Shown here one piece after another: positions 1 to 64,000 of a stretch of 64,000 nucleotides of DNA. The notes below the pieces were generated by a model, which searched no databases, was not told where the DNA came from, and saw only the letters and a list, made by a program, of their open reading frames with translations. The translations under genes and the position numbers were made by a program. Numbering within the stretch: the stretch's first letter is position 1; every line of letters begins with the position of its first letter. Source of the stretch: Vairimorpha necatrix (Eukaryota); contig CP142727.1 of the NCBI GenBank assembly GCA_036630325.1, forward strand, positions 806,001-870,000, in the 5' to 3' direction.

Positions 1-369
1 CAATAAGTAAATTATATTAACATCATTTAATACTACATCTGTATATTATCAATTGTAAATGGGAATAGTCTGTTGAAAGCGTCATTATATTGAAAAACAG
101 TCTTTTTAGGTTTTTATAATGCCATTAGGCATTTGCATTCTCCAAACCATTCCCATAGAGCTTTTGATTAAAACGCTTTTTGTATAAACTTAATAAGACA
201 AAAAAGTCAAAAAAAACCCCCCTAGATTCAGACTATACATGAATAGAAGGTCTAAGCTCCAAAAAATAGAAAAAAAAACGTAGAAGACAAGGTAACAGGG
301 TATATACACCAAGGACGAGGACAGGAAATACTTTTAAAATAAGATTAAAGCATGTAAACAATGTATGCT

Positions 370-960
370 CAGTTTTAATGATCGAAGGAAGAACCTCGTG
401 ATTACGCATGGCTTTGTTCAATTTATATTGATTTCTAAAGTTTCTGCTTTCTATGATGCAGTTGGAACAAGTCAGACGATAAAATAAATTGTGTGCGTCC
501 AGCCATAGGGAAATTGCATGCAGTGAAAGCCACACTTTGGGACCGCAAAAATTTCATCTCGTGTTGACTTACGATACATACAGAATATGATGGTATGCTC
601 TAGATGAATCTTTGACTAATGCAAATCCTTGCTATTTTAAAAAAAACAGACCTAGTAGAAACTTAGAATATCTTGCAAAGGTTTCCTATATTTATTATAG
701 AATACTTTCTTCAAAACTAAAGCAAACCTGTGGTCAACACTTTTAAGAAATGTCTGGCTGAATGTCGCGTGTAATAAGCTGTGTATAGGTTATAGACGAT
801 TATAAAGACACTTGGGGCTGTAACTATATGTATATTCTAGCGTAACTAATAATCTCCGTTATTATAGTCGCTGTTAAATCATCCTCCTCCAGATTATGAA
901 TAAATATGAAAATGCATTTTGGAATAAAGTCAAACGGATATGACATATACTGGTCACTCA
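370..960 (+). mobile_element. Old, diverged copy of the tRNA-headed SINE-like repeat
   Basis: Shares blocks with 2262-3050 (tttctatgatgcagttggaacaa, tgtgtgcgtccagcca, tggtcaac, ggtcactc); ends are fuzzy. Confidence 0.5.
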
Positions 961-997
961 AATTAAAGTAGAAACACTTATGTAAAATAGAACTATG

Positions 998-2197
998 GGC
1001 GCTACTAAATTATCTCGGCCACTTTTTAAAAGAGGGGTAAAAAAAATAAAAATTGGTAGATAGAAAATTTTTACAAAAATAGAAAAAAACAGACTTAAAA
1101 TTTAAGATTTTTATTAAAATTTTAATTGGAAGATGTAGAAAAAAGTAGTATTATCTTAAAGAGGGTCAAAAAAGGGATTTAGAGTCATAATTATTTATAT
1201 TTCTTTTTTTCCATACGAATTCATTTAAAAATATTTGGATTCTCTTTTTATATACACCACCTCGTGCACGATATTGCTGCTTCAAATGAGACCACAGAAT
1301 TTCAATTCGATTGGTGTTTGTTCCTCCCTGTGTGCTTAACCCTTTACTGTGATTTACAACGTAATGAATTGACCCAAATTTACGCACTGCCTATGGATAC
1401 GAAAGATATCCATCTGTTACTATTATAGAACCCGGCTTAACATATTGTTTGAAAAACTCAAATATTGAATCTTTTTTTCTGTTTGGAATTATTTTTAAAA
1501 CAAAATTTCTGAAATTATCCTTCGCTACGCCGCCTAAAATTCATTGTATCGTAGGAATATCATCATCTAAACTTGATGAATTTCTCGATTATTAACCCAT
1601 ATCAGCTAGCAGTTTCGTCGAATTGTACTATGACGCTTTCACCGCCAATCTGTTTCTCCTCTTGTTCTCTTTCCCCAATCAGTTCATTAATTATGTTTTT
1701 TAGTTTTATGTAGGTTGGCTCAGATATTTGGCATAAATTTACTGCGTGATAGCTTCTGGCGTTAAAAACCCAGCAATGTATTCCTTTTAAAACTTTGTTT
1801 GCATCAATTCTTATTTTTTCTAACTTTGAACCCTTACTTGTGGACATCCTTCTCCTACATGATGTGTTGACACATCGGAAAACTTTCCCGTCTAGTGCTT
1901 TTCTCTCGGTTTGTAAGCGATTAGCACTACCACACTTATCACAAATAATAGAACTCCGAAAAACATTATGTCTTGTGAAAAATATCAATGCTCTTTCGTT
2001 GTTTTGGAATATTTCGTGGGAGAAGTCTAAGCTTGTTAGCTCGTCAATAAGTCTTTCCATGTTTGGGGCGGATTTTAACCCCTTTTTACCTTTACTCAAT
2101 TATCTCGGCCAAGAAAAGGTTACCCTTTAAATTTGAACGAATTATTTATTTTTTTACCCCTATTTTCACCCCTTGGCCGAGATAATTTAGTAGCGCC
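998..2197 (-). mobile_element. Merlin/IS1595-family DNA transposon, degenerate
   Basis: 24-bp TIR GGCGCTACTAAATTATCTCGGCCA at 998 and its inverse ending at 2197; 8-bp TSD GAACTATG on both sides. Confidence 0.92.
1166..2099 (-). pseudogene. Merlin (ISXO2-like DDE) transposase, broken into fragments
   Basis: CxxC zinc ribbon, IGG...VQFDET, VNHSKG...TNRIEILWS motifs split over ORFs 1602-2099 and 1166-1387 by frameshifts/stops. Confidence 0.88.
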
Positions 2198-2261
2198 GAA
2201 CTATGCACATGTTGAAAGTAAGATCCATCAGATTATTTTGTATGGTTTAACTATCTCTAAC

Positions 2262-3050
2262 GGTGCCCTTAGCCCAAAGGTATAAGGCGATTCTTCCATT
2301 GAGCAATAGCTGGGTTCGATTCCCAGGGGCACCAAAATTGTTTCTACTTTCTATAATGCAGTTGGAACAACTCAGATGATGAAAATGTCCACGATAATTA
2401 TTAATTTGATTCAATGAAACTTGTGTGTGTCCAGCCACAAAGGATTAGCATCTAGTGTAGAAACGCATCTCAAAGCCAAAAAGCAGTATCACCCCTTGGT
2501 GACTTAATGATACATAAAAGTATCTGATGAGTACGGCCCAGTTGGAGCCCATGGCTGGTGCACTCTAGAGTGGGATCCTAGAGCTAACTAAGAGACCAGA
2601 CGAAGTAGGGCAATAGAAAGTCACGTGGACCCTATCCTACAAAATTCTGTAACATGGTGGCCGAAACTAGTGGGAGACTGGTGGTCAACGCAGCCCAATA
2701 AAAACGTCAGGCTGGGGATGTGGTCGTGTAAGGAGCCGTGTGTTTAATACGGATGATTGTAGGGACCTTTGAGTCAGTACGATGATGTCTCTCCTCGGGT
2801 TATAGATAACTATGCCCGTTAAGTATATCCGCTGTGAGGTCACTCTGGACGCGATTTGAGGTATAAATAGGGAGTGTTTTCCTGGAGCCAAAGTCCAATG
2901 GATACGGCGAAGCTTGCTGCACCGGCAAGTTGTATGGAGGGAGTTTTAGTGAGTAAGAATCTCACAGTACCAGTTAGATGAGGATCACACTCGTATCCCT
3001 CTGGTCCCTATGTAAGGTTTCTCCCTACCTCTTACTTACAAGAAAAAAAA
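2262..3050 (+). mobile_element. tRNA-derived SINE-like element (~790 bp)
   Basis: 73-nt tRNA-like head (GGTGCCC/GGGCACC acceptor stem, B box GGTTCGATTCC), long body shared with 4 other copies in the window, A-rich tail. Confidence 0.8.
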
Positions 3051-3528
3051 TATAATAAAAATTGCGATTTACAATACACTATTGTCGGTGAAACATTTAC
3101 TATTTAAAATAAAGACGATACCTTAAACATTTATAATAACCTTTATTAACTTTAGTCTTGGATATAATGCTATGATGACCTAATCAAACAAAACATAGCT
3201 TATCTCACTATTTGTTTACTATTCTTAACAAATACTCCATGTCCATGTAATAAAAAACATTCTCCTTTCCAAGAATGGTCTTTCTAAAACTTCTTGTTTT
3301 TTGTTTGTTTGTAAACAAACAAACATGTAAAACTATAAATAGCGAAAAAGCCCAAAAGGGCACGGTGAGCAAGAAGGTCAAAGCAACTCAAATAACAATA
3401 ACGATAACAGTCTTAAAAGTACCTTAACTTCATCGAGACATTTTTTTGCCTAAGATACGTCAAATGCATATAAAAGTAAATATTTATGTATAAAATTTAT
3501 TTTTAAAAATTATCTTTTGTCAAAATTC

Positions 3529-3801
3529 TTATCTTTTAGAATTTTCTCTTCTTCGATTTTTTCCAATTTCTTTAGACCTTTCAATAAAAAACCAGAAATC
3601 TACAACATAGGGATCCATCTTTAACATTCTGGCCAAGTGTATAATGTGATTTGGTGAAGGCCATTTACATATTAAAAATACCTGCATAAGTCTTCGAGTT
3701 TGTAATGGTGTTATCCACACTCGCTTAGCAGTATCTTTTTTCAATTTTAACAATCCTTCGATTGCCTCACTTTCCTTTGAAATTCTTTGATTTTTTTTCA
3801 T
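3529..3801 (-). CDS. Short homeodomain-like protein (ORF extends to an upstream ATG at 3849)
   Basis: RVWITPLQTRRLMQVFLICKWPSPNHIIHLARMLKMDPYVVDFWFFIER follows homeodomain spacing (R..T..Q...L...F....yP......LA..l.....V..WF...R); Asn51 is replaced by Ile. Confidence 0.7.
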   Translation of the reverse strand: MKKNQRISKESEAIEGLLKLKKDTAKRVWITPLQTRRLMQVFLICKWPSPNHIIHLARMLKMDPYVVDFWFFIERSKEIGKNRRRENSKR

Positions 3802-4820
3802 GTCGAATTGAGAAAAAACATTTATATACAAAAAATTATCAAGGATCATTAATCAAATTAAATTTGATTCAGTTTTATGATTTGTTTTTAATATCACAGT
3901 AGACAATTAATTCAAAATTTATTAAAATTAACATTAATTTCTATTTTTTTAAAAAATCAATGCCAAATTTTTTTTTGTACTACCAATAAAAGGAAAATTT
4001 ATGATCATTGTTTTCCGATTTATCATACTGATTAATTCATATATCACATTTGTATATGAAACAAATATTTGTGATTGTAACTTACTAGTAATGAATGAAA
4101 ATGAAATGTAAAAAACCATATAAAAAAGTTTTTTAGTTACTTTTCGAATAATTCAATATGATGCATGTAAATGTCACATACTTATTGATAAATTTTTAAT
4201 AATACAAAAAAACAGAAATTCAAAATAAAAACTATATGAGAATATGTTTTTTATAAAATTTATTTGTTACTGTCAAAACACCACATGTCAAATTTTTTTA
4301 ATTTATGATATTTTTGGCAACTTGTATATAACGAATAAGCTTCAAACTTTAATATCATTAAATCAGCGTTCACTGACCTTTCTTAATTTTAGATATAAAA
4401 TACACTTTTTGGTGCATTTTAATTGGAATTCTGTAACATTATTAGCCACATTACTCTATTTTTATACCCCACAAAATTTTTAATTATTTTATCCATAATA
4501 TGATAAGAATGTCGATGAAGAAAGAAAAAATTCTTGATGAAATGGTAAATCAAGAATATATAAGATTTTAAATGATAATAACATGAAGATTTATATCTTT
4601 TTTTAACTCAAAGAAAACTTTCACCTGAAAAGAAAAAAGAGCTACCAACTTTTTGGTTAATTTCAACATTGTATCTAAAAATTTGTAAAACAATTAAGCA
4701 TGCATTAGTAGTTACGAGTTTATTAGTGTCCTGTTATAATGTTAAATTGTAAGGGCTCGAAAATTCTTATATGATAAAATGCTTCTTAATTGCGCCTATT
4801 TAGCTAACTTCACAATTAAA

Positions 4821-5574
4821 TTTTTTCTTTACAGGTAATGATAGCGGCCCTTACATAGGACCTTGGGGGGTTGTAGTGATCTCTAAACAACTTGTACTAT
4901 GCGATCTTTACTCGCTAAAATTCCTACTATATAAATTGCTGGAGCAGCAACCTGTGCAATATCCAGTAGACTTGACTCTAGGAGATTATATTTCCTTCTA
5001 TATCTCGATCGCACGCAAAATAAAATCCCAGCGAAAATACTTAACGGACATGTTTTTATAACATGATAGGATATGTGCTACACTAGCCCAAAGGTCTCTA
5101 CAATCATTCGTATCGCACACACGTCTCCTTACAGCACAAAACAACCCTATTTGATAAACCAAGTTGACACCAGTTTCTATTTAGTCTTGGCCACTATTTT
5201 ACAAGATCCTGTAGGATAAAGCCCATCATGCCTTTATTCTTCTACTTCCTCTTCGTAACCTCTAATATCATCTGCCTAGAGTGTACAGCCATTGGAACAA
5301 CTAGGGGTTATCCGGCATTTAGTTTTATGTATTTTTAAGTCGCTACAAAAGAGATGTTGTTTTTTCGGGCTTAAGGTGCTTTATCTACTAAGAGAACCCC
5401 CCTATGGTTAGATGCACACGAGGTTCATTTGATCAACTTAATGTTTATCGACGATAATTATATTAACTGTGTTTTTCAACTGCATCATAAAAAGTAGAAC
5501 CATTTTACTGCCTATGGGATTCGAACCTAGCCATGCATAATGAAAGCATTGCCTTCAAAACTGGCTAAGGGCCT
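4821..5574 (-). mobile_element. tRNA-derived SINE-like element, diverged, reverse orientation
   Basis: Reverse complement has a tRNA-like head (ggttcgaatccc) and collinear similarity to 2262-3050 down to the A tail. Confidence 0.72.
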
Positions 5575-5922
5575 TTTACCATTTATATAAAATTTAACAT
5601 TTTTCTTTAAAATCAACCCGGTCGCTGTCCATGATCATCATTCCAAACCATAAAGTTTTAAAAATTTTTTAAATTTCTTTTGATATTTTTCCTGGGTTCT
5701 CCATATTTGTGAAAAGCTCAATCAAACACATTCGTCACAAATTCAGCTTCAATTATATTTACACGACTATTATCATTACTTGTTAATTCACGATTTGATT
5801 TCGACCCCTGTTTTTGTTTATGTTTAAATGGGTCGTAAATGATATCAAATATAATATTATTCTTTTGTAGATTCAGACTTCAAAAAAGCAATTTAAAACA
5901 AAAGAATCAAATTAAAAATTCA

Positions 5923-8900
5923 TGTCTTTATTTATCATTATAGGGGATAGAAATTATACAAATATATCACATCCCCCCTCAAGACGGTTAGTCTCATCCA
6001 ATTTTCACATCTATCCCAAGCATACTTTTCAATTCATAAAGTTTATTCTTCAAAAGCCTATTATTAATAAGTTTTACAATATAAGAATCTTTTCACACTT
6101 TATGACAATTTCCCCTGCATCCAAAAATCTTCCTTTCTCATACTTATTAACTCCTGCCAAATTCTCGTTTAGCTATTCTTACCAATTGTCCTTTACTAAA
6201 TTTTTATATCTTTATTTTCTAAACCTATTACAATATTTCCCTAAAAGTCTATTTTCAAGCATTACGTCTCCAGTTTTATCTTCAGTCGCTTCATTTGGTG
6301 TACATTTTATTCCTGTATGATAGCTCTGATTATATATATATATATATCGATACTTTTATTCACTTTCCATCAAAAGTTTCCGCATCCGACTTATTAATAT
6401 TTTCTCATAAAGTTCCAATACCTCGCTCTACGCTTCCGTTACTTCTAAGCGCTTCTGTACTTACTTGTCGGTGTATTATACCCAGATCTCTACACAATTT
6501 TCATAATTCCACGTTATAAACTTCTTTTCGCTATCCGTAATAATTTTTTCCGGTTTCTTTCCTTGCTCACATAACCTCTTCAAGAATCCAATATAATTAT
6601 TACTTGACTTGTTATTTATAACTACTCCCCATACTATACGTGTAAAATAATCAATAGCAACTAAAATATATTTCTTCTCATTTCTAAAGTCTATCAATAT
6701 AAATGCAACCTTCCCTAAACATCTCGACGTTTTTCAAATTCACAACTTCCCATATTTTTCCTGTTATATATCTGGCATATCTGACACTGTTTTATAACCT
6801 CATTTATTTCTTTCTTTACTCCTGGCTAATAGTATTTTTCTCGTATTGCAAAATAAACACTTGTCATACATCTATGACCTACTTTTTCATAATATTCTTG
6901 GAATAATTTTCTCAAAATATTCTCTGGTGGTATTTTAACTTTACGTCCTGAGTCAAATTGCCAATATTGTTTTCCATTCTCGGTTATAACATGCGCCTTC
7001 CATTTACCTTCTGTTTGCTTGATTGTTCGCTCTTTATTTTCATTTGTTTAATATCCTCTTCCATGTTTATTGACTCAACGCATCTGCTGCCACCATCTCA
7101 TTAGGTTTTTTATATTCAACACTAAAAACAATCGTGTATCTTCTCGATTGTGCGATTTATTCTGTTATTGTTAAAAAACAGTTTTTTTCCTATCTCCACC
7201 AGTCCCTCGGAATCCGTTTCTATCTTGGATTTCCTAACTCTTAACTCGTATTTAAATTTATCAATGCCCCAATATATCGCAAGCATTTCCTTTTCTGATA
7301 TACCATATCTTATTTCTGTTGGTGTTAGCTTTTTAGATGCCCATTGTATAGCAACCCATTCTCCATTCTCATTCTTCTGACGTGACGGTGCACCTAATCT
7401 CAAGTTGCTAGCATCTGTTCTTAGAATGAACTCCTTATTATGGTGCGGCAATCTTAGTGGGGTGTTTACCAGGGAGCTTGCCTGTGGCAAGGAAGCAATT
7501 AATGATGCTACGGGGTTTTGCCGTGAAAACCGGAGTTAAAATAGTTTGAATGAAAAGATTGTTTATTTGTTACAAAAAGAGTTAACTTATCTGAATTATA
7601 GAAGAAAGAGTGTTTGATTGTAATCGAAAGATGAACCATGTTGAAGATGTATTTCTTTCTTTATAGTTAGAATAACCAATAGAAGCAAATGTGATAAAAC
7701 TAATCAATAATTACTGCCCATCATTGATCGTTACGGGGAAGAATCAACGTTTTAGTTTCCATTAGATAATTATAGAACATGCGGTATAATCTATTATACC
7801 ACACTTAGTGCCACCATATTTCTTAACTCACTTTTCATTTCAGTAAATTCCTCTTTTATCTCTCCCGTTAATTTCCACGAATTTGTATTTTTCTTCAAAC
7901 TATCTGTCATTTTCAACGTCGACCCGGCATAATCTTTTATAAATGGTCTGTACCATCCAGTCAATCCTAGAAATCTCCCAATCCCGTCAAAGTTTTTGGA
8001 TTGGATACTCCAAGGCTTCATTTTTCTTTATTTTGTCGGCCGTCATGTCTGTTCCATTCAGCGTCACACCTAATAGTTTTACTTCCGCTTGTCTAAACTG
8101 TATTTTCCCACTATTTAATTTCATTTTATTTCTCTGAATTCTTTCTAAAACCTCTATTACTAGTTCATCGTGTATACGTAATTTGTTGGCATGTATGACT
8201 ATATCGTCCATGTATACCTCAACGCCTTTTTCTGGCAAATCCTTAAAAATCGTTTTCATCGTTCGCTGTAATATCTTTGGGGAATTTTTGTATCCCATCA
8301 CCATACTATTCCATTCGTAAACTTTTTTATTAAATTTAAACGCCGTATTATGTTTATCTTTTTCTTCGATTTCAAAATGGCAAAATGCTTCTTTGCAATC
8401 AGCCACAGTAAATATTATCGAATTTTGGGTAGCTCTTATTATTTTCCTCATATTTGTTAGCTCATACGAGTCTTTCTCGACTAAATCATTCAACCCTATA
8501 AAGTTACTAACTACTCTTACTATACCGTGGGGGTAAGTATCGCTCTTATTGAGTTTTGTAAATTAAGATGACGATCTTCTTATATTCTTTCATTTTTCTA
8601 AATCATGATTATATTCTTCTTTCTGTTTTATAAATGCCCGGGAGATCGTCTGTCCCTTTCTGACTATCTTCTTACCCTCTGATGTATCAATCTTACACTT
8701 CTCTAATGTACAATAACTTATAACCTTATCTTCTTGTTTGAAAACTTCTTCATATTTCGCTTTGAGATCTTCCAACGTAAATTCCCTCTTCAGTAATCTT
8801 CTTTTCGTCTCTTTATTGCAAACATATATTCTTTCTGTCTTCTATCACTATTAATACATTCCTTACTTAACTATTTTTGTCTTTCCAAATGGTTTATATC

Positions 8901-9476
8901 CTTTATTATCATTACTGCTACTACAACTTTGGTTTTCGTCTAAATTTCTGTACTTATTAAACTTTTTATTATTTTCCTGATTATTGTTCCTTCCTACATA
9001 GCAGTTCCTAGCCATATGGCCAAATTTACCACAATTAAAACAATTCCTATTATTACTTATTTCTTGTACTTGATTCTTCGCAACTAAATCTTTCTCTTGC
9101 ATTTCTTTCCCCACGGTTTCTCTAACATTCTCAGCTATAGCCTCCATAAGCTCTCTCCTGTTTTTTCTTGTTTTTTGTGTTTTTCTTCTCTACACATCTC
9201 CTCCTATAATTCTCAATTATTTTAAAAAATTCGTCCTCTTTACTAAGTCTTTCTACCATAAAACTTTTTATTTCTTCACTTCCTTCCATAAATATTCTCT
9301 GCTTCCACATACTGAATTCTACTTCCTCCATCTCTAACCTATAGATGATTCTTTTAACTTCCTTTAATAGCTTTTTGGCCTCTAGAGCACTGTCCACACT
9401 CGTAAACTTTCGATTCGGTATCGCCGCATGTCTTTATTTATTTTAAAAAGGATAGAAATTATACAAATATATCACA
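5923..9476 (-). mobile_element. Degenerate Gypsy LTR retrotransposon with ~49-bp LTRs
   Basis: LTRs 5923-5971 and 9429-9476 (TG...CA), 5-bp TSD ATTCA, PPT gagggggga; fragments of gag CCHC (CFNCGKFGHMARNC), RT (YMDD), RNase H (RTDAS) and integrase (IDYFTR, IITD). Confidence 0.9.
7458..7803 (-). mobile_element. Solo LTR nested in the pol gene of the 5923-9476 element
   Basis: TG...CA ends, 5-bp TSD CTTAG; removing it rejoins pol (MVAL|RLPHHNKEF); 3' end matches the LTRs at 42433 and 62800. Confidence 0.88.
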
Positions 9477-11616
9477 ATTCATAATAAACAAGGATTTAAA
9501 ACCTAATTTTTAGACAATACTAAATAAAAACTATAGATCTATTGTTGCATGATAAATTGTTATTTCAACAATCCTAAATGTTGCAATGAAATGCATTATT
9601 TATTAGTTTTATATTCTAGCTATTTATATAACTAACCAAATGTTTAGATTATTCTTTGGGGATATTCCCTGATTTGTCAATTTTTTCGTTAAAGGTAAAG
9701 CATCCTTTTCGACTTCGCATATAGCAATTTTTTTTTATTGTTATGCAAGTGTCGTCGTCCAAACCATTTCTATTGAGTAAAATTTTATTCATATCTTTAA
9801 AGAGCACTAATCATCATATTGCTGCTTATATTGTGATCATTCTATTTGTATATCATTAATCATCAAATTATATGTCCGCCTTTGCTAGCATCTGTTGTCT
9901 ATAATATACTTTAGTGATTTTATATATAATGAACACTCTTTGTACAATTGTTTAGATCTAATCTAGTTTATATGGGGTTAAATATTTTTTTTCCCACATA
10001 TCACAACCACCTTCTTTATGACGCCCACTCATGTATCACCGGATACTTAGAATCCACTTTTTAAATTCATTGTCACTAGTATCTGCACATTTAACCCGAA
10101 CAATAAGTATTTCATATCAAAATTTTCAGACTCATTTATGTATATATGTCCACGTTAGGAATTTATTGAAGCGTTTAGTCTTTTCGCAGGGTGGTATTAC
10201 AAATACCACAAATTAATTATTTTTATTTTATCAATTTCCCCTTTTTGGAAAATAGACCATTCGACCGGTCTATTCCAAAAATTAAATATTTATTTCTTTT
10301 TGCCCTAACCCCCACCGGATCATGAAGCTGCCAAACGATCAATTCCCTTGTTCGATGACCAAGGAAGGGCTGTAAAGCCAGGGACCAGACTCCCGCAAAG
10401 GATGCCCAACGAGGCCAGAATTACAATAAAACAATTAACTTGATAGAACAATATATATATCCAAAGGTAGCTCCTTTGAATTACTTCACGCGGAAACCCA
10501 GTCAAATATTTCGTTTCAAATTGTCAAGCAATTTATAATTTGAATTTGTCCTGATATATTTTTATGAATTTATATACTCAAAGATTATACAGAAAACATA
10601 TATTGAGTATCAGAAAAGAACGATAGCAGCAGAAACAAGTGGTAAATACTTAGAAACAAATACCTTAAGATCATATAACCTATAACAAGTATAAGTAAAA
10701 AAAATAATTGGAATTTTAAAGAGAGACGTAAAGTGAGCTATCATATCGATAAATTTATTGTAAACAGAGAGAATTGATAGCGAAGGACTATTTACCTCGA
10801 TGAATAATATTTTAATGGAAAAAAACGCAAAAAGATTGTAAAAAAAATTTAATTGTTTTTTCTAAAAAGAGCCAAAGCACCATTATATATATTTAGTAGC
10901 TCTTCTGCAGTTATAAAATCTGCTTCCAGATAATCTGCAGAAATTATTTTGTTTCTAGTTCTTTAGTTCTGAAACAACCTGTAGATGGTTTGAACATTGC
11001 ATCTAAACAAAAAACACAAATCTTTTACCAAAATTTGGTCTGGAAATTTAATATCAAAAAAACAACCCAAAGTACATATTCTTAACTTTAGTAAGTTTCA
11101 TGGCTTTACGGGGTTTTCTTGTTTTTAATTTTAATATCCCTAAAATTGCTTGGGCTTCGTTCTCATTGATTCTACTATTCTTCATACCCATGCAAGAAAA
11201 AACATTTATATATTAAAATACTATAAAAAAATTAATTAATGTCACCGTTCAGACCGGACGCCCGTTCGGACTGGACGCCGGGGGTAAAAAATTAAAAAAA
11301 ACTCTCTTCAGTCAGGGGCGAACCAGAAAATAAGAACAAATAAATGTTCGTCTTTAAGACAGCTCAAATTTTGTCTCGATTTTTTGAGGGGTAAATTTTT
11401 GTTTTTTTTTTATAATAATGGGAGGGAATAATGAAAAAAAGGAGAAAAATAAAATAAACAAAATTTTTAGTACTTTATTCATTGCCAAGCAACCTTAGAT
11501 CTTTAGTACTGTGGTATTACAACCACATGTAAAATTCCATTTTCCCAAAATGGAATTTCTTAAATATTTTTTTTAAAAAATATTATTTTTCGACCCCAAC
11601 AAAAAGAAAGAAGTAG

Positions 11617-12213
11617 ATGCAGAAAAACAACAATAAACATTTTTTAAATAATAAACAAACAAGGCCCAAGGAGCCGTTTACAAGTAGTTTGCTAGAGGCC
11701 TACTTTCAACGAGGGTTCATCCCTCGTGACCACCTCAAGTTGAATTCAACGAGGAAAACTCATATCAAAGATGAAAAGAAAGAAAAAGAACATACAGAAT
11801 TTGAAAAAAATATACAAGGAACTGCAGTTAAGAGCAAAGTAAAAATTTATAACATTTATGATATTCAACAAGATTTAACCATAAATCAACTCCAAAAATT
11901 TGAGATGTTAGCTAAAGCAAATGATTGGAATGACGAACAAATGGCTTTGATTTACATGGATTGTATACACGATCCAAGAAAAGATTATTTACCATCAGAT
12001 TCTTATATTGCATTAAGAAAGTCACTGTTGAATTTTATTTATCCACCGGAACAAAAAAGACATGCGATACGTGAATTAGATAATACAAGCCAAATAAGTT
12101 ATTTTAGTATCAAAGAATATAAAGAAACAATCGAGGAAAGACTTAACAGTTATTCATATTATAATGATCTAAAAAAAGAGAAGCTCTGCATAAAATGGAA
12201 GAAGTATTTTTAA
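11617..12213 (+). CDS. gag N-terminal part (start codon inside the 5' LTR)
   Basis: 198-aa ORF with gag-like FEMLAKANDWNDEQ; overlaps the next ORF across an A7 run. Confidence 0.75.
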   Translation: MQKNNNKHFLNNKQTRPKEPFTSSLLEAYFQRGFIPRDHLKLNSTRKTHIKDEKKEKEHTEFEKNIQGTAVKSKVKIYNIYDIQQDLTINQLQKFEMLAKANDWNDEQMALIYMDCIHDPRKDYLPSDSYIALRKSLLNFIYPPEQKRHAIRELDNTSQISYFSIKEYKETIEERLNSYSYYNDLKKEKLCIKWKKYF

Positions 12214-15200
12214 AGGGACTAGGAGATTTCACACATTTAGAATTAACAAGACAAAATATGATAAGTAAGGAAATTTATGAAATTTATAATTACCTTGTTC
12301 TAATAGAAAATGAAATTTTAACTAAAGTCGAGAAACCCAATACCCATTATGAAAAAGAAAATTTTGATTATAACAGAAATACTCAATTTAATAACCCGAA
12401 ATGGTGCTCGCTTCATAAGAGTAACTATACTCATGATACCTGGCGTTGTTACGCCTTACAGAATAAAAAAAGATTGCCTGAATTTGCAGATCACAAGGAT
12501 AAAAATATGATTATTAAACAACGTAGCCAATGTCCCGAAGACATTACTGTAATAGGAAAAATAGGTAATAAGGATGTGAAAATGCTATTAGATAGCGGAT
12601 CAAGGAGAAATTATATTACTAAAAGCGCAGTTAATGAATTTAATTTAAAGAAAGAAGAATGTGCTAGAATTAAAACCATTTTTGGAAATAATGAAACAGC
12701 AGAATCCAATGAAATGGTCAATACTGTTGTTACGATAAAAGAAAAACCTTTTGAAGTAAAATTTTGCGTTTTAGAAAAATTACCCGTTAATTTTGTTCTA
12801 GGGAACGAATTTCTTGACATGCATTGTGCAAAGTTAGATTACGCCGAAGGAACGGTAGAATTAGATGGACTACGAATTGACATGGTACATAAAGCGGGAA
12901 ATGCTGAGGAATTGCTAGATAAAGAAATAGTTAATAAATTATGTCAGGTTAGCGAAAGCGAAGAATTTAATAAACTATTAGACTTCTATATTAAAGAAAA
13001 CAAAAAATTTACCTCTATGAAAACAAACCTAGCTTCGCTTAATGTAATACAACCAGTTTTAAAAACAAAGAAGATTACCTATACAGTTCCATTAAAATAT
13101 ATTGAAAAGGCGAAAATGGAAATTAAAAGACTTTTAGATGCAGATATAATTGAAAAGAGTTCTTCTGATATAATAAGCCCTGCATTTTTTATAGAAAAGA
13201 AAAATAAAGATTTACGTTTAGTAGTAGATTATAGGGAAGTAAATAAAGCTTTACAAGATGACCCATGGATATTGCCCAAAATTGAGGATTGTCTAACAAT
13301 AATGGGATCTAACAAATTTTTTACGCAGATTGATTTAAGTAACGGATTTAATCAGATAAAAATAGATGAACAAAGCAAGAAATATACATCGTTTTTTTTA
13401 TTAGGACAACAGTGGCAATACAAGAGAATTCCCTTTGGAATTAAGCCCGGTCCAAAATTATTTCAAAGAAATATTTCAAACATTTTAGGAGATTTCGATA
13501 ATGTATTTGTTTTCATAGATGATATTGTGATTTATAATAAAACAAAAGAAAGTCATTTAATTTCCGTAGAAAAAATACTAGAAACTTTATATAGCAAAAA
13601 TGTCCAAATAAATTTCGAAAAATCGAAGTTTTTTCAACCAGAAATTGAAGTTTTGGGTTACAAAATAAATCACGAAGGAATTTTTCCAAAAACTAATTAT
13701 TTAAATAATAGAATATTCGAGAAAGAAATAAGAACGAAAAAGGATTTACAAAAACTGTTAGGAGTGATAAACTGTTACAGAAAGTTTATTCCAGATCTTT
13801 CGATAAGGATTAATAAATTAACAGATATGTTAAAAAACAAGAATGAAAATAAAATTAAAATAACGACCGAAATGAGAAAGGAAGTTGACAGAATTAAAGA
13901 GTGGATTTTAGGTAATCATATGTTATCATTTCCCGATTACAATAGTAAATTTACATTACACGTTGACGCGAGCGAAATAGGTTTAGGAAGTACACTAACA
14001 CAAAAGGATAAAATCATTAGATATTATAGTAAAAAATTTTCTGGTCCAGAATTAAATTACAGTATTGTTGAGAAGGAATTTTTGGCAATTGTTTTATCTA
14101 TGCTCAATTTTAAAAACATAATCCAAGGATCTTATGTAGAGATTTATACTGATAGTAAAAATTGTATCTATGAAAATAAAATAGAAACATCAAGAATTAA
14201 TAGATGGAAATTGTTGTTAAATGAATTTAGTTTTTCACTAAATCATATAGATGGTAATAAAAATTGTATGGCAGATAATCTATCAAGAAATTTCATTGGA
14301 ATCGGAAATAATGAAAACAATAATCACGAAGAAATTATTAAACTAAACCAAGAATGTTGTCTCAGAGACAAAAACGGTAACTTTATATTTGATAAAGAAA
14401 AGCGCTACATAGTTAAATTTAACCAAGTAAAAAAATTTATATCATTTATGCGTGAATTTGGACTTCATAGAGGAATTTCTACCCTATATTACAATATAAA
14501 GCGCTATTACTATATAAAACGAATCTTTAAAGAAATAAGAAATACCATTAGCAAATGTAAAATTTGTGGAATTTATAAAAATAAGCATCCTAAAAAATAT
14601 ATCACTGGCAATATAGTAGCACAAAGAAAATTTGAAAAGGTAAGTACCGATATTTTCGGCCCTTTTAGTCTTGATAATTTTATTACTTCAGAAAGGAAAG
14701 AGGTAGGATATATCCTTACCATGACGGATATATATTCCCGATATACTAAACTTTATTTCTTATACACTATAAATTCAGACTCGGTGTTAAGATGTTTTGA
14801 AAATTGGATTACAACTTTTGGGAAACCAACATCTATAATTTCAGACAATGGACGCCAGTTTATAAGTAACACAACTAAAGATTATTTAATAAAAGAAAAA
14901 ATACTACATACCTTGATACCCTCATACACACCAAGCTCTAATGGTGTATCGGAAGCAATAAATAAAACAATTTCATTCGCCCTGAGCTTCAACAAAGGTT
15001 TAAATATACGAGAAGTCGTTATGAAGGCAGAAAATGCGATTAATTTCAATTATAATAGAACGATAAAATCTTCTCCATTTTCAATCATTAATGGATTTAA
15101 TATTTATGACCCATTACAGAGAGATTACAATCATATTAGTGTCTTAAAAGAAGAAAAAATCTATTTGGTAAAAGTTGGAGACATTTGTAGGGAAAGAATA

Positions 15201-15329
15201 TATAATGCTAAAAAATTAGGACCAAAATGGAGCAAGAGGAAGAAGGTATTATGTGTTGGCAATAAAGGGTACTGGATTAAACTGAAAGGAAATAGTGGAT
15301 GGACGCATATTAAGAACATTAAACTCTAA
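12195..15329 (+). CDS. gag C-terminus plus pol (protease, RT, RNase H, integrase)
   Basis: WCSLHKSNYTHDTWRC knuckle, LLDSGS, LRLVVDYR, FIDD, VDAS, HRG...CKIC, ISDNG, NGVSE. Confidence 0.95.
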   Translation: MEEVFLKGLGDFTHLELTRQNMISKEIYEIYNYLVLIENEILTKVEKPNTHYEKENFDYNRNTQFNNPKWCSLHKSNYTHDTWRCYALQNKKRLPEFADHKDKNMIIKQRSQCPEDITVIGKIGNKDVKMLLDSGSRRNYITKSAVNEFNLKKEECARIKTIFGNNETAESNEMVNTVVTIKEKPFEVKFCVLEKLPVNFVLGNEFLDMHCAKLDYAEGTVELDGLRIDMVHKAGNAEELLDKEIVNKLCQVSESEEFNKLLDFYIKENKKFTSMKTNLASLNVIQPVLKTKKITYTVPLKYIEKAKMEIKRLLDADIIEKSSSDIISPAFFIEKKNKDLRLVVDYREVNKALQDDPWILPKIEDCLTIMGSNKFFTQIDLSNGFNQIKIDEQSKKYTSFFLLGQQWQYKRIPFGIKPGPKLFQRNISNILGDFDNVFVFIDDIVIYNKTKESHLISVEKILETLYSKNVQINFEKSKFFQPEIEVLGYKINHEGIFPKTNYLNNRIFEKEIRTKKDLQKLLGVINCYRKFIPDLSIRINKLTDMLKNKNENKIKITTEMRKEVDRIKEWILGNHMLSFPDYNSKFTLHVDASEIGLGSTLTQKDKIIRYYSKKFSGPELNYSIVEKEFLAIVLSMLNFKNIIQGSYVEIYTDSKNCIYENKIETSRINRWKLLLNEFSFSLNHIDGNKNCMADNLSRNFIGIGNNENNNHEEIIKLNQECCLRDKNGNFIFDKEKRYIVKFNQVKKFISFMREFGLHRGISTLYYNIKRYYYIKRIFKEIRNTISKCKICGIYKNKHPKKYITGNIVAQRKFEKVSTDIFGPFSLDNFITSERKEVGYILTMTDIYSRYTKLYFLYTINSDSVLRCFENWITTFGKPTSIISDNGRQFISNTTKDYLIKEKILHTLIPSYTPSSNGVSEAINKTISFALSFNKGLNIREVVMKAENAINFNYNRTIKSSPFSIINGFNIYDPLQRDYNHISVLKEEKIYLVKVGDICRERIYNAKKLGPKWSKRKKVLCVGNKGYWIKLKGNSGWTHIKNIKL

Positions 15330-15937
15330 GGGGGCAGAATGTGGTATTACAACCACATGTAAAATTCCATTTTCCCAAAATGGAATTTCTTAAATATTTT
15401 TTTTAAAAAATATTATTTTTCGACCCCAACAAAAAGAAAGAAGTAGATGCAGAAAAACAACAATAAACATTTTTTAAATAATAAACAAACAAGGCCCAAG
15501 GAGCCGTTTACAAGTAGTTTGCTAGAGGCCTACTTTCAACGAGGGTTCATCCCTCGTGACCACCTCAAGTACTTATTTCTTCTATAATAATGCCATTATC
15601 ATCTTCTTTGCATAATTTTACTTTATTAAATTGAATTATGTCTGTTACAACATAGACTTCTGCATCTAAATGTTCATAAAGCGAATGTCTTCTGGTATTG
15701 ACGTTGTTGTCCAAATAAGGTCTTATAAGGACTCTATCTCCTATTTTATGTTCAAAAAATCCTATTTCTCATTATTAGTTTTTTTTTCAATACACAAAAA
15801 TAAAAAAAGAGTAACATTTTATAAAACATAATTATAATTCCCATATTCGCAACAGGAACGCATAAACTAGTTTAACCTAAAAATTACAAATAAATAACAG
15901 CGATTTTTTTGTATTATTTTTTTAACCATATAAAGTA

Positions 15938-16140
15938 AACATTTTCCCCTGCGTCCGGTCCGAACGGATATTTTTTACCCTTCTTAAGTAAGCATTTCCC
16001 CTGGCGTCCAGTCCGAACGGATATTTTTTACCCTTCTTAAGTAAGCATTTTCCCCGGCGTCCAATCCGAACGGATATTTTTTTTTTAATTTTTTACCCTT
16101 CTTAAGTAAGCATTTTCCCCGGCGTCCAGTCCGAACGGGC
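15938..16140. repeat. Subterminal tandem repeats (~53-70 bp period) of the Ginger-like element
   Basis: Four copies of cattttcccc..gcgtcc.gtccgaacgg, three followed by atattttttacccttcttaagtaag. Confidence 0.85.
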
Positions 16141-17558
16141 GTCCAATCCGAACGGTGACAATTAATAACAATACTAATAAGAATTTCTTTATTAACAAGA
16201 AACAATTGGTTGAATATCGTTAGTTAATGTGACATTATATTAAATTTTAGAAAATAAAAAAAGTACTAAACCATTGTTAGTATTAACAATGCAATTTGAT
16301 TCTTTATTTATTGTTTTTATAGATCTATCATATACATATATAAATTTATTACATTTAATTATGAATCCAAATTAACAATTATATTTTTATCAGTGAATTA
16401 GTTTAAGACAATAATATTAGAAAAAAAAAAGTAGTAGGATATAGTTTTTATTCTATATATAATTATAATATATTTTACCATATTTGCTTCTGATCAATTT
16501 AATTTAAATAAGTTATATTACCAAAATGATCAGTTATTTGTTTTGAATGAACTGCTATATAATGAAAGTAAAAATACGCGAAAAATTTACGTCGTAATGA
16601 ATGAACATAAATGCTTTAATCGTTTTGTTTTTGTTTTTTGATAAAAATAAAAAATGTCAAATATTTTGATGTTTGAATCATCAGACATAACAAAACATTC
16701 AATAATAAATAAATTATAATCTATTCATCAAATAATGAAATATAATTCATACTATTGTGTATTGTTTTTTAGAAAGTTATTGGGGATTAGTATTGTAATA
16801 AGTTATATATTATACTTTATTTATTATGAAACTAGACAAAACTTTCTTAATTTAACAACGGGTACTCATTATATTAGTAATACGTACCTTTTGGCGTCAA
16901 TGTAAAGTCGCAATATATTGGACACAAGGGATCTTCTTTGCAAACTATATTAACTATATATCATCTCAATATAATACATAAATTGCTTTTATATCTTATT
17001 TTTAATTTTCATAATTTGTTGATTAAATTAATAAGAGAAATTATAGTTTTTTGAAAATAGTAGAAATAATCTCTAACCATATGAATTGTACGAGTGATTA
17101 AATTTTAATATTATTGTATATATTAAATTTTTAGCACTTCAATGTATTTTTATAATATTTCTTACCACAATATTTCATTCTAGTAGTAAATATTAAATTA
17201 AAACTCTATGTTTTGTTTTAACCGTTATTCCAAAATCTTTGAGAGTATTTCAAAAATTCAAAAAAAGATTTATACTATATTTTGAATTGTGTTTTTTATA
17301 AAATTGAAAAATCAATGAATATTTTTAGTACAAAATATACAAAAAATGGGGTGGGGGATACCACACTACCCTCTCTGGGAGTGTTCTCTTTATTTTTTCG
17401 AACCCCAAAAATTAAGCGCAAAAAAGGAGGACCAAAGAAGAGACAAAAATATCATCACCTTTATGATATTTAAAATAACAACTAAATAAATACCTTGGTA
17501 GAAAAATTAATTTTAGATTAAGTCATAATGATCATTGAAAGTATTGTACATTTTTAAA

Positions 17559-18336
17559 GGTGCCCGTAGCCCGGCGGCGAAAGGCGATGCTTTTATTACG
17601 CAATGGCTGGGTTGGATCCCAGGAGCACCGATTTATATCTACTTTCTATGATGCAGTTAGAGCAACTCAGATGATAAAGGTGTCCCCGATATCATTAAGT
17701 TTATTCAATGAAACTTGTGTGTGTCCAGCCATAGGGGTTAGCATCTAGTGTAGAAACGCGCCTCAAGGCCAAAAAGCAGTATCACTCTTTGGTGACTTAA
17801 TGATACATAAAAGTATCTAATGGGTACGGCCTAGTTGGAGCCCATGGCTGGTGCACTCTAGAGTGGGATCCTAGAGCTAACTAAGAGATACAACGAAGTA
17901 GGGCAATAGAAGGTCTCGTGGACCCCATCATAAAGATTCTGTAACACGTGGCCGAAACTAGTAGGAGACTGGTGGTCAACGCAGCCCAATAAAAATGCCG
18001 GGCCGGTGATGTGGTCGTGTAAGGAGCCGTGTGTGCAATACAGATGATTGTAGGTAGCTTTGAGTCAGTACGATGATGTCTTTCCTCGGGTTATAGATAA
18101 CCATGCTCGTTAAGTATATCCGCTGCGAGGTCACTCTGGACGCGATTTGAGGTATAAATGGAAAGTGTTCTCCTGGGTCCAAAGTCTAATGGATGCGGCG
18201 GAGCTTGCTGCACTGGCAAGTTGTATGGGGGGAGTTTTAGTGAGTAAGAATTCACAGTACCAGTTGGATTAGGATCACCCAAATCCCTCTGGTTCTTAAG
18301 TAAGGTTTCTTCCTACCCTATACTTGCAAGAAAAAA
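17559..18336 (+). mobile_element. tRNA-derived SINE-like element
   Basis: Highly similar and collinear to 2262-3050, with the same 5' start GGTGCCC. Confidence 0.8.
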
Positions 18337-18812
18337 TACAATAAAAATTGCAATTTACAATACACTATTGTCAGGAAAAATTAACTATTTAAGAATAGAT
18401 ATAATAGCTTGAACATCTATTAAAAACTTTATTAACTTTAGTCTTGGATATAATGCTGTGATGACCTGATCAAACTAAACATAGCCCGTCACATTATTTG
18501 TATACTATTCTTAACAAATACTCCATGTCCATGTAATGCTACACTATACTACTTTCAGAATGGTCTTTCTAAAACTTCTTGTTGTTTGTTTGTTTACAAA
18601 CAAACATGTAAAACTATAAATAGCGAAAACGCCCAAAGGGGCATGGTGAGCAAGAAGGTGAAAGCAAACACGAATAACAATAAATGTAATAGTTTTGAAA
18701 ATATCTGTAACCTCATCTAGACGTATCGCCGCCTAGGATACGTTAAATGCATATAAAAGTAAATATTTATGTATAAAATTTAATTATAGAAAATTATCTT
18801 TTGTCAGAATAT

Positions 18813-19127
18813 TTATCTTTAGAATTCTCTCTTCTTCGTTTTTTCCCTTTTCTTTTAGACCTTTAAATAAAAAACCAGAAATCTATAACATAGGGATCCA
18901 GCTTTAACATTCTGGCCAAGTGTATAATGTGGATAGTGAAGGCCATTTACATATATATAAACACCTGCATGAGTTTTTGAGGCCGTTATGGTGTCTCGCA
19001 AACTCGTTTAGCAGATCTTTTCGCAATCTCAACAATCCTTCAATTGCCTCACTTTCTTTTGAATTTCTTTGTTTTTTTATGTCGAATTGAAAAAAAAATT
19101 TATATACAAAATATTATCAAGGATCAT
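18813..19127 (-). pseudogene. Frameshifted copy of the homeodomain-like gene
   Basis: Collinear with 3529-3849 (HLARMLKLDPYVIDFWF preserved) but with indels, and ATG->ATA at the likely start. Confidence 0.75.
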
Positions 19128-20115
19128 TATCAAATCAAATACATAACAGTTTTATGATTCGTTTTTAAAATCTTAGTAGACAATTTATTTAAAATTTATT
19201 AAAATTAACATTAATTTTTTATTTATTTACAAAAAATCAATACTGAAATGTTTAAGTATTACCAATTAAAGAGAAACTTATGATCAATGTTTATATGATT
19301 TATCATGCTGATTTATTCGTATGTTCATTTGTATATGAAACATATATTTGTGATTGAAACTTACTAGTAATGAATGTGAATTGAAACAAGACTTATAAAA
19401 AAAAAGTATTTCCATTTTGTTACTTTTCAAATAATTAAATATGATGCATGTAAATGTCACACGTTTCTTGATTGATTTATTTTAATGGACAAAAAATCCA
19501 AAAACCTTTTACAGAATAAAACAAATTTACATTTTATACAAGATTTATTTGTTCCTGTTAAATCCTTACATGTCAAATATTTTAATTTTATGATATATAT
19601 GACAACTTGTTACAACGAATAATCTTTAAACTTAATTATCATTGTATCAACATTCAATCATTTTTTGTTTTAGTCATAAAATACAATTTTAGGTGCATTT
19701 TAATTTAGTTTCTGTAGCATTATTTACCACACTCTTTATTTTTATTTCCCTCCAATATTTTAAATTATTTAACCCACTAATATATCAGAATGCCATTGGA
19801 AAAAGGAAGCTTTCCATATGGAATAATCAATCTGGAATATATAAAATCTTTAATAGACAAGCAACATAAAAATTTGTATATTTTTTACCCATGAAACAAA
19901 TAAGACAATCATCACTTGAAAAGAAGAAAGAGATATCAACGAATTAGTTGTAATGCCCAACATTACATCTAAAAAATTTTATTGAGATCTTTCATGCAAT
20001 CACATTTTAAAGTCTCTTAGTAACAAGTTACAATGTTAGATTGTAACAGTGCTGAAGATTCTTATTTAAAACAAATACGCATTTATCGTTTTTAAAAAAA
20101 GTTATTTTTTCTATT

Positions 20116-20878
20116 ATTTTTTTCTTGTCAGGTAATGGTAAGAAGAAGCTACATAGAGACCAGATGAATTTCGTGTGAAACTTATCCAACTGATACTTCG
20201 AGATTATTACCTGCTTAATATTCTTCATATAATTTGCCGAGGCAGAAAGCTCCGTTATATCCATTGGACTTTGCCCCCCAGCTAAATATCTTTTTACTAT
20301 ACCTCAAATGCATCCGGGTGATCGGATAGCGGATATACGCAACGATCATGGTTTTCTATACTTAGATTAGAGAAATAATTATACTAGTTAAAGGTCTCTA
20401 CAATCATCTGTATCGTACACGGCTCCTTACATTACAAATATACAACTTGCATTTGATTTAACTGCGTTGACCACCGATCTTCCACAGTTTCAGCCACCGT
20501 ATTACAGAATCTTGGAGGATAAAGTCTATGAGATCTTATTTCTTCGTCTTCGTCTTTCCTAAAAGTATCTCTAGGATCCACCTCCTAGGGTGTACTACTC
20601 ATTGGCCCCAAATAGGTTGTGCCCAGCTGATATTTTATGCATCATAAAGTCTCTACCAGAGGGAAGCTGTTTTCGACCTTAAAATTCTTAAAAATATTAG
20701 ACGCCAATTCTTTACTGCTACGCACCCGAGTTTCATTGGACCAACTTAATGTTTAAACAATCTTTATCACCCAAGTTGTTCCAACTGCATCATAAAAAGT
20801 AGAAGCATTTTGGACTCTTGGGGTTCAAACCCAGCCATGTTAATAAAATCTTTGCCTTCGACCAGTGGCTAAGAACCG
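20116..20878 (-). mobile_element. tRNA-derived SINE-like element, diverged, reverse orientation
   Basis: Reverse-complement tRNA-like head (gggtttgaacccc); body collinear with 4821-5574 and 2262-3050. Confidence 0.72.
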
Positions 20879-20899
20879 CCGATCTAATAATGACTAATT

Positions 20900-22103
20900 G
20901 GTTAAATTGCGATGTTACCCCCCCCCCCCACCCCTAAAAAAATAAAAAAAAAGGGGGAAAAATAAAAAAAAGGGGGAAAAATAAAAAAAGGGGGAAAAAT
21001 AAAAAAAGGGGGAAAAATAAAAAAAAGGGGAAACAAAATTTATTCAATCAATTCAAAATCAAATTCGGGCGCTAAATCGTAATTTAAAAATGATATATTA
21101 TCAATCTCAAAAAAGCATAACATTCTTTCAAGTAGTGATTCTCTATAAATTAACTTAAAACGAGCTATATAAAGCTTACGAATGAGATTCATTAAAGAAC
21201 CATGGCAAGTTCCTTCTTTGCGCAATTCCCTTTTAATTACAGACCACATTCCCTCAATTGTTTGGGTGTGGGCGCCTGTTGTTGGATTTACAAAATTTTG
21301 GCTATGATTTACAGTTAAATGTAAATAGTTATAATCCGGACATAGTTCCGAAAACCCTTCATAACCCCGCCAACAATCAGTAATAATTGTAGACCCAGGT
21401 GCGATTTTTCGTTTTATTAAATCGACAAGAGTAGCTCTTGATCGATTTTCAACAATTTCGAAAAAAAAAGAATTGCTGTCTCCTCGCACAACTCCACCAA
21501 CGGCCCAAACTTGGTATTGATGGATTCTACCGTTATGGTTTTTACTTTTAACAAGCAATGTCTCGTCTATTTCAACTACGCAATTTAAACCTCCTATGGT
21601 TTTGTTTTGAAGGTAGTTGAAATAGGATAAGAATACAGCGTTATTAAAACGCGTAAACCAGCGAGATACGGTACTACTATCTATATCCAATTCGATAGTA
21701 GCCGAAACATTGCTTACCCCCTTTACCCATTCACACAGCAAAATTAAAAGATCTTCGATATCTAATCTAGAACTTTTAAAAATGCTTTCTTTGTAAATGT
21801 TACCTTTGTTTGAGCATTTTCTCCCATTTCGTCGTAAGTAACAACGATATTTGTCCAAATTATTTCTAATTTTGGTCATGGGCGTCATGCACTTATTGCA
21901 CATTGGTACCTTTAATATATTTTTTTCCCGAAGAAATAAAAATAATTCCTCTTTTTTATATATTAATTTTCTAAAATTTTTTATGTTCATTTTGGGGACA
22001 TAATTTTTCCCCCTTTTTTTATTTTTCCCCCTTTTTTTTATTTTTCCCCCTTTTTTTTTATTTTTTTAGGGGTGGGGGGGGGGGGTAACATCGCAATTTA
22101 ACC
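20900..22103 (-). mobile_element. Merlin DNA transposon, intact copy 1
   Basis: TIR GGTTAAATTGCGATGTTACCC... with G5/A-run subterminal repeats; 8-bp TSD GACTAATT. Confidence 0.96.
21040..21990 (-). CDS. Merlin/ISXO2-like DDE transposase, 316 aa
   Basis: IGGLNCVVEIDET, QVWAVGG, IITDCWRGY, VNHSQNFVNPTTGAHTQTIEGMWS. Confidence 0.95.
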   Translation of the reverse strand: MNIKNFRKLIYKKEELFLFLREKNILKVPMCNKCMTPMTKIRNNLDKYRCYLRRNGRKCSNKGNIYKESIFKSSRLDIEDLLILLCEWVKGVSNVSATIELDIDSSTVSRWFTRFNNAVFLSYFNYLQNKTIGGLNCVVEIDETLLVKSKNHNGRIHQYQVWAVGGVVRGDSNSFFFEIVENRSRATLVDLIKRKIAPGSTIITDCWRGYEGFSELCPDYNYLHLTVNHSQNFVNPTTGAHTQTIEGMWSVIKRELRKEGTCHGSLMNLIRKLYIARFKLIYRESLLERMLCFFEIDNISFLNYDLAPEFDFELIE

Positions 22104-22267
22104 GACTAATTATATCTTCACATGAAAAATTGGATTGGCTACAAAAGATAAGATGTTAATTACAGATAAACATATTGATAGTGAATACCTACAATTTTTA
22201 ATTATAAACATTGTATTTATGTTTACGATTGTAAAAGAGGTCTTTGAAGAAAAATGCCTTTTGTACA

Positions 22268-22568
22268 TGCCGTTCGAATATGGATTTATCATTGAATATA
22301 GGTTTATATTTTATTATTTATAATCAACATTTCTCCCTCTTTCGAATTAACTCCTCGTCCACTAGTCTTTTTAATTGCGAGGCATGTCTTTTGTGAGACT
22401 TAGTACCAATTTTAATTAAATATGAATTTCCTTTCAAATCACTGGTAATAAATCCTTTTTTCCAATATCTCGATTTTCCCTTTGTCACGTTTTCGTTCTT
22501 TATTAAAACCGTATTCCCAACAGTAAAGACTTCTTCTTTTGGCAATTTATCTGTAGCCTTTAAATATC

Positions 22569-22602
<34 letters not shown>

Positions 22603-25600
22603 AATTGTGAAGTTTTTCATATTTCATATTTTTTATCTACTGCTTCGTTTGGTGTGCATCCCAATCCTACGTGATGAGAGCTATTATATATTAAAATGGC
22701 TTTTTGCACTTTTGTTTTCAAAAACTTGTCTTCGTAATTTTTATTCACCATCTCTTATAGAGTTCTATTAAACCTTTCCACTCTCCCGTTTGATTAATGA
22801 TGAAATGGCGTCGTGTAATGTAACTTAATATTATTTGTATTTGCAACATTTTAAACACTGTTGCTTAAATTTTCTTTTGAGCTGTCCAGAACAGCGGGTT
22901 TATCGGTATCATTTTATTCATTTCCTTTATAAAAAGGGCTACTTTTTGTCCGGACCTATCGTTAATACTCCTGGCAAATCCCTTTCTCGTGTAATAATCT
23001 AATCCTGTTATTATATAATTTTTGTTTATAAAGCCTATAATTTCTATTCCCACCTTTTCGCCTTAGTAATATGCTGTTACGAATATAAATTTTTTGTTTT
23101 TCTTCAGATTATACATCTTACATGTAGTACAGCCATCTATCGCCTTTTTTTTAGTGTTTTCATATCCGGCCAATTATATTCGTTTTCTAAACTTTAAATA
23201 ATTGTTTTTGCACTTCTATGTAGCATTTCTTTATGCTTTTCAGATATTATTTTAATTTTTTCTTGTTCTAAAAAGAGTTCGTTTTCAGTCACTTCGTTAA
23301 CGCTTTTTTTCTTCAAAGCTCCTACTTAGGGCATCCGCGTGTGACATTTCTTCCCCCTTTCTATAAATCACTTTAATTATAAAGTTACTAAGTCGATCAA
23401 GCCATCTGTTGATTCTTAAAGATTTAACTTCTCCTTTATTTAATGCTTCCAAGGCCTTATGATCTGTAATAGCCGTAAATTCCTTTCCATATAAATAGTA
23501 TTTATAATATTACATTCCCCATAGCATAGCTAGGCATTCTTTTTCACTTATTGAAAAAAAAAAAATTTTGGAGGATTTAGACTTCTTGAAGCAAATTCGA
23601 TTGGCACCTTAACTCCCTCATCGACCTGGGACAAAATAGCACCTAGGCCTGTGTTGGAGGCATCTGTTTCCAAGACAAATTCTAGGTTGTAATTCAGCTT
23701 GTGTAGCTCTATTTGTTAACTTGTAAATTCTTTTAAATTTTGGAAGCTGTTTTGGTGTTTTTCTGTCCATATGTATTCTACTTTTTGTTTAAAAGATTGT
23801 ATAGCGGCTCACATAACATTTTGCCAATTCGGGTAAATTTTTTATTGTAATTCATTATTCCTGAAAATTCTTAAAGTTTTTTCTTGTTTTCTGGTTCTGG
23901 AAATTCATTTATTACTTTTATTTTTGATTTTTCGGCCGATATTTTATTTTTTTCGATGTTGTATCCTAAAAATTCTATTCTATTAGCTTTTAAAATGGTT
24001 TTCTTTATGTTAATGTTGAGATTATTGTCCTTTAATATTTTCATTATTCTGCATAAATTTCTATCGTGTTCTTCACTTGTTTCTCCAAAAATTAAGATGT
24101 CATCTACGTAAACTATGCACGTCTTTCCCATTTCATCTTTTAAACCGTGATCGATATATCGCTGAAATATGGCCGGGGCATTCTTAAATCCCATCGGCAT
24201 TACTTTCCATTCATACAAGAAATTCTCATATCGAAAGGCAGTTTTATATTGGATCTTTTTCGGTAGCGGAATGCTAAATAAACCATCTTTCAAATCCAAT
24301 TTCGTGAAGAATTCTTTGCACTCAGATTGAATACTAAATATTCAATTTTTGGTAGGCTATATCTGTCTAATTCTACCAATTTGTTTAGTGCAACCAAATA
24401 TAGTGTTATTCTTATACTATTATCTGGTTTTACTACTGGCCGAATGTTATTCAGCCATGTAGACTTTGATGGGCCTATATAATTCATTTTTATAAAAATT
24501 TTTAACCGTAACTTCCATTCCGGATTCAAATTTCTTAGTGAAGCTATATACTTTCTCTATAACTATAGCGTCTTTTTTTGTATTTATTTCACATTCATAC
24601 TGATTTTTAGAATTCATCATTAATTTAATCTCTTCTTTTCCAATCAAAATTTTTTCTCTGGGTACTTTTGGTAAAATAAAGAATTTTAACTGAAATTTCA
24701 CATTTTTGTAAATAACGTCACATAAGACATGATACTTATCTTCAAAAGTTTCCTCAAGACAAGTTTTGAATTTTAATTTGGCATGGGTTTTTTCTTCTTC
24801 TTAAACCAGCTTTCAATCTAACTGCATCAGAAATAAAATTGTAGTTAGATCCTGTGTCAAAAACAACCAAAAATTTTTTGTTTTTAATATATGCCAAATT
24901 ATCAATATTTATAATCTCTTCTGAGTCTTTTAAGACTTCATTCATTTGAAGCAGATTTTTGTTATTGTATTTAGGCTTTAATCCATCATTTCTAACCTCC
25001 CAAGGACCATTTCCGTCAACTTTATTATTCCCTTTTTCATTCTTTCCCAAACGATTCTTATCTTATCGTTCAATTTTTTCCATCATTAAAACTCGCCGAG
25101 GATCGATTTCTTTTAAAAAACGACAGCTCGTTATATAGGCCTTCGTATGCGTAAGTTTTTTTCTTATTCCGAGCAGAAAAATTTCAAAGTTTCTTTGGAG
25201 TACATTCTTACTACTTTTGACTTCTTCGATGAATTCCTTTGCATTCTGATCTTTTCCTGGAAAAATAGGTATACATCTACTACTTCAATCTTTTCTTCCT
25301 AAAATTCGTTCAATAGTGCTTCTTTCCACTTGTCATATGTAAGAGAGGAACTTCTTATCTGTTCCATAAATGTAGAGTGCCATTCGATTATCTCGTAACT
25401 AGCTTTACTCAGAACATATTCAATTTTATCCAATGAGTCCAATTTTTTAAACCATCTAATTATTTCGTACCTCAAAAGTTCTTGTGATAGATTTTTTATG
25501 TTATACTAAATTTTCCACAATTCTCCACCATGTTGTTCAAATTTGGATTTCATTGAATAGGGGTTTACAGGGGCTTGCATTTTTATATTCCCATGTTTGC

Positions 25601-26818
25601 GTTTCTATATTCCCCTGTTTGCGTTTCTATATTCCCCTGTTTGTATTTGTATATTTCCATGTTTGCATTTTTATATTTCTATGTTTTTATTCTATATTCC
25701 CATGTTTGCATTTCTATATTCCCCTTAATGGTATTCAAAATAATATAAACAAAAACCAACGAATTAAAGAATATCGTTTTCGAATTGGCAAAAGATGAAA
25801 AACGATCCATAGCCGAAATATCGACTATGGTTGATTTACATCGTAAAACCGTTGCATCTATTGTTGAAACCAGCAAAATTAACCTACAAGGTCTATTGGC
25901 AGTTGAATTAAAGTGAAATGCATTCGAATACAGACCGGGTTGTTAAAAACATAGTTGATTTTGCAAACGATATGACTTTACAGAAATTTCTAATAGGTTA
26001 AATTTACGAACAAATGTAAATTTGTCAAAATCTTTAATATCGAGAAAACTTAACAAATTCGGTATAACAAGAAAAAGGCTCAGTTTATTTCCTGTTGAAC
26101 GTAACTCGTTGGACAAAATAAACCAAAGGAGTATTTATGCCTTTGAAATTAGTAGGTACTCGGTCGAAAACCTAGTTTTCTTGATGAAACTGGGTTCGAC
26201 GCTCATACTACGCGAAGTTACGAAAATTAAGAAAAGAATACCAAAGCCTATAAGAATGTGTCAGCAAATCGCGGCCAAAATATCAGCTACATGTGCGTAA
26301 TTACTATAAATGGATTATTGGCATTTGAGTATAAACGCGGAGCAATTAATTCCGAGAGTTTTATGAACTTTGTTGAAAATAAATAATCTATGTTCTTTTA
26401 TAATCCTGGTAAAGTTCTTATAATGGATAATGCCAGCTTTTATCATTCGTGTGAAGTTTTACAAAAATTAAATATCTAGGCATTAATCATAAATTTCTGC
26501 CTCCTTATTCATCACAACTAAATCCATTAAAGAGTTTTTTTCGATGCTCAAGGCAAGATTTTCTTCATTGTATTCATAAGAAAGTCTAATTGAAACAATT
26601 ATTAAGAATGTTTTGAGTTTAGATTATAGCCGTAAGTGTCCTGCGTTTTACAGAAATATGATAGGCTGGCTAGAAAGGGCAAGAGCAAGAGAAGCTTTTA
26701 TTTAGAAAAACATTTTTTATTTTTTTGAAATTTCTTATTTTGATGGGAATATAGAAATGCAAACATGAGAATATAAAAATGCCACCCCCTGTATTTATTT
26801 TATTATTTATAATCAACA
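22268..26818 (-). mobile_element. Degenerate Gypsy LTR retrotransposon with ~62-bp LTRs
   Basis: 3' LTR 22268-22329; 5' LTR 25531-26818 is split by a Tc1 insertion; 5-bp TSD GTACA; PBS tggtggagaa; PR (FDTGS), RT (YVDD), RH and IN fragments. Confidence 0.88.
25568..26791 (+). mobile_element. Tc1/IS630-family DNA transposon remnant
   Basis: TA TSD, CAGGGG...CCCCTG ends, ~22-bp subterminal repeats (ttgcatttttatattcccatgt); broken transposase motifs ITRKRL, FLDETGF, IMDNASF, FLPPYS. Confidence 0.88.
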
Positions 26819-26925
26819 GTACAAAAAAATATAATAAATTCCAAGTAGAATTAAATAGTACCATAAGAATGTCAAGTAAATAATTGAAAATAACAGAACA
26901 TTCGTAGCGTTAACATTCATAATTG

Positions 26926-28076
26926 GGTGCTGTTATAAAATCATCCAAAGCGTATCAAAAAAACAAATCACTTCTTTTAAATTAAAAAATCTCTCGATTT
27001 TCTATTTTCTTGTATATTTTTTCTCCGGGGGCAATTTTCCAAGATATGGTTCTTTTCCTATTTTTTTATTTTTTCTAATCTTCATGTTAGAAAAAATTGG
27101 AAAAGGTGTATGAACTCGATCCTTGGAATCCGATGTTTTAAGATAATAATCAATGATTTAGCAATTACAATTTTGCTAGTTAGGGGATATAAAAATTTCC
27201 ATTTCATGTGTCTCAAAGTCATGTCAAGGAAACATGTCTATTGCTAGAGTTTCTTCCTTTATTGGCGGGAAATGGTACATATGTACTGTAAAAAAGTGCA
27301 AAAGAAAATGTATTGCGAAAAGGCACAAAATCTTATGAAATGACCATATAATTAAAAAAGATTCTGAGGTGATTATATTGTTAGGTCTTTTAATACTCAA
27401 AAGACCAAGCTATCAATTTTTGGAAAATAGCCGAGTCCTATACATTGAATATAAAAATATTATAATGGACATTAAAAGCGAGATTCCTTCGGCTATAGAA
27501 AAGATAGGAGAGAAATACAAGGGTTCAATTCGATTTAACTGCTATGTGCGATATTTTTAGTGATTGATATTTCGTCATCTTTACATGACGATACTTTTAA
27601 TATACAAGGGTACTTGAAGAAGTTATGGAAAGTGAAGGGACAATTTTTTTTGTTTCATTAATTACTAACAAAAAATATGAACCATTATGCAGAAAATTTA
27701 AAAAACATTTACTCCTTGGAACTGTTATTACTACTGATGGATATCCATCATATCCTAAAGCCGTTTAATTTTGGATTTGTAAAAGATAGTAAATCATAAC
27801 AGAGGATTTGTAAACAGCGAAGGTTGGTATACAAATAAGATTATAAATTTATGGTTGTTATGTAAACACAAGTATAGAAAAAGAAGCGGATTAAAATAAA
27901 ATCATATCGCTAAATTTTTGGAAAATTTTTTCTTGGCATAAGAGAGATTGCTAACATAAAAAATACTCTTTCCATCGAATTTGCTTTACTTTTTAAGAAA
28001 TTCATAGTTATTTATCAAATATTTCCTAAATTTTAAATAATTTTTTTTCGAGGGAGGCTATTTATCGAGTAGCGCC
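26926..28076 (+). mobile_element. Old Merlin transposon remnant
   Basis: 8-bp TSD CATAATTG, right end ...AGTAGCGCC like the 998 element, residual TVITTDGYPSYPKA and VNHNRGFVNSEG motifs. Confidence 0.8.
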
Positions 28077-31000
28077 CATAATTGTTTTTAAAAACAAAAA
28101 ACTTTACAAAAAAAATTCTAAGTTTCTTCAAGATAAAGGACTTATTAAATTTTATATAAACTAAGATTTTTCTTATCGAAATATTTGTACATATTGTTAT
28201 CTTTATTCAAAAATAATTGTAATTTTATTTTCCCCTTGCTCTTAGAAATTTAAAAACGATTTTATTATTATTCGATCTCGTTTATAAGCTTCAACAGTAA
28301 AAAATAAAACTTATTATATACTTAATATAATTTTTGCAGCGTATATTCCAACCATATGTCAAGATAGGTATTTCAGACTTCTATAATCTCGCACTTAACA
28401 CGTATTGCAGCAATAAAAACCTCTATTCGGATTCTAATTTGTGGATTTACGATCAGTTTTGCGAATTATACTTGTCGTAGACATGTAACAATAGATGTAA
28501 CAGTTAGTGATTGTTTAGCATCAGTATTATTTTCGAGTGGTCTAAAAACAAAAATTGACACGATTTACAATATAAAAGTCTTATTGGTATAATTTTTAAT
28601 CTTTATTGTGCCCTTCTTGGCGATTTACACAATACTTTTTGTCAAACATTAATATTATTATTTTCTCGTTTTTGATGGGAAAAAAGAACAAAGTAATATA
28701 AATATGTGTAAACCACATATTTACATAATATTTGATTACACAGAGTGTTTGAATCTTCGCTTATTTCCAGACGATGTCAGAATTCTAGCTCGGAAATTTT
28801 ATTGTTCAGCGGAGGTTTACCACGCGGCAGTTAGTTTTATTAGTTCCTTATAAAGGGTATTTGAGCAACTTTTCTGCCAAAGCCATGCGAGTAAAACCGA
28901 GTCAATAAATACTTTTGATTTGCGACAAAAGTTAAATGCCTAAAAATCCAATTTAGTCAATAAAGAAGTATTCAGTTGACACAGAAAATAGTATTCATAT
29001 ATAATGTCTGTAGAAAATAACTGATAAAACATCTCTAAGCAGAATTTCCGGCTGCAAAGAGCGCGGCACTGTTTGATCTGTTTTAGTTATTACATTTGGG
29101 CCTTGGTATTGACTTATAAGAGCTAATACAATTTTTGAAATTTTAGATAAGAAGGTCAAAAAATCTTATAACATCGTTTTCCAGACGTACTACAATTTTC
29201 TTCTATGTTCAAGGTAGGTTTACACAAGACTCCTGACAAACAACAACCTTTATATGCTTAAAGATACACAAACTACATTCACATTGCAGTTGTTCTAATA
29301 CATATTCATCAAAGATTTTATTCCTACTCTAACAAGCAACATAATGTGCCCAAACTGGGGCTTGATACGTAAATAGTGTCAAAGATATCTCATGTTCTCG
29401 TTAAGAAAATATAATTCAACAACAAGGAAATGTCTACAGATAAAAAAAATAGAAATAAATTCCATATACTAAAATTTTAAATTAAATAATATATAGATCT
29501 AAATCTTTCTCCATTGACATTTTTTTGATTCTTTAGAAATGGGTCTTATTAGTCATCATTGGCAGTATTTCCTTCTTAACAAATACTTATAAGGAACTAG
29601 AGATGAATATTCTGGCACGGCGACAATCATTCACGCATAGCCTGGTTTTGAATAAAGTAGAACCTTTAGCCTTGGTCATTGATCTTTAAACAAATATGGC
29701 AAAAAATAAAAGATTAACTAAGTTAATTTATCATTAAGCTAAAATATAAATAGCACAGCTTTTCCTGGGATTGCTCATAAGATTCGGTTTATACAGACAT
29801 TGTTTTCTGTGGAATTATTTATGTTTTTCAACTTCAAACTTTCAGCTTCATTCCTCTTTGCCGATGCCACTTCTAAAACAATCGGCATATTCGCTAGTGC
29901 GCTTCCAGCCCCGGGCAATTCATTGTCTCCTGCATCAACCTAATCGTATCCTCGTCGTCGTTTCAAAGAGATGAACTCTAGATTCTTTTTCATCACAAAA
30001 GACTGGATAAAGCATTAAGTAAGGTTAGATTTTTAGCTAAATTATATACTTTCTAAGATATTTGTTCACCACACCATCTCATGTCATTATCTAAGGAACT
30101 ATTCTTGTCCGGGTCTATGTTTTAGTTCATTTCATTTGAAAAAAGGTCATGTTTTCTTAGTTTTTCGTTCTCAACGATAGTAAGTCGCTCCTGGTTGGTT
30201 TTACATACTTTAACTATTAAAATTTCTTTCATCTTCTTGTCAAACACAAGAATATCAAGACGAATATAGGTCCCCTTTATATTAGTGGGTATTCTTGTAT
30301 CTACTCTTATTTAAGCACGATTTATTTCAATGATCTCTTGCACTGAATGTCCATGTATTTTCTTTGTCTTCTTAAGCCCATATTCGATATATAATAAGAG
30401 ATGAATACATCTAACTACCTCGTTGTGCCTTTTCATATAATCAAGACCATACATTCGATCACCTATGTTTCTAAATGATCTTCTGTCTTTCATGATATCC
30501 ACAATGGGACATTGTCCCACTTGTCCACAGACAATGTTTCTATCCTGTGAAGCAGTAAATTGTTTTGGTTCTAGAATGATTGTTTCCTTTAACCATCCAG
30601 GTAGAAGAGTCCCTAATACTTAATCATTGAACCTAGCTTTAAACAATATTCCATAATTTGTTCTTATGTCGATTTTACTGTAAAGCGCTTCTTTTTGGGA
30701 TTCTACTAGCATCTTTTGGGTTATCTCTCCTATAAAGCTATACCTAATTCTTAGATATTCGTTAGTTGCAAACAAATTGGATTTGCTCTCTGCCTCTACT
30801 TTAAGTATCGCTGGCCGTCTTTGTGAGCTATTTATAGATACATCTAATGTTTTATAAATATTCAGAAGCATACTTTTGCTTCTTTCTTCGATACTTATGA
30901 GACCTCTACCCATTTCGGATCTAGGTAGGTATAGTCTTTCCTTGCAGGCTGGCTGTAGATAAACTTGGTACTTAATAATTACCTGTCAGATATCAAAATC

Positions 31001-31410
31001 GAGACTTTTGAAATCTATTGTTTTTAATTTTAATAATCCTAAATGACAGTATATTACTGATACCACATGCTTTTAATTAATTCAAATCTTATTCAAACCA
31101 TTAATTTGGTTTGCGCAGTTTTTAAACCCTCTATAAGATTTTACTCTTTACTTTTTCAGAAGATTCTCTTTTGGCAGCACTAGAGCCATCCCCTGTTATT
31201 AAAAGGTGTTTATATTTTTGATGCTTTTCTATGTTCCCCGCATCTTCACTACAATCACTAGAGTTAGTTGCAGTCTTATTCCCGTTCATTTCAATTACTA
31301 CGGCCGTGGAAACCTTTTTAGCTTCCTCATTCATCAGATTCAAAACAACATCGTTCTCAGAGAGAAGCTTGAGATCACTAGTACATAGAAGATGGTTTAT
31401 TACTTAATCA

Positions 31411-31927
31411 TCATATATATAAAAGAATTTTATTTAATTTTTTACCCCTCTTTTTAGTGGTTTTGTAAAATCTAAACTTCTTATTATAGCTTATTGTGAT
31501 ATTGCAATAGAAAATATAAAGTCAATGAAGAATTTTGACTATCATAGGTGCGTGTACTGTATGTAAATGCATTTTCATTTTAATTCTTTGTTTTGTAAAA
31601 CTCAGTTCCAAAATATCGTCAATTCCGTTTTTTAGAATTTATTTAACCCTTCTAGAAAAATTTTAAAAATAATTGCCAAAAAAAGAAAATGAATATAAGT
31701 GTCATAAATTGAGCTTAAAAGTTCCCAAAATTATCTCATTATAACTATTAAATGTTTTTAGATTAAGTTTACTCCTTATATGTTACTAAAAAGTATTTTT
31801 CAAAATCATGTTTTCTTTTTAAATTCAGTTATCAAAAATGGAAACTCAACAAAATTTAAGGATATAAGACATATTAGCAAACTAAACACTTAGATCCCGT
31901 TTTCAAAAACGGGAAAGCATACGCTAG
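31411..31927 (+). mobile_element. Non-autonomous Helitron unit 1
   Basis: 5' TC after host A; 3' hairpin CCCGTTTT/AAAACGGG then CTAG. Confidence 0.85.
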
Positions 31928-32449
31928 TCATATATATAAAAGAATTTTATTTAATTTTTTACCCCTATTTTTTGTGACTTTGAAATTTCAAAACGATACA
32001 TTTTGTGCCTTTTACGTTAATATATTTTCAAATATAGATTTAATGCTTTAATTTGATAATTTTAAGTGCGTATATTATATATTAAGGCATTTTAATTCAT
32101 ATTATTATTTTTGTAAAACTCAGTTCCAAAATATCGTCAGAATCGTTTTTTAGAATTTATTTAACCCTTCTAGAAAAATTTTAAAAATAATTGCCAAAAG
32201 AAGAAATTGAATATAAGTGTCATAAATTGAGCTTAAAAGTTCCCAAAATTATCTCATATTAACTATTAAATGTTTTTAGATCAAGTTTACTCCTTATATG
32301 TTACTAAAAAGTATTTTTCAAAATCATGTTTTCTCCTTTTTAAATTCAGTTATCCCAAAAATGGAAACTCAACAAAATTCAAGGATCAAAGACATATTAT
32401 CAAACTAAACATTTAGATCCCGTTTTCAAAACGGGAAAGCATACGCTAG
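31928..32449 (+). mobile_element. Non-autonomous Helitron unit 2
   Basis: Direct CTAG|TC junctions at both ends, same hairpin. Confidence 0.85.
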
Positions 32450-32804
32450 TCATATATATGAAAGAATTTTATTTAATTTTTTACCCCTCTTTTTTGTGAT
32501 TTTGTAAAATCTAAACTTCTTATTTTAGCTTATTGTGTCATTGTAATATCAAATATAAACTCATTGAAGGATTTTGACTGTCATAGGTGCGTGTACTGTA
32601 TGTTAATACATTTTGATTTTAATTCTTTGTTTTGTAAGACTCAGTTCCAAAATATCGTCAGAATCGTTTTTTAGAATTTATTTAACCCTTCTAGAAAAAA
32701 ATCACAAAAACATGTACCAATAATGATTTTGAATAAAAGTGTCAAAACTTGAGCTTAGAAGTTCGCAAAATTATTTCAATGAGACTCATATGTGTTTTTA
32801 ACTC

Positions 32805-35800
32805 TGTAGGAATATATATCAATGTCAATGTCACTGTCAAATATATAATCGAGTTGATATATTTGACATCTGTTCTTTTAAATAATTTTATAAAAATAAA
32901 CCCATGTTTTGTTCCAACAATTTGGCGACAAGCGACAAAAATATTCTTCTCATCTTCAGAAATGAAGAGAAAGACGACCCACAACAGTTCATAGAGGACT
33001 TGATGGAAGTGGGCAGGTTGAATGAGTACAGCGAGGGTAAGCTGTTACTTACATTCAAGATGTCTCTTGGGGAAGAAGCAAAAGATTGGATAATGGCCCA
33101 ACCAGTAGGGCTAGACTTGGGTGAACTAATAGATAGATTCAGGGAGAGATTTGTCAGTAATATGATTCTGAAGATTAGTTTGGAAAAGCTTGCAGCATTG
33201 AAGTATACAGGTGGATCTATTCTGAACTATCTCGACAGAATGGGTGCCATAGCGAGGAAAGGAAATGTACCAGAACAAGTCCTGGTAGCGTTTACATTGA
33301 ATGGTCTGCCGAATAATCTAGCTAACATCGTGCTTATTAACAACAAAGAGGGCCTTACGTGGAAATACATCTATGATTCATTAAAGAATATTAAGGATAC
33401 GAGAGAGACCGAGCGAAACCAGATAGCATCCTCATACGGTCAAGAAGTTAAAGTCGAAGCAATAAGAAACAAAGTTAATAGTAAAAAATCAAGCTATTCA
33501 AAAATTAGATGTTTGATCTGTAGCGAGCAAGGACATGTGGTCTCTCAATGTCGTTTTAACAGTTTAAGGAAAAGCTCTAAGGTGAAAAAACAAGTTAGAG
33601 AGGTTAGTATACCACAAGGGAATGATGAGATAGATGTGGAAGAAGAGGACTTGAATAAATTTATTTTTAATTATAGGTTATTAAATAGCAGAAGTAATCG
33701 ATCCACTGTTAAGTTGGCTACACTTGAGAACAGTAAACGGCCGTTTAAGGTATTATTAGATACAGGTGCAGAAGTTAATTTGATTAGGCCGGAACACCTT
33801 GAAGACAAAACAAGATTGACTAGAGATAATCTTCAATTACAGGCGGCTAACGGGTCACAGATAAGAATCATAGGGAAAACGATGCTGAAAATAAAAATAG
33901 AAGGATACATATTTGAAGACGAATTTATTGTAACACGGGACATCACCATGCCGTGCATAGTAGGATGGACATTATTAGATAAATATGAAGTTGACCTAAG
34001 ATTTGGAAATGGAAAGGTCAACATGGAGTCGGGACAAATCCTTAAAGGAAATGCAATTGGATATCATAGGATTAACACGGGAGATAGTGAGCCAGTCATG
34101 GCTCAGCTATATAAATTAGGCGGAACGAAAGAAAAAGAGGCATCTAAAATAATAAAAGAATACCTTGAGCTGGGGGTGATACGGCCAAGTGAGAGTGCTT
34201 GGCGAAGTCCAGTGATTGTAGTACCAAAAAAAGATGGAGGATATAGATTGTGTATAGATTACAGGCGGCTTAATGATATTACGATTAAGGATGCATACCC
34301 CATGCCTAGAGTGGATGAGTTTATTGATGCACTAGAGGGTGCAAGTTATTTTACTAAGATGGATGCAGAATCGGGATATCACCAGATCAATATGGCTCCA
34401 AAGGATATTGAGAAGACTGCCTTTGCATGCAGAGAAGGACTTTTTGAATTTGTAAAGATGCCTTTCGGTCTAGTAAACGGGCCAGCCACATTTCAGAGAG
34501 CAATGAATAACATACTGAGAGAGTTTTTATACAAATTTGTGGTTGTTTATATGGATGATATCTTGGTCTATAGTAGAACGTTCGAGGAACATCAAGCGCA
34601 TGTTAGGCTGGTTATGGAGAAGTTGGTAAATGCTGGAGTAAAGCTGAATGAGAAAAAGTGTGAATTTAATAAGAAAGAACTTAAAATCTTGGGGCATGTG
34701 ATCTCGAAGGAAGGAGTTAGGATCGACACAGAAAGGATAAAGAGTATTGAGGAATTGCCGATTCCAAAAAACAAAAAGAAATTGCAATCATTGTTGGGGC
34801 TATATAATTACTGTTCGAAATTTATAAAAGACAGTCATAAGATAGTAAGCCCATTGTATAGGATCATTAAGTTGAAAAAGGAAGAGGAAATCAAATTTTG
34901 GAAAAGGGCATCAGAAAACAGGCAGTTTATCGAAGCCATAGAAGCGTTAAAGGCAGCTGTGAATAAAGCGACATTATTGACTATCCCAAATACGAGAGAT
35001 AAATTCATTTTGACGACGGACGCGTCAAATGAAGGAAGTGGAGCCATGCTATCCCAGGTAATAGAAGGAGAGGAAAAAATGGTAGCATACTTTAGTTCTT
35101 TGCACACGAAAGCGGAAAAAAATTATTCTACAACAGAACAGGAGCTATTGGCTGTAGTCAAAGCATTTCAACACTTCAGAGAATATCTACTGTTGGGAAA
35201 GTTTACCTTAAGAACGGACCATCAGGCTTTAAAGTATCTTTTTAAGTCAAGGAATATTAAGGCAAGGTTAGCGAGATGGTCGCTCCTCCTTCAGGAATAT
35301 GATTTTGAAATTGAGTATATTGCGGGACCCTCAAACTATGTAGACCATTTAAGTAGAGACTTCAAAATAGAGATGAAGAAAATTGAAACAGTAAGCACTG
35401 CTGAAGAAAGGAAAGTTATAAACAGGGAAAGGGGACTAGAACTGGTCAGATTTTACCACGATATGTTGGGCCATGGCTCAAAGAAAAATATGAAATATAA
35501 CATGAGACGTAAATATGAATGGAAGGAAATTAACAAAGATATAGATCAGTTTGTAGAGAACTGCGAAATCTGCCAACAGGAAAGAGAACAAAAACAATTC
35601 AAAGATATTGTACCATTGGTGGCAAACAACATTGGTGAGATTTGGGAAATTGACATAGTAGGACCATTCAAGGAGAGTGAGGACGGGTACAGGTATCTAC
35701 TTACAATGGTAGATCATTTCTCAAAAACGGGGGAGATTATCCCGATCCATACAAAAGACATGAACACAATAGTGTATTTAGTGGACAGATACATCATAAA

Positions 35801-36538
35801 GAAATATGGAATTCCGAAGGCAATTTTAACAGATAATGGACGAGAGTTTAAAAATCGAATCTGTGAGGATTATGCAAAAGATAAACAGTTTACTTGGAAA
35901 TACGGATCACCATACAGTCCGACCACCACAGGATTAATAAAAGAGATTTAACAGAACAATAGGAATTAAACTGAGGAAGATCACGGAATTTGGCAAGTTC
36001 GATTGGGCCAAATGTGCAAAAAAAGTAAATAAAGCCTATATGCAGTCCTATCACCGTGCCATAGGCTGTGCGCCCATAGAATTGCACCAAGGATTAGTTC
36101 TTAATCATATGGATCTGCAGGAGGGAATTAATATTAGAATGGATAGAACAGACTTTAGGACTAGAGCGAAGGAGAATTTAGAACGATACAGAGGGGAGTA
36201 TGCAACACATGAGAAAACGGGTGCGCTCCAATTGGAAGAAATAAAGGTAGGTGACAGGGTATGGTACAGACTAATTTTGCCCCAAGGAGGGAAACTGGAA
36301 CCAAAATGGCAAGATAAAGGAACGGTCTTGGATAAAAGGTTTAAATCGTATAGTGTTTTACTTGACGACGGAAGAACGATTACAGCGAATCGAAATCATG
36401 TAAAACTTTTAAAGGGGAAGTAGTGTAGGAATATATATCAATGTCAATGTCACTGTCAAATATATAATCGAGTTGATATATTTGACATCTGTTCTTTTAA
36501 ATAATTTTATAAAAATAAACCCATGTTTTGTTCCAACA
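32805..36538 (+). mobile_element. Gypsy LTR retrotransposon, young (apparently identical 115-bp LTRs)
   Basis: LTRs 32805-32919 and 36424-36538, TSD AACTC, PBS-like tggcgac, PPT aaaggggaagtag. Confidence 0.96.
32904..36423 (+). CDS. Gag-Pol polyprotein with one frameshift in integrase near 35940
   Basis: CLICSEQGHVVSQC, LLDTGA, YRLCIDYR, YMDD, TDAS, HxxxGH...CEIC, TDNG; frame 32904-35951 continues in the 36040-36423 frame at GLI(E)RFNRT. Confidence 0.92.
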
Positions 36539-37583
36539 AACTCAACTTTACTCATTATATGCTACTAAAAAGAGGATTTCTAAACATACAATTATTTTTA
36601 ATTATTCAAATCAAAATGGAAACTCAAAAAAATATATGAGGAAGTAAATGCCATAAACATAATATATTAGTCCCGTTTTTAAAACGGGAAAGCAGACGCT
36701 AGTACTTACATAAGTCTGTATTTCTTTTTTTAAAAAAAGAATTCAGTTTCCTTTAAACGGATCCATACATAGTTCAAATAAAAGCAACAACATAAATCTT
36801 CCTGTAAACCCCCTTTTGCATTTCTTATTCAGTGTCGTTTCCGATCCTGATTTAATCTTAATATGGCGCCTTTTAACCATAGTTTCTAAGAATTTGGTTA
36901 TTTATTGAGTAATATTTATTTTGAAAGAATTGTTTTTAGATAAGAATGGTCTACAAAGTCGTATGCCTTCGTTACATCGATCCTTGTGGTCTTTACCTTT
37001 TATATGTATATTATTGACTGCCATATTGATTATAGCTTGTACGTTTGCTTTTGGACTTGTCTAATGGCCCTAGTTAGTTCTCTTGCGTTGACCCCCTACT
37101 TTCTACAATATGCTACATTACTTTAGTAGTGCAGTTCGTTGTAAGATTTTAGAGCCTTTACATACAGTTAAAGAGCCTAAAGTCATTATTATTAGTAGGT
37201 TGACTTCATGTTTTTATTAGTAATCCTTTGTAGCAACAAGCTTTATATATACGTATTTATAAATATGTTTATTTTTATTCTTTGTAATACTTACTTCTTT
37301 ATATTATATTACATAGGGTTTTATACATAGCAATATATAATAAGTAAGTACTGATCAATACGTTGTGCAGAGTATTATAAGCAAATTACAATGCCATCTA
37401 GAAATTTAGATAGAAAAAAGCAACGATTATGAAAAAAAGTCTACTTTCAAATGCATAAATAATAAAATAAGTTTTTTACTTGCGATTTAAAATGCTTAAT
37501 TATGAAGAGTTTGTAATATTAAATAAAAAATAAGATTTAATTATTTTGGTACATGACCGTTTGGGACCCGCTATGAAAAATTC

Positions 37584-38820
37584 GGTTAAATTGCGATGTT
37601 ACCCCCCCCCACCCCTAAAAAAATAAAAAAAAAGGGGGAAAAATAAAAAAAAGGGGGAAAAATAAAAAAAGGGGGAAAAATAAAAAAAGGGGGAAAAATA
37701 AAAAAAAGGGGAAACAAAATTTATTCAATCAATTCAAAATCAAATTCGGGCGCTAAATCGTAATTTAAAAATGATATATTATCAATCTCAAAAAAGCATA
37801 ACATTCTTTCAAGTAGTGATTCTCTATAAATTAACTTAAAACGAGCTATATAAAGCTTACGAATGAGATTCATTAAAGAACCATGGCAAGTTCCTTCTTT
37901 GCGCAATTCCCTTTTAATTACAGACCACATTCCCTCAATTGTTTGGGTGTGGGCGCCTGTTGTTGGATTTACAAAATTTTGGCTATGATTTACAGTTAAA
38001 TGTAAATAGTTATAATCCGGACATAGTTCCGAAAACCCTTCATAACCCCGCCAACAATCAGTAATAATTGTAGACCCAGGTGCGATTTTTCGTTTTATTA
38101 AATCGACAAGAGTAGCTCTTGATCGATTTTCAACAATTTCGAAAAAAAAAGAATTGCTGTCTCCTCGCACAACTCCACCAACGGCCCAAACTTGGTATTG
38201 ATGGATTCTACCGTTATGGTTTTTACTTTTAACAAGCAATGTCTCGTCTATTTCAACTACGCAATTTAAACCTCCTATGGTTTTGTTTTGAAGGTAGTTG
38301 AAATAGGATAAGAATACAGCGTTATTAAAACGCGTAAACCAGCGAGATACGGTACTACTATCTATATCCAATTCGATAGTAGCCGAAACATTGCTTACCC
38401 CCTTTACCCATTCACACAGCAAAATTAAAAGATCTTCGATATCTAATCTAGAACTTTTAAAAATTCTTTCTTTGTAAATGTTACCTTTGTTTGAGCATTT
38501 TCTCCCATTTCGTCGTAAGTAACAACGATATTTGTCCAAATTATTTCTAATTTTGGTCATGGGCGTCATGCACTTATTGCACATTGGTACCTTTAATATA
38601 TTTTTTTCCCGAAGAAATAAAAATAATTCCTCTTTTTTATATATTAATTTTCTAAAATTTTTTATGTTCATTTTGGGGACATAATTTTTCCCCCTTTTTT
38701 TATTTTTCCCCCTTTTTTTTATTTTTCCCCCTTTTTTTTATTTTTCCCCCTTTTTTTTATTTTTCCCCCTTTTTTTTTATTTTTTTAGGGGTGGGGGGGG
38801 GGTAACATCGCAATTTAACC
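37584..38820 (-). mobile_element. Merlin DNA transposon, intact copy 2
   Basis: Same TIRs as the 20900 copy; 8-bp TSD AAAAATTC. Confidence 0.96.
37721..38671 (-). CDS. Merlin/ISXO2-like DDE transposase, 316 aa
   Basis: Differs from 21040-21990 by a single visible residue (KESIF vs KERIF). Confidence 0.95.
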   Translation of the reverse strand: MNIKNFRKLIYKKEELFLFLREKNILKVPMCNKCMTPMTKIRNNLDKYRCYLRRNGRKCSNKGNIYKERIFKSSRLDIEDLLILLCEWVKGVSNVSATIELDIDSSTVSRWFTRFNNAVFLSYFNYLQNKTIGGLNCVVEIDETLLVKSKNHNGRIHQYQVWAVGGVVRGDSNSFFFEIVENRSRATLVDLIKRKIAPGSTIITDCWRGYEGFSELCPDYNYLHLTVNHSQNFVNPTTGAHTQTIEGMWSVIKRELRKEGTCHGSLMNLIRKLYIARFKLIYRESLLERMLCFFEIDNISFLNYDLAPEFDFELIE

Positions 38821-39529
38821 AAAAATTCAAAAAAGGGAAAAATAAAAAAAATTATAAAAAAAGAGACCTACCGATTTATTTTAAATAATGAAGAAAGACA
38901 TTTTATTTGTTGATTTTTATGATTTAGAAAGCTTAGAGGAAGTTTTAAAGGTGCTCATAGTGTTCGTCCTGGTTTTCTTAATGTATTGGTCGAATATTTC
39001 TAATAGAAATGAGCCCAAACCAACTAAATTATTTGGTTACATGTCTCAAAATCGCTAGGGCTTCAGCATTGATGAAGTGATTCATATACTGGGCTCCGCC
39101 CCTTTGCTTGTCTGATGTGGGTTCATATGATACCCGTAGGTTACAGATCATAATAGAAACAGGTTATACACTATCTTGTATTACCTCAAGGAAATTGAAG
39201 TATTTCTACTAGATACAGAAACGAGCAAGGCGCACGCCGATTCAGCACCAAATGTTTCCAAAATAATCACCTATGATTTCCATGTATTAATATATTTCAT
39301 CACTAAAAGCTCATCTCCCTTACAAACATTGTTTTTGCCAATTTTAGCATTTTTGAAAGGAGGGTCCTTTAAAATTTCAAAGCGTGTTCTAAACGGTCAT
39401 GTACCGTTTTTTTTTCTATTTTCAAAGGGCCCATATTTGTTTAAACATGCTCAAATCCATAATAACATCAGATTTTGATCCATGTCCCCTGATTCAGATG
39501 TAGCTACAAAAAGATTATTTGGCACTGTT

Positions 39530-41830
39530 AATATGTTTATTGTTATTCATTCTAAAATTAGGGGTTACATTTTAAATATTTAAAAATATATCAACATCCC
39601 CCTCTACAAAGTTGGCTCATCAACTAAACGCTTTAACTGAGAAGCGTGTCTTTTTATTTTTTTTTATCTATCTCGATTATATACGCATAATTTTCAAAGC
39701 TTTATAAACACATCCTCGAACTTTTAACTTAGGGCTACCTTTTTCTCTATTTCCTTCTTGTCTAATTAACACAACCTCCCTGGTCTAAAAAATGTTCCTG
39801 TTTACCATTCCCATTTCTTTTATTGTATGTTATTATATTTTCCATTTGAATCTGTCTTAGTTTGTCTTGTTCATTTAACAAGGTTGCTTCTTGGGGAGTC
39901 ATTAAAATTCCAGTATGAAATGTGTTGTTGTATATCTCTATAGCTCTTTTTAACTTCGTTTTAAAAAAACTGTCTTGGCTGTTTCTTAAAAATTAGTTCT
40001 TGTAGTGTCTTTTTTCTCTCTACTCTACCATTGGGTTGGTGATTGTAGGAAGACGTATAATGTAACTCAAAAATAAGATTCTTACAAAAATTGACAACTT
40101 TTTTTAATTAAATTTTCTTTTGACTGATCTAATAATTGTGTTTTTATCATAACCTTTTGGTTGACTTCTTCTATAAAACTTGCTACCTTTTCATCATTTC
40201 TTGAACTAAGAACTTTTGCAAGACCCTCTCTAGTAAATAATCAATAGCCGATATAATATATTGCTTCCCTATTGGGCCATTATATCCACTGCAGCCTTTT
40301 CCCCTCTTCAAACGCCGTAACCTAAATATACTTTCTTTCTTTTTTGAATTATATTGACAACATATTTCACATTCATTTACTACTTGCTTAACTAGTTTTT
40401 CTACATTATTAATTTTGAGTCCTCTTTTTATAATTTCATACTCTAATGAATGTTTCCCATTATGTAAAGTTCTAAATGAATAGCTCGCACAATTTCTTTT
40501 TCTTCAACCCCATACTTCTTAATTTCTATATCCTTCCTGTTTTCTTTGTCGTCTTCCAGTTGTTTACTATCATCCATTATTTCCTCATCTTCAACGAAAT
40601 CAAAATTTCTGCTCGAACAATCTACGTGAGGTATGTCTTTGCCTTGTCTGTACGTCACCTTAAAGCAATATCTAGACATTCTATCTAACCAATTTTGAAT
40701 TCTCGGGGAATTTATTTCAACTTTATTAAGCACTTCTAATGCTTTATGATCTGTAATTACCTCAAATTTCGCACCATAAAAAAAGTAATTAAAACTTTTT
40801 ATGCCCCATAACATGGCCAAACACTGTTTCCACTAATACCGTAATTAATTTCATGATATTTTTGTTTTCTAGAAGCAAATGCAATAGGTATCTCCTCTCC
40901 ATCAATAATTTGACTAAGTACTGCTTTGATTCTCGACTTAGAAGCGTCCTTTGTCAAAATAAAATCTTTACTGTAATCTGGCTGAAATAATCCTATGTTC
41001 GTTTTGAGAATCTCTTTGATCTCCTTAAAAATTTTCTCTTTTTCTTCTGTCCAAATGAACTGTTTCTTGTTCTTTTAATATATCATACAGTGGACTTAAT
41101 ATACCGGAGCAGTCTTTAATAAATTTTCCATAATAGTTAATAGCTCCTAAAAATTCCTGTCACTGTTGCTTATCCCTTGGTGATTTTAAATCTTCTTTTT
41201 CTTGTAATTTATTAACTAACGGAAGTATCTTATTTTCTTCTATATGGTGTCCTAAAAAGTCGATTTCACGCTGTCTAAAACTAGATTTGTCTTCATTTAT
41301 TTTAAGCTTGTTTCTATCCAAAGCTTCTCTAATCCTTTTGTATGCCTCATCATGTTCTTTTTCATCTCTGCCAAAAATTAAAATATCATCCACATAACAG
41401 AAACAGCTCTTTCCTATTTCTTCTTAAAGTGAAAAATCCATAAACCTCTAGAATATTGCAGGTGAATTTTCGAATCCTTGGCATCACCTTCCATTCATAC
41501 AGTTTTTGTTTTTATCTAATACTGTCTTGAATCTATCTCTTTCAACCAACTTAATTTGAAAAAACCTATCTTCCAGATCCAACTTTGAGAAAAATTTCAT
41601 TCCACGCAAATTACATAAAATCTCGTCTATTCTGAGAATGAAATACCTGTCAAGTTCAACTATTTATTAAACGCTACTAAATTTGTAGTCACTCGAATTC
41701 AACCATCTGGTTTTATTGCCGGCCGAAGATTATTAAGCCATGTAGACTAAGACTCCTGAATGTATCCCTTACTTAAAAGCTTTTAAATCGCCATTTCAAC
41801 GCCTTCTTCCATGTTCTTTGACAATGTATA
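39530..41830 (-). mobile_element. 3' half of a degenerate Gypsy element
   Basis: RT (VDDILIFG), RH (ITDHKAL) and IN fragments, PPT agaggggga next to a ...AACA end at 39596; related to the 22268 element; cut at 41830 by the Ginger-like element. Confidence 0.8.
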
Positions 41831-42432
41831 TGTTGCAGTCAAAGTGTGCATTCCAGGCAATGTATACATTTACTAGTCAATGCATAAATTCGCCAAAATT
41901 CGTAGTTAAAGTTTTATTGTAACTGAAATGAACACATTACCTAATGGATGTATGCATTCACGGGCTGCTTCTAGTCAAAGTGATCACTCACTAGTAAAAT
42001 GAACATTTTAACTAGTAAATGTATGCAGATTTACTAACCAACTGCAGTAAAAGCGTTAATTAATGTATTTTAGAATAGAAGAGAGTTTAAACAAGTTTTT
42101 ACAGGCACAAGACGTTAACCGTCGTTCTAGATTCAGGTTAAAACATAAATGTTAAATCGGGAGAAAAAAATTAGAACACACACAATGATTAAGTTTGAAC
42201 AGTAAAACTAGGTATCATTAAATATAAATTTTAGTTATAAATTGAAATACATAATAATTTAAGACAAAGTTTATACAACATAAATAGGTTATAATATTAA
42301 ATAAAATATATCGAAAAAATGAATTAATAATTGACTCGATGATGATTGCACTAAAGCTAATTAAAATATAAAAATAGAAAAAAAATAAAATTAGAGCAAA
42401 AAATAAAATAAATAGAAGGAAAAATTTATAAC

Positions 42433-42773
42433 TGTGGTATAATATCTCATACCACATGTTTATGGTGACCAATAGACGATGAAACGCTAATGTGCTTTGA
42501 TACACGTCAAGCATCTCTAATTGTTAGTGGACAGTTCTGAAACACTAATTTCTAATTGGTTACACACAAATATAAATAACGAAATTCATCACTTAAAAAG
42601 AATAAGAATGCCTAAGAACAACAACAGCCGCACTCCAGCTTAGGCCCATGACGCCAATAACAATAAACACTATTCAAATACATTTACACCTACCTTGGGA
42701 ATTCACGGTGCACATAACCGTAGCATTATTGAATGCTTTCTTGCCACTGGCACAATTCCAGGTAAATACGCCA
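42433..42773 (+). mobile_element. Solo LTR
   Basis: TGTGGTAT...CGCCA, 5-bp TSD ATAAC, 3' end similar to the 7458 and 62800 LTRs. Confidence 0.85.
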
Positions 42774-42809
42774 ATAACATAAAAATAAGTAAAATTAATT
42801 AACAGAACG

Positions 42810-44540
42810 TTATTTGTTTGCACAATTTAAACTTCCATGACATTTGGAGTTGCACGATTTGCTTGCTTTGAGGCATGCACATCTTTTTGTTGCGCATTTT
42901 GTCTTGCACTGGCATTAAGAAAATCCCTGTCGCTACCTATCGACTGTTTGGTAGCTATAGTACGTAATGGCAATTCAATTGCATTGTTTTCATTATCAAT
43001 TGGCGAAATATACTTTCAGGACACACGCTAGATTGAGATCTGGAATATAATCCTTTTAAAATTCCATTCCGTATCCAATTTGAAAGTAATCATTATCGGG
43101 TTTAGTTAATAAACATCCTAGTACTGCACGTTAATCTCCCCGTCTTCTATCAACTTCCGGTACATTAATTCTAACTGTCATTCCCACCTCCGCCGAGGGA
43201 TGTGAGGCATCAGAAATTAGTTTCATGCACTTAGCTTGATTGTTCAAGTTTTCTTTTGCTTATACTCGGGCATAATTGATGCGTGATTGCACCGTACAAA
43301 TATCGCACATTTTATTGCATTCCGAATTGAGTAAATGTCACATCCGTTACATTTTCGGGTCTCAGTAGTAGGCGGTATACTACCATGTTCCGTGTCATCC
43401 AGTAGCAATTTTCTGGCGCCTTCTCCGAAGATTATCTGATTCTAGATATAGTTCCTTTTTGGCAAAAACTTCAACTTGTGTAATCTCCTAGACACTTTCT
43501 TCAGGACAGTTGATATTTTTTAAAATATTATCCAAATCTTCTTCACTGTTTATACTGCTTAATACCTCGTGTAATAGGCGATAAGAGGTTAGTCCGACAT
43601 TGGCGGGTTGTCCAAACATTGCCTCTTAAGGACTTCGCTTTATACCAGCGCGAAGAGCTCGATTTTTCATAAACTGCACATAATTCAGTCCTCTACTCCA
43701 ATTACTAGTTTGATTATCTTGCATCCATGCGGTTAAAATATTCTCAATAATTTGATTCGCACGCTCCACACTGCCTTGAGACTGGCTGTGGCGTGGCTTC
43801 CCATGCACAATTTTTAATTCAGGCCACAAACCTTTAAAATCATCATTGACGTGGTTAACAATTCTCGGCCATTGTCCGATTGCAAAATAGATGGTTCCCC
43901 AAATAGTAAAAAAATTTGAAGGAGTTGATCAGCAACTTCATATGCTGTCTTATTCTTATGGGCTCTAAGAATGATAAACTTTGTTAAGTGGTTTAGGTAC
44001 AACAATATAAAATTATAATTATCATCTGGCTCTGATTGGAAGTCAATTAAATCTACTTGAAATTTTGAATAAAAATGAGAAAACACCATTGGCTTAACCA
44101 CCAAGCCTTTCTTATTATTCGCCCCTTTTAAGGCACACTTAACAATTATATAAAAATGTTTGAATATCTTGTGCTGTTAGATTTTTAAAGCGAAGGTTAA
44201 GTTCCTTTTGTATTCTGTCTCGTCCTCCATGTCCTATTGATAAATGAGTTTCATATAAAACTTCAAAGAATTTTTTAACAGTAACATAATACAGCACTTT
44301 TTCATCTGCTATTGGTGCAATTAGTTTATCCACATTACCCACATATACTGTATCATAATGTTTTAGTGACCAGAAGTGACGTTTCCTTTTTTCTGAGCAG
44401 ATTTATCGGATTTAACATCACTTATTGGTTGAGTATATCTTTCCGTAGTCATACGAAGGCCGTTAGCTTTTTGTGGTGTATTCTATATATGCTGGTAGAA
44501 TTTATCTTTCATTGTTTGTTTATCCATTTTAAATTTATGC
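42810..44540 (-). pseudogene. KRBA2/SCAND3-like integrase-type transposase, fragmented
   Basis: HLSIGHGGRDR, QVDLIDF, ILQSDNGRE, HGKPRHSQSQGSVERAN, and a Cys-rich tail CQCKTKCATKRCAC...CNSKCH. Confidence 0.85.
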
Positions 44541-44891
44541 CTAAAAATAATTAAAAATTATTAATTTGTATGGACACATATTTTTTAAATAACTCACTTA
44601 CCATCCAACAATCAGCCAGTGTGTACTCTCTTAAACAGCACAGATTGAGCAACAGCACACAGTGCATCACGAAAAAAGAGGTAAGGTTTAAGGTTTCCCG
44701 GTAAATTTAACGATTTAACCAACGGATTCAAAACACAACAAACTGACTAGAAGCAGCACGTGAATGCATACATTCACTAGGTAATGTGTTCATTTCAGTT
44801 ACAATGAATACTTTAACTACAAATTTTAGCGAGAATATGCATTTACTGGCAAATGTATACATTGCCTGGGATGTACACTTTAACTGCAACA

Positions 44892-45403
44892 TATATAAAA
44901 GAATTTTATTTAATTTTTACCCCCTTTTATGCGGATTTGAAATTTCTACACTATATATTTTGTGCTTACTACAATCAAACACCATCAAATATAGATTTAA
45001 TGTTCAAATATGATAATTGTAGATGCGTATACTAAATGTTAATACACTTGCATTTTAATTATTATTTTTGTTAAACTCAGTTCCAAAATATCGTCAGAAT
45101 CGTTTTTTAGATTTTATTTAACCCTTCCACAAAAATTCCGAAAACGCTTAACAATCAAAAGTTTCGTGTAATAAGTGCCAAAAGTTGAGCTTAAGAGGTA
45201 TTCAAATTATCCCATTGATATTTATTTGTGTTTTAAACTTTATTTTACTTCTAATTAAATTAAAAATTGTTTTTAAAAATCATACCATTTCCTTTTCAAA
45301 TTTCTCTTCTGGAAAGGAAAATTTGAAAAAAATATTAAGGAGGTACATATTATAAAAACTAAATATTTAAATCCCGTTTTCAAAACGGGAAAGCATACGC
45401 TAG
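44892..45403 (+). mobile_element. Non-autonomous Helitron unit 4 (first bases lost)
   Basis: Collinear with 31411-31927; same hairpin and CTAG|T end. Confidence 0.82.
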
Positions 45404-46364
45404 TAAAAATATGAAATAAAATTACATACCGAGGGGTATGGAAGATAAAAGAAATAATCACTATACTCTTAATTTATCTTTATTGGACTTGACTTCCGCA
45501 GGAGGTACGACAATATTTATTGTCGTATCCTTCTATAAATATTATATATTTTCACCCCCATGCAATTCGTAAATAAAGGAACATTCGACATTTATAATGT
45601 AAGATACAAACAATTAGTATTCTTGTTAAAACATACATTAAAAATAAAAGAAGTGCATGTAATCAAATAGGAACAAGGCCAATGAAGCTATCAGTAAGTG
45701 AAGAAATAAAAATATATTTTAAGAGCATATGTACTTTATACTACATAAATTAATATACAATTATACATGATGCATTTATTTGTATTATACATCACAAACT
45801 CACCATGGAAAAGATATAATATATTTTTATGTGAGTATCAAAGTCAAAGTGTCATCTCACATCTTAAAAATGTCAAGTTTCTTGTTTATTTGTTTGGTCG
45901 ACAAATAAACAAAACAAATGTGTATTAGACAATATAATTTTATATCTGAGAATTAGATAATAGATCATTTAATTATTAGAATAATCATAATTTAAGATAA
46001 ATATATAAGTTGTGTTCATGTATAATACTGTAGTATCATGTAGATTCAACTCTTTATAAAGCATCATTTAGAATTCATGTTTTTTATACAATTTTTACAC
46101 AATTATAAATGTTGCTGTTCTCAGATCACAATTTTGATCAGTGAATCAGTGATTAATCAATCATTTGCTGATTTATTAAAATAATTTTTTACCCTTGTAA
46201 AATTTTATTTCATCCAATCTGATATTATATCATTTATTAAGTATTTTTAAACAATTATAGTTTTCATATTTTATATTAAAAGAATTTGTATTAAGAAATA
46301 TATTTATTTCTAATATTTTCATAAATACTGATTAAAATCAAATATATTGATTTTTAATACACAA

Positions 46365-47610
46365 CACCAGGTTGATTCTGCCTGACGTAGACGCTATTCC
46401 CTAAGATTAACCCATGCATGTTTTTGATATGAAAAAATGGACTGCTCAGTAATACTCACTTTATTTAATGTATTAAATTAGTATAACTGCGTTAAAGTGT
46501 AGCATAAGACATATACAGTAAGAGTGAGACCTATCAGCTAGTTGTTAAGGTAATGGCTTAACAAGGCAATGACGGGTAACGGTATTACTTTGTAATATTC
46601 CGGAGAAGGAGCCTGAGAGACGGCTACTAAGTCTAAGGATTGCAGCAGGGGCGAAACTTGACCTATGGATTTTATCTGAGGCAGTTATGGGAAGTAATAT
46701 TCTATTGTTTCATATTGTAAAAGTATATGAGGTGATTAATTGGAGGGCAAATCAAGTGCCAGCAGCCGCGGTAATACTTGTTCCAAGAGTGTGTATGATG
46801 ATTGATGCAGTTAAAAAGTCCGTAGTTTATATTTAAGAAGCAATATGAGGTGTACTGTATAGTTGGGAGAGAGATGAAATGTGACGACCCTGACTGGACG
46901 AACAGAAGCGAAAGCTGTACACTTGTATGTATTTTTTGAACAAGGACGTAAGCTGGAGGAGCGAAGATGATTAGATACCATTGTAGTTCCAGCAGTAAAC
47001 TATGCCGACGATGTGATATGATATTAATTGTATTAGATGATAGAAATTTGAGTTTTTTGGCTCTGGGGATAGTATGATCGCAAGATTGAAAATTAAAGAA
47101 ATTGACGGAAGAATACCACAAGGAGTGGATTGTGCGGCTTAATTTGACTCAACGCGAGGTAACTTACCAATATTTTATTATTCAGAGAAGATTTATAATC
47201 TGAGAATGATAATAGTGGTGCATGGCCGTTTTCAATGGATGCTGTGAAGTTTTGATTAATTTCAACAAGACGTGAGACCCTTTTATTAATAGACAGACAC
47301 AATCAGTGTAGGAAGGAAAGGATTAAAACAGGTCCGTTATGCCCTCAGACATTTTGGGCTGCACGCGCAATACAATAGATATATAATCTTTATGGGATAA
47401 TATTTTGTAAGAGATATTTGAACTTGGAATTGCTAGTAAATTTTATTAAATAAGTAGAATTGAATGTGTCCCTGTTCTTTGTACACACCGCCCGTCGCTA
47501 TCTAAGATGATATGTGTTGTGAAATTAGTGAAAACTACTTGAACAATATGTATTAGATCTGATATAAGTCGTAACATGGTTGCTGTTGGAGAACCATTAG
47601 CAGGATCATA
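46365..47610 (+). rRNA. Microsporidian small-subunit rRNA (~1.25 kb)
   Basis: Starts CACCAGGTTGATTCTGCC; universal motifs GTGCCAGCAGCCGCGGTAA, GTACACACCGCCCGTC, AAGTCGTAACA, GGATCA. Confidence 0.98.
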
Positions 47611-47647
47611 ATAAGTTAAATTTAAATTAATTTTAATTATTTAATTT
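47611..47647 (+). other. Single short AT-rich ITS
   Basis: ~37 bp between the SSU end and LSU start; no separate 5.8S/ITS2. Confidence 0.85.
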
Positions 47648-49241
47648 ACCCACACATGGGATCAATAGGATACCATAACGATGAAGGTCGTAATAGAATA
47701 CGAAAGTATATTATTTACCTAATTAATATATTTATAATGTATTGATAACCCTTTGAACTTAAGCATATCATTAAAAGGAGGAAAAGAAACTAACTAGGAT
47801 TTCTTTAGTAGCAGCGAGTGAACAAGAAATAACCCTCCATTGTAATCCTTAATTGGAGTTGTAAATGGTTTATTCTATTAATTATATTTATAGAGAATAT
47901 TATATTCGTTATTAATAGAATAGAATAATGTACTTGAGTAGAGCTGCTTGGTAGTGCAGTTTGAATAAAGGTAGAATGAAATATCTAAGGTTAAATATAA
48001 TGGTATACCGATAGAAAATAAGTACTGCGAAGGAACTTGTGAAAATGTGTGGAGTTTAGCCTTATTTTTAAGGACCCGTCTTGAAACACGGACCAAGGAG
48101 ATTATAATTATAGCAAGATAAAAATTAAATTTTTTAATCTTTATTAACTTGATAAGTTATAATTATAAGACCCGAAACACAGTGAACTATACATGTTCTG
48201 GTTGAAGATAAGCAATAGTTTATTGGAAGACCATAATCATTCTGACGTGCAAATCGATGATTTAAGATGTGTATAGTGGCGAAAGACCAATCGAACTGTG
48301 TGGTAGCTGGTTCACAGCGAAATGTCTCTCAGGACAGCAGTTATTATTATATAGGACATAGATGTAGGACACTGTTATAGTTTTTTAACTATGAGAAATC
48401 TTTAATTCTATGGAATTATATAAATTAAATTTATATAATGAATCTATTGTATAACTAGTGGGCACATGATTGTAAGAATGATGTGCAAAAAGGGATGAAC
48501 CTTATGAAACATTAAATATTCTAAATAGTAGATATTATACCATAAATATGATGAATACATTGAGACAGTAGGGCGGTTGTTATGGAAGTAGAAATCCGCT
48601 AAGAAACGTGTTACAACGTACCTACCGAATGTATTATTGTATAAAATGGAAGAAGATTACTACTTTTATGAGATGTTTCTAATAAATATTTAGGTAGCTG
48701 TGCAATTTGTTTGTATTGAAGTATATATGTGAGTATATATAGAAGAAACAAATGAGCCGATCTTGGAGGCAGTAACAATATATTTGTATAGATATAGACT
48801 AGGGTTTTCAATTATTATTGAAGTGAATCGGTGTTATTAATAAAAACAAAAAAGATTAATAATTCTTTATTAAATTATTATAAGGTAACTTGATAATGAC
48901 AGTATATTTCAATAAATTTAAGATAAATGAATTAAATTTTATTATAACTATGGATTGTCATGATAAGAAATAGTTAATTATATATACTTGATAAAAATAA
49001 AATAATTTTAACCGTACCTATACCGCATCAGGTGTCTTTGTATCATAACAAATATTTTAAATTAAAGTAAGTAAGGGAATTCGGCAAATTAGATCTGTAA
49101 CTTTGGGATAAAGATTGGCTCTAGCATGCTAGAACTTTTACTATGTAAGGAATCTGACTGTTTATTAAAAACATAGCTTTTTGTATTTACAAGAAGTGAA
49201 TTCTGCCCAGTGCATTTATTGTTAAAGTTGTGTAAGCGAAT

Positions 49242-49294
<53 letters not shown>

Positions 49295-49393
49295 TTAATT
49301 GGTGACGCGCATGAATGGAGCAACGAGATTCCTACTGTCCCTACTTACAATTTTGTGAAACCACGAGACAAGGGAACGGGCTTGTTATTTATC

Positions 49394-49425
<32 letters not shown>

Positions 49426-49860
49426 TTAGTATGTTTTAATAAATATTCGGTATATTGTAGAGAGGTGGGAGAAGTATTGTGAAACCACTAGTATGTTTGA
49501 ATATTTATTTATTAGAATATATGGGGAGTTTGGCTGGGGCGGTACAGCTGTTAAAAAGTAACACAGCTGTCCTAAGGTAGATGAATGATGGATGGTAACC
49601 ATCAGTTTATTATAAGGGAATAAATCTGCTTTACTTTATGCATATGACTGTATTTAGTAGGGAAACCTTGGCCTAGCGATCCCAATTACATTCATTATGT
49701 ATTGGGTGATTGAAAAGTTACCACAGGGATAACTGGCTTGTAGCAGGCAAGCGATCATAGCGACTCTGCTTTTTGATTCTTCGATGTCGTCTCTTCTGAT
49801 CATCGTAGTGTATATGTTACGAAGTGTTGGATTGTTCACCCGGTAATGAGGAACGTGAGA

Positions 49861-49902
<42 letters not shown>

Positions 49903-50125
49903 TAAGTATTTTTGAGTGAACTTTGATAGTACGAGAGGAACTCTAAGTGATGACCACTGGTAGTGCGATTAACTATTAAGTTATGTTGCTTAGCTACGTC
50001 GTTTCGATTAAGGCTGAAAGCCTCTTAAGCCTGAAGCGTAGCTCAAAGATACATTTAGGAGAATACTACTCTTTTAAGCAGAACTGTAAGAATGAAGGTG
50101 TATGCCGACATTTTGAGGTTACTGC
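47648..50125 (+). rRNA. Microsporidian large-subunit rRNA (5.8S-equivalent fused at the 5' end)
   Basis: GAACTTAAGCATATC, GACCCGTCTTGAAACACGGACCAAGGAG, TTAAGGTAGCCAAATGCC, sarcin-ricin loop AGTACGAGAGGAAC; 3' end approximate. Confidence 0.96.
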
Positions 50126-50189
50126 TTTTTTTGTATGTATAGTAGGTGTTGTATACTATAAGAGAGCGTATTTTATGTATAGATTTGGT

Positions 50190-50257
50190 ACCCTTACAAG
50201 AGAGCGTCTACGTCGCGGAGGGCGGGACCGATGTTTTTTAACTAGGTGCAAATTTCT
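50190..50257 (+). ncRNA. HDV-like ribozyme, degenerate copy
   Basis: Same fold as 50616-50684 but with a weakened P1 and L3 TCTACGT; J4/2 GCAAA, P2 AGAGA/TTTCT. Confidence 0.6.
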
Positions 50258-50615
50258 AAGTCTTACCAACCTTCGGCTGCTGGTTGGTAAGTAGGGTCAG
50301 TTATACTCTAGGGGGGAGACCCATTGCTGGTGAGAAGGACACCGTTAACTTTCGAGTAATTCTTCATATTTTTAACCTGGGAGAGGTTGGGCATGATACT
50401 GAAGCTGTATTGTTCCGCTGAACTGAGTCGTGTTCTTAAATGGTGTATTATACCAGGCGTTATGTTTTCGTCAGGTCCGCGAAATATGTAGTCATATTAT
50501 GACTAAGGATGTATCCTTGGGAACAAACTTTTCTCCTACAAGCGAGGCCGTCAAGGTATGCTGGCGTGTAAGCGCACTTATTGATGATTTTTTCTTTATT
50601 AGTGGAGTTTTTGGT

Positions 50616-50684
50616 ACCCTCCACAAGAGAGCGTCCACGTCGCGGAGGGTGGGACCGATGTTTTTTAACTAGGTGCAGATCTCT
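50616..50684 (+). ncRNA. HDV-like self-cleaving ribozyme
   Basis: P1 ACCCTCC/GGAGGGT, P2 AGAGA/TCTCT, P3 GCG/CGC, L3 TCCACGT, P1.1 CC/GG, P4 ACC...GGT, J4/2 GCAGA with candidate catalytic C at 50676. Confidence 0.85.
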
Positions 50685-51112
50685 AAGTCTTACCAACCTT
50701 CGGCTGCTGGTTGGTAAGTAGGGTCAGCTATACTCTAGGGGTGGGAGACCCATTGCTGGTGAGAAGGACACCGTTAACTTTCGAGTAATTCTTCATATTT
50801 TTAACCTGGGAGAGGTTGGGCATGATACTGAAGCTGTATTGTTCCGCTGAACTGAGTCGTGTTCTTAAATGGCGTATTGAACCAGGCGTTGTGTTTTCGT
50901 CAGGTCCGCGAAATATGTAGTCAGAGATGACTAAGGATCTGTTACCTACGGGAACAAATTTTTCTCCTAAAAGCGAGGCCGTTGAGGTATGCTGGCGTGT
51001 AATCGCAATTATTGATGTTTTTCTGGTTGGTGGAGTTTTTGGTGGCTTGGTGGCTTTTCTTCGTTTTGCTGATTCTGTCCTTTTTTACAATAAACAATTT
51101 TATTTTTTTTTT
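50616..51112 (+). mobile_element. Non-autonomous ribozyme-headed element copy 2 (~500 bp, complete)
   Basis: Flanked by direct repeat TTAGTGGAGTTTTTGGT (50599-50615, 51113-51129); ends in AATAAAC plus a T-rich tail like the LINE. Confidence 0.82.
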
Positions 51113-51277
51113 TTAGTGGAGTTTTTGGTGGCTTGGGGGCTGTGGTAGACTACCACCTAGTAATCAGCAATGTAACCAATAATCAGCTTTTAAACAGTTT
51201 CATGTTGAAACTCAAGATTCTCATCAATAATCTAAAACAATAGTTTCATAATAAAATATAAAAGAGAAAATTTTGTA

Positions 51278-52323
51278 ATGAAGGGTAAAGCGCAACAAAC
51301 CAGGAGCAAGCTCAGTAGAGCAAAAAGTGACCACTTTGGTGGTCCAAACAACAATTTAGATACAGAAATGTATTTAAAACAACAAACTAAGCATGTATAT
51401 GCTAATAAAAGTTTCCCAAGTGTTACTTTCAAAAATGATGGAGAAATGAAATATTTTCTCAAGAAAATCAAAATTCTCTCAGAAAGAATTAATAAAAACG
51501 ATATTTTTGACACGTCAAAAAAAGAAAATAACAAAGATCTTCTTGATATTAAAAGATACATATCTAGCACTACTGAATTAGTATTGATTCAGCAGACATA
51601 TTTGGAGCTCTTCCATGATAAGCTAGAAAAACAAAATATCAAATTAAAAAATTTGAAAAAAAATAATCTGATGGATGACAGTAATCAAATTACAGAATCA
51701 ACAAAAAATAAAATTGAGATGATGATAGAGAATCACTCAAAAGAATGTGTAGAACAAAAGGATAATAACTCCGATGTTCCAAATGATACCAGTAGCGAAA
51801 CCCTTCAGTTAGCTACTGGAAACAATGATATTTCTAAATTAGAAATCATCAATGAAGATGTTTTAATTAATGTCAAAAATCTCCCATCTGCTGTCATAAA
51901 TCTCGACACTGCTGTCAAAGTAGAAGAACAAGATAAATTGTCAGAAGATGGCAAAAGAAAATGTATAGATGTTTCAAAGGCATCTACAGATATTATAATT
52001 AATAAAAATATTAAACCAAAAGATGGTAAGCTAGATATAGCTTCCATTAACAAAAAAGCAGTAGTTAGACATCTGTCAACTATCTCTGCTATTATAGCTG
52101 GTAAAAGAAAAGCTCCTAAGAATGGAGTCAAGCTTTTCCATATAAACGAAGACGGATGGACATCTGTCAAACACACATTCAAGCCTAAAGTCCAGATAGA
52201 CTTGAAGAAAAACAGAAGTGGTAAAACCACAGATAAAACCAACTTTAATAGATTTAAATCACTTAAAGTAGAAACTGGTGGCAATGTAAAAGTGCCTAAA
52301 AAGATTAATCATGAAGCTGTAAA
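51278..52323 (+). pseudogene. LINE copy B ORF1, 5' half
   Basis: Highly similar to the first ~340 aa of 52326-53999; ends at the TSD. Confidence 0.85.
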
Positions 52324-52325
52324 AT

Positions 52326-53999
52326 ATGAAGGGTGAGACAAAACAAACCAGGAGCGAGCTCAGTAGAGCAAAAAGTGACCACTTTGGTAGTCCAAACAAC
52401 AATTTAGATACAGAAATGTATTTAAAACAACAAACTAAGCATGTATATGCTAATAAAAGTTTCCCAAGTGTTACTTTCAAAAATGATGGAGAAATGAAAT
52501 ATTTTCTCAAGAAAATCAAAATTCTCTCAGAAAGAATTAATAAAAATGATATTTTTGACACGTCAAAAAAAGAAAATAACAAAGATCTTATTGATCTTAA
52601 AAGATACATATCTAGCACAACTGAATTAGTATTTATTCAGCAGACATATTTGGAGCTCTTCCATGACAAGCTAGAAAAACAAAATATCAAATTAAAAAAT
52701 TTGATTAAAAATAATCTGATGGATGACAGTAATCAAATTACCGAATCATCCAAAAATAAAATCGAGATAATGATTGAGAATCACTCAAAAGAATGTGTAG
52801 AACAAAAGGATAATAACTCCGATGTTCCAAATGATACCAGTAGCGAAACCCTTCAGTTAGCTACTGGAAACAATGATATTTCTCAACTAAAAATCATCAA
52901 TGAAGATGTTTTAATTAATGTCAAAAATATCGTGTCTGCTGTCAAAGCAGAAGAGGAAGATCGATTGTCGGAAGATGGCAAAAGAAAATGTATAGGTGTC
53001 TCAAATGCGTCTACAAATATTGTTATTAATAAAAATATTAAAACAAAAGATGTTAAGCTAGACTTAGCCTCCATTAATAAAAAAGCAGTAGTTAGACATC
53101 TGTCAACTATCTCTGCTATTATAGCTGGTAAAAGAAAAGCTCCTAAGAATGGAGTAAAACTTTACCATACAAATGAAGACGGATGGACATCTGTCAAACA
53201 CACATTCAAGCCTAAAGTCCAGATAGACTTGAAGAAAAACAGAAGTGTCAACCCCACGTATAAATCCAACTTTAATAGATTTAAATCACTTAAAGTAGAA
53301 ATCGGTGGCAATATAAAAGTGCCCAAAAATACTATTTATGAAGTTTTAAGGAGAAAATTTATCATTCCTAAAAAAGATCATGAAAAAAGAAGATCACAAA
53401 ATCGTAAAAAAAATTCTACCCCCAAAATGGAGAACAAAAAAGGTGAGAAATCTCAGAAAAAGGGAAGCTCAGTTTTACCAAAGAAAAACTGGGCTGAAGG
53501 GCTATCAGACGAAGCTCTCATGAAAATTATTAAGGGTGGTAGATACATATCTAAATGCAAGTTCAAGTTAGCTCTTGTGTCTGGACTCGGGTTGGAAGGG
53601 AAGCCCCAATCTAGAGATGCCTGGGCAGCGATGATGGAAGTGCAAAGCAAAGATATTACCCTTATAAAACAATTTAAAGAGTCAGAAGTAGTACTCATGA
53701 TGATTAGAGAAAACGTGTGCCAAAAGGTACTTAAAAAAATTAAAGAAAGATTTGTAGGTTCCGACATCTGCGATGATGAAGAATTCTTTGCTGGCTTCTT
53801 ATCTTTTAATAAATCAATTGTTCTTGGAGAACTACTGAGACTCTCCGGAACACATAAAAAGTTTGTACCACTTGTGAAAGCATGTAGGTACATAACTAAA
53901 GAATTGAATAAAGAAAGTCCCGAATACGATTCCTTTATTTACTTAAAAAAAATGATGGGTGAACCTGCCCGAGAATTCAAGGACTTTAATAATGAATAA
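52326..53999 (+). CDS. LINE ORF1 protein, 557 aa, basic, with a probable coiled coil and possible RRM-like C-terminal domain
   Basis: Long open frame directly upstream of and overlapping ORF2; domain calls are inference. Confidence 0.85.
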   Translation: MKGETKQTRSELSRAKSDHFGSPNNNLDTEMYLKQQTKHVYANKSFPSVTFKNDGEMKYFLKKIKILSERINKNDIFDTSKKENNKDLIDLKRYISSTTELVFIQQTYLELFHDKLEKQNIKLKNLIKNNLMDDSNQITESSKNKIEIMIENHSKECVEQKDNNSDVPNDTSSETLQLATGNNDISQLKIINEDVLINVKNIVSAVKAEEEDRLSEDGKRKCIGVSNASTNIVINKNIKTKDVKLDLASINKKAVVRHLSTISAIIAGKRKAPKNGVKLYHTNEDGWTSVKHTFKPKVQIDLKKNRSVNPTYKSNFNRFKSLKVEIGGNIKVPKNTIYEVLRRKFIIPKKDHEKRRSQNRKKNSTPKMENKKGEKSQKKGSSVLPKKNWAEGLSDEALMKIIKGGRYISKCKFKLALVSGLGLEGKPQSRDAWAAMMEVQSKDITLIKQFKESEVVLMMIRENVCQKVLKKIKERFVGSDICDDEEFFAGFLSFNKSIVLGELLRLSGTHKKFVPLVKACRYITKELNKESPEYDSFIYLKKMMGEPAREFKDFNNE

Positions 54000-56900
54000 A
54001 GTATCTTTGCTAAAGTCCTGTTTTTATAGGAAATTATTTTCTTATAACAAAAGCGATATTTTTAAATCTTTAAATAAAAAAATGCATAATCCAATTGGTT
54101 ATTATAAATTAAAAAATACTTTCAAAACACCAAGGAGACTGAATAGTTTCAAATATTTTTCTATTAGAAAGAATATATGGTGGAAGAAAGTACAAGAAAA
54201 ATATCGTATTGTCAAGATACAAAGAATTCCTTATGGAGTGAAAGATCTCCTCAAAGACTTATGTAAGAAGAAATCTCTTTTGGAGAATTCCATCATTACA
54301 GCAAGAAAGTATAGACGAAGAGACACGTCTTTTACAAAAATAATAGTTGAAAAACTATACGCAAATTCATTGATTAAGACAGTTAAAGCTAAAGGCTTTA
54401 AAGTTTTAAATGATAATAGAAAAGAACTAGAGAAATCTAGTAAAGTAAATAAAAAGACCAAAGAGAACATAAAACTCTTAAGTCTAAACATTAATCATCT
54501 CTCCAATAAGAGAGAAGAACTTGAGTTTCTTCTTAAGAAGGAGAAGCCAGAAATCATGTGTTTACAGGAAACTTGGAGACAATCTACAAGACCTTTAAAA
54601 CTTGAAAAATACACTACAGTTGAAACACCTAGTGGTGGAAAAAATAAACCAGGATTAATAACTCTGGTTAGAAATAATGGAGCGATCAGATGTTCCAAAA
54701 AAGGAACAGACTCAAATATCCTGCAAACCGTAGTTGAGTTTAGTTCCGCAGGCAAATGGATTAAGTATTTAGTCTTAAATGTCTACATACCACAAGACAA
54801 GGATCTCAAGAGGGAGACCTTGGCCAGATTACTTTCTCTTTTAGAAAAAGAGAATTTCAGAAATAACTATAGTGAGATCATAGTGATGGGAGATATGAAT
54901 ATGCAGAGTTCTAGTCTCAAGAAAAAACTAAATGTAGTTGGTTTGCCAGTTACAATAAAATATAACAGCAACGATGGTACAAGGATCCTCAAAGATGGTA
55001 AAAGATCTAAGAGGAAAATTGATACCATCTTTCGACTAAAAAGTAATGATAATGAGAAGATCATTATATCCAAGTCTTGGGTATTAAGTGATCACTTAGT
55101 GCTCAAAAGAAAAATTAAACTTGCCGTTGATAAGATCTCAGATCAACTAGTTTATGATAAGAAGATGCTGGAAAATCTAAAAGTGATTAAAAAGCTTAAA
55201 AGGAAGTTGAGTAATCAACAATTAAACATGAATAATCTTCCTGAGATTATTCAAAAAGTTTGTACATCGTTAAAGATTTACAGAAAGAAAAAAGTCCATA
55301 CTGGACTTACAATGAGATGGAGATATTTAAAAGTCTTCAAAGAAAGACGTCTAGCAGCAAGAGCTGTTATGAAAAATTACAACGAAATCAACTCAATTAG
55401 ATTCGAATATCTCAAAAAGAGAGTAGACGAAACTAAAAAGTTGATTCGCAAAGATAGATCGAAACTTTGGGCTTTAAGAGGAATAAAGCTCTTTAAAAGT
55501 AATAGATCCCGAGAATTCTGGCAATGGCTGAAAAATAGAAGTGTTTCCATTCGTTTGGATCAAGTGGCTCTAATTGACCACAATAAGCTTCTTCAGACTT
55601 GCCGAGCAAAGAAGCTAGAAATAGCGAATAAATTTTACGCCGAATTAGCGTCAGAGAATGATATAGATGTCAATGCCTATGATAAAGTAGATCTTGTTGA
55701 TCTTCCCCCAGAGATAACAGATGAAGAATTTCTATCCGCACTGAATAAATGTGGAAATAACAAAGCAGCCGGTCCTGATGAGATTCCAACCGAGCTATAC
55801 AAACACTTACTGACTAGAGCAGTAGAAGATAAATTCTTTAAATTCATGCTACATGAATTTAATAAATATATTTGTGGAAATAGTCCTCCTGAATACTGGA
55901 GCATGGCAAACATGATTTGCCTCCACAAAAAAGGAGATGAGACAGATCTAAATAACTATAGGGGAATCTCCTTAATTAACACAATTAGTAAGATCTATCT
56001 CAAGATAATAAATGACAGGTTAACTCAATTTGTCGAAGAACAAGATATACTCTCTAGATACCAAGCAGGATTCCGAGCAGGTGAAGAGTGTATGAATCAG
56101 ATTACATCTCTACTAGAAATAGTGAGAAGAAGAGAATTCAGAGGCCTGAACACAATAATGTGTTTTATTGACTTTGAAAAAGCTTATGATAATGTAAGTC
56201 ATGACTTATTATTTGAGAAGCTTACAAAACTTAATATCCCATTGTATTTAATCAATACAATAAAGGATATTTATAAATATACCACCATGCGTGTGAAAAT
56301 TGGTGGTGACACGTCAAGTGGCTATAGCTACAGAAAAGGAGTGAGACAAGGGTGCCCTTGTTCTCCAATGCTGTTCAATTTATTTATCAATGATATTTTT
56401 GACGGCATAGAAGGAGTTTTGATCCCAAGATCAAATACGAGAGTTCCGGGACTGATGTTCGCAGATGATATTGTTGTCTTCGGAAACAACATTGATGATC
56501 TTAATAATAAGATCAATAGAATTTCTAATTGGGCGGTTAATAACAGAATGAAGATTAACTGCACAAAAAGCGGAGTATTAGAATGGAATGCTCATTCTAA
56601 CATACAAGAATTCCGAAGTTTGTATTCTCTCAGTACAGACTTTGGTGTGATTGAAGAAGTCACTGAATACAGATATCTAGGTGTCTTAATTAAAAGAAAC
56701 ACGCTAGAAGAACATTTGGTCAAAGACGCAGCAATGCGTGGCAAGAAAGCCTTAGACGCCTTGATGCCCAAGTTGATGAATAATAGCATCAACCTTTACT
56801 TCAAGGCGATCTTAATCAAATGTGTACTAGTACCCACACTAATGTATGGTAGTGAACTGTGGGGAATGTCAAGTACAAGAGCAGGTAAGATTAACAGGAT

Positions 56901-57684
56901 CTTGAGAAAATCTATCAGAATGATATTCAAAAGAGTATTAGTTCCACTAGATAGAGTAATGGACGAGTTCAGTATCGAACGAATTCATATACAAGCAGCT
57001 TTAAGTAGATTTAGAGCATACAACAAGTGGAAACACAATAAGACAATCATATCGGATATAATTGCAATAAATCCGAAAGAAAGAAAAACTACCTGGTGTT
57101 CAAGAACACAAAGATGGTTAAAACGATTTGTCGGCGACGAATACGAATCAAGTGATAGTAAATTTATCACTTCAAAAATAATTGATGTACTAAGAAGTCG
57201 AAGAACTCTAAATACTTCCTTAGCTGCATCAATAGCAAACCAATATGACATAAGAAATTCACAAATAAAATATGTCATGAACAAAATAAATAATAGAAAA
57301 ATTAGAACATATACTAGATTGAGATGTAATCTAGTAAAGTGGTCCTCAGCAATAGCATATTCAAAAAGAATACCAATGAGTTATAGAAACAAATGCTTTT
57401 TGTGTGATGGACCACAAGAAAATTTAGAACACTTTCTGCTGGAGTGCGTCTGTTTAACTGACATTAGATCATCTTTTGAAAATAAACTGCCTCTACTGAC
57501 TTGTTCAAAAACAAATATCCGAGATAAAACCAAGCAACTCCTTGGTAATAAAATCGGACTAAAAAATAACCCAGATAAGATAAAAGAACTTTGTTGCACT
57601 ATAGAGTTCTTAGATAGAATGGTTGTCTCTAGAAGAATTATGATTAATAACAAACTGAAGGAGATAACGAAACAAAATAATTAA
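53992..57684 (+). CDS. LINE ORF2: AP endonuclease, reverse transcriptase, C-terminal CCHC finger
   Basis: LSLNI, CLQET, MGDMN, KIDT, LSDH (APE); NYRGISL, QAGFR, FIDFEKAYD, GVRQG, FADD, YRYLG (RT); CFLCDGPQENLEHFLLEC. First ATG at 53992 (the track starts at GTG 53959). Confidence 0.96.
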   Translation: MNKVSLLKSCFYRKLFSYNKSDIFKSLNKKMHNPIGYYKLKNTFKTPRRLNSFKYFSIRKNIWWKKVQEKYRIVKIQRIPYGVKDLLKDLCKKKSLLENSIITARKYRRRDTSFTKIIVEKLYANSLIKTVKAKGFKVLNDNRKELEKSSKVNKKTKENIKLLSLNINHLSNKREELEFLLKKEKPEIMCLQETWRQSTRPLKLEKYTTVETPSGGKNKPGLITLVRNNGAIRCSKKGTDSNILQTVVEFSSAGKWIKYLVLNVYIPQDKDLKRETLARLLSLLEKENFRNNYSEIIVMGDMNMQSSSLKKKLNVVGLPVTIKYNSNDGTRILKDGKRSKRKIDTIFRLKSNDNEKIIISKSWVLSDHLVLKRKIKLAVDKISDQLVYDKKMLENLKVIKKLKRKLSNQQLNMNNLPEIIQKVCTSLKIYRKKKVHTGLTMRWRYLKVFKERRLAARAVMKNYNEINSIRFEYLKKRVDETKKLIRKDRSKLWALRGIKLFKSNRSREFWQWLKNRSVSIRLDQVALIDHNKLLQTCRAKKLEIANKFYAELASENDIDVNAYDKVDLVDLPPEITDEEFLSALNKCGNNKAAGPDEIPTELYKHLLTRAVEDKFFKFMLHEFNKYICGNSPPEYWSMANMICLHKKGDETDLNNYRGISLINTISKIYLKIINDRLTQFVEEQDILSRYQAGFRAGEECMNQITSLLEIVRRREFRGLNTIMCFIDFEKAYDNVSHDLLFEKLTKLNIPLYLINTIKDIYKYTTMRVKIGGDTSSGYSYRKGVRQGCPCSPMLFNLFINDIFDGIEGVLIPRSNTRVPGLMFADDIVVFGNNIDDLNNKINRISNWAVNNRMKINCTKSGVLEWNAHSNIQEFRSLYSLSTDFGVIEEVTEYRYLGVLIKRNTLEEHLVKDAAMRGKKALDALMPKLMNNSINLYFKAILIKCVLVPTLMYGSELWGMSSTRAGKINRILRKSIRMIFKRVLVPLDRVMDEFSIERIHIQAALSRFRAYNKWKHNKTIISDIIAINPKERKTTWCSRTQRWLKRFVGDEYESSDSKFITSKIIDVLRSRRTLNTSLAASIANQYDIRNSQIKYVMNKINNRKIRTYTRLRCNLVKWSSAIAYSKRIPMSYRNKCFLCDGPQENLEHFLLECVCLTDIRSSFENKLPLLTCSKTNIRDKTKQLLGNKIGLKNNPDKIKELCCTIEFLDRMVVSRRIMINNKLKEITKQNN

Positions 57685-57772
57685 TATAGCTTAATTAAAA
57701 AAAATGAAGATCTAGAATTAGAAGAAAGAAGTGTTATATTATTAACAAAAAGACTTATATTTATTTATATTT

Positions 57773-58085
57773 GACCTGGGAGAGGTCGGGCATGATACTG
57801 ATGCTGTATTGTTCCGCTGAACTGAGTCGTGTTCTTAAATGGTGTATTGAGCCAGGCGTTTTCGTTTTTCATCAGACCCATGAAAGTGGGTCTCTAGTCA
57901 TATTATGACTAAGGATGTATCCTATGGGAACAAACTTTTCTCCTACAAGCGAGGCCGTTAAGGTATGCTGGCGTGTAAACGCAATTATTGATGATTTTCT
58001 GGTTGGTGGAGTTTTTGGTGGCTTGGTGGCTTTTCTTCGTTTTGCTGATTCTGTCTTTTTACAATAAACATTTTTATTTTTATTT
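57773..58085 (+). repeat. Structured 3' UTR block shared by both LINE copies and both short elements
   Basis: Four copies starting at 50374, 50803, 57773 and 62517, with conserved stems. Confidence 0.88.
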
Positions 58086-58101
58086 ATCATGAAGCTGTAA
58101 A

Positions 58102-58750
58102 GAGAAAAGATAACATTCCTAAAAGAGATCATGAAAAAAGAAGATTACTAAATCAGAAAATAAATTTTACAAAAAAAACGAAGGACAGAAAAAATGAGAA
58201 ATGTCAACAAAAAAGAAGGCCAGTTTTACCAAAGAAAAACTGGGCCAAAGAGCTAACTGAAGAAGCTCTTATGAAAATTATAAAGGATGGTAGAATTATT
58301 TCCAAATGTAAGTTTAGGCTAGCTCTTGCTTCTGGACTCGGATTGAAAGGGAAACCTCAATCTAGAGACGCTTGGGCAGCCTTAGCTGATGTGGAAAATA
58401 AAGATATACCACTTATAAAACAATTTAAAGACTCGGAAGTAGTACTTCTGATGATTAGAGAACACGTGTGCCAAAAGGTACTAAGCAAGATTAAAGAAAA
58501 GTTCGGAGGTTCTAATATCTGCGATGAAGTTAATTTCTTCATCGACTTTTTGTCTTTAACAAAAACAACTGTTCTAGGAGAGCTGCAAAGACTCTCTGGA
58601 ACGCATAAAAATTTTGTACCGCTTGTAAAAGCATGTTGGTACATAACTAAAGAATTAAATAAAGAAAAGCCAAACCATGGTTCTTTCATTTATTTAGAAA
58701 ATATGATGGGTGAGCCTGCCCGAGAATCTAAGGACTTTAACAATGAATAA
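58102..58750 (+). pseudogene. LINE copy B ORF1, 3' half
   Basis: KRKDNIPKRDHEKRR...PKKNWA...DFNNE, collinear with copy A ORF1. Confidence 0.85.
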
Positions 58751-61700
58751 AGTATCTTTGTTAAAGTCCTGTTATTATAGGAAATTATTTTCCTATAACA
58801 AGAGTGATATTTTCAAATCTCTAAATAAAAAAACGCATAATCCAATTGGATTTACTCAGATTAAAAATACTTTCCAAACGACAACGAGATTGAATAGTCT
58901 CAAGTATTTTTTCATTAGAAAGAATATGTGGTGTAAGAAAGTACAAGAACAATATTGTATTGTCAAGATACAAAGAATTCCTTATGGAGTGAAAGATCTC
59001 CTCAAAGACTTATGTAAGAAGAACTCTCCTTTGGAGAATTCCATTATTACAGCAAGAAAATATAGACGAAGGGACACGTCATTCACGAAAATAATAGTTG
59101 AAAAACTATACGCAAATTTATTGATTAAGACACTTAAAGCTTAAGGCTTTAAAGTTTTAAATGATAATAGAAAAGAACTAGAGAAATCTAGTAAAGCAAA
59201 TAAAAAGACCAAAGAGAACATAAAACTCTTAAGTCTAAACATTAATCATCTCTCTAATAAGAGAGAAGAACTTGAGTTTCTTCTTAAGAAGGAAAAACCA
59301 GAAATTATGTGTTTACAAGAAACTTGGAGACAATCTACAAGACCTTTGAAACTTGAAAAATACACTACAGTTGAAACACCTAGTGGTGGGAAAAATAAAC
59401 CAAAATTAATAACTCTGGTTAGAAATAATGGAGCGATTAGATGTTCCAAAAAGGCACCGACTCAAATATTCTGCAAACTGTAGTTGAGTTTAGGTCAGCA
59501 GGCAAATGGATTAAGTATTTAGTCTTAAATGTCTACATACCACAAGACAAGGATCTCAAGAGAGAAGTCTTGGCCAGATTATTTTCTCTTTTAGAAAAAG
59601 AGAATTTCAGAAATAACTATAGTGAGATCATAGTGATGGGAGATATGAATATGCAGAGTTCTAGTCTCAAGAAAAAATTAAATGTAGTTGGTTTGCCAGT
59701 TACAATAAAATATAACAGCAAAGATGGTACAAGGATTCTCAAAGATGGTAAAAGATCTAAGAGGAAAATTGATACCATCTTTCGACTAAAAATTAATGAT
59801 AATGAGAAGATCGTCATTCTAAAGTCTTGGGTATTAAGTGACCACTTAGTGCTCAAAAGAAATATTAAACTTGCCGTTGATAAGATCTCAGATCAACTAG
59901 TTTATGATAAGAAGATGCTGGAAAATGCAAAAGTGATTAAAAAGCTAAAAAGGAAGTTGAGTAATCAACAATTAAACATGAATAATCTTCCTGAGATTAT
60001 TCAAAAAGTTTGCACATCTTTGAAGATTTACAAAAAGAGAAGAGTCCATACTCGACTTACAATGAGATGGAGATATTTAAAAGTCTTCAAAGAAAAACGT
60101 CTATCAGCAAGAACTGTTATGAAAAATTACAATGAAATCAACTCAATTAGATTCGAATATCTCAAAAAGAGAGTTGACGAAATAAAAAGTTGATTCGCAA
60201 AGATAGATCGAAACTTTGGGCTTTACGAGGAATAAAGCTCTTTAAAAGCAATAGATCCCGAGAATTCTGGCAATGGCTGAAAAATAGAAGTGTTTCCATT
60301 CGTTTGAATCAAGTGGCTCTAATCGACCACAATAAGCTTCTTCAGACTTGCCGAGCAAAGAAGCTAGTATAGCGAATAAATTTTACGCCGAATTAGCGTC
60401 AGAGAATGATTTAGATGTCAATGTCTATGATAAAGAAGATTTTGTTGATCTTCCCTCAGAGATAACAGATGAAGAATTTCTATCCGCACTATAGATTTGC
60501 GTAAATAACAAAGCTTCCGGTCCTGATGAGATTCCAACCGAGCTATACAAACACTTACTGACTAGAGCAGTAATAGATAAATTCTTTAAATTCATGCTAA
60601 ATGAATTTAATAAATATATTTGTGGAAATAGTCCTCCTGAATACTGGAGCATGGCAAACATGATTTGCCTTCACAAAAAAGGAGATGAGACAGATCTGAA
60701 TAATTATAGGGAGATCTCCTTAATTAACACAATTAGTAAGATCTATCTCAAGATAATAAATGACAGATTAACTCAATTTGTCGAAGAACAAGATATACTC
60801 TCTAGATACCAAGCAGGATTCCGAGCAGGTGAAGAGTGTATGAATCAGATTACATCTCTATTAGAAATAGTGAGAAGAAGAGAATTCAGAGGCTTGAACA
60901 CAATAATGTGTTTCATTGACTTTGAAAAAGCTTATGATATTGTAAGTCATGACTTATTATTTGAAAAGCTTACAAAACTTAATATCCCATTGTATTTAAT
61001 TTATACAATAAAGGATATTTATAAGTATATCACCATGCGTGTGAAAATTGGTGGTGACACGTCAAGTGGCTATAGCTACAGAAAAGGAGTGAGACAAGGG
61101 TGCCCTTGTTTTACAATGCTGTTCAATTTATTCATCAATGATATTTTTGACGGCATAGATGGAGTTTTGATCCCAAGATCAATAAGAGAGTTCCGGGACT
61201 GATGTTCGCAGATGATATTGTTGTCTTCGGAAACAACATTGATGATCTTTGTAATAAGATCAATAGGATTTCTAATTGGGCGGTTAATAACAGAATGAGG
61301 ATTAACTGCATAAAAAGCGGAGTATTAGAATGGACTGCTCATTCTAACATACAAGAATTCCGAAGTTTGTATTGTCTCAATACAGACTTTGGTGTGATTG
61401 AAGAAGTCACTGAATACAGATATCTAGGTGTCTTAATTAAAAGATTAACGCTAGAAGAACACTTGGTCAAAGACGCAGCAATGCGTGGTATGAAAGCCTT
61501 AGACGCCTTGATGCCTAAGTTGATGAATAATAGCATCAACCTATACTTCAAGGCGATCTTAATAAAATGTGTACTAGTACCCACATTAATGTATGGCAGT
61601 GAATTGTGGGGAACGTCAAGTACAAGAGCAGGTAAGATTAACAGGATCTTAAGAAAATCTATCAGAATGATATTCAAAAGAGTGTTAGTCCTACTAGATA

Positions 61701-62429
61701 GAGTAATGGACGAGTTCAGTATTGAACGAATCCATATACAAGCAGCTCTAAGTAGATTTAGAGCATACAACAAGTGGGAACCCAATAAGACAATCATATC
61801 GGATATAATCTCAATCAATCCGAAAGAAAGAAAAACTACCTGGTGTTCAAGAACACAAAGATGGTTAAAACGATTTGTCGGCAACGATTATGAATCAAAT
61901 GATAGTGGATTTTCAATACAAAAATAATTGATGTACTAAGAAGTCGAAGAACTCTAAATACTTCTTTAGCTGCATCAATAGCAAACCAATATGACATAAG
62001 AAATTCACAAATAAAATATGTCATGGATAAAATAAATAATAGAAAAATTAGAACATATACTAGATTGAGGTGTAATCTAGTAAGGTGGTCCTCAGCAATA
62101 GCAAATTCAAAAAGAATACCAATGAGTTATAAAAGCAAATGCTTTCTGTGTGATGGACCACAAGAAAATTTAGAACATTTTCTGTTAGAGTGCGTCTGTT
62201 TAACTGACATTAGAACATCTTTTGAAAATAAACTGCCTCTACTGACTTGTTCAAAAACAAATAACCAAGAAAAAACCAAACAACTCCTTGGTAATAAAAT
62301 CGGACTAAAAATAACCCAGATAAGATAAAAGAACTTTGTTGCACTATAGAGTTCTTAGATAAAATGGTTGTCTCTAGAAGAATTATATTTGAAAAGAAAC
62401 TTAAAGAGATAACAAAACAGGATAATTAA
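58743..62429 (+). pseudogene. LINE copy B ORF2, multiple frameshifts and stops
   Basis: Six ORF fragments tile the 53992-57684 protein. Confidence 0.92.
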
Positions 62430-62799
62430 TATGAATAATTAGAAACAATAAAATCTAGAAATAGAAGAAAGAGATGTTATTTTACTAACAAGAAAACTTT
62501 TATAATGAGTATATTTGACCCGGGAGAGGCCGGGCATGATACTGATGCTGTATTGTTCCGCTGAACTGAGTCGTTTTCTTAAATGGTGTATTATGCCAGG
62601 CGCTTTCGTTTTTCATCAGACTCATGAAATTGGGTCTCTAGTCAATTATGACTAAGGATGTATCCTATGGGAACAAACTTTTCTCCTACAAGCGAGGCCG
62701 TTAAGGTATGCTGGTGTGTAAACGCAATTATTGATGATTTATCTTTATTGGTGAGATTTTGGTGGCTTTTCTTCGTTTTGTTGATATTGTATTTTTTTC

Positions 62800-63373
62800 T
62801 GTGGTATAATGGACCATACCACATGATTTCTAAAAACCAATAAATACTAAAACGCTGATGCTTCTTCGGAACGAACAGCTATGGTCGACTATTATTGGTC
62901 AGCCAAATCTTATTTCTTTCTATTGGTTACTATGTAATATAAATAGAGAAATTCCATGAACAACATGGTACAACATCAGAACGCAAACCAACACTCTTCC
63001 TTCTACAAATCAGATAAACAAAACTCTTTTCATAACAATAAACAATCCTTTCCCTTTAACTCCTTTAACTCCGGTCTTCTTGGCACCTCAACCCGTAGCA
63101 TCATTGAATGCTTCCTTGCCACAGGCAAGCTTCCCGGTAAACACGCCAATTTGAGCTCAAATGGCATTAAAGGTAAAAAACCAGTTACAGCTGATAAAAA
63201 ACATCATTCCGCGGAATTTTAAATAATAGTTGAAGGAACAGACGTACCCATCATCGAACATATACTCAAAATATTTAATATTAAAACCGACCCAACAACT
63301 GCGGGTCTCAAAGAGTTCGAAACTCCTTCTGAGTATAATAAGTGGAATGACACATAAGCCGGTCAAATCTACC
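62800..63373 (+). mobile_element. 5' LTR (62800-63148) and start of gag of a Gypsy element
   Basis: TGTGGTAT...CGCCA as in the solo LTRs; ORF 62956-63222 crosses the LTR end and resembles the 11617 gag. Confidence 0.78.
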
Positions 63374-64000
63374 TGTGGTATCCACCACTTAGGAAAGTAT
63401 GTAAAATATTTTTATTATTAATATTAGATCTTCTTTCCATTACTCCGTACCCCTCTCCGGATAAAATTATTTAATAAATGTTGGAGGGAAAACTGGAAGA
63501 ATTTGGCGGGAAATATTTATAAATTATTTTTATGATATTTGGGATATCATAATCTGCCTCTCCTTAGATTTTATTGTTTAGTATCCGCAATGTGAACCCA
63601 TTCATATATTCCCTTGACTTTGATCCATCTGTTATTTTTGCTAACTAATTCTACTACGTATGGCCCTTTAAATGCCTTTTCCCATTTCTTGCCTTGAAAG
63701 TTTTTCACGTATACTTTATCTCCGATTTTCAGTTCGATGATACTTTTCTTAGCTGTATACGGTTTCTTACTGCTTGATATTTTCTTCAGCTGGATTCTGT
63801 CTTCAGGATCATATTGATTGGTACCTGATACCAATTCTTCAGGTGCACATCCTATTGATCTTCTATAGTTCTTATTAAGCCTAATCTCTATATTTTCTAT
63901 TATGTTTTCCAAAGATTTTTTCTTATATAATCTGATTATTTCAGAGATAGTGCTATTTGTTCTCTCACAGATACCATTGCTCTGTGGATGGTATTTCGGA
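63374..64000 (-). mobile_element. 3' end of a Gypsy element (integrase C-terminus, PPT, putative LTR 63374-63551); runs off the window
   Basis: PKYHPQSNGICER, IGDKVYVK...KGPYVV; PPT aaggagaggcaga. Confidence 0.8.

What the first reader, a model, noticed from the sequence alone, without database searches (positions are those of the whole stretch)
50616..51112. HDV-like ribozyme-headed short retroelement fused to a LINE 3' tail, just downstream of the LSU rRNA
Seen: a ~500-bp non-coding unit bounded by a ~17-bp direct repeat. Its first base is exactly the first base of P1 of a complete HDV-like double pseudoknot (P1 ACCCTCC/GGAGGGT, P3 GCG/CGC, L3 TCCACGT, P1.1, P4, J4/2 GCAGA, P2 AGAGA/TCTCT). 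Its last ~310 bp are the 3' UTR of the neighbouring APE-RT LINE. A second copy starts at the same nucleotide (50190). Established: HDV-like ribozymes process the 5' ends of R2 and several other non-LTR elements, and ribozyme+3'UTR non-autonomous derivatives (SIDEs) are known for R2/R1 in Drosophila rDNA. Inference: this is a promoterless parasite of the LINE that cuts itself out of read-through (possibly Pol I) transcripts and is copied by LINE ORF2. I do not know of a description of this in microsporidia. Position 1 is A-U rather than the usual G-U/G-C.
Basis: partly seen in the sequence, partly recalled or inferred. Interest (0 to 1): 0.92.

Follow-up and report, generated by a model that had tools for sequence, protein, structure and literature searches.

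The report
Ribozyme-headed short retroelement beside microsporidian rDNA
A roughly 500-base non-coding mobile element, sitting just after a microsporidian large-subunit rRNA gene, starts with a near-textbook HDV-like self-cleaving ribozyme fold and ends with the tail of a neighbouring LINE, a known parasite design not yet reported in this group of organisms.

Summary
Window 50616-51112 is a non-coding unit flanked by an exact 17-bp direct repeat (50599-50615, 51113-51129).

- **Ribozyme fold.** The first 69 nt (50616-50684) fit a published HDV-ribozyme descriptor at every fixed position except G1, which is A1-U35 here. That descriptor hits the window once and gave 0 full hits in 1576 dinucleotide shuffles.
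- **LINE tail.** The last ~317 bp are 88% identical to the 3' UTR of the adjacent APE-RT LINE. That LINE's own nested copy carries a 16-bp target-site duplication.
- **Second copy.** A copy with a weakened fold starts at 50190.
- **Other runs.** Contigs from other public runs carry the intact-ribozyme letters. They also show further junctions that begin at the same first base.
- **Distance from the LSU.** The element lies about 55 nt downstream of the LSU 3' end and does not abut it.

Best reading (0.72): a promoterless, hybrid-SIDE-like parasite of the LINE. Its 5' end is made by self-cleavage of read-through transcripts.

Untested or against: catalysis was not assayed; G1A cripples the CPEB3 ribozyme; there is no compensatory covariation, no RNA data and no Rfam hit at threshold.

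Verdict: a new member of a known kind. Interest is moderate.

The parts
47726..50134 (+). LSU rRNA; SSU is at 46365-47611. The 3' end is inferred.
   Evidence: Rfam LSU_rRNA_eukarya 1341.7 bits and SSU_rRNA_microsporidia 1055.8 bits. With the ribozyme excluded, H100/H101 align at about 50057-50127 with high posterior probability and the model ends at 50134, scoring 313.2 bits. The run-on alignment to 50247 scores 308.4 bits.
50135..50189 (+). ~55-nt spacer between the likely LSU end and the first element (presumed 3' ETS)
   Evidence: It holds a 7-bp hairpin and an isolated 10-mer also found in the ribozyme.
50190..50615 (+). Copy 1 (short1). Same first base and a weakened ribozyme (50190-50257). 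Its 3' tail is interrupted by copy 2 and resumes at 51130-51142.
   Evidence: It differs from copy 2 and from the letters in other runs at 50209, 50223, 50251 and 50254, and lacks one base in P1.
50599..50615 (+). Upstream copy of the target-site duplication of copy 2
   Evidence: The exact 17-mer occurs twice in the window.
50616..50684 (+). HDV-like ribozyme fold, 69 nt. Predicted cleavage is 5' of A50616 and the putative catalytic C is C50676.
   Evidence: There is a partial CPEB3 model match at 50621-50645 (13.8 bits, E=2, below threshold).
50685..50795 (+). Unique middle module with a 10-bp hairpin (50689-50698/50709-50718). No match elsewhere in the window apart from copy 1.
50796..51112 (+). 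LINE 3'-UTR-derived tail ending in a T-rich run
   Evidence: 88% identity to 57766-58085 and 79% to 62510-62798; alignment.
51113..51129 (+). Downstream copy of the target-site duplication of copy 2
51140..52323 (+). 5' part of the outer LINE (5' UTR plus the start of ORF1). It is joined to the truncated tail of copy 1 and continues at 58102-62828 with a broken ORF2.
52324..58085 (+). Inner LINE, 5'-truncated just before the ORF1 ATG. ORF1 is 52326-53999, ORF2 (APE+RT) 53959-57684, 3' UTR 57685-58085. A 16-bp target-site duplication flanks it at 52308-52323 and 58086-58101.

Best explanation
Copy 2 (50616-51112) and copy 1 (50190-50615) belong to a short, non-coding, promoterless retroelement family of a microsporidian. 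Each copy has three modules: a 69-nt HDV-like ribozyme, a ~111-nt unique hairpin module, and the last ~317 nt of the 3' UTR of a co-resident APE-RT LINE.

Proposed cycle:
1. A copy is transcribed as part of a longer read-through RNA. For the copy ~55 nt behind the LSU this is plausibly the Pol I pre-rRNA (inferred).
2. The ribozyme folds and cuts immediately 5' of A1, so the element RNA begins with the whole ribozyme (inferred from the fold and from the uniform 5' junctions).
3. The LINE proteins recognise the shared 3' UTR in trans and copy the RNA by target-primed reverse transcription into T-rich sites, often the tails of earlier copies. This makes 15-17-bp target-site duplications (the duplication and the shared tail are shown).
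4. A full-length cDNA regenerates the ribozyme at the new locus (shown by the junctions).

The ribozyme is not found at the 5' end of the LINE copies in this window. The element is therefore of the hybrid type, or descends from a LINE subfamily not seen here.
For: - **Fold.** It matches the published descriptor at U19, C20-G37, C21-G36, C23, G24, Y35 and J4/2 C-R-R-A (PMC6326823, passage read). It gives 1 hit in the window and 0 full hits in 1576 shuffles.
- **Nested helices.** P1+P3+P4 form the minimum-free-energy structure of the 69-mer.
- **Similarity to a known ribozyme.** P3-L3-P1' resembles the CPEB3 ribozyme model (not significant on its own).
- **Boundary.** The predicted cut site is the first base after an exact 17-bp duplication.
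- **One target site.** Both duplication copies share a variant base that is absent from the two other 3'-UTR copies, so they descend from a single target site.
- **Same machinery.** The tail is 88% identical to the LINE 3' UTR, and the LINE's own nested copy has a 16-bp duplication.
- **Other runs.**
  - Of the 4 runs laid, 3 (X1, X2, X4) carry the copy-2 letters at 50209, 50223, 50251 and 50254; X3 does not cover the ribozyme.
  - One X1 contig and one X4 contig span the rDNA flank into the ribozyme.
  - Two X2 contigs join internal element positions (50386, 50418) to 50616 or 50618.
  - Other X2 contigs show 5'-truncated copies behind T-rich tails.
- **Not a Pol III SINE.** The head has no tRNA, 5S or 7SL likeness and contains a T6 run.
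Against:
- **Position 1 is A.** The descriptor fixes G1, and G1A in CPEB3 ribozymes drops cleavage from 92% to 3% (PMC8233481). Cleavage may therefore be slow.
- **No Rfam HDV-like family reaches threshold**.
- **No compensatory change.** There are only two window copies. Their differences are G-U-compatible or break pairs, so covariation gives no support.
- **Competing helices.** In the context of copy 2, upstream GUGGAG can pair with part of P1, and an alternative helix competes with P2/P3.
- **Weak junction evidence.** The X2 junctions rest on 25 and 23 letters of contigs laid at 85% likeness, which the tool itself rates as weak. X1 and X4 are near-identical to the window and may not be independent.
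- **No ribozyme on the LINE.** The LINE copies here lack it.
- **No whole genome could be examined**.
Confidence: 0.72

Rival explanations
1. The element is a LINE-mobilised retroelement, but the HDV-like fold is inactive or too slow because of A1-U35. Its common 5' end would then come from another process, such as a transcription start in a master copy or another nuclease cut. The fold would be a relic of an ancestral ribozyme.
For: G1A nearly abolishes CPEB3 cleavage. There is no compensatory covariation and no Rfam hit at threshold. Copy 1 shows that the fold can decay.
Against: All other fixed core positions are intact in copy 2, and the runs X1, X2 and X4 carry the same letters. The start coincides with the cut site to the nucleotide at several junctions. 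New copies carry no upstream promoter, and the head contains a T6 run that argues against Pol III.
Confidence: 0.13
2. The 180-nt head is native rDNA spacer (3' ETS) of this lineage, and the ribozyme-like fold serves pre-rRNA 3' processing or termination. The mobile copies would be chimeras made when the LINE reverse transcriptase copied an ETS::3'-UTR read-through or template-jump product.
For: The head follows the rDNA flank at the same junction in the window and in contigs of X1 and X4. Copy 1 runs without a duplication of its own into a LINE 5' end with three extra G, as after a template jump. Template jumps onto other RNAs are documented for R2 (PMC3414825 abstract).
Against: One X1 contig holds a diverged copy of the ribozyme part alone (50196-50270) with unlike sequence on both sides. 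X1 and X4 are nearly identical to the window in the LSU tail, so the shared junction may reflect common descent. This reading still needs a precise cut at A1, which is the ribozyme's predicted activity.
Confidence: 0.08
3. The two units are a tandem duplication, an unequal crossover or an assembly artefact, and not retrotransposition.
For: The copies lie head to tail and share repeats.
Against: Copy 2 carries the full 3' tail with its T-run, followed by a second copy of the 17-bp target. This is the signature of insertion into the tail of copy 1. The copies differ by 7.5%. Contigs of other runs contain the same sequences.
Confidence: 0.02

Closest known systems
R2/R1 hybrid SIDEs of Drosophila (Eickbush & Eickbush 2012, PMC3414825; abstract and section 7 read)
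   Same: A short non-coding element with an HDV-like ribozyme placed directly upstream of the 3' UTR of an APE-type LINE. It carries the partner's typical target-site duplication, lies in or at the rDNA, is interspersed with the LINE in head-to-tail arrays, and is presumed to be cut out of an rRNA co-transcript.
   Different: The partner here is an L1/Tad-like LINE of a microsporidian and not R1. The element is not at a fixed site inside the 28S gene. It lies ~55 nt behind the LSU and inside tails of other copies. A 111-nt unique module separates the ribozyme from the tail. No ribozyme-bearing donor LINE is visible. The +1 base is A. SIDE ribozymes were shown to cleave in vitro, whereas this one is untested.
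L1Tc / NARTc / SIDER with the L1TcRz ribozyme in trypanosomatids (PMC3185411, PMC3383444, PMC4035085; passages and search listing seen)
   Same: An HDV-like ribozyme occupies the very first ~70-77 nt of an APE-type LINE family and its non-autonomous derivatives. Cleavage defines nucleotide +1 and frees the RNA from co-transcripts.
   Different: In trypanosomatids the same 77 nt also act as an internal promoter and are shared by the autonomous LINE. Here the LINE copies seen lack the ribozyme, and nothing suggests a promoter.
R2 5' ribozyme (PMC3774820; passages and section 16 read)
   Same: The double-pseudoknot fold, with P1 of 6-7 bp, P2 of at least 5 bp, a variable P4, a conserved L3/P3/P1.1 core and a catalytic C. 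Its function is release from an rRNA co-transcript.
   Different: R2 has a restriction-like endonuclease and sits inside the 28S gene, inactivating it. Many R2 ribozymes cut upstream in 28S sequence, whereas this one would cut at the element's first base.
Mammalian CPEB3 ribozyme (Rfam RF00622)
   Same: Near-identical P3-L3-P3' sequence, and the only Rfam family with any match.
   Different: The match scores 13.8 bits against a gathering score of 35 and covers only model positions 17-42. CPEB3 is intronic, single-copy and not in a mobile element.

Membership tests
HDV-like self-cleaving ribozymes | Nested double pseudoknot: P1 (7 bp), P2 (at least 5 bp), P3 (3 bp), P1.1 (2 bp), with an optional P4 | tested here: met
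   All 23 pairs are standard in copy 2. The descriptor scan hits 50616-50684 only. The nested part is the minimum-free-energy fold.
HDV-like self-cleaving ribozymes | L3 with U19, C23 and G24 (U-G reverse wobble), and C20-G37 / C21-G36 forming P1.1 (PMC6326823) | tested here: met
   L3 is UCCACGU at 50634-50640 and GG is at 50651-50652. The numbering coincides with the published descriptor.
HDV-like self-cleaving ribozymes | Catalytic C at the head of J4/2 (C-R-R-A), directly before the 3' strand of P2 | tested here: met
   CAGA at 50676-50679 is followed by UCUCU at 50680-50684. Copy 1 has CAAA.
HDV-like self-cleaving ribozymes | G1 paired with Y35 at the cleavage site. [quoted passage not shown] | tested here: not met
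   The pair is A1-U35 in copy 2 and A1/C35 in copy 1. G1A strongly lowers CPEB3 activity. I therefore claim the fold and the likely mode of action, and leave activity open.
HDV-like self-cleaving ribozymes | Site-specific self-cleavage giving a 5'-OH at +1 | not testable with these tools
   The evidence is indirect only: element copies begin at +1.
HDV-like self-cleaving ribozymes | Match to a curated Rfam HDV-like family at its gathering score | tested here: not met
   The only match is a partial CPEB3 hit of 13.8 bits against 35. These covariance models do not encode the pseudoknots and describe narrow families.
SIDE-type non-autonomous non-LTR elements (ribozyme + LINE 3' end) | 5' ribozyme, 3' end of an autonomous LINE, and no ORF | tested here: met
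SIDE-type non-autonomous non-LTR elements (ribozyme + LINE 3' end) | Insertion signature of the partner LINE | tested here: met
   The short element has a 15-17-bp duplication and the inner LINE a 16-bp one. Both sit in T-rich tails of earlier copies.
SIDE-type non-autonomous non-LTR elements (ribozyme + LINE 3' end) | Derivation from R2 or R1, and insertion at their fixed 28S sites | tested here: not met
   The partner has APE+RT domains, with its best named relative a Nosema granulosis LINE-1-like RT at 51%. The location is outside the LSU. It works like a hybrid SIDE but is not a member of that lineage.
Classical SINE (Pol III head) | Head derived from tRNA, 5S or 7SL with an internal Pol III promoter | tested here: not met
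   No tRNA was found. No Rfam match to such RNAs appears at E up to 10 in 50100-51200. A T6 run lies inside the head.

The most novel reading that the evidence does not exclude
The rDNA-proximal copy may be a fixed, domesticated part of the rDNA unit in this lineage. Pol I would read through the LSU 3' end, and the ribozyme cut ~55 nt downstream would do two things. It would launch the parasite RNA. It would also provide the endonucleolytic entry point for 3'-ETS trimming and Pol I termination, the job a protein endonuclease does in yeast (that role is recalled, from no call). Unlike R2 or R1 insertions, inserted rDNA units would stay functional.
Probability: 0.1. Interest if true: 0.85.

Novelty: new member of a known kind. 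Interest (0 to 1): 0.55.

Why it matters
If the ribozyme is active, three things follow.

- **Wider range.** Ribozyme-processed non-LTR retroelements and their ribozyme-plus-3'-UTR parasites would extend to Microsporidia, a fungal-related phylum with reduced genomes. Two full-text searches found no report of any self-cleaving ribozyme in this phylum.
- **A natural test of the +1 base.** It would provide a natural HDV-like ribozyme with A at +1, useful for asking how far the G1 rule holds in vivo.
- **How LINEs persist beside rDNA.** It would be a case of how LINEs and their parasites persist next to, and not inside, rRNA genes.

There is also a practical point. rRNA annotation by covariance model runs about 110 nt too far here, because the model's last helices are forced onto the ribozyme.

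Tried and rejected
- **Whole genome.** None is held for this window, so no genome-wide census of copies, 5' ends or duplications was possible.
- **Metagenome scan.** The 19-nt ribozyme core found 65 loci, and 0 of 65 are related. All are GC-rich (0.57-0.76) contigs with no P1 strand upstream.
- **Other collection scans.** A 24-nt pattern gave 0 hits in genome contigs and 0 in viral contigs.
- **Rfam.** Nothing reaches threshold beyond the rRNAs. The permissive scans add only the partial CPEB3 match and chance-level hits elsewhere.
- **My first, loose descriptor.** It gave low-complexity chance hits (5 loci real against a mean of 3.04 in shuffles). My 'strict' version (0 of 150 shuffles) was designed after seeing the candidate, so I replaced it with the published descriptor.
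- **Sequencing runs.** No RNA holder is listed, so expression and RNA 5' ends could not be examined. Only contigs were laid. Depths are not used as evidence.
- **Exact abutment to the LSU.** I considered that the ribozyme cut coincides with the mature LSU 3' end, because 50181-50189 resembles the consensus LSU terminus. I rejected this as the main reading. With the ribozyme removed, the model places H100/H101 confidently at 50057-50127, ends at 50134 and scores higher.
- **Spacer as an older decayed ribozyme.** Beyond one 10-mer there is no significant similarity: 132 of 500 shuffles score as high.
- **Duplication for copy 1.** No second copy of the rDNA flank exists in the window. The 14-mer with up to 3 mismatches gives 12 matches against 13.6 expected, and only the original is exact.
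- **Cerrone-Szakal et al. 2008, on the cleavage-site base pair.** The paper is not held. What I recall of it, that A-C wobble or Watson-Crick pairs at the cut site retain some activity, is unverified and not used.
- **Supplements.** Supplements of the papers were not seen. Those of PMC8233481 (activity of G1A variants) and PMC3774820 (R2 folds) may bear on the A1 question.

Full report
**Setting.** The window carries one microsporidian rDNA unit on the + strand: SSU at 46365-47611 (Rfam SSU_rRNA_microsporidia, 1055.8 bits) and LSU from 47726. Downstream lies an array of retroelements. They are two short non-coding units (50190-50615 and 50616-51112) and two nested copies of an APE-RT LINE.

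**Check of the observation.**
- The 17-mer TTAGTGGAGTTTTTGGT occurs exactly twice in the window, at 50599 and 51113.
- Its 15-nt core with up to 2 mismatches gives 4 matches against 0.23 expected. The two inexact ones are the homologous site in LINE-type 3' UTRs (51029, 58005). Both carry G where the two flanking copies carry A, so the flanking copies descend from one target site.
- The unit between them starts at A50616 and ends in a T-run at 51112.
- Taking the unit and one repeat away restores the 3' tail of copy 1, which then continues at 51130-51142.
[quoted passage not shown] It is not an unequal crossover.

**The ribozyme fold.**
- The first 69 nt can form P1 (7 bp), P2 (5 bp), P3 (3 G-C pairs), P1.1 (2 bp) and a weak, interrupted P4, with J4/2 CAGA directly before the 3' strand of P2.
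- I compared this with a descriptor that I did not design. PMC6326823 (passage of its section 16) fixes G1-Y35, U19, C23, G24, C20-G37, C21-G36 and C-R-R-A in J4/2.
- The candidate matches these positions with identical numbering. The one exception is position 1, which is A (paired with U35).
- A scan with this descriptor, first pair left free, finds one site in the window, none on the other strand, and no full match in 1576 dinucleotide-preserving shuffles. The P1/P3/L3/P1.1 core turned up once in all those shuffles.
- My earlier loose descriptor was uninformative (5 loci against a mean of 3.04 in 150 shuffles).
- The nested part of the fold is the minimum-free-energy structure of the 69-mer, although its energy is not unusual (z = -0.15).
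- Rfam gives only a sub-threshold local match of the P3-L3-P1' region to the CPEB3 ribozyme (13.8 bits, E = 2). It gives nothing else in the whole window.

**The tail and the partner LINE.**
- Positions 181-496 of copy 2 are 88% identical to 57766-58085 and 79% identical to 62510-62798. Both are 3' UTRs downstream of ORF2 (53959-57684), which has Exo_endo_phos and RVT_1 domains.
- The best named relative of ORF2 is a LINE-1-like reverse transcriptase of Nosema granulosis at 51%. The best unnamed relatives are at 60-61%.
- The LINE region is itself nested. An inner copy, 5'-truncated just before the ORF1 start (52324-58085), is flanked by an exact 16-bp duplication at 52308-52323 and 58086-58101. 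It sits inside an outer, decayed copy at 51140-52323 plus 58102-62828.
- The short element and the LINE therefore make duplications of the same size. This supports mobilisation by the same machinery.
- The ~111-nt middle module and the ribozyme occur only in the two short units. The LINE copies here have no ribozyme at their 5' end.

**Evidence from other public data.** No genome is held, so I laid contigs of four coded runs on 49900-50640. All are contigs, so depth is ignored.
- Three of the four runs (X1, X2, X4) carry the copy-2 letters at all four places where copy 1 differs in the ribozyme (50209, 50223, 50251, 50254). X3 does not cover this part. The intact fold is therefore the common form, and copy 1 is a decayed one.
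- One X1 contig spans 49900-50314 and one X4 contig spans 50148-50298. Both join the same rDNA flank to the ribozyme. X1 has a 5-nt repeat of the element's first bases followed by an intact P1 strand.
- Two X2 contigs join internal element positions (50386, and 50418 with two extra letters) to 50616 or 50618. These are further copies whose 5' end is at the P1 first base, inserted in other copies.
- Other X2 contigs are 5'-truncated copies preceded by T-rich tails, as expected for LINE-driven copying.
- Limits: the two joints rest on 25 and 23 letters at 85% likeness. X1 and X4 are nearly identical to the window in the LSU tail and may not be independent.

**Position relative to the LSU.**
- Rfam's LSU match runs to 50247, into the ribozyme. 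That stretch aligns with many non-canonical pairs, and the preceding 140 nt have low posterior probability.
- When the sequence is cut at 50189, the model aligns H100 and H101 with high probability at about 50057-50127, ends at 50134 and scores higher (313.2 against 308.4 bits).
- I therefore place the LSU 3' end near 50134-50140 and copy 1 about 55 nt downstream, in what should be the 3' external transcribed spacer.
- The alternative, that the LSU ends at 50189 and abuts the cut site, rests only on a resemblance of 50181-50189 to the consensus terminus. I give it perhaps 15%.

**Mechanism.**
- Shown: the three-module anatomy, the duplications, the shared tail, and copies starting at +1.
- Inferred: read-through transcription (Pol I for the rDNA-proximal copy); self-cleavage 5' of A1 leaving the complete ribozyme on the element RNA; recognition of the 3' UTR in trans by the LINE proteins; and integration into T-rich sites, often tails of earlier copies.
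- Copy 1 has no duplication of its own in the window. It runs into the 5' end of the outer LINE after three extra G. It may have arisen by a template jump from LINE RNA onto the short RNA, as documented for R2 (PMC3414825 abstract). This is speculation.

**Against the reading.**
- The main weakness is position 1. In CPEB3 ribozymes, G1A is the change behind most cases of lost activity, and in rat it lowers cleavage from 92% to 3% (PMC8233481, passage).
- There is no compensatory covariation. The two copies differ only by G-U-compatible changes or by losses of pairs.
- Upstream GUGGAG can compete for P1 in the context of copy 2. Upstream bases that extend or compete with P1 are known to lower cleavage (PMC3185411, passage).
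- There are no RNA data.

**Comparison with known systems.**
- The closest analogue is the R2/R1 hybrid SIDE of Drosophila. There, an R2 ribozyme sits immediately upstream of an R1 3' UTR. The element inserts with R1's 14-bp duplication and is interspersed with R1 in tandem arrays in the rDNA. The ribozymes cleave in vitro (PMC3414825 section 7).
- L1Tc/NARTc in trypanosomes is the other precedent.
- The present element works like these but is not of their lineages. It has a different LINE partner, no fixed site inside the LSU, an extra middle module, no visible ribozyme-bearing donor, and A at +1.
- Full-text searches for 'HDV-like' + ribozyme + microsporidia and for self-cleaving + ribozyme + microsporidian each returned 2 papers, none on the topic.
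- A review table of transposable elements in rDNA lists only MITEs for microsporidia (PMC10946416, passage).

**Verdict.** It is a new member of a known kind, and interest is moderate at 0.55. The boldest reading not excluded is that the rDNA-proximal ribozyme also serves pre-rRNA 3' processing (about 0.1).

Noticed in passing
window 52308-52323 and 58086-58101; 52324-58085; 51140-52323 + 58102-62828: The apparent 'ORF1 duplication' and the two tandem LINEs are in fact one 5'-truncated LINE inserted, with an exact 16-bp target-site duplication, into ORF1 of an older, decayed full-length LINE.
   Followed up: yes
window 51140, 62799, 63373, 42432, 11509 (+ strand); a variant on the - strand near 7803: The 8-mer CTGTGGTA occurs 5 times. 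Each time it is followed by a short stem ending in ACCAC, at what look like the 5' ends of the LINE and of a ~570-bp repeat family (62800-63370, with copies at 7458-7803 and 42433-42775). This is a shared 5'-terminal hairpin of unknown role.
   Followed up: partly
window 50160-50169: The 10-mer AAGAGAGCGT (J1/2-P2-P3 of the ribozyme) also occurs in the spacer 30 nt upstream of copy 1. These, with the two ribozymes, are its only three occurrences in the window. No wider similarity surrounds it (132 of 500 shuffles score as high). It remains unexplained.
   Followed up: partly
window 50135-50247: Rfam's LSU model over-extends by about 110 nt into the ribozyme, because its terminal helices are forced onto the GC-rich P3/P1 region. 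Automatic rRNA annotation of such loci would hide the element.
   Followed up: yes
window 31416-32850 and 44891-45144: About 520-bp tandem repeats (3 units), with a further partial copy ~1.2 kb upstream of the SSU. They may be spacer or subtelomere-type repeats.
   Followed up: no
window 20921-21220 / 37602-37901; 2442-2956 / 17735-18247; 11510-11740 / 15340-15570: Long direct repeats at 91-100% identity, spaced 3.8-16.7 kb apart, suggest segmental duplications or further dispersed repeats.
   Followed up: no
window 22001-22083 and 38682-38802: Arrays of a 19-nt T/C-block unit (T-run then C5), ending in a G-run.
   Followed up: no
window 51100-51112, 58066-58085; loose ends of run X2: The LINE family ends in T-rich (TTTTTA)n-like tails on the sense strand, not in poly(A). 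New copies often sit directly behind such tails.
   Followed up: partly
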